Source: Candidatus Iainarchaeum sp.
Lineage (GTDB): Archaea > Iainarchaeota > Iainarchaeia > Iainarchaeales > 0-14-0-20-30-16
Length of the DNA stretch: 32,000 nt
Reading direction: 5' to 3'
Assembly (NCBI GenBank): GCA_028710695.1
Contig: JAQTTP010000004.1
Span: 1 to 32,000, forward strand
The position numbers and the translations under genes were made by a program. Under the pieces are notes generated by a model, which was not told where the DNA came from, searched no databases, and worked only from the letters and a program-made list of their open reading frames with translations. Shown piece by piece: positions 1 to 32,000 of this stretch (position 1 is the stretch's first letter; every line of letters starts with the position of its first letter).

Positions 1-379
1 CTCTTATGTAAACATTATCTGCACACATAAGATTGTTCCCAATTTCTATTCCTGCTCTTGCAAGTATAGAACTGTTTTCATTTAAGAAACAGCCTTTGCC
101 AATCTTTAATGGGCCTCTTGTGCTTATGTAACATCCAGTTCTTACTGTAAGTTCTTTTATGTCAATAGTTCCTTTTCCAACTACTTTTATTATCACTGGT
201 TCTAACGCAAAGATATTTTTTGAATTTACTTCTGTATCTAAAGTATTGATTCTAATTTGGTCTAATGGAACATCATAATCAAAATAAATAGGAATGCCTT
301 TTCCAAGTTTTTTTATTCTTCTTTTTACTGGAATACTTCTTAATTTAATTTTCAATTTTTGAAAGAAATTGTCAAACAT
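1..379 (-). CDS. Hexapeptide-repeat (left-handed beta-helix) acetyl/acyltransferase, 5' part only; gene runs off the window start
   Basis: Own translation of the minus strand from the ATG at 379-377: MFDNFFQKLKIKLRSIPVKRRIKKLGKGIPIYFDYDV...TGCYISTRGPLKIGKGCFLNENSSILARAGIEIGNNLMCADNVYIR. It stays open to position 1. The [LIV]-G-x4 periodicity is typical of LacA/WbbJ-type transferases. It is absent from the ORF track because no stop lies inside the window. Confidence 0.55.
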   Translation of the reverse strand, partial: MFDNFFQKLKIKLRSIPVKRRIKKLGKGIPIYFDYDVPLDQIRINTLDTEVNSKNIFALEPVIIKVVGKGTIDIKELTVRTGCYISTRGPLKIGKGCFLNENSSILARAGIEIGNNLMCADNVYIR

Positions 380-420
380 AAATAAAAAAAGGGAAAGAAC
401 TAATTTATTCTTTGCTATTT

Positions 421-1245
421 TTATGCGTCTAAATTTACTTCTCCAAAAGCAGAGTACATGCGTTCAAATCTGTCTATTAATTTTTCTGGGTCTGTTTCGT
501 GTAAAACATCAGAAAAAATCCTTTCACGTTCTGATACGTCTATATTATTTTCAGCTAAGCTTTGAAGATAAATTAAAACGATGTGGCTTTTGTTACCAAG
601 CCCTATAAGTTTGTTTAGCATAGCCAAGATGTTCTTTAAATTGTATTTATTTGTGCCTTTTATAAAGTCAAATAAACCCCCTATACGTAATAAAACTACA
701 TGTGCGTTACTGCCAGAGTTAGATAATATATTAAAAAGTAGATCGCTTGCTTTTTTTCTGTCTCCATCCTTGAATTCATGTAAATATCTTACAAAGTTCC
801 GCATATTTATTTGTGTAAAAATGTAATGGCCAACTGCCGGGTTTTTTCTAATAATATTCATAAATCTAGAAAAAACTTTTTGTCTTTCTTTTGGGTTATA
901 CTCCGCCAATACTGATTTTAAATTAGGCAAAAGATCAGAAGTAACTTTTGCAAATCCTTTAGATAAGCTTAAAACAGATAACAGTTCTAATAAAGCGGGA
1001 ATCCTTGCTTTTATTGGGAGGTCTCTAACTACCGCGAGGCAGGAATTTATTCTGAAGTCAGCGGTCTGCATTCTAACTGTTCTATATTCTGAATCTATTT
1101 TACAATATATTTCTAATTTTCTTTTTAAGTCTCCAGAACTTTTGTGTAAAAGATCAAGCATTTCATGTATTGTTGTTTTATCGTGGTTTTCTAAGACGTG
1201 GTAATTAAAGGGGTTTGTTTTTCTTTCTTTGCCCCACGCCTTCAT
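421..1245 (-). CDS. Hypothetical soluble alpha-helical protein (274 aa)
   Basis: Long ORF whose ATG lies 10 nt after the proS stop and is preceded by GAGGGG (SD-like), so it is probably co-transcribed with proS. No TM segments and no motif I recognise. Confidence 0.6.
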   Translation of the reverse strand: MKAWGKERKTNPFNYHVLENHDKTTIHEMLDLLHKSSGDLKRKLEIYCKIDSEYRTVRMQTADFRINSCLAVVRDLPIKARIPALLELLSVLSLSKGFAKVTSDLLPNLKSVLAEYNPKERQKVFSRFMNIIRKNPAVGHYIFTQINMRNFVRYLHEFKDGDRKKASDLLFNILSNSGSNAHVVLLRIGGLFDFIKGTNKYNLKNILAMLNKLIGLGNKSHIVLIYLQSLAENNIDVSERERIFSDVLHETDPEKLIDRFERMYSAFGEVNLDA

Positions 1246-1255
1246 TTAATCCCCT

Positions 1256-2695
1256 CTAGTATCCTCTTCCTATGTAAACATAGTGTTTTGCTGGCTTTCC
1301 AGAAGCAATACAAAGTTCTTTTGGTGCTGTTTCTTTTGTAAGAATTATCCCTTTTATTTCTGCCCCTGTTTTTTCTTTGATCATGTCAGCATATTTTTCT
1401 CCATCTTTATCTATTGAGCAAAATGGTGCTCTTACAACTTTGTTGCTTTCAAGAGCTTTTTCTAAAGCTTTCATATCTTTTACTTCAACAATGTTTTCTG
1501 TAAATGCTTTTTCTGCCTGGTTTTTTAAGTTTGAAGTAAACTCTTTTGCAATCTTGGAAATTGTTTTTGTTAGATCTTTTTCTAGAATGAATTCTTTTGA
1601 GTTTAGATCTCTTCTGAAAATTCCAACTTTTTTATTTTCAATATCTCTTGGCCCGATTTCAATTCTTATTGGAACCCCCTTCATTTCCCAGAAATAGAAT
1701 TTTTCTCCAGGTGTTTTTTGGGTATTATCATCCAATATAACTTCGTAAGTTTTTGAAAGTTTTTTGTAAATATCTTTTACTTTCTTCAGAACTTCTTTTT
1801 CCTTTCCTTTTATTAAAACAGGAACAATCACAATTTGCTTTGGTGCGATTTCAAAAGGGAATCTTAATCCTTTATTATCTCCGTGGATTGCAACTATAGT
1901 TCCAAATTCTCTGCTTATTCCTGGACCATAACATGTTAGATGTGCTAAATTGTCTTTCCCATTTTCGTCCTTATATTTCACATCAAATGCTTTTGCAAAG
2001 CTAGTTCCTAGATAGTGGGTTGTTGCTGTTTGCAGGAATTTTCCATTTTGAGTTATTGTATCTGCTGCATAAGTGTTAACTGCTCCAGCAAATTTATCCC
2101 ACTGTGGTCTTTGCAAAAACAAAACAGGAATTCCAAAAACGTTTGTTATAACTTCTTTAGTTGTTTCCATGTCTTCTTGGATCTGCTCTAATGCTGCTTT
2201 TTCGTCTCTAAAAGCACAATGAGTTTCTATCCATAAGAATTCTCTTCCTCTTAGGAATGGTCTTGTTGCTTTTGTTTCATATCTATATACTGATCCGCTT
2301 TGGTATCTTTTGTATGGTAGATCATTGTAGCTTCTAATCCATAGACTGTACATTTGATAGAATGCTGTTTCTGATGTTGGTCTTAATGCTAATTTTTCTT
2401 CTAGTTTTTCTTTATCTCCATGTTCTGTAACCCAGAATACTTCTGGCGTAAATCCTTTAACATGTTCAGCTTCTTTGTAAAAATTTTGTTCAGGTATAAC
2501 TACCGGCATAAATAGAGGCATATGGTTCTTCTTGTTTAAAACACTTTCAAAAATGTTGTACATTTTCTTTAGAGACATGGCACACCATTCTCTGTATATC
2601 ACAAAACCCTTTACATTGTATCTGTCATCAACAAGCTCAGTTTCTCTAATAAGCTCATTGAACCATTCGTTCATGTTTTCCTCTTTTTTTTGCAT
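1256..2695 (-). CDS. proS: Prolyl-tRNA synthetase, archaeal/eukaryal type (class II, no INS editing domain)
   Basis: 479 aa with class II motifs (LALRPTSETAFYQMY, SGSVYRYETKATRPFLRGREFLWIETH, CYGPGISREFG). The C-terminal zinc-binding-domain-like tail ends in ...YVYIGRGY, characteristic of this ProRS type. Confidence 0.95.
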   Translation of the reverse strand: MQKKEENMNEWFNELIRETELVDDRYNVKGFVIYREWCAMSLKKMYNIFESVLNKKNHMPLFMPVVIPEQNFYKEAEHVKGFTPEVFWVTEHGDKEKLEEKLALRPTSETAFYQMYSLWIRSYNDLPYKRYQSGSVYRYETKATRPFLRGREFLWIETHCAFRDEKAALEQIQEDMETTKEVITNVFGIPVLFLQRPQWDKFAGAVNTYAADTITQNGKFLQTATTHYLGTSFAKAFDVKYKDENGKDNLAHLTCYGPGISREFGTIVAIHGDNKGLRFPFEIAPKQIVIVPVLIKGKEKEVLKKVKDIYKKLSKTYEVILDDNTQKTPGEKFYFWEMKGVPIRIEIGPRDIENKKVGIFRRDLNSKEFILEKDLTKTISKIAKEFTSNLKNQAEKAFTENIVEVKDMKALEKALESNKVVRAPFCSIDKDGEKYADMIKEKTGAEIKGIILTKETAPKELCIASGKPAKHYVYIGRGY

Positions 2696-2752
2696 GTTAT
2701 ACCCTCCATTGCCATATAGTTATAAGAATAAGTTATGTTTGCTTTTTAATTG

Positions 2753-3502
2753 TTATCTTAGCCTTCGGATTCTTGCTGCTTCGTAAAATGTGTTTTGGTC
2801 AATAGAAAAATTTGGATTTTCTTTAGCAAAATTTTTAAGAATCGGAATTAATTCTATGTCTTCATCATGTAAATCAAATTGGATATATGCAACTCCATCT
2901 ACTGATAAAGAATGTAAAATTTTTTTTAGGGCTGTCTCTCTTTGTGTTGTGTATCTTGTTCCGCCAAAAAAAGAAACAATAACATCATATTCTTGCTTTG
3001 GGAGAAAAGTAGATATTTCTGCTTGATAGATTTTATCAACTCTGCCTTCCTGGTGTGCCTGTTTTAGTGCGTGGGTTGTTGAAAGGACAAGGGCATGTGT
3101 TTCAACTTTATCTCCAAATTCTCTTTTGAGTTCTGCTAATGCTTGTCCATATCCAGCACCCACATCTAGAACACGTACTCTCCCTTTTTTTCCTATTTCT
3201 GAACCAACAATATCTAAAAAAGTAAGTGACCTTGTTTCGCCCCTTCTTCTATAATAAAAAGCATAATAATCTTCTATTGGTCTGTGACCATACCTTTTGC
3301 CTTCGCCAGCCCCTCTCCATTGGGGGTAGCCAGTTTCACGTCTATCCACTTTTCTAAAATGGCTTATTCTTGATTTTAATATTTCTCTTTGTTCAGGATC
3401 TAAAAGGATTTCTTTTAATCTCTCGTGTGCTCTTTGAATACCATTATTTAGAAAAAGGTTATGTTTTCTGGGTATTGGTTTTCTTTGTGGCTCTTTAGGC
3501 AT
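2753..3502 (-). CDS. Class I SAM-dependent methyltransferase with ~100-aa N-terminal extension (paralogue A)
   Basis: Motif I is VRVLDVGAGYGQALAEL, with EYDVIVSFFGG as the post-I/II block. The N-terminal FLNNGIQRAHERLKEIL module is shared with ORFs 9067-9816 and 14524-15216. Confidence 0.8.
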   Translation of the reverse strand: MPKEPQRKPIPRKHNLFLNNGIQRAHERLKEILLDPEQREILKSRISHFRKVDRRETGYPQWRGAGEGKRYGHRPIEDYYAFYYRRRGETRSLTFLDIVGSEIGKKGRVRVLDVGAGYGQALAELKREFGDKVETHALVLSTTHALKQAHQEGRVDKIYQAEISTFLPKQEYDVIVSFFGGTRYTTQRETALKKILHSLSVDGVAYIQFDLHDEDIELIPILKNFAKENPNFSIDQNTFYEAARIRRLR

Positions 3503-3626
3503 GTAAAATAATTGCTTTGGAGATATATAAGAATATGCAAAATTAGGGCATATGATGGAAAGGTATATATATACATATTATACAAACAATAAATATAAAA
3601 TAATTGAACCAATGAGAGGTGTTTAA

Positions 3627-3791
3627 ATGAGCGAGCTTGAGATTTGTAAATGCTACGATGAAGACAGCGAGTCAGATGATACGGATTTTGACAGCGACGA
3701 CGATTCAGATAGTGATTGGGACGATGATGTTTCAGACGACGACTCAGATGATTCAGATTTCGATTCAGACGACTCAGATTCAGGGGATTAA
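3627..3791 (+). CDS. 54-aa extremely acidic Asp/Ser-rich micro-protein (not in ORF track)
   Basis: Own translation: MSELEICKCYDEDSESDDTDFDSDDDSDSDWDDDVSDDDSDDSDFDSDDSDSGD*. GAGAGGTG (SD) lies 7 nt upstream of the ATG and a T-rich tract (ctctctttctaatttttatttc) follows the stop. The stretch is locally GC-richer than its flanks. Coding status is unproven because the sequence is low-complexity. Confidence 0.45.
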   Translation: MSELEICKCYDEDSESDDTDFDSDDDSDSDWDDDVSDDDSDDSDFDSDDSDSGD

Positions 3792-3874
3792 ACCAATCCT
3801 CTCTTTCTAATTTTTATTTCTAATTATTAATTGTTTACTGCAAGCCTTATATAGTTTAAATAACTTATACTATA

Positions 3875-5368
3875 ATGCAAGAAAACTTAGGGCAGATCAT
3901 ATCTTTTCAGGGAACACCTTCTACTTCGAAAGCATATTTTGTGCTGAATAATGGCGAAGTAAACAGAGGTCAGTTCTTGAAAATAAAAAACAAGAAAGGA
4001 TTTTTCTTTTGCTTTGTGAATGATATTTTTAGGAGTAATCCTTATTTTGAAAATGCTATGCATGTAAACGAAGATACCTCAAATACTTTTCCAGTAGAAG
4101 ACTGGCATAGCACAATAGTTGAATTGAAAATTCTTGGCTTTTTGAAAACAGGAAAAATATGTAGGGTTTCTTTTCCACCATATCCTGGAGAAAATGTAAC
4201 TTTGCCAACAAGAGAAGAACTTGAGCTTTTCTTGGGATTAATAGAAAATGGATTAGAGCTTGGAACAATAGAAAATACGGACGCGGCTGTTAAAGTAGAT
4301 GTATCTAAATTATTGCAAAAGCACCTAGCAATACTTGCAATGTCGGGGGCAGGAAAATCTTATTTTGTTTCAGTTCTTCTTGAAGAGCTTTTGGATAAAT
4401 CTAAGTTGGGAATAGTTCTTTTTGATGTACATGGTGAGTACAAACATTTTGCAAGGCCAACAAATGAATTCAAAGATTATTCTAATAAAACAAAAGTTAT
4501 TGACTGCTCGAAATTTAAGATTGCAATAGATTCAATAGGAATAATTACAAGGCTTATACCTGATTTGAGTGAAGTTCAAAAGAGGGCTTTAGTAAAAATA
4601 ATTTCTGAACTTAGAGATGAAGTCAAAGACTCTGGGCTTTTTACTGTTGGAAATATAATTGAAAGGGTAGACAGCGAGGAACTAAAGCTTGCTGTTAATG
4701 TAAGAGATTCTTTGATTGCGAAATTGAGGCATATAGATTCCTTGGATCTGTTTGGAAAGACAAGCAACCTTGATGTGGATATGGTTTCTGCAAATACTTT
4801 AACTATTCTAGACTTGTCAAATGTTTTGGATATGCAAAGAAAGCAATTGATTGTGTCATATATAACTGAATTTTTATTTAATTCAAGGCTTAAAGGAACT
4901 GTGATTCCGCACCTGATTATTTTGGAAGAAGCACATCAATTTATACCTGAAAAAGCATCTTCTGATTATGCAATTGCGAGGCATATCTTTGAAACAATTG
5001 CAAGAGAGGGAAGAAAGTTTGGATCTGCATTGTGTTTGGTTTCACAGAGGCCAATAAATCTTTCAACAACTGTTTTGAGTCAGTGTAATACTCATGTTTT
5101 TTTGAGAATAATAAATCCAAATGATTTGAAGCATATCTCGGAATCAAGTGAGGGTTTGGATTATAAGACTACAGAGTTCATAACTGGATTGAGGGTTGGG
5201 GAAGCATTAATGGTTGGAAATGCAGTGAAATATCCTGTTTTCTTTAAAGTGCGAGAAAAGAAGAGCCAACCCCAAGAATATGATTTTACTTTGGAAGAAA
5301 TGGCAGAGAAGTTCACAAAGAAAAAGGACAAGAAAGAGAAAGATTTAGATTTATATCTGGGGATTTGA
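3875..5368 (+). CDS. herA: HerA/FtsK-superfamily hexameric ATPase (HerA-like, DUF87-type)
   Basis: Walker A is LAILAMSGAGKSYF and Walker B is PHLIILEEAHQFIPE. The conserved block IAREGRKFGSALCLVSQRPINLSTTVLSQCNTHVFLRI is present. The N-terminal ~130 aa is beta-rich (HAS-barrel-like: GQIISFQG...VNRGQFLKI). A TATA-like CTTATATAG sits ~25 nt before the ATG, suggesting a leaderless transcript. Confidence 0.85.
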   Translation: MQENLGQIISFQGTPSTSKAYFVLNNGEVNRGQFLKIKNKKGFFFCFVNDIFRSNPYFENAMHVNEDTSNTFPVEDWHSTIVELKILGFLKTGKICRVSFPPYPGENVTLPTREELELFLGLIENGLELGTIENTDAAVKVDVSKLLQKHLAILAMSGAGKSYFVSVLLEELLDKSKLGIVLFDVHGEYKHFARPTNEFKDYSNKTKVIDCSKFKIAIDSIGIITRLIPDLSEVQKRALVKIISELRDEVKDSGLFTVGNIIERVDSEELKLAVNVRDSLIAKLRHIDSLDLFGKTSNLDVDMVSANTLTILDLSNVLDMQRKQLIVSYITEFLFNSRLKGTVIPHLIILEEAHQFIPEKASSDYAIARHIFETIAREGRKFGSALCLVSQRPINLSTTVLSQCNTHVFLRIINPNDLKHISESSEGLDYKTTEFITGLRVGEALMVGNAVKYPVFFKVREKKSQPQEYDFTLEEMAEKFTKKKDKKEKDLDLYLGI

Positions 5369-5788
5369 ATGGGGCGAATAAACTCAAAAAAGAAAGGAAA
5401 TAGATTCGAGCTTGAAGTCTCCAAGACCTTAATTAAGATTACTGGTGCAGAGTGGTACAGAGTTGGAGTAAGCTCTGGCGCAAGATTTACAAAGCAGGGA
5501 ATAGAGTCATTTCAAGGGGATATCTTAACTGAAAATCCAGAATATCGCGGAATCATAATTGAATGTAAAGCAACAAAAGACAGAATAAGTATGGAAGATC
5601 TTGCAAATAAGAAATCCAGGTTTTGGGAATGGATTGAGCAAGTTGAGGGCGAATCTCCAGGAAAGGAATGGGTTCTAATCTTCAAAGCTAATAATGGCAA
5701 AGTGTTCTTTGTAAGCAAAGGAGAGAATAAGATTACTGGGAAACTAAAAGTACTGACAAAAATAGAAAATTATATTATTTTTTATTGA
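5369..5788 (+). CDS. Hjc-like PD-(D/E)XK nuclease (putative Holliday-junction resolvase family)
   Basis: KKKGNRFELEVSKTL ... FQGDIL-x14-IIECKATKD reproduces the E / D / E-x-K catalytic layout and spacing of archaeal Hjc. Size is 139 aa. The ATG directly abuts the herA-like TGA (tgaatg), indicating translational coupling. Confidence 0.6.
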   Translation: MGRINSKKKGNRFELEVSKTLIKITGAEWYRVGVSSGARFTKQGIESFQGDILTENPEYRGIIIECKATKDRISMEDLANKKSRFWEWIEQVEGESPGKEWVLIFKANNGKVFFVSKGENKITGKLKVLTKIENYIIFY

Positions 5789-6584
5789 AATTGTTATTTG
5801 CTTTATTGACTCCATTATGTAATTCAAATAATATTTTTTCTAAATTTTCTGATTTTTCTAAAACATCTCCGCAAATAACTAAATTTGATCCTGCTTTAAG
5901 AATAGAATACACCTGATCCGCTGTTTTTATTCCTCCACCAACAGTAATGATTCCATTAAATTTCTGTCTGATTATATTAATTATCTTTTCTGGAACTGGT
6001 TGGTCTGCCCCGGATCCTGCTTCTAAAGAAATAGTTTTAAATCCAAGGCCTATTGCTTCATTATAATAAGAAATTGCTTTGTCATATTCTTCTCTTCCAA
6101 TAATATCTGGATTTGTTACTTTCCCGACAGTTAATTGGTCTGCCGGCTCAATTAATAAATAAGCCATATAAATTGGAATAATGCCTTTTTTAGTTAATTC
6201 ATTAATTTGGGGCTTTACAATTTTTGTAAACTCTTCTTTGAAATAGGGGTTCTTTGAGTTTAATAGGGCACAAATAATTACAAAACCAAAATTGTCACTA
6301 AGTACCTCGTGCTTTGGGGGTAACAAACCAATTCGTTTTTTATCGTATCCTAGACTTTGTAATTTTGTTGACAACTTTGATGCATTTTCTTTAGTTACTC
6401 CTGTAGAACCGCTTATAATAATGCAATTATAACAGTCTCGCCATTTGACGATTTGTTCTAAATGTGAGGCATATTTTTTGTCAGGATCTGTCCAGATATT
6501 AGTTCTGTCAGCATCAAGGTATAATGCCAAACCCTTATTTGTCTTTAATTCAGGACAGACATCTTGAATTGATTTGCTTTGCAT
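5775..6584 (-). CDS. Geranylgeranylglyceryl phosphate synthase (GGGPS/PcrB family)
   Basis: Motifs LYLDADRTN, IIISGSTGVT, ISLEAGSGAD, ITVGGGIKT and LVICGDVLE match the GGGPS TIM-barrel signature blocks. I moved the start to the internal ATG at 6584 (MQSKSIQ...). The track's upstream 32 codons overlap the divergent gene at 6638. The 3' end overlaps the convergent nuclease gene by 14 nt. Confidence 0.8.
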   Translation of the reverse strand: MQSKSIQDVCPELKTNKGLALYLDADRTNIWTDPDKKYASHLEQIVKWRDCYNCIIISGSTGVTKENASKLSTKLQSLGYDKKRIGLLPPKHEVLSDNFGFVIICALLNSKNPYFKEEFTKIVKPQINELTKKGIIPIYMAYLLIEPADQLTVGKVTNPDIIGREEYDKAISYYNEAIGLGFKTISLEAGSGADQPVPEKIINIIRQKFNGIITVGGGIKTADQVYSILKAGSNLVICGDVLEKSENLEKILFELHNGVNKANNNFNKK

Positions 6585-6637
6585 AATAATCAAAATGAAC
6601 AAATAACTTATAAAACCAATTCCCCTTAATTTTTTAT

Positions 6638-7102
6638 ATGAACCAATATGAAGAAAAAATGAAACAATTCTTAAAAGCAAATAATATTACTGCTGAATTC
6701 TTGAGTTTTAATCAGTCTTGCCATACAGTAGAAGAAGCAGCAAACTCTTTGGGCACAAGTGTGGATAACCTTGTGAAGAATATCTGCTTGATTGGTTCTG
6801 ATGGAGAAACAATTATTGGGATTGTTAATGGCAAAGACAGAGCAAGCACCTCTCAGATAAGTAAATCTTTGGGGATTCCAAGGCCAAGGCTTGCCACTCC
6901 GGAAGAAATCTTAGAAAGAACTGGATATCCTTGTGGAGGTACTCCTTCCTTTGGATATAAAGCGAGATTTCTAATAGATCCAAAAGTTATGGAAAAAGAA
7001 TATATTTACACAAGTGGTGGTTCTGAAACCTCTTTAATGAGAATCTTAACAAAAGAGTTACAAAAGGCTAATGGCGGGGAAGTAGTTAAGATTAGGAAGT
7101 AA
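6638..7102 (+). CDS. YbaK/ProX-type aminoacyl-tRNA trans-editing deacylase
   Basis: 154 aa with CHTVEEAANSLG, LVKNICLIG, IVNGKDRAS and GYPCGGTPSFG, the typical YbaK/EbsC-domain blocks. Confidence 0.75.
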   Translation: MNQYEEKMKQFLKANNITAEFLSFNQSCHTVEEAANSLGTSVDNLVKNICLIGSDGETIIGIVNGKDRASTSQISKSLGIPRPRLATPEEILERTGYPCGGTPSFGYKARFLIDPKVMEKEYIYTSGGSETSLMRILTKELQKANGGEVVKIRK

Positions 7103-7132
7103 TTATTTATAGATCTGTATATTATTAATATT

Positions 7133-9070
7133 ATGGATATAGAAAAGTACTTTTGGATCATTCTTGTTGTTCTGTTTTTTTCCGTATTTTTTGTACTTGT
7201 CAATCTTAATACTAATCAAGTTACGCAAGGTAATTCCGCACTAGATTCTTATTTATTTTTTGATTTGAATAAATTAAAATTTAACGTTTCAAATATATCT
7301 GATAAATTTGGTTTTTTTATTGCCCCCCAAAAAATAACTCTTACTTTTAGATCTTCGAATATTTTTATTAAAGGCAAGACATATAAAACTAAAGTTTATT
7401 CTCAATGTAATGTGATGATAGATGATATAAATTATTTTATTCTTGAGACAGGAGATATAATTGATATTGGACAAAATTGGTATAGATTCAATAAACAGGG
7501 CTGTTATTTTGAGAAACATTCTGGGGATGGGAATTATTTTATAGGCCCAAGTTCGAAAATTACTTTAAATAATGGGGTTTCTGTAGAAATAAAAAAAATA
7601 TTTGAAAATCCTCTTTTTGGGTATGAAAAAGTAATTTTAGATGTATATTCTGTCTTTTCAGTAAATGGAAAAAGACTTTCTGCCGCTCCTCTAAAGTTGA
7701 GGCTAGTGTCTTATCCATCTGTGTCTACTTGGGATAAATATCGTTTTTCTGGATACGGTTCAGTAGTATCTTTAGATAATGGAAATAATACTCTTGACAT
7801 AAAGAAAATAGATTCTTTTAATTTGTCTGCAGTGGGCCCAATAACATATTATCGATTAAGTTTTTTTAGTCCTGAGGCAGTTGGGGCTGTAGAGTCATCA
7901 TTGGACTTATACGATTTTTGTTTGTCTAAAGAGAATAATAATTACAAAAAATGTTTATATCTGTTACCATATGTTCCTCGTGAAAGCGAAATTTTCACAT
8001 CTAATGAAAATTTTTCCTTTATTTATCCAGCAACTTTGAAAAATCCGGAATATACTCTAAAACAATTTAATAACTGTTATAACTTTGTGAGTAGCAAGCT
8101 TAACACAACCCCTCTATTTATGCCGATCCCCGTTCGTATTTTGCCAGAGTTATTGGCTCAAGGGGCCGCACCAGGGTTTACTAATCAAGATACAGGCATT
8201 TATATTGCACCAGTAAGTTATGATTCAAATTTATGTTCCGCTCCATTTATTGCCCATGAGCTTGTGCATTATTTTCTTATGCCAAATAATATAGAAACCA
8301 TATACAGCGAAGGAATTGCATCATATATCGAAAACCAAGTGATTGATCTTAAACAAATTATTCTTCGTAATTCAGATGTGAACATTGGCTTTAGTTCTCC
8401 ATTTTATTACAATGGTACTTTAGGGTTGATGCTGTCTTCTTTGAATGGTATGTTTTCGACACCCCACATTATAATTGACTATGGTTACAAAACCATTGTT
8501 AATACAAACCCTTCTTGGAATAAGATCGCGAGTATACCTGTGGATGTTGGTTTTGGAGGAACAAATATAATGGATGATCTTGTAGCCCCGATAATTCACT
8601 TTAAGTCTGTTAATTCAAGTAACAATACTGTAATTATAGATATTTATGACAAAAATATTCTTACCACAAAACTGGGTTGTGGATCTGACTATTTTGTTCA
8701 AACCAAAGGATGGATTTCTGATTTAAATGAAGTAATTCTTGCAGATGTATCAATTGCTCCGCATATCAGTTATACTGAATTAGATAAATTTGAAGCGACA
8801 GTTAATCCATATCCCGCTTTACATCATTATTATACCTCTGCGTGTTTTTTTGAATTACTTGACGTTAATCTTGGATTGCCTAAAGTTGTGCAAAAAATAA
8901 AAACACATTCTTCTATGGCAGATCAGGGTTTTTACTTTTTAGACTATCTTTCAGAAAAAGGACTTGATGTAAATTATTTAACTGGTGTTTTTGGGCTTGG
9001 TCCAAATGTAAACACTAAACCTTATGCTGATAGTTTTCAAGGGGATATAGGAAAATATTATGAAAATTAG
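7133..9070 (+). CDS. Membrane-anchored extracellular protein with gluzincin-like HExxH...E (Peptidase_MA-like) motif
   Basis: N-terminal TM anchor (YFWIILVVLFFSVFFVLV). FIAHELVHYF followed by YSEGIASYIE gives an HExxH-x13-E arrangement. Many N-x-S/T sequons (NVSNIS, NNT, NLS, NFS, NTT, NGT, NSSNNT). Confidence 0.6.
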   Translation: MDIEKYFWIILVVLFFSVFFVLVNLNTNQVTQGNSALDSYLFFDLNKLKFNVSNISDKFGFFIAPQKITLTFRSSNIFIKGKTYKTKVYSQCNVMIDDINYFILETGDIIDIGQNWYRFNKQGCYFEKHSGDGNYFIGPSSKITLNNGVSVEIKKIFENPLFGYEKVILDVYSVFSVNGKRLSAAPLKLRLVSYPSVSTWDKYRFSGYGSVVSLDNGNNTLDIKKIDSFNLSAVGPITYYRLSFFSPEAVGAVESSLDLYDFCLSKENNNYKKCLYLLPYVPRESEIFTSNENFSFIYPATLKNPEYTLKQFNNCYNFVSSKLNTTPLFMPIPVRILPELLAQGAAPGFTNQDTGIYIAPVSYDSNLCSAPFIAHELVHYFLMPNNIETIYSEGIASYIENQVIDLKQIILRNSDVNIGFSSPFYYNGTLGLMLSSLNGMFSTPHIIIDYGYKTIVNTNPSWNKIASIPVDVGFGGTNIMDDLVAPIIHFKSVNSSNNTVIIDIYDKNILTTKLGCGSDYFVQTKGWISDLNEVILADVSIAPHISYTELDKFEATVNPYPALHHYYTSACFFELLDVNLGLPKVVQKIKTHSSMADQGFYFLDYLSEKGLDVNYLTGVFGLGPNVNTKPYADSFQGDIGKYYEN

Positions 9071-9816
9071 TGTAACCTGGTAATCATCATTTGGGTAGGA
9101 TTTAATGCCTTAAAACTAAATCCATTTCTTTCTAAATATTTTTGTAAAGCCTCTACTCTTTTTTCGGTTATTTTATGCTGCTCTCCTGTGTGAATTAAAG
9201 CAATACCCCCAATACTTAAAGAATGTGTAATCTTTAGAATTGCAATTTCAGGGTGTTGACTATATACTACTCCGCCCATATAAGAAACAATAAAATCATA
9301 CTCGTGCTTTGGAAGCCAAGTATCGATTGTAACTTTATGTACTTTATCTACTGTCCCTCTACCAAGTTTATCTTTTAGCTGATTGGATACCCCCAGACTC
9401 ATTGCGTGTGTTTCTATTTTATCTCCAAATGTATCTCTTAACTCAGCCAGCACATTCCCATCTCCTGCGCCCACATCTAAAACTCTTGCGAATCCTTTCT
9501 TTGTAACTTGTTCTTTTACTAGGCCGGGTATATCTATATCTTTATATTTTTCTCCAGGTCTTCCAATTTCGTAAAAATCATAGCCAAGCAAGGCCTTTGG
9601 GCCTTTTAATCTTCGGTTTAGTACCCAAAAATAAGGGTTACGTTCTGCATCCCGCATCTTTCCATCTTGAATTATTTCTTTTGCTTTTTGTCTTGCTTCT
9701 TTATTTGTCCAAATTCTTTTTAATGCCTCATGTGCTTTTCTAATCCCCTCATTCAAGAAAGGGCTTCTTCTTTCTACTTTTGCAACAGGTCTTGGGGGTT
9801 TAGGCATCTTTATCAC
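9067..9816 (-). CDS. Class I SAM-dependent methyltransferase with N-terminal extension (paralogue B)
   Basis: ARVLDVGAGDGNVLAELRDTFGDKIETHA, EYDFIVSYMGG and HSLSIGG align block-for-block with 2753-3502. N-terminal module is FLNEGIRKAHEALKRIW. Confidence 0.8.
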   Translation of the reverse strand: MIKMPKPPRPVAKVERRSPFLNEGIRKAHEALKRIWTNKEARQKAKEIIQDGKMRDAERNPYFWVLNRRLKGPKALLGYDFYEIGRPGEKYKDIDIPGLVKEQVTKKGFARVLDVGAGDGNVLAELRDTFGDKIETHAMSLGVSNQLKDKLGRGTVDKVHKVTIDTWLPKHEYDFIVSYMGGVVYSQHPEIAILKITHSLSIGGIALIHTGEQHKITEKRVEALQKYLERNGFSFKALNPTQMMITRLH

Positions 9817-9845
9817 TAATAATATTATATTTTTATTTTTCTGTT

Positions 9846-10526
9846 TTATGGTTTATTATTGTTATTGAAATCATATCCATGGTCTAGAATTTCTTGCATT
9901 TCTTTACGAATTATTCTAATTAACATAAAAAACTTTCCTGCAGTTGGCTTGTATTTTTTAGATGCATATTTACGCATAAGTATTGCAAGATTTTCTAAAA
10001 TACCAATTGTAAAATGGGGGTTAAAAACTCGCCCGTCGGTAAGGGCTCTAAGTTCGTGTGCTAAAGATCCATAAGGATTTGATAAGTATTTTTTATAATA
10101 ATCTATTGCATTTCGTGCTTCAGTTAGGGACTTTTTTCCAGGTGGTAGCGTTGTTTTTCTTTCGCCTCTTAAAACTGCTAAGTCTAAAAAAGGACTTGAC
10201 TTTCCGTCACTATGAAGATATTGATCTATTTCAGTAAACAAACCATCCGCGTTTTTAATTGTTTGTTTTGTTTCTGGTGCATCCATTATCTGTTTTGCAT
10301 TAATTAAAATGAGTTGTCTTTTTGCAGTCCAGTCTCCTTTGCTTGCTTTGTCCTCTAATATTGCTCTGTTTTTTGCTCTTTCTTCATTTTCTTCTTCTGC
10401 CCATCTTTTTTTAATGCTCTCTCTTAACTTTTCTATGGATTCTACTTTTCGCCTTGCATTCCATTCTGATAATCTGACAAAAAGGTTTTTTTTGAGTTTT
10501 CTTGGTTCAATCATTTTTACCACCAA
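9846..10526 (-). CDS. Hypothetical protein (226 aa), charged helical N-terminus
   Basis: ORF in a tight minus-strand cluster, overlapping the upstream exonuclease gene by 20 nt. No recognised catalytic motif. Its N-terminus (RKLKKNLFVRLSEWNARRKVESIEKL...RW) loosely resembles the N-terminal module of the methyltransferase paralogues. Confidence 0.6.
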   Translation of the reverse strand: MVVKMIEPRKLKKNLFVRLSEWNARRKVESIEKLRESIKKRWAEEENEERAKNRAILEDKASKGDWTAKRQLILINAKQIMDAPETKQTIKNADGLFTEIDQYLHSDGKSSPFLDLAVLRGERKTTLPPGKKSLTEARNAIDYYKKYLSNPYGSLAHELRALTDGRVFNPHFTIGILENLAILMRKYASKKYKPTAGKFFMLIRIIRKEMQEILDHGYDFNNNNKP

Positions 10527-11076
10527 TTCGTTTCATTTGCATCTTGTAGACCTCTTCAGTCATTAGAACATCGCCTAAGGAAGAATGTGCATCCTTTGGA
10601 TTCTGACCGCAGAAATGGGAATAACAACTACCTAAGCTTAGGCTTTGGATATCTGAAAGACCAGAATCTTTTAGAAATAAAGTATTATACATTGTGTCTT
10701 TTCTGTGACAATGGATTTTGTCTGTGAAAAGCAGGTTGTTTGTCCTTCTTTTGAACATCTCGTTTATGAAATTCACATCGAATTCTACATTATGGCCTAA
10801 AACATAAGGCCTTCGCTCAAAGTTGTCGTTTATGAAAGTCATTGTCTTCTTTATTGCTGTTACTTCGTCTATTCCCTCTTGCTCTAGGTATGCCATAGAT
10901 ATGCCAGTTATTTGCATTGCTTTTGGATCGTAAATAAGCTCTTTTTGGGGTTTTATAAAAAAAGTGTTATGAATATCTTTCCCAAAGACTTTAAGGGTGA
11001 TAGATGTGATTGCATTTTCTTTTGGGCTTAAACCAGAAGTCTCTACATCTATTACTAAAGTGTTCATATAGCTCAC
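10507..11076 (-). CDS. DnaQ-like DEDDh 3'-5' exonuclease
   Basis: Exo I is LVIDVETSGL, Exo II is LGHNVEFDVNFI and Exo III is AHSSLGDVLMTEEVY (H-x4-D). Confidence 0.8.
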   Translation of the reverse strand: MSYMNTLVIDVETSGLSPKENAITSITLKVFGKDIHNTFFIKPQKELIYDPKAMQITGISMAYLEQEGIDEVTAIKKTMTFINDNFERRPYVLGHNVEFDVNFINEMFKRRTNNLLFTDKIHCHRKDTMYNTLFLKDSGLSDIQSLSLGSCYSHFCGQNPKDAHSSLGDVLMTEEVYKMQMKRIGGKND

Positions 11077-11636
11077 TGTTTCATTTGTTTAAAGATTAAT
11101 TCTTGGATTTCTTCTGGATTATTTATTGCTGCTAAATAACCTTCTGCGCCTTTTTTGTTCTTACTACTTATTTGGCCTGCTAAGGTTTGGATGTAAATAG
11201 AACCAACTTTGAAAATCTGCTCAAGGAAGTTTCTTGATATTGTTAAATCTGATATTTTTGCATAAGGAATTGAAATTACGTTATATCCCAAATAACCTTT
11301 TTTTATTACAAGCCTTTTATCTGTTACCCAATAATGCTCTTTGCGGTATTTTAGGACAGATGCAATTATTCCCCACGCAATTACTAATACATAGATTGCC
11401 CACAAAGTGAAATACATTGAGTTGGGGGTTTTTGAAGATAGCATATTTGGTAAAAATAATAAAAATAATAAAACTGCAAGCAAGACCATTTTTAAAATAT
11501 TCATGTAAATCATTTGCTTTTGTGGCCTAAACTCAGAAATTACTTTTTCTCCTTTTTGTAATAAAAAATCTATCTTAATTCCCCCTATAAAAACGGATAT
11601 AATAATCTGCACATTGATTCTTTTACTTTCATCCAC
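11073..11636 (-). CDS. Membrane protein with bacterial-type PH domain (YdbS/bPH_2-like)
   Basis: GEKVISEFRPQK precedes two TM helices, followed by YWVTDKRLVIKKGYLGYNVISIPYAKISDLTISRNFLEQIFKVGSIYIQT, the bPH_2 pattern. The start is uncertain because the ORF overlaps the upstream cls-like gene by 52 nt. Confidence 0.65.
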   Translation of the reverse strand: MDESKRINVQIIISVFIGGIKIDFLLQKGEKVISEFRPQKQMIYMNILKMVLLAVLLFLLFLPNMLSSKTPNSMYFTLWAIYVLVIAWGIIASVLKYRKEHYWVTDKRLVIKKGYLGYNVISIPYAKISDLTISRNFLEQIFKVGSIYIQTLAGQISSKNKKGAEGYLAAINNPEEIQELIFKQMKQ

Positions 11637-13015
11637 AATGGCCTTTTTTTGAACTCTGTAAGAATAACTTCTTTACTGTTTTTAAAATCCTTTTCAAATA
11701 ATTCCTTCATCTGTTTTTCTTTTTCTAGATTGTTGAAGATCATTGCATTCATTTCAAAGTCGTTGAAGAATCCTCTTGGCTCAATGTTGCAGCTTCCAAT
11801 AGATATGATATTTCTTGTTAATAAAACCTTGCCATGGGTGAAACCATTGTAATAATATATTTTAATTCCCGCCTTTAGTAATTTGCTAAAATTTGTTCTT
11901 GCAGCAGACCAAACAAAGGGAGTATCCCCTGTTCTTGGAAGAATTACTCTTACGTCTATGCCTTTCATTGCTGCGGTTATCAAAGCAGTGAGTATTGCTT
12001 TATCCGGAGTAAAATATGGCACCATAATGTAGAGATAGTCTTTTGCAGAAGTTATAATGTTGAAATAGGCGAAATGAATGTTTGGTGTTTTATAGTCTGG
12101 ACCTGAAGCAACAACAGAAACTAAGTCATTTCCAATAGTTTTTTGTTGCGGAAAATACTCCTTGCCAGTGATTAATTGTTTTGTAAGTAAAAACCAAGTA
12201 GACAAGAAAATAGTTTGTATTGTGTATACTGCATTGCCTTCGACTTTTAGATGAATATCATGCCACTTACCCAATTCTGGGCGACCATGTATATATTCAT
12301 CCCCCACATTTATTCCACCAGTAAATCCAGTTGTTCCATCAATAACTATTATCTTTCTGTGGGTTCTATGGTTTATCTTGCTTTTTAATAGTGAAACATT
12401 CCATGGATACAACGCTTTGATTTCAATTCCTGCATTCTTTAGGTCATGTTTGTCTCTATTTGTTATTTGAGTTACTATGCCATCATAAACAATTCTGATT
12501 TTTATTCCTTCTTTTGCTTTGTCTATTAGGACTTGTTTGATTTCTTTTCCAATTTCTGATTCGAACTTTAATATGTGCATTTCAATGTGTATGTGATGTT
12601 TTGCTTTTTTTAATTCTTTTATTATTTCGTAAAAAGTATCTTTTCCATCAATTAGTATATTTGTTTTGTTATTTGTAGAGTATGGAAATCCGCCTTGAAG
12701 TGCAGTGTTTAATATTCCTGCAACTTGGTCATTTTTTTTATAGAACTCGTTTTTTAGAAGCTCTTGTTGTTCTAGAATTAATCTTTCTCTTTTCTGCCTA
12801 TATTTTTTTCTGAACATTTTTAATCTGATTTTTACAGTGCTATATCTCTTTCCGCCGTAGAAATAAAAAATAAGGCCAATAATTGGAAGGAAAATCACTA
12901 CGAGAAGCCAAAGAATTGTTGATGCAGGGTCTTTATTTTCTAAAAGAATAACAAGAATTATGATTGGAACATAGATCGCGAAGTAAGCAAGAATGATGAT
13001 ATTCCACAAATCCAT
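11585..13015 (-). CDS. cls: Cardiolipin synthase-like phospholipase D family enzyme (two HKD motifs)
   Basis: Two N-terminal TM helices are present. HKD-1 is HRTHRKIIVIDGTTGFTGGINVGDEY and HKD-2 is FTHGKVLLTRNIISIGSCNIEPRGF. Confidence 0.85.
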   Translation of the reverse strand: MDLWNIIILAYFAIYVPIIILVILLENKDPASTILWLLVVIFLPIIGLIFYFYGGKRYSTVKIRLKMFRKKYRQKRERLILEQQELLKNEFYKKNDQVAGILNTALQGGFPYSTNNKTNILIDGKDTFYEIIKELKKAKHHIHIEMHILKFESEIGKEIKQVLIDKAKEGIKIRIVYDGIVTQITNRDKHDLKNAGIEIKALYPWNVSLLKSKINHRTHRKIIVIDGTTGFTGGINVGDEYIHGRPELGKWHDIHLKVEGNAVYTIQTIFLSTWFLLTKQLITGKEYFPQQKTIGNDLVSVVASGPDYKTPNIHFAYFNIITSAKDYLYIMVPYFTPDKAILTALITAAMKGIDVRVILPRTGDTPFVWSAARTNFSKLLKAGIKIYYYNGFTHGKVLLTRNIISIGSCNIEPRGFFNDFEMNAMIFNNLEKEKQMKELFEKDFKNSKEVILTEFKKRPLWMKVKESMCRLLYPFL

Positions 13016-13068
13016 AATTATATAATAGTTATCAAAAATATATATATTATTGTATAGAGTGATAAGAA

Positions 13069-14523
13069 ATGGATCCTAATATTACAAAATTTATGTCTGC
13101 GCTTAATGGAAAAACCTCTTTGCATAACTTAGCATTGAGATCTGGATTGAAATATGACCAGGCAATGCGTATGATGTTTGAACTAGAAAAAGAAAAGTAT
13201 ATTGAAGTTTCAAAAGAAGTTTCTAAGCAGCATAGACTTGGAGAATTTGGTAGAATTTATTCTAAAGAACAATTCCCTGAAGAACTTATTGCTAATGCCC
13301 TAAAGAAAGAGATGCCTTTGGAGGAATTCAAGAAAGAACTTGGGCAGAAGAGCGGATTTGTCTTGGGCTATGGTAGGCAGAATGGATATCTATCCTTTGT
13401 CTTGGGTGGAGAGCAGAAGATAAAACTGATAAAAAAAATAGATTCTGAAAAGTACAAGAAATATAGGAATTTGCTCAGGAAATTAAAAGATGGGCAAGAC
13501 CTAGAAAAAGAAGAAGTAGAATTTTTGAAGACTTATCCTAAGTTAATTGATACTTTTGACAAGACAGAATACTACATAACAAAAAAGAAAGACTTTGCTC
13601 CTGGAAAAGAAGTAGAGTCCCCAAAAGAAATAACTGTTTTGAAGAAAGATCACTTGAAGCAAGACACAAGTAAGTTGAAGTTTAAGAAGTACGATGTTGT
13701 TTCAGATGTTCAACCATACTATGGTGGGAAGAAACAGCCTTACTTAGAATTTTTAGATTTAATAAAGCAAAAGCTAGTGGAATTAGGATTCCAAGAGATG
13801 GAAGCCCCTCTGATTACTCCTGAATTTTATAACTTTGATGTTTTATATCAACCACAAAATCATCCTGCAAGAACCTGGACTGATACTTATAATCTGGATA
13901 CAAAACATAAAGGTGAATTTGATGAAAAGATTGCAAAGCTTGTAAAAGAAGCTCACGAGAAAGGTGGAGTATCTGGATCAAAAGGCTGGGGTGGATCTTG
14001 GAGCATAGATGTTGCAAGAAAGCTTATGCCTGCTGCGCACGGAACAGCAGGATCTGCAAGAAAAATGGCCTCAGGGGCTAAAGAAGGAAAGTACTTTGCT
14101 TTAGCAAGGGTTTACAGGCCTGATGTTGTAGATGCAACACACTTGTGTGAGTTTAACCAGCTTGATGGTATGGTAATTGGTGACAAAAATTCTTTTAGGA
14201 CTCTTTTGGATTTATTGGCTACTTTTGCAAGAGATGTTGCGGGTGCGGAAGAAATGATGTTTTTACCAGATTATTATCCTTTTACTGAGCCATCTGTTCA
14301 GCTTTCAGCGAAACACCCTAAATTGGGTTGGGTTGAGTTTGGTGGAGCAGGGATTGCCAGGCCAGAAATTACAGAAACTTTGGGAATAAAAGGAAGAGTA
14401 CTTATCTGGGGTTTGGGAATAGACAGATTGGCAATGTTTAATTTGGGAATAAAAGACATAAGAGATTTGTTCTCAAGTAATTTGGATTTGTTGAGAAAGC
14501 AGAAAGTGAATACGAAAATATAG
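13069..14523 (+). CDS. pheS: Phenylalanyl-tRNA synthetase alpha subunit (archaeal type)
   Basis: FYNFDVLYQPQNHPARTWTDTY (motif 1 region), ARVYRPDVVDATHLCEFNQLDG (motif 2) and GAGIARPEI...WGLGIDRLAM (motif 3). It has the long N-terminal wHTH-like extension typical of archaeal PheS. Confidence 0.93.
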   Translation: MDPNITKFMSALNGKTSLHNLALRSGLKYDQAMRMMFELEKEKYIEVSKEVSKQHRLGEFGRIYSKEQFPEELIANALKKEMPLEEFKKELGQKSGFVLGYGRQNGYLSFVLGGEQKIKLIKKIDSEKYKKYRNLLRKLKDGQDLEKEEVEFLKTYPKLIDTFDKTEYYITKKKDFAPGKEVESPKEITVLKKDHLKQDTSKLKFKKYDVVSDVQPYYGGKKQPYLEFLDLIKQKLVELGFQEMEAPLITPEFYNFDVLYQPQNHPARTWTDTYNLDTKHKGEFDEKIAKLVKEAHEKGGVSGSKGWGGSWSIDVARKLMPAAHGTAGSARKMASGAKEGKYFALARVYRPDVVDATHLCEFNQLDGMVIGDKNSFRTLLDLLATFARDVAGAEEMMFLPDYYPFTEPSVQLSAKHPKLGWVEFGGAGIARPEITETLGIKGRVLIWGLGIDRLAMFNLGIKDIRDLFSSNLDLLRKQKVNTKI

Positions 14524-15216
14524 CTATCCAATCTTTGTAACAACAGCTACATTTTCAATATATTTTTCTACTTTTATTCTGAATCTTAAATCTTTAATAT
14601 TTCTTAGTTCGCCATGATAAGGATATATTATAAGTCGCCCACCCTTGCTTAGCGAGTGTGCAAGCATTTCGGCATATTGGAATTCTAATCCTTGCGTAAC
14701 ATAGTGTAGGCCGCCCCAATATGAAACTATTAAATCATATTCTCTGTCTGGGGTAAATCCTTCTAGGCTTCTTTGGATTATTCTGTCTATTGCCCCCTTT
14801 TCTAATTTGTGTTTTAGTTGAGGGGTTGTTGTTAAGCCCATTGCTGTTGTATGAACGCGGTTTCCAAAAAAATGTTTTAATAGTGCAAGATAGTTCCCAT
14901 CTCCTGCCCCTAAATCTAAGATATGAACTTTGTCCCTTGTTTCCAATAATTCTCTTATGTGCCTGTGTATATCTACTCCGTAGTCGGAAATCGAATAAGT
15001 TATTCTCCGTCGTGAATATGTTGCTGTTTCTCCGCCATTTTCATTTGCTTTTCTGTCTTTTTCTAAAGCTTTTCTGAGTTTATTACGTATTTCGTCTCTT
15101 GTCTCGGGATCTCTTAGTCTTTCTAAATATGTGCGGTGTAACCTTTCGACATGGGGGTTTAAGAATTGTGGTTTATCTGCCCTGTGCCCAACAATGGCTC
15201 TGATTAATTCGCGCAT
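14524..15216 (-). CDS. Class I SAM-dependent methyltransferase with N-terminal extension (paralogue C)
   Basis: VHILDLGAGDGNYLALLKHFFGNRVHTTAM, EYDLIVSYWGG and HSLSKGG. N-terminal module is FLNPHVERLHRTYLERL. Its stop codon directly abuts the pheS stop (convergent, 0-nt gap). Confidence 0.75.
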   Translation of the reverse strand: MRELIRAIVGHRADKPQFLNPHVERLHRTYLERLRDPETRDEIRNKLRKALEKDRKANENGGETATYSRRRITYSISDYGVDIHRHIRELLETRDKVHILDLGAGDGNYLALLKHFFGNRVHTTAMGLTTTPQLKHKLEKGAIDRIIQRSLEGFTPDREYDLIVSYWGGLHYVTQGLEFQYAEMLAHSLSKGGRLIIYPYHGELRNIKDLRFRIKVEKYIENVAVVTKIG

Positions 15217-15314
15217 AAATAAAATTAGTCTTTAGATTATAAAAAGATATTGGGGGCAAGTAGGGGAAAGGACAGCTTTAGTTAGATGTGGGTATTAAAA
15301 AAAGAAAAAAGGAA

Positions 15315-15722
15315 TCATTTTCCTTTTATTCTTACTATTCTTGTTTGTGCATCTGCTTTAATATATTCAACTTCTGCACCAGATTGTAAGTCACTAGAGC
15401 TTATGTCAGATGGAACATTTGTTTCTATTGTTTCATAGCTTTGCAAGTCCATGATCTGGACAGATTCTCCTGAATTAGCAACTACTTGTGCGTTTCCGGT
15501 GTAAATCTTTGGTTTTTTTGCGTCGTCTCCGGTTCCACATAATAAGTTAAGTTTTTTATCTGTGAATAAAGCAACACCAACAATTCTTGCTTTTGCTGCA
15601 CCGTGTTTTCCAGGTTTGGATTTTTCGATAATAGTAATCTTACAAGGAATATCTTCAATTAGAATTATGTTTCCAATTTTTAAACTATTAATCTTTTCAT
15701 ATTCAAAATCCATAGCCATCAC
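15315..15722 (-). CDS. eif5a: Translation initiation factor 5A (aIF5A)
   Basis: The hypusination loop SKPGKHGAAKARIVG is present, with an OB-fold C-terminal half (VQIMDLQSYETIE). The exact start among MMAM is uncertain. Confidence 0.9.
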   Translation of the reverse strand: MMAMDFEYEKINSLKIGNIILIEDIPCKITIIEKSKPGKHGAAKARIVGVALFTDKKLNLLCGTGDDAKKPKIYTGNAQVVANSGESVQIMDLQSYETIETNVPSDISSSDLQSGAEVEYIKADAQTRIVRIKGK

Positions 15723-15799
15723 ACCATAATTATTAGTTTGTTATATCTTATATAATTTAAAAACAAAAGGTATATATAGATTTATGATATGTTTTTAGT

Positions 15800-16684
15800 A
15801 TGGGTGCCTTAAACGTTTTACGAATAATTGGATTACTTTTGATTGGCTTTTTATTTCTTTTAGGCTTTGGTGTTTTCGGAATAAGCTATTATGCCGCAAA
15901 TAGTGCTTTTACTGACAATACTGCAAAAATGATAAGTGCGGACATTGTTTCTGTAATGCCTGCTCTGTTGGAAAGCCAAAGTGTTGGATTAGAAGGGTTA
16001 AACTTAGAAGTTAACGACCAACTTATGATTACTTTAAAACCAATGATCGAAAAAAATATGTCAGATATTTTCAGTTATATTCGTGGAGAATCTGACAAAA
16101 TTGGATTGGGTATTACTACTCAAGATGTAAAGGCCCTTGTAAAAAATGTAAAACTTCCTGAGGGTAGTAGTCAAGTTGAAATTTCTCAGATCCCAGATTC
16201 TATGTATAGCCAGATGACTGATGAAATGAATAAAGGCTTTGTTCAGTATGAGGCTGATTTAGTGCAAACTTTACAACCTGCGAGAGATGTTTACTCTTAT
16301 GCAAAACAGGCATTTTATATTTCACTAATTGTTTTGATTGTTTTAATGTTAATAACACTTTTGATAAACTTTAGCTTTTATAGAACTTTGTTTTGGCTTG
16401 CCTTGTATTTCCTGATAAATGCTGGTGTTTGGATATTGCTTACACTTGGGTTATATGGTGTATATTCCACTGCAATTTCACAGCTTTTTGTAGGTCAAGG
16501 AGAAGTATTAAGTGAGTTTTTCTCTAATTTAATATCCTGGATTTTGTTTAAATTCTTGATAATTTACATTATACTATTTGCAATTGGGGTTGTATTCTTG
16601 GTTGCATTTATAATTTGGAAAATAATGCGGAAGAAGAAAGATGTAACAATCAAAGCAGAGACGGTAGAAGCTAAGAAAAAGTAG
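15800..16684 (+). CDS. Hypothetical polytopic membrane protein (294 aa)
   Basis: An N-terminal TM, a ~140-aa soluble loop, then 4-5 C-terminal TM helices and a Lys-rich tail. First gene of a tightly spaced three-gene plus-strand set. Confidence 0.6.
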   Translation: MGALNVLRIIGLLLIGFLFLLGFGVFGISYYAANSAFTDNTAKMISADIVSVMPALLESQSVGLEGLNLEVNDQLMITLKPMIEKNMSDIFSYIRGESDKIGLGITTQDVKALVKNVKLPEGSSQVEISQIPDSMYSQMTDEMNKGFVQYEADLVQTLQPARDVYSYAKQAFYISLIVLIVLMLITLLINFSFYRTLFWLALYFLINAGVWILLTLGLYGVYSTAISQLFVGQGEVLSEFFSNLISWILFKFLIIYIILFAIGVVFLVAFIIWKIMRKKKDVTIKAETVEAKKK

Positions 16685-16697
16685 GGGTTGAATTTAT

Positions 16698-17234
16698 ATG
16701 GGATTATATGATGAGGATTATATGCCTGAAAAGGATGAAGAAGAAGTAATAGAACCAAAAATAAAAAAGGGGAAAGGAAAGATACCTGGACCTAAAAAAT
16801 TTGATTTTAACTTTTCAGGAAATATGAGAACTTATTTGATAATTGTGCTTATTGCTTTGGTTGTTATTGTTGGATTTTATGCAATATACCTTTATGCTCA
16901 GCCAAGCTTTGCTGATGTTGAATTTAAGGATAACCCATTAGTTTTAAGTGAAGCAACAAGTACTAAACTTTACGTTACTATTGCAAATAGTGAAGAAGAA
17001 GCAATGAAAAATCTTGTTGTTACTGTAAAACCATATGATAACTTGTCTTTAGTGGTAATACCTTCAGAATCTCAAGAGATATATGTGCTTGGACCTGATG
17101 AGAAGAGAATATTAGAATACGATGTTTCCGTAGTTGGAACTGTACTGAATGGAGATTATTCTGTTGAGGTAAAAGTAAAGAATTCTAAGACTGAATATGT
17201 GACTTATGAGACCGTAACAATATCTCAAGAATAG
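16698..17234 (+). CDS. Hypothetical single-pass membrane protein with beta-sandwich-like ectodomain (178 aa)
   Basis: An acidic/basic N-terminus is followed by the TM YLIIVLIALVVIVGFYAIYLY. The ectodomain is alternating beta-strand-like (KLYVTIANS...NLVVTVKP...EYDVSVVG...YSVEVKVKN), reminiscent of CARDB/NEW3-type folds (inference only). Confidence 0.55.
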   Translation: MGLYDEDYMPEKDEEEVIEPKIKKGKGKIPGPKKFDFNFSGNMRTYLIIVLIALVVIVGFYAIYLYAQPSFADVEFKDNPLVLSEATSTKLYVTIANSEEEAMKNLVVTVKPYDNLSLVVIPSESQEIYVLGPDEKRILEYDVSVVGTVLNGDYSVEVKVKNSKTEYVTYETVTISQE

Positions 17235-17257
17235 TTTGAGATTAATTAGGTGTATTT

Positions 17258-17689
17258 ATGGATTTGGAAGAGAAAGAACAGAGGTATAGGTTTTTGTATT
17301 CGAAAGTTGACAATGAACTTAACAAGATAAAAGGCCTTAAAGACAAAATGGAAGAAAAGAAAACAGATGTCTATAAACTTGCTGGAAATAAGCAAGTTGA
17401 TTTTTCTCTTCATTTTGGAGATAACTCTGAAGATCTTTACTCTGGAGTAAATAGTTATATTGGCGATCTTGAGAACCTGAAACATTATTTATCTTTAGAA
17501 CTTGAAAAGATTGTTAAGCAGATAGATCTTAAGAACTCTTTAGTAAAGAAATACGGGAAGTCAATAACTGTATCTGGGGATGAAACTCCAGTTGTAACTT
17601 TTAATGATGATGAAGTTTCTGAGATAGAAAGTAAGTATACAGTTAGTAAAAAGTTAATTGACGACTTGAAGAGTAAAATGAAAGAATAG
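17258..17689 (+). CDS. Hypothetical coiled-coil protein (143 aa)
   Basis: Heptad-rich, charged sequence with no TM. Its start lies 24 nt after the preceding stop and it is the third gene of the set. Confidence 0.5.
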   Translation: MDLEEKEQRYRFLYSKVDNELNKIKGLKDKMEEKKTDVYKLAGNKQVDFSLHFGDNSEDLYSGVNSYIGDLENLKHYLSLELEKIVKQIDLKNSLVKKYGKSITVSGDETPVVTFNDDEVSEIESKYTVSKKLIDDLKSKMKE

Positions 17690-17717
17690 ATCCTCTTAAA
17701 GCTAAGTTTTTATTTGC

Positions 17718-18605
17718 TTACTTATATTCTACAAGCTTTTTGTGCATTTCAAGTATATTATCAACAGATTTTTTTAACTCTGTAACAGATTCTACAAAAA
17801 GTGATTTTTCAATATCATTTGGGTTTATATCTGCAATTCCTAAGATCTTGCCTTGTTTTACTTCAAAAGGCAAAGATATTGAAATGTCTTTTGCTCCAAA
17901 TGCCTCTTTTATATAGTGTGAAACATGAACAACTTCTTTTTTGTCAGAAACTAACTTTTCGAAAAACTCTCTAAAACTTATTCCGGCAACTTTGTGTGGG
18001 ATACCATTTTCACGAATGAAATCAAGTAATTCGTCATCTATTTGTTTTTGTATGACTAAGTATTCGGCTTTAGTCTTTAAATTAAGTAATGGTATCGCTT
18101 TTCCGTGGGAACCAATACAAAATACTTTGTGTTTTAATTTTTTTTCAAATCTTTTCGCATCAAGTTCTAATCCAAAACCAAGAATACAATGCTTTCCCAA
18201 CATTATTCGCAGATAATTAGTTATTTCGTCAACTGGGTTTGTTACTAGTATTATTGGAGTTTTTTCAGGGATTTTTTTAAGATCTGCTATTAATTGTGTT
18301 ATTGCCCCAATATTAAATTTCAATTCATCTTGTCTTACTTCATAGGTAGAACGACTATTTTGCATACTTTCTTTTCTTGCACTGTCACTCATTCCAGAAA
18401 GAGTAATAATGACATAATCTACATCGTCTAAATGTTTAATGTTGTTTACTGGCTTTATTTTTTTGTTGTCAAAATCATAAGCCAAAGATTCAGAACTTTT
18501 TGTGGTTCTACTATAAATGAAAATATTCTGGACAGGTTTGAAATCTAATAAGTTTCCCACTATGGTTCGGCCAGTTCGGCCACAACCAATGAGTAAAATA
18601 TTCAT
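17718..18605 (-). CDS. mdh: Lactate/malate dehydrogenase family NAD(P)-dependent oxidoreductase
   Basis: MNILLIGCGRTGRTIV (Rossmann G-x-G-x-x-G), ILVTNPVDEITNYL and IGSHGKAIPLL. I moved the start to the internal ATG at 18605. The upstream 26 codons in the track run into the promoter and terminator region. Confidence 0.8.
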   Translation of the reverse strand: MNILLIGCGRTGRTIVGNLLDFKPVQNIFIYSRTTKSSESLAYDFDNKKIKPVNNIKHLDDVDYVIITLSGMSDSARKESMQNSRSTYEVRQDELKFNIGAITQLIADLKKIPEKTPIILVTNPVDEITNYLRIMLGKHCILGFGLELDAKRFEKKLKHKVFCIGSHGKAIPLLNLKTKAEYLVIQKQIDDELLDFIRENGIPHKVAGISFREFFEKLVSDKKEVVHVSHYIKEAFGAKDISISLPFEVKQGKILGIADINPNDIEKSLFVESVTELKKSVDNILEMHKKLVEYK

Positions 18606-18691
18606 AATTGAATTTATATTACCCCTTAGTTTATTAATATATTCTTTTTTTTTAAAACTGACTAAAGTATAGTTCCGCACCACCTTGTGTC

Positions 18692-18719
18692 AAAAAAGCA
18701 TTTTGCTTTTTGCAAAATG
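18692..18719 (-). terminator. Hairpin plus T6 tract downstream of tRNA-Ile (putative terminator)
   Basis: An 8-bp stem (18699-18706 / 18712-19) with a 5-nt loop. On the minus strand it is followed by CTTTTTTG (complement of 18691-18698). Confidence 0.45.
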
Positions 18720-18804
18720 TTTCAGGACCTGAAGCGGTTTGTTTACAAACCGGCTTCTTGTAGTGCACTTTTGGCGAACTTAGCCTTTTTGTAAAAGGCT
18801 AGAA

Positions 18805-18878
18805 TGGGAATGCCCGGATTTGAACCGGGGACCTTCCGATTATCAGTCGGATGCTCCACCAGGCTAAGCTACACTCCC
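18805..18878 (-). tRNA. tRNA-Ile (anticodon GAU), intron-less, no encoded CCA
   Basis: Hand-folded minus-strand sequence: GGGAGTG TA GCTT AGCCTGGTG GAGC A TCCGA CTGATAA TCGGA AGGTC CCCGG TTCAAAT CCGGG CATTCCC A. The acceptor stem is 7 bp (one G-U), the D stem 4 bp, the anticodon stem 5 bp and the T stem 5 bp, with a canonical T-loop. Confidence 0.93.
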
Positions 18879-18879
18879 T

Positions 18880-18949
18880 CTGCCCTTTTTCTTTTGCGAA
18901 AGAAAAAGTGTAAGTTGCCCAAAAAGAAAGGCGCTTCGCAGTTATAAAC
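18880..18949 (-). repeat. Copy A of the ~70-nt stable-RNA-associated element (TATA-like box plus hairpin leader) immediately 5' of tRNA-Ile
   Basis: Minus-strand reading: gtttataact|gcgaagcgcctttctttttgggcaacttacactttttctttcgcaaaagaaaaagggcag, then a, then tRNA +1. The 60-nt core matches 22163-22222 at 58/60 (counted by hand). It contains a 10-bp hairpin CTTTTTCTTT/AAAGAAAAAG. Confidence 0.85.
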
Positions 18950-19111
18950 AGATAGATATGTTTTAGTGCAATTTGTTTTTAAACATTATCTTTTAAATTT
19001 GTGTTTTTTAAGCTGATGGTAGTTAACTTTAAAAAATATCCTATGTTATATAATCTGGTTTTTTAAACAATATGTCTTAAGAATATATTAATACCTTATG
19101 GTTGTGGTGTA

Positions 19112-20020
19112 ATGGGGAAAAAAATACTTCTTGTTGGTGTTGGCTCTATTGGAACTTATCTTGCTTTAAAATTGTCTGCTGGCGGAAATGATGTTACTGT
19201 TTTGCGAAGTAGTAAGCTTAATGGCATAAAAACAGGAGATTCTATAAAAATAAATGGGGCGCCTTTTGTAGTTCCTAATCTTGTTGATGAATTAAAAGAT
19301 AAAGATCCAACTTTTTATGATTATATATTTTTAACTTGTAAAATGTATGATATTAGAAATTTGCTTAAAGAAATTATACAAAAAGGTCTAAAATTTGGAA
19401 CTTTAATATCTATACAGAACTCTTTGTTTGAGGATATGTGGTATTTTGATTACATTAAAGATAAGCCTTTTGTTATTGTGTCTGTTTACGAAGGATTCTT
19501 TTTGGATGGTAGGGACATAAAAAAATCTGATTACAAAGGTTGGTTCGTTGAAGATGATATGCTTGGAAGAGATATTCATAAACTCCTTTTGGGGTCAGAT
19601 ATTGCTGTTTCGCTAGTTTCTGATATAAGAAAGTTGAGGGCGGAAAAAACAGTAATTAACTGTGCTTTGAATGCAATATCTGCGATAGAAGACAAAACCT
19701 TTGCAGAGATGATTGCTAATAGAAAGATTAAACAAGAAATGAAAACTATATTTGACGAAAGCTATGATATTCTTTCAGAATTAGTAAAAATGAAAGCTAA
19801 AAGAATGTTGTGGCAAGAACTGCTTGACCGTGCAAAAGAAATGAAACATTATTCAAGCACCTGGCAAGATGTTAAACAAAACAGGAAAACAGAGATTGCA
19901 TTTTTGAATGGGTATGTGGTAAGTTTATCAAGAAGATTGGGTAAACCTGCGTCCTATAATCAAATAATAATGGATAAGTTTAGGGCAAAGTATCCTGGTT
20001 TGTATTACGTTCAGTTATAA
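19112..20020 (+). CDS. 2-dehydropantoate 2-reductase family (PanE/ApbA-like) oxidoreductase
   Basis: N-terminal Rossmann KILLVGVGSIGTYLALKL. C-terminal signature SSTWQDVKQNRKTEIAFLNGYVV matches the S-x-x-QD...TE-x-x-x-NG pattern. Confidence 0.75.
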   Translation: MGKKILLVGVGSIGTYLALKLSAGGNDVTVLRSSKLNGIKTGDSIKINGAPFVVPNLVDELKDKDPTFYDYIFLTCKMYDIRNLLKEIIQKGLKFGTLISIQNSLFEDMWYFDYIKDKPFVIVSVYEGFFLDGRDIKKSDYKGWFVEDDMLGRDIHKLLLGSDIAVSLVSDIRKLRAEKTVINCALNAISAIEDKTFAEMIANRKIKQEMKTIFDESYDILSELVKMKAKRMLWQELLDRAKEMKHYSSTWQDVKQNRKTEIAFLNGYVVSLSRRLGKPASYNQIIMDKFRAKYPGLYYVQL

Positions 20021-20030
20021 AAAAGGAAAA

Positions 20031-20519
20031 TTATTTTTTCTTTCCCTTTTTTTGGATTTTTTTCATCTTTACTTTTATCAGTATCCCTAACTCAACAAAT
20101 ATTATTATTCCCAAGATTAATGCAATTATTGAATCAGAGTTGTAGAATGCAATGTTTGCAATTATACTGCTTAGTAGAGCACCATAAAATAACCCGTTTA
20201 TGAAAATATCCATTGTTAGGAATATTACTCCTACAAGAATTACTATTGTTATGATGTTTATTAACAAAAGTTTATTCTTTTCCTTAGCTTCTCTTGCTGT
20301 TTGGTAATCTTTATAGCAGGCATCCATTTCTGCTTGTTGTGGAGAGAATCCGTTTATGTCATAAACTGGTTTTACCTTACTATAACAATCGTCATAATCA
20401 TTTGTTTTAAAGAAAATATTTGATGCATAAAACACCAAAGAGGTAAATAGTATTGCGATTAAGCCAATAAAAATGAATTCTTTTACTTTATTAATGTCTA
20501 CTGTCATGTCTGACCACAT
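20031..20519 (-). CDS. Hypothetical membrane protein (162 aa)
   Basis: One N-terminal TM, a Cys/Asp/Tyr-containing loop, three C-terminal TMs and a KKIQKKGKKK tail. Confidence 0.55.
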   Translation of the reverse strand: MWSDMTVDINKVKEFIFIGLIAILFTSLVFYASNIFFKTNDYDDCYSKVKPVYDINGFSPQQAEMDACYKDYQTAREAKEKNKLLLINIITIVILVGVIFLTMDIFINGLFYGALLSSIIANIAFYNSDSIIALILGIIIFVELGILIKVKMKKIQKKGKKK

Positions 20520-20567
20520 ATCATAAAAGACTTGTAGTATTATATATGTTTTTAATTTATATCTTAC

Positions 20568-21200
20568 ATGAATAGGGTAATTAAAACACTGATGCTTTCA
20601 GACATCTTTATACTAACTGGGTTTGGGTTAATAGACCCAATAATGGCTATTTTCTTTAAAGAATACTTAATTGGTGGAACAGTAATTGCTGCAGGAATTG
20701 CTTGGGCTATATTTTTAACAACAAAAAGCATAGTGCAAGTACCATTCTCTAAGTATGTTGACAAACATATGAAAAGTATGGGCTGGTTGATATTTGGTAC
20801 CTTTATGATTGCGCTGGTGCCATTTATCTATATTTTCTCAACCCATATTTGGCATATATATGTGGCTCAGTTTATTCATGGAATCGGGTCAGCAATAGCA
20901 TATTCTACTTGGCTTGGTATCTGGAGCAGGAACTTAGATAAGAACCAAGAAAGCTTTGAGTGGAGCCTATATTCTACTGTTTCTGGGATTGGAACTGCAA
21001 TAACGGCATTTTGTGGTGCTTTAATTGCTCAATATGTTGGCTTTACCTATACCTTTATCATGGTTGGGGCGTTATCATTGCTTGGGTGTGTAGTTTTAAT
21101 GTTTGCAGAATATAAATCTGAAGAGATATACAAGCTTAATTTGAGGAACTATCATAAAAAGCTTCAGAAACGGCATTTATTTGGAAAAGGAATATTATAA
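20568..21200 (+). CDS. Half-size (6-TM) MFS-like membrane protein
   Basis: About six predicted TM helices. The loop FSKYVDKHMKSMGWL resembles MFS motif A. There is no room for a second 6-TM half on either side. Confidence 0.55.
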   Translation: MNRVIKTLMLSDIFILTGFGLIDPIMAIFFKEYLIGGTVIAAGIAWAIFLTTKSIVQVPFSKYVDKHMKSMGWLIFGTFMIALVPFIYIFSTHIWHIYVAQFIHGIGSAIAYSTWLGIWSRNLDKNQESFEWSLYSTVSGIGTAITAFCGALIAQYVGFTYTFIMVGALSLLGCVVLMFAEYKSEEIYKLNLRNYHKKLQKRHLFGKGIL

Positions 21201-21253
21201 CTGTGGCATTCATGTCACTCTTTTCTTTTGAAAACAGACCCCTGCGGTCTGCA

Positions 21254-21309
21254 TTCTTTCTTTTTGGAAGACTGTAGCTTTTTCCTTTCTTTTTAAGAAA
21301 GAAAAAGCT
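21254..21309 (+). repeat. Copy C (diverged) of the hairpin element, abutting and overlapping the 3' end of the RNase P RNA on the opposite strand
   Basis: ttctttctttttggaagactgtagctttttcctttctttttaagaaagaaaaagct shares the ordered blocks tttctttttgg / ctttttc(c)tttc / gaaagaaaaag with copies A and B. Hairpin arms are 21276-21289 and 21297-21309. The blocks are low-complexity, so homology is only moderately supported. Confidence 0.4.
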
Positions 21310-21539
21310 TAGTAGTAGGGCGTAGGCCACCTTCTGTTTTTAGCTAGCATTAATCTAAGCGCGTTTGCTTGCATCCGTGAAGCAAAACCATCTTTCAGCC
21401 TGATGCAGAAACCTCAATTTTCTATCATAGTAATTCTGCAGGGTGTATTTCTGTTGGTTGTGTCATCCTTCTCAGGATTTTTCTCACATAATGGATGGGC
21501 GGACCTTCCTCCTTGCGGGAGCTAGCCACCTACTACTAA
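21309..21539 (-). ncRNA. rnpB: RNase P RNA, compact form (~231 nt)
   Basis: The minus strand starts UUAGUAGUAGG UGGCUAGC UCC-CGCAA-GGAG GAAGGUCCGCCC... and ends ...GCUAGCUA AAAACAGAAGGUGGCCUACG CCUACUACUAA. P1 is 11 bp between the termini, P2 is 8 bp (UGGCUAGC/GCUAGCUA) and P3 is a small hairpin. The CR-I-like GAGGAAGGUCCGCC and the ACAGAA-GGUGGCCUA block pair as P4 (AGG[U]CCGCC / GGUGGCCU) with the universally conserved bulged U. An A-U to G-C covariation relative to the E. coli P4 is visible. A GGCUGAAAGAUGG J11/12-like block is present. TTATAATA lies ~28-32 nt upstream of the 5' end. Confidence 0.75.
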
Positions 21540-21609
21540 TAGATTTATAAACTGAATAAGAATATATTATAATAGCTAATAATTCATATTACTAGTTTTA
21601 GGTGATTTA

Positions 21610-21993
21610 ATGGATGCAAAATTTTATAATGTTAAGGCAGAAGCAAAGGAACTTGTAATTAGTTTAGAAGAGAACGACCCAATATTAATTTCAATTAAGG
21701 ATGCACTAAAGGAAAATAATGTCTTTACTGCAGAATTGATAAGTATGAAGGGAAATATCAAGAATTTTAAAGTAAATTACTTCGAGAAATCATCTCTAAA
21801 AACTATTTCTATATTTGATTCTTGTGAAGTAGTTAAATGTAGCGGAGAATTCAAATACGACTTGGGTCCAGACAAGCTTTTTGGAAGAGCAAGAATAAAC
21901 TATAGGCACAAGGATAAAGTATTTGATGGAATCCTAAACTCTGGATTTGCTTGTGATGGCTTAGAGATCACTCTTAGATTCTATGAACTGTAA
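21610..21993 (+). CDS. Small PPC/DUF296-like domain protein (127 aa)
   Basis: The pattern ...ELISMKGNIKNFKVNYF...EVVKCSGEF...LFGRARINY...VFDGILNSGFACDGLEITLRF resembles the PPC (plants-and-prokaryotes-conserved) beta-sheet domain. This is a weak, by-eye assignment. Confidence 0.4.
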   Translation: MDAKFYNVKAEAKELVISLEENDPILISIKDALKENNVFTAELISMKGNIKNFKVNYFEKSSLKTISIFDSCEVVKCSGEFKYDLGPDKLFGRARINYRHKDKVFDGILNSGFACDGLEITLRFYEL

Positions 21994-22025
21994 CCTTTAT
22001 TTTTGCCTTTAGATAGTGAGGCAGG

Positions 22026-22033
22026 TTTATAAA
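22026..22033 (+). promoter_or_regulatory. TATA box (TTTATAAA) of tRNA-Tyr
   Basis: AGGTTTATAAAG is centred ~33 nt upstream of tRNA +1. The same GTTTATWA core recurs upstream of tRNA-Ile, upstream of the RNase P RNA and inside the tRNA-Tyr intron. Confidence 0.4.
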
Positions 22034-22062
22034 GATTTCAGTGAATATATGATTATATTAAT

Positions 22063-22260
22063 CCCGCCTTAGCATAGTGGCTAATGCGTTCGGCTGTAGA
22101 CGACATAGTGAGTATACTCACAGAAAGAGCGCATAACACAATTTAAGGTTTATTACTCCTACGCGAAGCGCCTTTCTTTTTGGGCAGCTTACACTTTTTC
22201 TTTCGCGAAAGAAAAAGGGCAGTAACCGAAAGATCCTTGGTTCAAGTCCGAGAGGCGGGA
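22063..22260 (+). tRNA. tRNA-Tyr (anticodon GUA) with a 125-nt intron at the canonical 37/38 position (intron 22100-22224)
   Basis: Exon 1: CCCGCCT TA GCAT AGTGGCTA ATGC G TTCGG CTGTAG. Exon 2: A CCGAA AGATC CTTGG TTCAAGT CCGAG AGGCGGG A. The C1-G72 pair (archaeal/eukaryal Tyr identity) and a short variable loop are present. In the BHB-like fold, C32-U35 (CUGU) pairs with intron GCAG (22219-22222), flanked by 3-nt bulges AGA and UAA. The outer helix is weak, so the motif is relaxed hBH. Confidence 0.9.
22148..22222 (+). repeat. Copy B of the element, forming the 3' 60 percent of the tRNA-Tyr intron
   Basis: gtttattact cctac gcgaagcgcctttctttttgggcagcttacactttttctttcgcgaaagaaaaagggcag. The 60-nt core (22163-22222) is 58/60 identical to the reverse complement of 18880-18939. 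The upstream gtttatWact box is also shared, with a 5-nt indel. It contains the perfect 24-nt palindrome ctttttctttcgcgaaagaaaaag. Confidence 0.85.
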
Positions 22261-22261
22261 T
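22250..22261 (+). repeat. attL candidate: GAGAGGCGGGAT (3' end of tRNA-Tyr)
   Basis: This exact 12-mer recurs at 28654-28665 in direct orientation. It is GC-rich in an AT-rich context and lies next to the integrase gene. Confidence 0.5.
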
Positions 22262-22323
22262 AAAGGAACGGGTTTAATCCCGTTCCACAAATATTTATAA
22301 TTTTTTCGGTCCTAGTTCTTACA

Positions 22324-23502
22324 ATGGCTTCAATATATCATGATGACAAAAGAATAGCAAATGCAGTCAAAAACTTAAACTCTGATATTAATATTCCACC
22401 AATTGCTAAAGATGAAATAACAAAATATATTGAATACTGTGCAGCAAGAGGAATAAAAAAAGTAAGATTTCCAAAATTAATTGGCGAGTTATCAAAAATG
22501 GCAACACTCTTAAAAAAATCATTTAAAGAGGCAAACAAAGATGACCTTATTTCTTTAGCTGCAAAGATAGAAAGCTTAGATTTAGCAGATTATACAAAAT
22601 ACGAATATAAAGTTGTACTTAAACGATTTTATAAATACTTAGAAGGGCGAGACATTAAGTATCCTGAAAAAATTGATTGGTTAAAACCAAAAGAGCCTAT
22701 GAGTACGAGACTTCCAGAAGACATTCTTACTGAAGAAGAACTATTAAAAATGATAGAATCTGCAGAACACCCAAGAGATAGGGCAATAATGATGTTGCTC
22801 TCTGAAACTGGGTTTAGAGTGGGAGAATTGGCAACTTTAAAAATAAAAAATATTACCTTTGAGACAGAAATGGGTTATGTAAGGGTCGACGGAAAAACAG
22901 GCCCTCGAAGAATACCTATTGTGCCATCAATACCTTACTTGGCGGCATGGTTGGATCTACATCCGCAAAAAAACAACCCAGAAGCCCCTCTGTGGCCTTG
23001 TTTAGCGAATAAAGATAGAAATAATCCAGCACCAATGGGATATAATGCAATTAGAAAATTATTGATAACTATCGGAAAAAGAGCAAAGATTACAAAAAGA
23101 ATAAATCCACATAGTTTTAGGCATGCAAGAGCAACATTAATGGCAAGAAAGAATATCTCTGAACAACAGATGAAACAATATATGGGCTGGTCTCAAAATT
23201 CAAAGGAAGTATCAACTTATGTCCATATGGCAAGTAAAGACTTAAATGATCCCATAAAAAAGCTCTACGGCCTAAAAATCGAAGAAACAGAAAAATCAAA
23301 GTTCGCACCAAAAGACTGCCCAAGGTGTTCAGCAAAAAATTCCCCCAATAGTAACTTTTGTACTAAATGTGCTTGCCCTTTAGATACACAAACATTATTA
23401 GACTATGAGCAACAAAAGAAAGAGAATGAAGATTTATTAGACAAAATATTAACTGATCCAATAATAAGAAAACAAATTGTTTTTAAGCTATTGAATAAAT
23501 AA
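22324..23502 (+). CDS. int: Tyrosine recombinase/integrase with C-terminal zinc ribbon
   Basis: SAM-like N-domain. Catalytic residues are ETGFRVGELATLK (Arg), HSFRHARATLM (H-x-x-R) and GWSQNSKEVSTYVH (Trp/His and Tyr nucleophile). The C-terminal CPRCSAKNSPNSNFCTKCACPLD is a CxxC-x10-CxxC motif. A TATA-like ATATTTATAA lies ~27 nt before the ATG. Confidence 0.9.
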   Translation: MASIYHDDKRIANAVKNLNSDINIPPIAKDEITKYIEYCAARGIKKVRFPKLIGELSKMATLLKKSFKEANKDDLISLAAKIESLDLADYTKYEYKVVLKRFYKYLEGRDIKYPEKIDWLKPKEPMSTRLPEDILTEEELLKMIESAEHPRDRAIMMLLSETGFRVGELATLKIKNITFETEMGYVRVDGKTGPRRIPIVPSIPYLAAWLDLHPQKNNPEAPLWPCLANKDRNNPAPMGYNAIRKLLITIGKRAKITKRINPHSFRHARATLMARKNISEQQMKQYMGWSQNSKEVSTYVHMASKDLNDPIKKLYGLKIEETEKSKFAPKDCPRCSAKNSPNSNFCTKCACPLDTQTLLDYEQQKKENEDLLDKILTDPIIRKQIVFKLLNK

Positions 23503-24477
23503 TCATAAAAAAATGTTTAATTGCTTATTCATTCCAATAGACCCATCTATACAAATTGCTGTATCCATAAAAATCGCAGAATTAACTGGCAAAAGCATTT
23601 TTTCAGTAAATAATTTTGATAGTTCTGATAGGATAAAATTCCAATTTAAAAATTCATCTTTTTGAGACAATATATAAGTTTTAAATTTTTCAGGAGAATA
23701 ATCGGTGCGATTCCTACGATTTTTCAAATAATCAAACACAGCCTTTTTCTTTACGTTTTGATCAACTGAATTAAGGACTAAATTAGAATTACTGTTTAAT
23801 CCATCATAGCCAGAAATACGTATTGCAAAGATATTTACTATAATTATACGAAAAAAACCGTGCAAATCACGGAAATTATTTTTGTTAACTTCACTAAAGG
23901 ATAATTTACTAAATAAACTATAAATATTTTCTTCAAATTCTTTAGCGTTCTTTTGCGCGTCATCATAACTAATTCCAGAAAGTAGATTTTTTCGTAGGAT
24001 TGAATTCATTAACAAAGATCTTACATATGATTCATTAGTATCTGTAATTTTTCTTGTAAATATATAAAAATAAAATAAATATATTGCAAAAATTCCAGTA
24101 ATGGATAAGTTGTTAATTCCCTGTATTGCTCTCAATTCTTTTGCAGGAAAAGTAGAACTAACAAAAGCATTAAATTTATTCCCGTCCTTAGCAGAGATCT
24201 TTTCTATTAGAAGTTTAGGCAAATGTTTTTTTAAAAATAAACTATATACTTTAATCCAATTGATTTCATATGGATTTTTTGTTTTATAATGTCTGGGTAT
24301 AATTATATCATCTAATGTCGAACCAATATTGACCCCTGCCCTTTTTCCCCAATAGTAGTCAAAGGTACTTTTTGTACCTTCAAAAACATCTTGAAATATG
24401 CCGTTATATGTTTTTGGTTTCTCTGCCAAAGATAAAAATGCTTTCGATATTAGTGTATCTACGTAAACTTTATTCAA
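23503..24477 (-). CDS. Hypothetical protein (324 aa), element cargo
   Basis: Long ORF convergent with int (0-nt gap). One central hydrophobic segment (ITGIFAIYLFYFYIF). No recognisable motif. Confidence 0.6.
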   Translation of the reverse strand: MNKVYVDTLISKAFLSLAEKPKTYNGIFQDVFEGTKSTFDYYWGKRAGVNIGSTLDDIIIPRHYKTKNPYEINWIKVYSLFLKKHLPKLLIEKISAKDGNKFNAFVSSTFPAKELRAIQGINNLSITGIFAIYLFYFYIFTRKITDTNESYVRSLLMNSILRKNLLSGISYDDAQKNAKEFEENIYSLFSKLSFSEVNKNNFRDLHGFFRIIIVNIFAIRISGYDGLNSNSNLVLNSVDQNVKKKAVFDYLKNRRNRTDYSPEKFKTYILSQKDEFLNWNFILSELSKLFTEKMLLPVNSAIFMDTAICIDGSIGMNKQLNIFL

Positions 24478-24554
24478 ATAAACACCTTGAAAACTATGAA
24501 TAAAAACATATTCACTACGTAAATAATATAAATGAATCTAAAAGGGGGATAAAA

Positions 24555-24704
24555 ATGGGTAAAGATCGAAAATTATGTGTTATTTTGACGGAGATGGATG
24601 ATAAACTTTTAGCTGAGCTGTCAAAAACATCTGGACTAACAAAATCAAGCATTGTACGTCTACTTTTAAAACGGGCATTGTCGGAGGGCTGGACCCCATG
24701 CTGA
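24555..24704 (+). CDS. Ribbon-helix-helix (CopG/Arc/MetJ-like) DNA-binding protein, 49 aa (not in ORF track)
   Basis: Own translation: MGKDRKLCVILTEMDDKLLAELSKTSGLTKSSIVRLLLKRALSEGWTPC*. It shows the beta-strand, helix, G-x-[ST], helix pattern of RHH proteins. AGGGGGAT lies 6 nt upstream. The stop overlaps the next ATG (ATGCTGA). Confidence 0.6.
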   Translation: MGKDRKLCVILTEMDDKLLAELSKTSGLTKSSIVRLLLKRALSEGWTPC

Positions 24705-25030
24705 TTTCACAAAGATTAAAAGAATTACAGTTGGAGGCAAATAATATCTCTAATTTACCAATAACTGCACAGTCGCAATACATTTTCTTTGAATTAAATC
24801 TTGATTCCACACAACAAATTAATCAAAACTTTTATTCAGAGATTATAGGGGGTAAACAAAATCTGATTTCCAATATTACTACGAGCCCGTATTATCTGCC
24901 ACAACAGGTAATAACTTGGATATCACAATTTCAAGATATAGCAGGCAAGATTTCTACTGAATTAAATGAAATAAAAATAGCATACGAAAAAACAGTAAGT
25001 TTGAATTCCATATATGGTGATTTAGCATGA
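24698..25030 (+). CDS. Hypothetical protein (110 aa), element operon gene 2
   Basis: Overlaps both neighbours (7 nt and 4 nt ATGA). Gln/Asn/Ile-rich with no motif. Confidence 0.5.
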   Translation: MLISQRLKELQLEANNISNLPITAQSQYIFFELNLDSTQQINQNFYSEIIGGKQNLISNITTSPYYLPQQVITWISQFQDIAGKISTELNEIKIAYEKTVSLNSIYGDLA

Positions 25031-25806
25031 CTGCAAAAGAAAAAGTATTTGAATTCCTTAAAAAAGAAAATAAACAATATACACCTAAAATAATTTCAAA
25101 GCTCCTTCAGATAGACATAAACACAACACGCGGAGCACTAATAGATCTTTACAAAACAGGGGTAGTTTCAAAGAGCCACCATTATTATTATGTGCCAAAT
25201 GAACAAACCAACGGTGTTGATTACTTGGCCCAAAATTGTGGCGTAAAATATCAGACAAAACAATCAATAATACATAAAGAAAAAGAAATACAGTTAAACC
25301 ACATAAAAATAAGAATAATTTACGGGGAAAAAAATAACCAAGTTACTGCAAAAATTTCCTGTGAGCCTCCAATAAGCATAGAGTTACTTATTGCGGCAAT
25401 ATTAAAAGTAAAGGAAGATATTTTTGAAGAAATAAAAGAACTGCCAAAAGATACAGAAATCCAAATAACAACTTTAGAGTTAAACCAAGATTATCCTAAT
25501 TGGAGGTTTGATGGCATTAACTGCATGACCTTAAATGACGTCTGGGGCTTTTTAAAGATATACAATAAGGATAACCCTACCCGAGTACGTAAAGAGCTAA
25601 GGGCGAGGCTAAAAATAACTCTGGCAGATTTACAACAATTATTAACATACGGAATAACCGAAAGCACAAACAGAGTATATTTAGATCATTCAATTGCAGA
25701 TCTAAAACAAACTATTGCTGTAGATGGTCAAGCAACCAGAAACATTATTTATGCTGCATTAGATAAGCATAACAAGCACATTCCAAGCACAAAGGAGGAG
25801 AATTAA
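25027..25806 (+). CDS. Winged-helix N-terminal domain protein (259 aa), element operon gene 3
   Basis: KEKVFEFLKKENKQYTPKIISKLLQIDINTTRGALIDLYKTGVVSK is a typical wHTH. The C-terminal ~190 aa are unassigned. Confidence 0.6.
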   Translation: MTAKEKVFEFLKKENKQYTPKIISKLLQIDINTTRGALIDLYKTGVVSKSHHYYYVPNEQTNGVDYLAQNCGVKYQTKQSIIHKEKEIQLNHIKIRIIYGEKNNQVTAKISCEPPISIELLIAAILKVKEDIFEEIKELPKDTEIQITTLELNQDYPNWRFDGINCMTLNDVWGFLKIYNKDNPTRVRKELRARLKITLADLQQLLTYGITESTNRVYLDHSIADLKQTIAVDGQATRNIIYAALDKHNKHIPSTKEEN

Positions 25807-26268
25807 ATGGTTAATTTTAATCCACAACCACAGTTTGGTACTAATTTAAATGCAGTAGACTGTGGTAGGAAGGGGGGAAAAAGCACCACAATTAAGACGG
25901 TATTTGCGAGAGAATTAAAAAAAATCCAAAGCTTGGATGCTAAAGACCATCTACAAAAAACAGAGGTCATAGATAAAAATGGGAATAAAGTCGACATCTA
26001 CACCGTTTTGTTGGCGGGGGAGGATGGTATTGACTGTACTATTAAGAGTATTTTAGGAATATATCTCACTAAACTCGACAGAATGGTACAAAATACAAAG
26101 GATGATTACGAGCAAGTAAGACTTATTAAAGAGTGTATAAAAGCCGTGTGTAAGGTAAAAGAAGTGCTTTATGGCAAGAAAGTACGAGCCCCAGAAGGAC
26201 CAAACATATTTGAGATTCAAAAAGCAACTAAGCTTTTTGAAGAGCTTGAAAAAGACGATGGCAATTAA
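25807..26268 (+). CDS. Hypothetical protein (153 aa), element operon gene 4
   Basis: The ATG follows the previous TAA with no gap. The N-terminal GRKGGKSTT basic motif is DNA-binding-like (inference). Confidence 0.5.
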   Translation: MVNFNPQPQFGTNLNAVDCGRKGGKSTTIKTVFARELKKIQSLDAKDHLQKTEVIDKNGNKVDIYTVLLAGEDGIDCTIKSILGIYLTKLDRMVQNTKDDYEQVRLIKECIKAVCKVKEVLYGKKVRAPEGPNIFEIQKATKLFEELEKDDGN

Positions 26269-26317
26269 CCGCCATAAACGCTACAAAGCGCCCACAAATG
26301 GGCTTATAAATCAAATC

Positions 26318-27331
26318 CTAAGAGCCCCACTCTTTTAGACAGGCACTTTTTAATTGTTCATTTTCTATTTTATTACAATACGATGCAGAATTTGCTTTGA
26401 ACGAATATGAATAAAGGCACACATCTTTTGTATTTATTTCATCAGCAAATCCTACTGCCATATAGTGCCTATTATTGTGGTTACATACCAAATCAGTGTT
26501 TTTTATTTCAGCAACATAAGATAAACAAGTACCAAATTGGGCCTCGCCCACTATTGGGTCACAATCTTCTGGTTCTTTTGCAACACCATAATATTTTCCG
26601 ATATAACAACTTTGTTGTTTTTCTGAGTCTCCTTGCAAATTAAAATCATACAAAAAACATTCATCTTCAACAATATTTTTTGCTTTTAGATAGTCGGCTT
26701 CTAATATGTTGTCATAATTTGCTATAAAATAAAAATTATCTATCTGACTGACATAATTTCCATCATCTAAGATGTAATCAGTTATTTGCCACCCACTTAA
26801 GCTATCTTTTAGCTTATAAGTAGAATCATATATTTTACTTTTATTTCCCTCATTAATCTGTAATTTTAGATCAACTTTACAAATGTCCTCTGAAGAATAG
26901 ATGGATTTAATGGATACAATTTCATAAGTTACTTTATCATTTAAGCTAAAATAATAATTTAGATAACTAATACAGTTAGACTCATAACCAAAATAGTTAG
27001 CAACACAAAGGTCATATAAGTCATTGTAATTATTTAATAAAACATCAAAATATTTTTGCCTTGCCTCGATATAAGATAAAGCAGGGCCAACAGTTATTTT
27101 TGATTGAAAAATTAAGTTTTTTATTTTTCCAGTTACTGATTCATAAGCAGCATACTTAATAAAATCCCCTACAACCTGTGCTGTAGGATCACAATTAACA
27201 TCTTTTTTTGTTTCAATTATTGGTGCCAAAGTATTCTTATCGTTACTATCGGAAACACACCCTGATAAAATAAACATTAACATACACAAAGCAACAATCC
27301 CAGATATTACAAAAACCCCATAAAACCTCAT
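26318..27331 (-). CDS. Cys-rich secreted lipoprotein (337 aa)
   Basis: Signal peptide plus lipobox (MLMFILSGC|VSDS). More than 15 Cys are spread through the mature part. A 4-nt ATGA overlap links it to the upstream gene. Confidence 0.7.
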   Translation of the reverse strand: MRFYGVFVISGIVALCMLMFILSGCVSDSNDKNTLAPIIETKKDVNCDPTAQVVGDFIKYAAYESVTGKIKNLIFQSKITVGPALSYIEARQKYFDVLLNNYNDLYDLCVANYFGYESNCISYLNYYFSLNDKVTYEIVSIKSIYSSEDICKVDLKLQINEGNKSKIYDSTYKLKDSLSGWQITDYILDDGNYVSQIDNFYFIANYDNILEADYLKAKNIVEDECFLYDFNLQGDSEKQQSCYIGKYYGVAKEPEDCDPIVGEAQFGTCLSYVAEIKNTDLVCNHNNRHYMAVGFADEINTKDVCLYSYSFKANSASYCNKIENEQLKSACLKEWGS

Positions 27332-27588
27332 TTAGATCCCTCTTTATATATCAAAAAAAGCCCTGCCACTACAAGAACTACGGATGCAATTATAACAATC
27401 CAATCAACAACCAAGACAAGGTTACATTGTTCAAGCAAGCCTCCAAGAATAGAACCACAAAACGTATGTGCATAACTTAAACTAAAAACTTTTTCACCCT
27501 GAGGGTATATTGGTACAAAACGCAATAAAAACAGGATAACCCCAATAATAATGAGTAAATACTTTTTTTGTCTAAGATCCGTATCCAT
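27328..27588 (-). CDS. Small two-TM membrane protein (86 aa from the revised start)
   Basis: I moved the start to the ATG at 27588 (MDTDLRQKK...), which is preceded by AAGGTGA 5 nt upstream. The track's longer version would overlap the upstream gene by 32 nt. Confidence 0.55.
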   Translation of the reverse strand: MDTDLRQKKYLLIIIGVILFLLRFVPIYPQGEKVFSLSYAHTFCGSILGGLLEQCNLVLVVDWIVIIASVVLVVAGLFLIYKEGSK

Positions 27589-27598
27589 TATTTCACCT

Positions 27599-27919
27599 TT
27601 ATTTAGAATAATATTTCTGAAACTCGTCATCTGTGCTTATTAAATATAATATGCCCTCAATAAATCCCACTATTGCAGGTATAAAAGTCCAACAAAAAAC
27701 AAGGTATAGAATTCCTAACCCGACTCTATTTAAATAAAATTTATGTACACCGAATCCACCCAAAAATATTGCTAAAAGACCTGCGGTGAGTTTATCTTTT
27801 TTTGCTACTACTTGTTTTTGTCTTACCCCACATTTAGGGCATATTTCTGCCTCCGTCTTTATAATTTCTCCACAAGATGGACAAAAAATTTCGTCTGCCC
27901 CTTTTACTTTCTTAGCCAA
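27599..27919 (-). CDS. Zinc-ribbon plus TM2-domain membrane protein
   Basis: N-terminal CPSCGEIIKTEAEICPKCG, then LTAGLLAIFLGGFGVHKFYLNRVGLGILYLVFCWTFIPAIVGFIEGI, the TM2-domain signature. Confidence 0.75.
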   Translation of the reverse strand: MAKKVKGADEIFCPSCGEIIKTEAEICPKCGVRQKQVVAKKDKLTAGLLAIFLGGFGVHKFYLNRVGLGILYLVFCWTFIPAIVGFIEGILYLISTDDEFQKYYSK

Positions 27920-28017
27920 AACATCACCTTCTAAATAGAGTATAGCAAAGTTTAAAATACTTGTTTGCTAAGCTTGTGCTAATCTTTCATATATACATCG
28001 CTAATGCCTTTTTCTAT

Positions 28018-28272
28018 ATGATTGAGGACTTAAGCTTTGTTTTGAGAGGCAAAATAAGAACACAAATTATTACCTCACTTACCAATCAAAAGAACCCACA
28101 GAGAATAGCTAAAGAGATAAATACACACTTATCTACAACAAGTAGAGCTCTAACTGATTTAGAATCAAAAGGGCTTGTTAAATGCCTAAACCCAAAGGAT
28201 GCATTCATGCGATTTTATGAATTAACTGAGAAAGGAAAAGAAATAAAGGCAGAAATAAAAAAGGTTATATAA
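28018..28272 (+). CDS. Small winged-helix (ArsR/MarR-like) transcription regulator (84 aa)
   Basis: LRGKIRTQIITSLTNQKNPQRIAKEINTHLSTTSRALTDLESKGLVKCL. The start is moved to the first ATG (28018) because the track uses an upstream TTG. Confidence 0.65.
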   Translation: MIEDLSFVLRGKIRTQIITSLTNQKNPQRIAKEINTHLSTTSRALTDLESKGLVKCLNPKDAFMRFYELTEKGKEIKAEIKKVI

Positions 28273-28283
28273 AAAACATTATA

Positions 28284-28625
28284 ATGAATAAAATAATTAA
28301 AGGTATTCACCAAAGCACTATAGAGATAGTTGCCTCTGCTGGAACCGGGTTAATAATATCGGCTATTTATTACGAAATTTTTGAATCATCTGTTTTTTGG
28401 GGTATATTTTTCTTGATTTGTGTTTATATTCTTTGTATTATAAGCTATATTGGGTTCTTCCAAGATATGTCCAAACAAGTCAAATATACAATTGGTTGGG
28501 TTATCGGGGGGGTAATAATTATTAAATACTGCCCAGAAATAGTGTCATGGGATATGTTGCCATATTTTATTATTCCGGTTTCTACTTTAGGGTATAAAAT
28601 ATATAAACATTACAAAAAAACGTGA
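28284..28625 (+). CDS. Hypothetical 3-4 TM membrane protein (113 aa)
   Basis: A hydrophobic ORF 11 nt after the regulator gene and the last gene before the attR candidate. Confidence 0.55.
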   Translation: MNKIIKGIHQSTIEIVASAGTGLIISAIYYEIFESSVFWGIFFLICVYILCIISYIGFFQDMSKQVKYTIGWVIGGVIIIKYCPEIVSWDMLPYFIIPVSTLGYKIYKHYKKT

Positions 28626-28653
28626 TGCGGGCTTATACCCGCCACCTAACGTA

Positions 28654-28665
28654 GAGAGGCGGGAT
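28654..28665 (+). repeat. attR candidate: GAGAGGCGGGAT
   Basis: Exact direct repeat of 22250-22261. It is preceded by CCCGCC (28638-28643), which equals the 5' acceptor strand of tRNA-Tyr and can pair with GGCGGG. It is followed by a T-rich tract. Confidence 0.5.
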
Positions 28666-28698
28666 TCATTTTCTTTTTTAAATTCAACAAGAACATGG

Positions 28699-29256
28699 CT
28701 ATTTCCCCGCAACTATTTTTACAATACTTTTCCTTTGTACAAGATAGTCTCCTGGCTTGGAATAATACCTTTCTGTGTAGGGGGAAGAATGTGCTTCTGC
28801 TTCAGTTATTGGCCTTATTTCTAAGACTCTAAATTTAGTTCTTTCTAAGGCTTGCCTTAAATCAGAAACATTTTTTATGCCTGCAACAATAATTTCTAAT
28901 CTGCCTGCAGGTTTTAGTTTTCTATAAATATACTTTAAAACTTTGAGATTATATTCCACGGTAATAATAGAATTAAACTTTGGCCCATAATGCCCTAAAG
29001 CCAACTCACTTGTAATTAATTCTGCGCTGTTGTCTTTTAAAGTTCTTAGTCCAGAGATAAAATCCCCTGTATGTTGACGCCAATTAGCAGTGTGAGCAAT
29101 TTCTGATTTAGTTGTATCAATGCCCAAAAACCTCTTCTCTGGTGCTTTTAAAGCGTGTTCTCTTGTTTTGGCACCATTATCTGAGCCAAGATTCCCCAAA
29201 TGCACAACATCTGCGTGCGGCTTTCTTATCCAAGCAGACAATTTCCTAAAAACCAT
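28699..29256 (-). CDS. Divergent class I methyltransferase-fold protein (185 aa)
   Basis: VVHLGNLGSDNG occupies the motif I position, RFLGIDT the motif II position and LKPAGRLEIIV the motif near beta-5. The glycine-rich SAM loop is non-canonical. It is not a close relative of paralogues A-C. Confidence 0.55.
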   Translation of the reverse strand: MVFRKLSAWIRKPHADVVHLGNLGSDNGAKTREHALKAPEKRFLGIDTTKSEIAHTANWRQHTGDFISGLRTLKDNSAELITSELALGHYGPKFNSIITVEYNLKVLKYIYRKLKPAGRLEIIVAGIKNVSDLRQALERTKFRVLEIRPITEAEAHSSPYTERYYSKPGDYLVQRKSIVKIVAGK

Positions 29257-29470
29257 ATAAAAATTAAGGGTAGTTCTTTATAAAACATATTCTTTTAGAT
29301 TGCCATGGCCAAAAACAGATTCCTTTTTATTTTTACTTATTTTACTTATATAAGTTAAATAAGGTGATTTTAAAGGCAAATTAAGGTGAATGTATGGTCA
29401 AGTTTGAATTTATGCTCGGCAGGTTCGCAAAAATGTCAAACAGGAACCATAAAATGGATGGGGTGATTTT

Positions 29471-29659
29471 ATGGTTAATATGACTTTGGCTGTTCCTAAA
29501 GAACTGCATGACATTATGAAGAAGCACCCAGAGATAAAGTGGACTGCGGTGGCAAGAAAAGCAATGGAAAATAAGGCAAAAACCTTAGAAGACGATGACA
29601 AAGAGCAAGAACTCCTTAGGGCATACGCCTATAAACGGCTAATAAGAGATAAGGATTAG
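29471..29659 (+). CDS. Small RHH-like/antitoxin-like protein (62 aa)
   Basis: MTLAVPKELHDIMKKHPEIKWTAVARKAMENKA shows a strand-helix-helix pattern. GGGGTGAT lies 4 nt upstream of the ATG. No partner toxin gene is adjacent. Confidence 0.5.
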   Translation: MVNMTLAVPKELHDIMKKHPEIKWTAVARKAMENKAKTLEDDDKEQELLRAYAYKRLIRDKD

Positions 29660-29918
29660 CCCTAAATTTGTCTTCTTTTTTGTGATTGTTTTTGTTGTCA
29701 ATTTATGTGGTTAGTTTATATTCATAATATATATTATATATATGCGCGAGAGAAAGAGGGAAAACTGATGAGTAACTATTATAAATCTTTGCTAAAAGGC
29801 CGGCAAACCTTTATAAAGAGTAGGGATTAAGTATATTACAGAGCGTTATGAGCGTCCTTAATGTGGGATTCTTTGACTAAAGCTCAGACTCTTCATAGAA
29901 AAACGAGGTGAAGTATAG

Positions 29919-32000
29919 ATGAAGAAATTGAATGTAAAGAAATTAGTGGCTATTGGTACAGGTGTAGCTTTATTGGCTGCTGCTGTTGCTGGTGCTGCAG
30001 TAACTAAGAACGATGTTTTAGACACAACAGGCCACGCAGTTCTAGTAAATGGAATTGTAGTTGGTGAAACAGCTCACGTTAGCGATGTTTTAGCTGCAAA
30101 CAAATTGTCAACTGAGGTTGCAAAGTTAGCAGTATACACAACTGGCGGAGAAGTAGTACCTGGGGCAGAAACTTGTGTTGATGCAACAGGAACCGTAGAT
30201 GACGGCCTAACAGTTAAGAAGAAATTCGTTGGAACTGCTTTAGGAGAAACAAAAGGATCAGATAACTTTGCTGCTGCAGATGTTATTGCAAAAGGTGCAA
30301 ATGTTGGAACTGACCTTTTGGCAGATGAAAGTTCAGCAAGCTATAAAGTTGGTGGAACAACATATACATCTTCAATTAGAGAACAAGTAGCTCTTGGTGC
30401 TCAAGCATTATTTGATGACAGATATTATGTTGGAGACATGGGCTTAGCTTATGATGCAGAAGACTTTGTATACACAGTGACTTTTGGAGATTTGAACTTT
30501 GCTAAAGATACTGCAACAGGCGGATATACAAGCCCATCATGGACAGATGGAACTAATGATAAGGTAGTTATTCCTTTTTTAGGATCAACTTATATGGTGT
30601 ATAGTATTAACGATAGTTCAGACCAGATAGTATTAGTAAACGAAAGTTCAGTAAAATCCTATGCTCCTGGTGCAAAGTTAGAAAACTTAGTTGGTAAAGA
30701 TGGTAAAGCATATTATGCCACAATAGATGGTGTAGTATATAGTTCTACAGACCCAACTACAGTAAAGATGACTTTGTATAACGCAGAAACTGGCGTTGCA
30801 GAGACAGAGAGTACAAAAGTAGCTGAAGGAGAAACTTTTGCAGAAGATTTATTAGATACTGGTGTAGATGTTCACCAAGTTGATAACATAGGTACTTCTG
30901 ATGTTCCTGCCTACGATATACAAATATTGTTGGGTGAAGACAAATTAACAATAAAGAACAACGAAGGATTCCCATATGATTCAACAAAAACAAAAACAAA
31001 TACACAGTATGACTGGAAATCAACAATAAGTTTAACTGGTGGTAAATTAACAAATATAGTAATAAAGAACACTGCCAAAAATGATAAAACTTACACAGAA
31101 AAAAGTATGTTAAACGCTGGAGAAACAGCATGGTTATACGGTGACTTTATTGGTGTAAGATTTAGCGGACTAGAATTGCCAGATTATAGTTCATATGTAT
31201 CTACAACTAAAGAAACAACAACAATAGAATTTACTGATGCATTAGAAAACTCAGATAATATGCCTGGTATAAAATACTATGGTACTGATGATGCATTACA
31301 CGAGCTTCCATTCTATTATCAGTTAACTTTGAGTGCTGCAGATGATACTAACCTAGCTGCAACATTTACTATGGATGGCCAAGACAAGATTCTAAAAATA
31401 GTTGCAGAAGCAGATGGTAACTATAGTGTGTACACTGGTACTGGTAGCGATGTTGATGGAGAATATACAATAAAAATAACTGGTGCAACAGACTGGAAAT
31501 ATACTGCAGATGGAGATATTGATATCAATAGTCCATTAGCATTTACAAATAGTGGAGATATAAGCCAATATTATATCTTTGGTTATGACGCTACAAATAG
31601 TGTTGGATGGTTATTCCTGGGGGCAGATGTTCCTTATAACTTGAAGAGTTCAGCAGCATCTTATGGATCATTTGAGTTAGAAGGGTCTGATCAAGCAGTA
31701 GCATCTTCAACAGTAGCTGATGACTTTAACTTCTATTTACCTCACTTAGAAGGAGAAATAGATTCTTTGACATCAATAGCTGCATACACAGATAACCAAA
31801 TTTCAGCTGCTTACTTTAAAGTAGATCAAGATGCAGCAACAGCTAACTCTGGTGAATTTGCGGTGTATATAAACACAGAAACTGGAAAAGCACCATTAGT
31901 TGGTGAAGGTGGATCAACTAATGATATACCAACTGGATCACAAATCAACTATAGTAGTTCAACAACCTTGATAAAGGCCGGTAAAGATACTGGAATAAGC
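29919..32000 (+). CDS. Large secreted surface (S-layer-like) protein, 5' 694 codons; open at the window end
   Basis: Own translation from the ATG at 29919 (GAGGTG lies 9 nt upstream): MKKLNVKKLVAIGTGVALLAAAVAGAAVTKNDVL..., with no stop through 32000. It has a signal peptide. Composition is Thr/Ser/Gly/Asp/Ala-rich, Cys-poor and beta-rich, and the codon usage looks like that of a highly expressed gene. It is absent from the ORF track because it has no stop. Confidence 0.75.
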   Translation, partial: MKKLNVKKLVAIGTGVALLAAAVAGAAVTKNDVLDTTGHAVLVNGIVVGETAHVSDVLAANKLSTEVAKLAVYTTGGEVVPGAETCVDATGTVDDGLTVKKKFVGTALGETKGSDNFAAADVIAKGANVGTDLLADESSASYKVGGTTYTSSIREQVALGAQALFDDRYYVGDMGLAYDAEDFVYTVTFGDLNFAKDTATGGYTSPSWTDGTNDKVVIPFLGSTYMVYSINDSSDQIVLVNESSVKSYAPGAKLENLVGKDGKAYYATIDGVVYSSTDPTTVKMTLYNAETGVAETESTKVAEGETFAEDLLDTGVDVHQVDNIGTSDVPAYDIQILLGEDKLTIKNNEGFPYDSTKTKTNTQYDWKSTISLTGGKLTNIVIKNTAKNDKTYTEKSMLNAGETAWLYGDFIGVRFSGLELPDYSSYVSTTKETTTIEFTDALENSDNMPGIKYYGTDDALHELPFYYQLTLSAADDTNLAATFTMDGQDKILKIVAEADGNYSVYTGTGSDVDGEYTIKITGATDWKYTADGDIDINSPLAFTNSGDISQYYIFGYDATNSVGWLFLGADVPYNLKSSAASYGSFELEGSDQAVASSTVADDFNFYLPHLEGEIDSLTSIAAYTDNQISAAYFKVDQDAATANSGEFAVYINTETGKAPLVGEGGSTNDIPTGSQINYSSSTTLIKAGKDTGIS

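Follow-up and report, generated by a model that had tools for sequence, protein, structure and literature searches.

A structured repeat module shared by a tRNA-Tyr intron and a tRNA-Ile leader in Candidatus Iainarchaeum

The gain of tRNA introns and the interconversion of intron-containing, split, and permuted tRNA genes remain open questions, and the locus analyzed here raises them in a concrete form: why should part of a tRNA-Tyr intron be a near-copy of the sequence upstream of tRNA-Ile? Within the window (the whole stretch of 32,000 nucleotides that was analyzed), the best inverted repeat returned by a repeat finder consists of two 60-nt blocks, one in the intron of tRNA-Tyr and the other in the leader of tRNA-Ile, which lie 3.2 kb apart and match at 58 of 60 positions (97%); the runner-up pairs reach at most 47 nt at approximately 70% identity. 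A sequence-only reading of this DNA had proposed the 58/60 match with its two differences, both A/G transitions, and the repeat finder confirms it. One mismatch falls at core position 25, in the context GGGCA(G/A)C, and the other at core position 45, which in the Tyr copy is the hairpin-closing G. That reading had also described the intron sequence (22148-22222) as GTTTATTACT followed by CCTAC and the core, set against GTTTATAACT followed by the core upstream of tRNA-Ile; this layout is correct, and a gapped alignment carries the similarity about 30 nt further upstream. Measured from the 60-nt match itself, a weaker similarity runs for about another 35 nt upstream, through the TATA-like box. 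The core had been said to end one or two nucleotides before mature tRNA sequence, and so it does: a single A (18879) separates it from tRNA-Ile +1, and the 3' splice site of tRNA-Tyr lies 2 nt beyond its terminal GCAG.

Table 1. Features of the window discussed in the text
Feature	Position	Strand	Basis or remark
tRNA-Tyr(GUA) gene	22063..22260	+	ARAGORN with introns; spliced cloverleaf; BHB-compatible fold
tRNA-Tyr exon 1	22063-22099	+	
tRNA-Tyr intron	22100-22224	+	125 nt, site 37/38
tRNA-Tyr exon 2	22225-22260	+	
TATA-like box GTTTATTACT in Tyr intron	22148..22157	+	0.9 bits, top 2.8%
CCTAC insert	22158-22162	+	follows the TATA-like box
60-nt module, intron copy	22163..22222	+	repeat finder; covariance model match 75 bits; mirror test
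Intron copy, GCGAAGCG		+	
Intron copy, Y1 pyrimidine tract	22171-22181	+	
Intron copy, linker GGGCAGCTTACA	22182-22193	+	
Intron copy, hairpin 5' arm	22194-22204	+	
Intron copy, loop	22205-22206	+	
Intron copy, purine arm	22207-22217	+	
Intron copy, GGGCAG tail	22217-22222	+	
GCAG, 3' strand of central 4-bp helix	22219..22222	+	pairs with C32-U35 (22094-22097); sequence, enforced fold
60-nt module, tRNA-Ile leader copy	18880..18939	-	repeat finder; covariance model match 75 bits
Leader copy, Y1	18931-18921	-	
Leader copy, linker	18920-18909	-	
Leader copy, hairpin	18908-18885	-	
Leader copy, GGGCAG tail	18885-18880	-	
tRNA-Ile(GAU)	18805..18878	-	ARAGORN, Rfam
TATA box P2, GTTTATAACT	18940..18949	-	6.0 bits, top 0.2%; spacing rule; identical in orthologous locus L024
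TATA-like box P1, GTTTAAAAAC	18975..18984	-	3.7 bits; conserved in L024 and L020
Diverged third family member	21248..21316	+	covariance model match 26.5 bits, E ~1e-4; mirror test
Archaeal RNase P RNA, host/neighbour of third copy	21311..21537	-	Rfam RF00373, 108.5 bits

Neither Rfam nor ARAGORN at its default settings finds the gene that hosts the intron copy. Once introns are permitted, ARAGORN reports the gene and its 125-nt intron, but places the splice 2 nt off and names the product Asn; splicing at 37/38 yields a clean tRNA-Tyr(GUA) cloverleaf of 73 nt with C1-G72 and A73, which bears out the intron as originally placed. The terminal GCAG of the block pairs with the anticodon-loop CUGU (positions 32–35) through C-G, U-A, G-C, and U-G pairs, as had been described, and a 3-nt 3' bulge (UA/A, the slash marking the splice site) is likewise present, together with a 3-nt 5' bulge (AG/A), as in a BHB intron. 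The fold with BHB geometry enforced has an energy of -56.9 kcal/mol, against -61.3 kcal/mol for the unconstrained optimum, a cost of 4.4 kcal/mol. No outer helix of the strict hBHBh' type was found beyond the 5' bulge, the intron from +2 onward (CGACAU) being unpaired with the bases 5' of GCAG, and the tRNA-Tyr motif therefore takes the relaxed form. This relaxed form is common at 37/38. The intron thus has the cloverleaf, central helix, and bulges of an archaeal BHB intron at 37/38, and its cleavage is predicted; sequence and fold together show that the block's own GCAG builds the central helix with C32-U35 and sets the 3' splice site. A 7-kb integrated element with an integrase also adjoins tRNA-Tyr, beginning after the tRNA 3' end (22261) and ending at 29315, and a search for attR found no copy of the tRNA-Tyr 3' end downstream. 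The core was considered as the attachment site of this integrase and rejected, since the element starts past the tRNA 3' end and relatives without the element retain the core. The sequence-only account mentions neither the integrase nor the mirror-repeat (triple-helix) signature and the wider family treated below.

Both blocks share one layout, in which a pyrimidine tract is followed by a 12-nt linker, a hairpin, and GGGCAG, and we refer to this unit as the module. Read in mirror image, the upstream pyrimidine tract equals the hairpin 5' arm, so that it can lie along the purine arm as a third strand in parallel orientation. Of 14 distinct instances, 13 show tract and purine arm in parallel complementarity without a mismatch over 9–14 nt, and the observed mirror statistic, which uses hand-delimited tracts, was reached by none of 100,000 permutations. 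At least six run-length signatures change together in all three strands, and the register is specific (95.5% paired, versus 58–73% after sliding); column-wise covariation within the strict family is modest, being reached by 37/500 and 11/500 shuffles. The tract could also be viewed as a direct repeat of the hairpin arm, a view that is disfavoured because the mirror fit is at least as good as the direct fit in 14/14 instances and strictly better in 10. The tract-hairpin architecture is restricted to family members. A three-stranded fold is predicted for the module, in which the tract would lie in the major groove of the purine arm and form U.A-U and C+.G-C triples; the strand order and polarity of ENE-type elements (two U-rich strands and one A-rich) and covariation that keeps the triples are both present. 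The 5' edge of the module also carries GCGAAGC, which matches the well-known stable DNA mini-hairpin; since the wider family does not conserve this sequence, the match was treated as a coincidence.

Beyond the window, approximately 300 kb of related sequence was searched, and the module was found at many unrelated loci in at least nine other metagenome or MAG sources. A scan for a 21-mer returned 11 metagenome matches, a count that includes the L005 sequence again, and 10/11 keep the flanking tracts, the hairpin, and GGGCAG; their hosts are tRNA-Trp, Asn, and Gln introns, a 23S rRNA intron, and tRNA-Ile(UAU) and tRNA-Arg trailers. All members of this strict family were collected by the exact 21-mer, so the conservation of the linker among them is partly by construction. 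A covariance model added diverged members in an RNase P trailer, in a tRNA-Ser intron, and at the 5' end of the L005 intron, and it finds three copies within the 32-kb window. The family thus occupies introns of tRNA-Tyr, Trp, Asn, Gln, and Ser, a 23S rRNA intron, the tRNA-Ile leader, and the 3' trailers of tRNA-Ile(UAU), tRNA-Arg, and RNase P RNA. Its copies occur in both orientations and lie 0–6 nt from mature RNA ends, with the GGGCAG end facing the mature RNA in every case. About half of them are antisense to the host RNA and have no TATA box, which indicates that the family did not spread by plain copying of a promoter plus leader. The mobile leader/intron cassette of the sequence-only reading is thereby supported in a wider form than was proposed, the further core copies from metagenomes adjoining tRNA ends or sitting in introns of other RNAs. 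With these copies, and with the module shared by orthologous tRNA-Tyr introns and tRNA-Ile leaders in relatives, the outcomes which that reading had named as refuting it did not come about.

Comparison with relatives places the duplication in time. In L005 the tRNA-Tyr intron is 258 nt long and terminates in a core identical at 60/60 positions, the 5' part of the intron being unrelated, and the tRNA-Ile leader of L024 matches the core at 57/60 positions and is identical over the upstream 40 nt, next to an ApbA protein that is only 63% identical. Across species, Tyr copies carry G at core position 25 and Ile copies carry A, and the Tyr copies of the window and of L024 have a 5-nt insert in common; the duplication is therefore older than speciation. 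In the tRNA-Ile leader of L020 the tract and linker are present and the hairpin is lost, and some introns (L005, L011) bear inverted partial copies at both ends.

Abutting the RNase P RNA at the 3' end of the latter, the third copy in the window runs antisense to that RNA; between the copy's Y1 tract TTCTTTCTTTTT and its purine arm AAGAAAGAAAAA the mirror relation holds at 12/12 positions, and L023 has the copy in the same place. A TATA box had been attributed to the RNase P RNA as well, an attribution that does not stand: the nearby GTTTATAAA lies only 6 nt from the first helix (21537), which is the wrong spacing for a promoter given that TATA boxes in the source genome lie about 20–24 nt from start sites.

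Neither of the two loci yields a match to the module in Rfam 15, whether at gathering thresholds or at E <=10, the only credible hits being tRNA and RNase P, and a literature search found no publication with the motif; the element is new in the sense that no Rfam family or paper describes it. Two core patterns gave zero matches in viral contigs and hence no sign of a viral origin. Readings of the module as a C/D box RNA, an H/ACA RNA, or a small ribozyme were rejected because the defining boxes and an Rfam match are lacking; the C box RUGAUGA and the D box CUGA are absent from both intron and module. The euryarchaeal tRNA-Trp intron houses a C/D box sRNA, and the module resembles it as a conserved unit within a long tRNA intron, one family member indeed residing in a tRNA-Trp intron, but differs in having neither C/D boxes nor an Rfam match at E <=10.

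Presence of the element varies among related genomes and among samples of one species. In the spacer between tRNA-Ile(UAU) and ileS, for example, L012 has it, L034 has a diverged form, and L033, L035, and L036 lack it. Loci with identical ApbA from different samples differ by a 76–100-nt insert in the linker, and homologous inserts occupy the Ile leader in one haplotype and the Tyr intron in the other; tRNA-Tyr itself differs in position and orientation in related genomes. As with MITE-type elements, there are several copies per genome and presence/absence differences at orthologous sites; the terminal inverted repeats with target-site duplication of such elements were not found, inverted partial copies being confined to some introns. 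Neither a transposase nor a target-site duplication nor a clear insertion mechanism was found, and the flanks of 12 copies share no duplication, so the word "mobile" refers here solely to distribution. Simple models of an empty site plus an insertion are not claimed, as the comparisons of L012 with L033 and of the window with L020 disagree on the boundaries of the unit.

Which part of the module is transcribed at tRNA-Ile depends on the promoter. P2 is the probable promoter of tRNA-Ile, and the spacing rule from leaderless genes predicts its start at G18920-18918, the GGG of the linker (GGGCAAC), which would leave the pyrimidine tract outside the leader RNA; use of P1 would instead bring all of the module, Y1 included, into the transcript. 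The boxes in Tyr introns score 0.9–1.9 bits, whereas the tRNA-Ile box reaches 6.0 and the tRNA-Tyr promoter 9.3; scores as good as those of the intron boxes occur at about 1 in 40 window positions (top 2–3%).

The explanation we favor, with somewhat more confidence than doubt, is that the two blocks are long-resident copies of a structured repeat module of Diapherotrites/Iainarchaeum-type DPANN that spreads between stable-RNA genes and sits at their processing sites. Such a module, made up of the pyrimidine tract, the linker GGGCARCUUACA, a U-rich/A-rich hairpin, and GGGCAG, would recombine and spread among stable-RNA genes and would persist where RNA processing removes its copies (introns, 5' leaders, and 3' trailers), with GGGCAG against the mature sequence. 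At tRNA-Ile it would lie between promoter and +1 and probably be removed by RNase P, and at tRNA-Tyr it would constitute the last third of the intron. The purine arm of the hairpin would, as the covariation suggests, also be bound in its major groove by the upstream tract, and this triplex fold may leave the excised intron or leader with a compact 3'-terminal unit that resists nucleases. The Tyr and Ile copies would then be old paralogs whose similarity is held by selection, with no involvement of recent local conversion. One point against this explanation is that the antisense copies, about half of the total, nevertheless keep the mirror, which a sense-only RNA triple helix leaves unexplained. 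The hairpin lost from the L020 leader also speaks against it, as does a pyrimidine tract outside the tRNA-Ile leader RNA should P2 be the promoter. Leader-intron homology and transposed introns of archaeal tRNAs were reportedly described by Fujishima et al. in 2010. Transposed or duplicated archaeal tRNA introns, and homology between leaders and introns of split or permuted tRNAs, provide the nearest background (Chan et al., 2011, PMC3218864; Sugahara et al., 2012, PMC3293823). The likeness includes near-identical sequence that recurs in introns of more than one tRNA and that an intron shares with a 5' leader, association with BHB junctions, population-level allele differences, and mobile-element genes adjoining the tRNA. 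Transposed introns are, however, known from Thermoproteales, other TACK archaea, and Nanoarchaeum, whereas the present module is from Diapherotrites (DPANN) and also occurs in both orientations, in 3' trailers, and in a 23S rRNA intron; nor has an architecture like its conserved mirror tract and hairpin been reported for them.

Several other explanations compete with that of a spreading module at processing sites. A single local duplication or gene conversion of two nearby loci, of no wider meaning, would suit two copies so close together and so nearly identical, but it is scarcely credible: the orthologous tRNA-Tyr introns and tRNA-Ile leaders of relatives hold the same module, which recurs at the many unrelated loci counted above. 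The possibility that the intron contains a working TATA box and start, raised in the sequence-only reading, is improbable on present evidence. The 3' half of tRNA-Tyr would then also, or only, be made as a separate transcript with the module as its leader, and the splicing machinery would join it to the 5' half, as in a "recently split" tRNA. The homology with the tRNA-Ile upstream region does take in the TATA box, whose predicted start falls exactly at GGGCAAC, and all four Tyr-intron variants have a TATA-like box 21–26 nt upstream of GG(G)CA, even in the L023 allele, where the upstream sequence is unrelated. There is also a precedent in the tRNA-Asp(GUC) of Aeropyrum pernix, a "recently split" case with an internal promoter in a long 37/38 intron (PMC3218864). 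Both introns have a TATA box of tRNA-promoter type with a predicted start a few tens of nucleotides before the 3' splice site, but the A. pernix promoter is strong and resembles that of its own gene, whereas the box in the Tyr intron is weak, resembles that of tRNA-Ile, and is variable or replaced in relatives. Moreover, the 5-nt insert moves the predicted start into a T run, and the intron 5' of the box has no T run of four or more, so that nothing there would terminate a separate 5'-half transcript. The trailer of a 5' half and the leader of a 3' half would have no extended complementarity, only a short AGAAAGAGCGC/GCGCCUUUCU pairing in the fold, and no TATA box at all accompanies the members that run antisense to their hosts.

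Two further proposals concern the predicted triple helix itself. It is rather unlikely, in our judgment, that the module is a functional stability element capping RNA 3' ends. RNase P would cut 1 nt after it, or the splicing endonuclease 0–2 nt after it, and the released leader or intron would end in a U.A-U/C+.G-C triplex that blocks 3'-5' decay, leaving a small, stable RNA on which the conserved 12-nt linker is exposed. In MALAT1 and MEN-beta, an ENE and an A-rich tract form a triple helix, with an RNase P cut at the tRNA-like mascRNA (PMC13541005), and the module matches them in strand order (Hoogsteen U, Watson-Crick U, A), in U.A-U triples broken by C+.G-C, and in lying immediately 5' of an RNase P or tRNA-processing cut. 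The mirror covariation also favors a cap, as does a core conserved like tRNA exons between genomes whose ApbA is approximately 60% identical. Known ENE cases are, however, eukaryotic or viral, and their two U tracts face each other across an internal loop of a stem, whereas those of the module, in its predicted fold, are joined by a 12-nt single-stranded linker and 6–7 unpaired nucleotides follow the A tract. A pyrimidine-type RNA triplex is impossible for the antisense copies, the tract may sit upstream of the tRNA-Ile start site, and three related genomes lack the element over 69 kb; in the sequence at hand, the reverse complement of the linker matched only the elements themselves, yielding no target. 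The broader proposition, of an archaeal counterpart of the MALAT1/viral ENE cap, spread as a cassette and turning excised introns and leaders into protected RNAs, is doubtful though worth entertaining. An even less conventional reading has the triplex-forming tract guiding the insertion site of the hairpin; at the one "empty" site examined, the purine tract was already there. We likewise consider it unlikely that the element acts in the DNA, its mirror repeat and palindrome forming H-DNA or a cruciform that would make stable-RNA genes hot spots of recombination or insertion, or would terminate or insulate transcription in both directions there, with any RNA effect incidental. This would account for a mirror kept in both orientations, for breakpoints and inserts that cluster in the linker (the would-be single-stranded tip of an H-DNA fold), for the relocation of tRNA-Tyr among related genomes, and for an assembly contig that ends inside the third copy; the antisense trailer copies, too, place T5 2–12 nt beyond the tRNA, a spot occupied in related genomes by plain U5/A5 hairpins. 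Yet T5 tracts also lie inside introns that need read-through, and a terminator would be pointless upstream of tRNA-Ile, next to a gene that points the other way; ordinary gene ends lack the architecture, for which reason the terminator reading was rejected. A pyrimidine-type DNA triplex, moreover, requires acid pH or supercoiling, and the GGGCAG end with its anticodon-loop pairing indicates a role at the RNA level. MITE and REP palindromes and H-DNA mirror repeats resemble the module in being short, structured, non-coding, multicopy, present in both orientations, and variable in presence, but the module differs from MITE and REP elements in having no target-site duplication or partner transposase, and in that its orthologous copies are strongly conserved and lie near mature RNA ends.

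A spreading module at processing sites can be traced across genomes through an intron, a leader, trailers, and an rRNA intron, and its population variants appear to have been caught mid-exchange. Should the predicted triple helix prove real, archaeal tRNA processing would have its first element of this kind, and the pairing of a triplex cap with a tRNA-type cleavage site would not be a eukaryotic invention. The module would also provide a concrete, testable RNA for structural and decay studies in DPANN archaea, a group that is difficult to approach by other means.

The strongest repeat in the window, by a wide margin, is an inverted pair of 60-nt blocks (18880-18939 and 22163-22222; 58/60 identity), which bears out the sequence-only reading that the tRNA-Tyr intron and the tRNA-Ile leader share a core. 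On the minus strand, one base (A18879) separates the left copy from +1 of tRNA-Ile(GAU). No tRNA gene was detected around the right copy by default ARAGORN or Rfam; with long introns allowed, ARAGORN returned a gene at 22062-22261 with a 125-nt intron, spliced two bases off and labelled Asn, and removal of 22100-22224 at the canonical 37/38 site leaves a clean tRNA-Tyr(GUA) that has A73 and the C1-G72 pair typical of archaea. The box and core in the leader (GTTTATAACT-core) and their counterpart in the intron (GTTTATTACT-CCTAC-core) had been read correctly, and in gapped alignment the similarity extends ~30 nt farther upstream. The final four bases of the module, GCAG (22219-22222), which precede 'UA', pair with C32-U35 of tRNA-Tyr, so that the 3' splice site falls in a 3-nt bulge. 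The proposed central helix is compatible with a bulge-helix-bulge (BHB) fold, 4.4 kcal/mol above the unconstrained optimum; because the outer helix beyond the 5' bulge is absent from the intron fold, this splicing motif has the relaxed form.

The two copies are not products of a recent local conversion. A 20-mer taken from the core and scanned against species-representative genomes gave one relevant match, L005 of an uncultured archaeon, an orthologous tRNA-Tyr whose 258-nt intron begins with 190 nt unrelated to the window intron and ends in 60 nt plus 'TA' that match the window core exactly. In that genome tRNA-Tyr lies >10 kb from tRNA-Ile. The ApbA-like protein of the window shows 100% identity to an NCBI protein of a 'Candidatus Iainarchaeum sp.' MAG, which places the window in a Diapherotrites (DPANN) archaeon. 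On the tRNA-Ile side, loci were obtained through ApbA homologs: the leader in L024 (ApbA 63% identical) carries the module at 57/60, with 40 upstream nucleotides including GTTTATAACT identical, and the leader in L020, from the L005 genome (ApbA 59% identical), keeps the TATA box, the tract and GGGCAACTTACA, with ~95 nt of another structured leader in place of the hairpin and GGGCAG. A one-off local gene conversion, the case that would have undone the sequence-only reading, does not account for a module kept in the L005 Tyr intron and the L024 Ile leader. Across species, core position 25 is A in Ile copies and G in Tyr copies, and a 5-nt insert marks the Tyr copy in both the window and L024; since both features are copy-specific, the copies are paralogs older than these species and do not stem from recent conversion.

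A metagenome scan with the central 21-mer yielded 11 loci, among them L010, the L005 tRNA-Tyr sequence again, and L018, which has nothing in common beyond the 21-mer. The flanks of the remaining loci follow one layout: a pyrimidine tract Y1 (e.g., CCUUUCUUUUU), the linker GGGCARCUUACA, a second tract Y2 (CUUUUUCUUUC), a loop, a purine arm R (GAAAGAAAAAG) and the tail GGCAG. Diverged members were found with a covariance model built from these strict copies. The search for further copies and their neighbours led to tRNA-Trp, -Asn and -Gln introns, a 23S rRNA insertion and tRNA trailers. At readable host boundaries the GGGCAG end (CUGCCC if antisense) always faces the mature sequence, 0-6 nt away (1 nt in Ile leaders, 2 nt in Tyr introns, 0 nt in Trp, 1 nt in Asn, and 2 and 6 nt in the two trailers). 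No Rfam family matched the module, and our literature search found no paper containing its motif.

Features of the window, host contexts of the module, and paired tracts of its subfamilies
Feature	Location	Strand or orientation to host RNA	Remarks
tRNA-Ile(GAU)	window 18805-18878	minus	ARAGORN and Rfam
ApbA-like protein gene	window 19112-20020		used to fetch homologous loci
Tyrosine recombinase	window 22324-23502		PF00589, 3e-23; directly downstream of tRNA-Tyr, 64 nt after it
Module, L011	3' end of tRNA-Trp(CCA) intron	sense	
Module, L017	5' end of tRNA-Asn(GUU) intron	antisense	
Module, L009	tRNA, anticodon loop CUCUGGA (Gln)	antisense	intron apparently in D-loop
Module, L016	within 23S rRNA insertion	antisense	
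Module, L012	tRNA-Ile(UAU) 3' trailer	antisense	
Module, L015	tRNA-Arg(UCG) 3' trailer	antisense	host GC 52% vs 32-37% elsewhere
Module, L014	upstream of or within start of membrane-protein ORF	sense	
Modules, L013 and L019	intergenic	not assigned	
Diverged module	window 21248-21316, RNase P RNA 3' flank	antisense	covariance model, 26.5 bits
Diverged module, L017	tRNA-Ser intron		covariance model
Diverged module, L005	tRNA-Tyr intron 5' end	antisense	covariance model; degenerate
Diverged module, L011	ahead of a tRNA 3' fragment		covariance model
L012 subfamily			purine arm GAAAAGAAAAA; upstream tract CUUUUCUUUUU
L013 subfamily			purine arm AAAAGAGAAAAA; upstream tract UUUUCUCUUUUU
L015, L023-Tyr, RNase P copy			purine arm AAGAAAGAAAAA; upstream tract UUCUUUCUUUUU
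L017-Asn			purine arm AAAAAGAAAAA; upstream tract UUUUUCUUUUU
L017-Ser			purine arm AAAAAAGAAAAG; upstream tract UUUUUUCUUUUC

A short direct-repeat word common to linker and tail (e.g., window 22182-22193 and 22217-22224) co-varies by subfamily: the main family has GGGCA(G), L034 has CUCAGA and the RNase P copy GUAG, and shorter words recur in L023-Tyr (GGCA), L017-Ser (UUA) and the second copy of L011 (UGC). Insertion could have created it by duplication, or the two words could be alternative partners of a single complementary strand. This sequence was also assembled independently from short reads, as Logan contig SRR22315508_266830, which ends at window 21283, inside the hairpin of the RNase P copy; such a break fits a sequence repeated in the genome.

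The Y2/R hairpin is paired in 96.7% of cells, compared with 74-87% in slid controls. Y1 is the mirror image of Y2 rather than a direct repeat and complements R when the two are read in parallel, as a third, pyrimidine strand lying in the major groove would (U.A-U and C+.G-C triples). This mirror relation tracks the subfamilies and is perfect over 9-14 positions in 13 of the 14 distinct instances; when tracts and arms were randomly re-paired among instances, the observed total was reached in 0 of 100,000 trials. The fit extends to two more diverged members (9/9 and 8/9), the Y1/R register is specific (95.5% versus 58-73% on sliding), and a generic architecture search across all the sequence analysed returned family members only. 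Column-wise covariation within the strict family alone is modest. We know of no copying process that produces mirror repeats, and selection on a triplex is therefore the simplest reading. The predicted triplex could exist in RNA, in single-stranded DNA or as H-DNA; that it actually forms in the module is what we infer from these sequence patterns.

Where the module lies sense in the Tyr and Trp introns it is certainly transcribed in full, and there its strands follow the order seen in the MALAT1/MEN-beta triple helix, which is located immediately upstream of the point where RNase P cleaves at a tRNA-like structure (PMC13541005). Against a purely RNA reading, approximately half of the copies run antisense to the host RNA yet keep the mirror. 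TATA boxes in this genome end 18-24 nt ahead of the start codons of apparently leaderless genes; applied to the tRNA-Ile box GTTTATAACT (6.0 bits, top 0.2% of positions), this spacing predicts a start at the linker GGG, and Y1 would then lie outside the transcript, which also counts against that reading. A transcript from a second conserved box 35 nt upstream of GTTTATAACT (3.7 bits) would include Y1. The L020 leader, with tract and linker and no hairpin, points to a link between this half and the promoter, again counting against RNA alone. A working promoter inside the tRNA-Tyr intron itself seems unlikely. The homology with the Ile leader takes in the TATA box, a TATA-like box stands 21-26 nt upstream of GG(G)CA in all four Tyr-intron variants, and a strong intron promoter has been reported in the A. 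pernix tRNA-Asp gene (PMC3218864); the Tyr intron boxes, however, score only 0.9-1.9 bits, a level equalled at ~1/40 window positions, the 5-nt insert shifts the predicted start into a T run, no run of four or more T precedes the box, and the intron has no trailer-leader complementarity. The TATA box earlier assigned to the RNase P RNA, GTTTATAAA (palindromic TTTATAAA, window 21541-21555), is an unlikely promoter for it, being only 6 nt upstream of the first helix P1; TAATATAT, a TATA-like box 24 nt upstream, fits the RNA better. The GTTTATAAA/TTTATAAA site probably drives the divergent gene at 21610, whose 57-nt leader contains a GGTGA ribosome-binding site.

The distribution of the module supports its putative spread, or recombination, between tRNA genes. 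The family is patchy, as 91 kb of other Diapherotrites sequence gave a single weak match. The gene beside the L012 copy encodes isoleucyl-tRNA synthetase (nearest named relatives in Diapherotrites), and the tRNA-Ile(UAU)-ileS order is kept in four further genomes (L033-L036); the strict element occupies this spacer in L012 only, the version in L034 is diverged and carries a long insert in its loop, and the element is absent from the spacers of L033, L035 and L036, the latter two having plain U5/A5 hairpins in its place. In L036 (9802-10000) ~four tandem repeats of aaaaaattaacgaaaaaagttggcg follow the hairpin. The element-free L033 spacer (9967-10000, compared with L012 3131-3213) already has AAAAAGAA, the complement of the pyrimidine tract flanking the L012 element, so that the segment inserted or deleted would be linker, hairpin and CUGCCC only. 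Loci from different samples with an identical ApbA protein represent two haplotypes: the L023 type has a 76-nt insert within the tRNA-Ile leader linker (GGGCAAC|...|TTACAC) and a 119-nt tRNA-Tyr intron with a variant module, and the L024 type has no insert in the Ile leader and a 221-nt tRNA-Tyr intron with a homologous insert at the same module place. The idea of a mobile leader/intron cassette therefore stands as regards copies in other introns, leaders and trailers and their presence or absence, but neither target-site duplication nor transposase was seen for module copies.

In both haplotypes tRNA-Tyr lies elsewhere, and in opposite orientation relative to tRNA-Ile, than in the window. There (18805-22260) it follows a PCC-domain gene on the plus strand; in L023 (314-3614) and L024 it is on the minus strand, flanked by an MFS gene and RNase P RNA. 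Relative to tRNA-Ile, the tRNA-Tyr unit has therefore moved and flipped. A second tRNA-Tyr promoter with the first 14 nt (CCCGCCTTAGCATA), followed by unrelated sequence, stands ~70 nt upstream of the working gene (L023 ~3099-3200, minus strand; L024 alike) and looks like a scar of insertion or integration at the tRNA 5' end. A second small hairpin module, GCTTTTTGC...GCAAAAAGY, recurs with relatives in linker inserts, the tRNA-Ile trailer and the long L005 intron (L023 ~400-480; L024 ~2600-2710; window 18708-18735), which suggests that several short palindromic repeat families build these introns and flanks. In L011 (1150-1328, 1533-1625), a ~50-nt unit occurs in three tandem copies upstream of tRNA-Trp, and downstream a diverged module precedes a partial tRNA 3' end (T arm + UAACCCCA). 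This fragment would form a perfect pairing with the 5' strand of tRNA-Trp and is possibly an old attachment-site duplicate.

The tyrosine recombinase heads a ~7-kb block (22261-29315) of small hypothetical genes (HTH, zinc-ribbon) that L023/L024 lack; in these two the RHH gene (window 29471-29659) comes directly after tRNA-Tyr, and homology to relatives restarts at 29316. The block is a mobile element that has integrated here, although its far end showed no clear direct repeat of the 3' end of the tRNA. It is unrelated to the core, since the core persists in relatives that lack the block. Sugahara et al. (PMC3293823) describe how elements of this kind reshape tRNA genes, which makes the block relevant background for the rearrangements seen here. 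Elsewhere in the window, three paralogous ~230-250-aa ORFs (2753-3502, 9067-9816 and 14524-15216, all minus strand) are 60-80% identical to one another over stretches of 57-88 nt (repeat families D1-D3), and on a Logan contig the first of them is annotated as Methyltransf_25-like.

The block shared by tRNA-Tyr and tRNA-Ile is genuine, and of greater interest than a local duplication would be. Its triple helix, and with it a protection of RNA ends, is a prediction; the block itself exposes a conserved, patchy, structured module of DPANN archaea at RNA-processing junctions.

Follow-up and report, generated by a model that had tools for sequence, protein, structure and literature searches.

Closest described systems

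Mobile elements of DPANN archaea are still poorly characterised. Archaeal cryptic integrated elements (CIEs) range from 2.6 kb upward, have att sites of down to 8 bp and often lack an identifiable replication gene (PMC6563490). Those of Thaumarchaeota, for instance, have a median att length of 17 bp and include NitUzo-E2 of 2.6 kb (Krupovic et al., 2019; PMC6563490). The hyperthermophilic pleomorphic viruses AvPV1, GaPV1 and ThalV2 of Archaeoglobi have small circular genomes of 13-18 kb (Baquero et al., 2024; PMC10919331). SNJ2, a temperate betapleolipovirus, replicates through Rep-Arvir, and its circularisation joins the terminal operon to the integrase gene (PMC13107129). The initiator of SNJ2 was overlooked for years, because only its winged helix-turn-helix (wHTH) was visible.

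In the 32,000-nt stretch of Candidatus Iainarchaeum sp. DNA analysed here (the window), the interval 22262-28665 (6,404 bp) is likely an intact, small integrative element of the CIE kind, residing in the chromosome. The host had been called DPANN-like in the original prediction, and NCBI indeed names the contig Candidatus Iainarchaeum, a DPANN lineage. Similar to CIEs as defined by Krupovic (2019), the element carried an integrase and multiple further genes, whereas no hallmarks of capsid, packaging, conjugation or casposase were detected. It also shared with them the tyrosine type of the integrase, the small size, the short direct repeats that often flank CIEs at tRNA genes, the wHTH and ribbon-helix-helix (RHH) regulators among hypothetical proteins, and the frequent lack of an identifiable replication gene. 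Different from the CIEs of Thaumarchaeota, its host is a DPANN archaeon (Iainarchaeia), its integrase belongs to a zinc-ribbon family of ~400 aa, its cargo is unrelated in sequence and a third of its genes encode membrane or secreted proteins. An integrative plasmid or a virus of a novel type had been predicted. The integrase-bearing insertion at the 3' end of tRNA-Tyr, its 12-bp bounds and an empty site in a relative bore out the integrated element, whereas a novel type was not demonstrated; the element fits a described class. The discovery is incremental; elements of this kind, their way of insertion and att sites of such short length have already been documented in other archaea.

Insertion at the tRNA-Tyr gene

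The 12-mer GAGAGGCGGGAT is formed by the final 11 nt of an intron-containing tRNA-Tyr(GUA) gene (22063-22260) and one more nucleotide. As the original prediction had stated, it recurred in direct orientation: its copies, identical at 12 of 12 positions and both on the + strand, were found in the window only at 22250-22261 (attL core) and 28654-28665 (attR core, the displaced tRNA 3' end). In shuffled sequence, 0.02 matches to the 12-mer were expected with one mismatch permitted, and when the 8.5 kb downstream were simulated 1000 times with a Markov-1 model, an exact match of at least 12 nt spanning the tRNA 3' terminus occurred at a frequency of 0.002. The repeat search revealed no degenerate longer copy of the tRNA 3' half. 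The length of the att had been listed as a caveat; it is short, but it is unremarkable because CIEs as a class have short att sites (PMC6563490). By comparison, the att of AvPV1 is 27 bp (PMC10919331).

An empty site at exactly these boundaries, which the original prediction had proposed to look for, was found in a related uncultured archaeon (L006). Its tRNA 3' exon, identical to that of the window (100%, about 42-43 nt), was followed directly by TTCATTCTTTTTTT, which corresponds to window positions 28666-28678 in the T-run TCATTTTCTTTTTTA of the host flank (28666-28680, + strand). Further on, L006 contained the counterpart of window positions 29316-29369 (92.6%) and then the same RHH gene (85%). 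The attR core and the next 13 nt matched positions 32-56 of L006 at 23 of 25 nucleotides. Because the tRNA exon of L006 runs straight into right-flank sequence, 22262-28665 is confirmed as a real insertion. L006 is ~15% diverged, and the adjacent 185-aa gene is missing from it, which makes this a comparison of species and not of strains. Neither an excised circle nor an empty site in the same strain was found; the exact attB and attP junction patterns (23-mers) did not occur in the collections of metagenomes, viruses and genomes, and the one other contig with these proteins carried the identical, integrated form. No other 6.4-kb stretch of the window deviated as strongly in k-mer composition as the element (0.129 versus a mean of 0.082, sd 0.021), which had a GC content of 31.7% versus 33.4%. 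The proposed comparison with the flanks thus set the element apart, but the deviation was modest.

Both ends possess potential hairpins. The one adjoining the attL core, GGAACGGG-TTTAA-TCCCGTTCC (22265-22286, + strand), had at the equivalent position of L108 the arms GCTCCGGG...CCCGGAGC, in which the stem was altered on both sides. Between the element and its closest relative, the attL arm and hairpin were conserved, and the changes were compensatory. Given its covariation with the hairpin of the nearest relative, this structure probably serves as a binding site for the integrase or, when the element is integrated, as a terminator of the tRNA gene. At the right arm, a hairpin GCGGG-CTTATA-CCCGC was read from the sequence at 28627-28642 (+ strand). 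In addition, CCCGCC at 28638-28643 can pair with GGCGGG at 28658-28663, which places the right repeat copy partly inside a hairpin, as had been noted originally.

The integrase and its family

The tyrosine integrase of 392 aa (22324-23502, + strand; PF00589, E 3e-23) started 63 nt past the tRNA end at 22260, the distance originally given. All catalytic residues of the tyrosine recombinase superfamily (R-K-HxxR-W-Y) were present as R165, K191, H263, R266, W289 and Y299, which were invariant in a 26-member alignment, as were C332, C335, C346 and C349 of a C-terminal C4 zinc ribbon. The HxxR motif is Xer-like, different from the YxxR variant of pNOB8, and the zinc ribbon is additional. The best NCBIfam match was XerA, at 104.5 bits versus a cut-off of 220 for NF040815, and the int gene was missing at the L006 locus; an identity as host XerA was therefore rejected. 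A type I (suicidal) system like that of SSV was also rejected, because int was intact and no int fragment was present at the other end.

The organisation is instead that of a type II (non-suicidal, lambda-like) integrase, as the core at 22250-22261 lies outside int and the ORF is uninterrupted. Similar to archaeal systems of this type and to Islander-type islands, int is intact and the crossover falls within the tRNA 3' end (PMC8371274, PMC4383910). The integrase gene adjoins an intact tRNA gene, regenerated at attL, and the displaced tRNA 3' end lies at the far boundary. Different from those systems, core identity is just 12 bp and is confined to the acceptor end.

The integrase is a member of a family that is widespread in archaea; its proteins measure ~400 aa and invariably carry a zinc ribbon at the C-terminus. 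Among the 55 metagenomic relatives with sufficient upstream DNA, 19-20 had a same-strand tRNA gene at most 350 nt upstream, versus 1 match in the control region, and the 4 further relatives inspected all had one likewise. The closest relative (51% identity) lies 64 nt after a tRNA-Tyr(gta) gene with an intron at position 38 and also has the covarying att-side hairpin. Terminal repeats of 12, 16 and 24 bp were found in three relatives, around 3.9-5.7 kb. In the reference virus collection, the integrase was closest to those of Geoglobus acetivorans pleomorphic virus 1 (GaPV1; 35.5%) and ThalV2 (38%). The family occurs in pleomorphic viruses, in elements with primase-type replication proteins, one of which encodes a Prim-Pol/helicase, and at the head of elements with plainly non-viral content.

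Gene content

The 12 ORFs between the repeats were intact, tightly packed and preceded by plausible promoters. Originally, 11 ORFs in three modules had been counted; the number is 12 because ORF49 (24555-24704, + strand) is a small RHH protein, and the transcription units are four: int (+), convergent with ORF324 (-); ORF49-110-259-153 (+); ORF106-100-337 (-); and wHTH-ORF113 (+). Of the cargo proteins, two are DNA-binding regulators and four are membrane or secreted proteins, with several orphans and ORF259 making up the rest. An informative homologue was missing for 10 of the 12 proteins, none could be given a function in replication, transfer or virion formation, and AlphaFold models of the cargo were of low confidence (pLDDT 38-42).

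ORF324 (23503-24477, - strand) is an orphan that is predicted to be helical (AF2 pLDDT 38); when 1.84 billion representatives were searched in full with HMMER, the only matches were ORF324 itself and a single spurious repeat protein. ORF49, the first gene of the + operon, was called in a Logan contig, and its RHH-like pattern was read from the sequence. ORF110 (24698-25030, + strand) and ORF153 (25807-26268, + strand) were orphans. ORF337 (26318-27331, - strand) is predicted to be secreted and lipoprotein-like; its hydrophobic segment at the N-terminus ends in LSGC, and the protein has 14 cysteines and no C-terminal anchor; no homologue was found in the searches made, which included Pfam and the phage and virus records. 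The small ORF100 (27328-27630, - strand; 86 aa if the start is at 27588) has 2-3 transmembrane segments, and ORF106 (27599-27919, - strand) is a membrane protein with a zinc ribbon and a TM2 domain (PF05154, E 5e-18; phrog_10680, E 1e-31). The winged-helix regulator (28018-28272, + strand) with HTH_45/MarR-type matches was 84 aa by the gene caller, its ORF being open from 27961. ORF113 (28284-28625, + strand), the final gene before attR, is a membrane protein.

ORF259 (25027-25806, + strand) has an N-terminal winged helix and a conserved C-terminal domain of ~190 aa, in which E, N, D, R, Y, K, R and E residues were invariant. The profile of its 17-member family returned wHTH matches only, with no rolling-circle HUH/YxxK Rep or DUF7845 among the 25 families listed, and hhalign against the Rep of GaPV1/ThalV2 gave a probability of 0.6%. 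Its homologues adjoin the same integrase family, ParB or restriction-modification genes, and in L087 an RHH gene precedes the homologue. Judged by these neighbourhoods, ORF259 represents a small protein family associated with mobile elements and may tentatively be regarded as a candidate replication or maintenance protein.

No capsid, replication or packaging gene was found in the cargo with Pfam, NCBIfam, PHROGs, PADLOC or tblastn against phage and plasmid collections, in agreement with the original prediction. Likewise, no cargo protein matched a Rep with HUH/YxxK motifs or DUF7845 in Pfam at E <=0.1, and no match to VP4/VP3, NTPase or Rep was found in Pfam, PHROGs and NCBIfam. Neither the 50,697 records of phages and viruses nor IMG/VR contained a match to the cargo, and at the sequence level the cargo showed no likeness to GaPV1 and ThalV2 proteins at E <=5. 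A defence island was also considered and rejected, as PADLOC returned generic wHTH matches alone.

Nature of the element

Three other explanations were weighed against an intact CIE. The locus could be the provirus of a minimal, hitherto unrecognised enveloped virus (pleomorphic, vesicle-like), with ORF100 in the role of the VP3 matrix protein, ORF337 in that of the VP4 spike and ORF259 as an unrecognised replication initiator, which we regard as quite improbable. The smallest pleolipoviruses are ~7 kb. The nearest virus-borne integrases are from pleomorphic viruses (35-38% identity), which likewise integrate at tRNA genes with the integrase beside one att (PMC10919331). Moreover, 4 of the 12 element proteins are membrane or secreted, and a small transmembrane protein is followed directly by a large secreted one, as gp03 is by gp04 in GaPV1/ThalV2. 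However, VP3-like and VP4-like proteins are encoded by AvPV1, GaPV1 and ThalV2, and a Rep of the rolling-circle type by the Geoglobus viruses; none of them was detectable in the element, and the pairing of a VP4-like fusogen with a VP3-like membrane protein expected of a Pleolipoviridae-like virus was absent at the sequence level. The lack of any viral match for the cargo, the missing C-terminal anchor of ORF337 and the non-viral elements headed by the same integrase family also argue against a provirus.

A non-autonomous or decaying islet, inserted by the integrase, without a replication or transfer module, mostly inherited vertically and capable at best of being excised and reintegrated by the integrase alone, is unlikely. 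It would account for the lack of a recognisable replication gene, in contrast to the relative with Prim-Pol/helicase, for the integrated form alone being seen, for the small compositional difference and for the sole empty site coming from a different species. The intactness of all 12 closely packed ORFs with their promoters, the complete set of catalytic residues, the identity of the two core copies and the conservation of the attL arm and hairpin in the closest element speak against decay. That there is no element, but a chance repeat or terminator motif next to a host Xer-type recombinase and fast-evolving host ORFs, is extremely improbable. In its favour, the repeat is short, a hairpin with a T-run behind it overlaps the right copy, and XerA is the top NCBIfam match of the integrase; however, that match scores below half of the family cut-off, a chance origin of the repeat is improbable, members of the integrase family are systematically tied to tRNA genes and L006 lacks exactly the interval between the repeats.

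For the intact CIE, the mode of action of tyrosine recombinases suggests that the integrase would recombine attP, the 12-bp core on a circular form, with attB, the tRNA end of identical sequence. At attL, the tRNA 3' end would then be regenerated from element sequence, while the displaced copy would stay at attR. Excision would yield a 6.4-kb circle in which the right-end wHTH-ORF113 operon reads toward int, similar to SNJ2, which is also integrated at a tRNA gene. Replication or maintenance of this circle might be provided by the RHH-ORF110-ORF259-ORF153 operon, where ORF259 would be the best candidate for an initiator. Different from SNJ2, all 12 element proteins were without a match to DUF7845 or another initiator family in Pfam, the wHTH of ORF259 is N-terminal and its second domain is much shorter. 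ORF106, ORF100, ORF337 and ORF113 may act at the cell surface, where they might serve transfer or the formation of an envelope, or else exclusion. A bolder reading, in which the element is an integrated self-replicating 6.4-kb DPANN replicon (minimal pleomorphic virus or plasmid) with an undescribed initiator of the ORF259 family, whose second domain would be new and looks catalytic, appears rather doubtful.

To our knowledge, no genetic tools for DPANN archaea exist. With its attP, attB and integrase defined, an intact and well-delimited 6.4-kb element could realistically serve as the basis of an integration vector and, provided that it replicates, of a shuttle replicon. The analysis also delineated a large family of tRNA-targeting zinc-ribbon integrases in DPANN, other archaea and their pleomorphic viruses, with which the small ORF259-like family travels; the latter could provide a new maintenance or replication function.

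The intron-containing target gene

The tRNA-Tyr gene was not detected by default ARAGORN or Rfam, because it contains a 125-nt intron. When introns were allowed, ARAGORN called Asn(gtt) at 22062-22261, which was rejected as the intron was set at the non-canonical position 36/37. The canonical 37/38 splice excises 22100-22224 and joins the 5' exon (22063-22099) with the 3' exon (22225-22260), all on the + strand, to yield tRNA-Tyr(gta); the final 11 nt of the 3' exon lie within attL. This splice agrees with a 4-bp central helix CUGU/GCAG and the bulges AG|A and UA|A, read by eye. The intron is a host feature outside the element. The tRNA targets of the integrase family seen in this study had introns of 36-165 nt. 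If the bolder reading is correct, the 12-bp att, limited to the acceptor end, would let the family use tRNA genes with very long introns in the anticodon region and bypass the proposed protection of tRNA genes against integration by introns. Finally, the last 60 nt of the tRNA-Tyr intron recur beside tRNA-Ile.

Insertion Site and Boundaries of the Element

The element (window 22262–28665, 6,404 bp) has a lambda-type integration architecture at the 3' end of a tRNA gene, with an intact integrase gene and perfect 12-bp cores (22250–22261 and 28654–28665); in a relative the site is empty. The tRNA gene at 22063–22260 was missed by default ARAGORN, which reported only a tRNA-Ile in the window, and by the Rfam tRNA model (the Rfam scan of the window gave the tRNA-Ile and the archaeal RNase P RNA), because of its 125-nt intron. 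ARAGORN with introns permitted found a tRNA at 22062–22261 with a 125-nt intron and named it Asn(gtt), since it set the intron at 36/37. Removal of 22100–22224, the canonical 37/38 position, yielded tRNA-Tyr(gta), and by eye this splice was compatible with a 4-bp helix CUGU/GCAG between two 3-nt bulges. The archaeal Tyr identity set consists of the C1-G72 pair and A73. The tRNA-Tyr of the original prediction is thus genuine, although annotation pipelines are likely to overlook or misname its gene.

The 12-mer GAGAGGCGGGAT occurred at 22250 and 28654 only, where 0.02 matches were expected, and the integrase ORF (Int392, 22324–23502, plus strand, 392 aa) began 63 nt past the tRNA end, both as predicted from the sequence. 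When the downstream sequence was simulated, 0.2% of the simulations contained a repeat of at least 12 nt across the tRNA terminus. A search for a longer, degenerate copy of the tRNA 3' half gave none.

The 20-nt tRNA 3' end was also scanned against one genome per GTDB species. One archaeal contig matched, L006 (2,447 bp, 'uncultured archaeon'), whose common genes with the window were 70–85% identical at the nucleotide level (MFS gene, 83%; RHH gene, 85%). Positions 1–43 of L006 were identical to window 22219–22261, which covers the last bases of the intron, the 3' exon and one extra base, and were followed by TTCATTCTTTTTTT, matching window 28666–28678. Over the 12-mer and the following flank, 23 of 25 positions were identical. 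Further downstream, L006 79–132 was 92.6% identical to window 29316–29369, and L006 154–342 was the RHH gene of window 29470–29658 (85%). L006 thus carries the tRNA 3' exon joined without interruption to the right flank, which is the empty site that the original prediction had proposed to look for. What lies between the two copies of the repeat is thus inserted DNA.

L006 possessed only 22 nt where the window has 637 nt (28679–29315) directly beside the right core. These 637 nt contain one gene for a 185-aa protein (28699–29256, minus strand) without family match and with class-I methyltransferase-like motifs by eye. A larger element reaching ~29315, which would take in this second stretch missing from L006, was rejected, as there is no copy of the tRNA end near 29315 and the 13 nt past the repeat at 28654 match the post-tRNA sequence of L006. 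For the same reasons, the absence of 28679–29315 from L006 is taken as an indel separate from the element; the stretch may have arrived as a second small insertion or been lost from L006.

The predicted junction of the excised circle (attP, CCCGCCACCTAACGTAGAGAGGCGGGATAAAGGAACGGGTTTAATCCCG) and that of the uninterrupted chromosomal site (attB, GGTTCAAGTCCGAGAGGCGGGATTCATTTTCTTTTTTAAATTC) had no exact match in metagenome, IMG/VR or GTDB genome contigs. Exact-protein look-ups with the integrase, the 185-aa flank protein, PCC and RHH identified a single other contig (Logan), identical and integrated, and no same-strain empty site. No circular contig was present among the fetched loci.

The ORFs between the repeats were tightly packed. 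Instead of 11 ORFs in three modules there were 12 ORFs in four transcription units, and the ORF not counted encodes a 49-aa RHH protein. In tri- and tetranucleotide content, no other 6.4-kb stretch of the window deviated as much as the element (0.129, compared with a mean of 0.082 and a standard deviation of 0.021), but the difference was modest, and its GC content was 31.7% vs. 33.4%. Neither iterons nor internal repeats suggestive of an origin were found in the element, and no 7-mer was common to both att arms.

The flanks are ordinary archaeal chromosome and encode ProRS, PheRS, HerA, a GGGP-synthase-type PcrB protein, PanE, an MFS transporter and an S-layer-like protein. The archaeal RNase P RNA gene (21311–21537, minus strand; Rfam RF00373, 108 bits) lies two genes upstream of the integration site. 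To the right, a large signal-peptide protein without Pfam match is encoded at 29919–32000 on the plus strand and continues past the window (838 aa in the Logan contig); it is probably an S-layer or other major host surface protein. At NCBI, an identical integrase was found on an 89-kb contig of 'Candidatus ainarchaeum sp.', and the host is assigned to DPANN because of this contig name.

Integrase and Its Family

The catalytic domain of the integrase matched PF00589 (E = 3e-23), and a zinc ribbon lies C-terminal to it. Its score for the XerA equivalog, 104 bits, is below the cut-off of 220, so the protein is Xer-like in sequence but is not the host resolvase. Assignment to the SSV type was rejected as well; int is intact. 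A total of 316 relatives were identified at E ≤ 1e-10. The best 120 of these were mostly 360–430 aa in length and 35–51% identical, and were from MAGs of Micrarchaeota, Diapherotrites, Aenigmarchaeota, Woesearchaeota, Nanoarchaeia, Bathyarchaeia and Caldarchaeales and from many metagenomes. In a 26-member alignment, R165, K191, H263, R266, W289, Y299 and the cysteines 332, 335, 346 and 349 were invariant. The C-terminal CxxC...CxxC zinc ribbon past the catalytic tyrosine (residues 332–349, window 23317–23370), invariant in the family alignment, is annotated by JGI as 'ribosomal protein L40E', and the word 'zinc' is absent from a 2021 review of archaeal tyrosine recombinases.

Association of this integrase family with tRNA genes was clear. 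Among the 80 metagenomic loci fetched for integrase relatives, 55 had at least 260 nt upstream, and 19–20 of these 55 had a tRNA on the same strand within 350 nt upstream; none had one downstream, and the control region gave one match. Four further relatives all adjoined tRNAs likewise (tRNA-Thr, tRNA-Tyr, tRNA-Cys and tRNA-Glu). Moreover, three relatives had terminal repeats taking in the tRNA terminus: in L025 a 12-bp repeat brackets 3.9 kb, in L052 a 24-bp repeat brackets 5.2 kb, and in L053 a 16-bp repeat brackets 5.7 kb. Short acceptor-end att sites and small elements are therefore the norm of the family. An 11-bp repeat in another locus, L040, encloses an ABC transporter operon and was counted as chance.

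The closest relative, P0002 (51% identity, locus L108), is encoded 64 nt past an intron-bearing tRNA-Tyr(gta), and its post-tRNA sequence could be aligned with the left arm of the window, including a hairpin next to the att site (window 22265–22286, L108 ~790–815). The stem differed on both sides, GGAACGGG/CCCGTTCC in the window and GCTCCGGG/CCCGGAGC in the P0002 locus. Conservation of the hairpin with compensatory stem changes suggests that the structure has a function, as RNA or as DNA; it could, for example, bind the integrase or terminate transcription of the regenerated tRNA.

The same-family integrases head differing cargo, including methyltransferases, AIPR or MazE in some elements. Thus, the integrase is a shared module exchanged among replicon types and marks no single type of element.

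The tRNAs targeted by integrase relatives often had long introns as predicted by ARAGORN (36–165 nt, a few at non-canonical positions; loci L025, L028, L037, L051, L053, L073, L108, L109 and L111), such as a tRNA-Cys with 165 nt and a tRNA-Thr with 114 nt. An intron in the anticodon loop would give no protection against this integrase family, whose att repeats are short and lie only at the acceptor end. Two elements with an integrase of this family encode a Prim-Pol/PriCT_1/DUF5906 replication protein (L109 17114–19375, at tRNA-Cys) and a DUF87/HerA/TraG-like ATPase (L111 14160–15839, at tRNA-Glu of a Diapherotrites MAG), respectively.

ORF259 and the Remaining Cargo

As a single query, ORF259 matched only itself. 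A homolog with 24.5% identity, however, adjoins a same-family integrase in L020/L087, and a profile built from ORF259 and the L020 homolog identified a family of 17 members. They possess an N-terminal winged helix (AbiEi_4/IclR-like) and a C-terminal domain of ~190 aa without match in Pfam or PDB, in which conservation is complete at D155, R160, T168, Y179, R188, E190 and G209 and at least 90% at E151, N153 and K181. Such polar conservation may point to an enzymatic role and not just that of a repressor. Members were found next to an integrase at tRNA-Thr with an RHH gene ahead (L087), among restriction-modification and GmrSD genes (L091), and with ParB, DUF5131 and radical-SAM genes (L092), three genomic contexts that link the family to mobile elements. 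Single-sequence AlphaFold2 models, made without alignments, had pLDDT values of 42 for ORF259 and 38 for ORF324, and their Foldseek matches in PDB and BFVD (TM ~0.2) were disregarded as meaningless.

Judged from its sequence, ORF49 is an RHH protein; the 84-aa wHTH (28018–28272) is a winged-helix regulator; ORF106 contains a zinc ribbon and a TM2 domain, a type common in phages; and ORF100 and ORF113 have 2–3 and at least one transmembrane segments, respectively. ORF337 is probably a secreted lipoprotein, given its N-terminal hydrophobic segment terminating in LSGC and its 14 cysteine residues. ORF324, ORF110 and ORF153 had no informative match in the searches made, and PDB sequence searches with ORF337, ORF324 and ORF153 gave nothing. 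For ORF324, HMMER against 1.84 billion representatives returned itself and a repetitive protein, the latter rejected as spurious. When 100 related or viral loci were searched with the cargo by tblastn, only ORF259 gave matches.

Nature of the Element

On all criteria tested, the element is a tRNA-targeting integrated element and also a 'cryptic integrated element' (CIE) in the sense used for Thaumarchaeota. The data do not support the plasmid or virus of a 'novel type' that had been proposed; the element fits this class, which was already described (PMC6563490). Thaumarchaeal CIEs have att sites down to 8 bp and sizes down to 2.6 kb, the latter with an integrase, a wHTH and two hypothetical proteins (PMC6563490). 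Viruses and mobile elements of DPANN have recently been surveyed by Wu et al. (2024), as cited in PMC13573593. The finding is real, sharply bounded and useful, and it is unsurprising, as this kind of element is already known.

Among the readings of its lifestyle, a plasmid-like cryptic element using the ORF259 operon is tentatively ranked first, a non-autonomous islet second and a minimal pleomorphic virus last. For the virus, the best reference-virus matches of the integrase were GaPV1 (35.5%) and ThalV2 (38%), both pleomorphic viruses of Archaeoglobi. Integrase relatives were also present on 13 IMG/VR contigs. As the original prediction stated, neither capsid nor terminase was detected in cargo scans, and assignment to Pleolipoviridae failed sequence-level tests. 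Assignment to rolling-circle or Rep-Arvir replicons failed such tests too, and hhalign of the ORF259 family with the Rep of GaPV1/ThalV2 was negative. No Rep, primase, helicase, conjugation or defense protein was detected in the cargo, and PADLOC found no defense system in the element.

Recombination between attP and attB would take place inside the 12 bp, with a predicted attP of ...GCGGGCTTATACCCGCCACCTAACGTA-GAGAGGCGGGAT-AAAGGAACGGGTTTAATCCCGTTCC.... At attL the element DNA would regenerate the tRNA end, and the T-run past attR may be the original tRNA terminator. In the excised circle, the wHTH-ORF113 operon would point into int, reminiscent of SNJ2, in which circularization restores a functional operon (PMC13107129).

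A Shared 60-nt Module and Rearrangement of the Flanks

A 60-nt inverted repeat with 97% complementarity was observed between window 18880–18939 and 22163–22222. The 60 nt directly 5' of the tRNA-Ile gene (minus strand) reappear as the final 60 nt of the intron in tRNA-Tyr, a stretch that stops 2 nt short of the 3' exon. Sequence shared between the 5' leader of one tRNA and the intron of another is reminiscent of split tRNAs, for which similarities of introns and leaders have been reported. The module carries a T-run and a hairpin, CTTTTTCTTTCGCGAAAGAAAAAG, and also occurs in L006 (2421–2447). A third copy, degenerate and weaker, closely follows the RNase P RNA gene on its 3' side (21256–21307).

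Compared with L006, the window has the block RNase P RNA-PCC-tRNA-Tyr-(element)-RHH in inverted orientation (window ~21200–21310 and 29660–29918). The MFS and PanE genes, upstream of RNase P in the window, come after the RHH gene in L006. The degenerate third copy of the 60-nt module falls at one breakpoint of this inversion.
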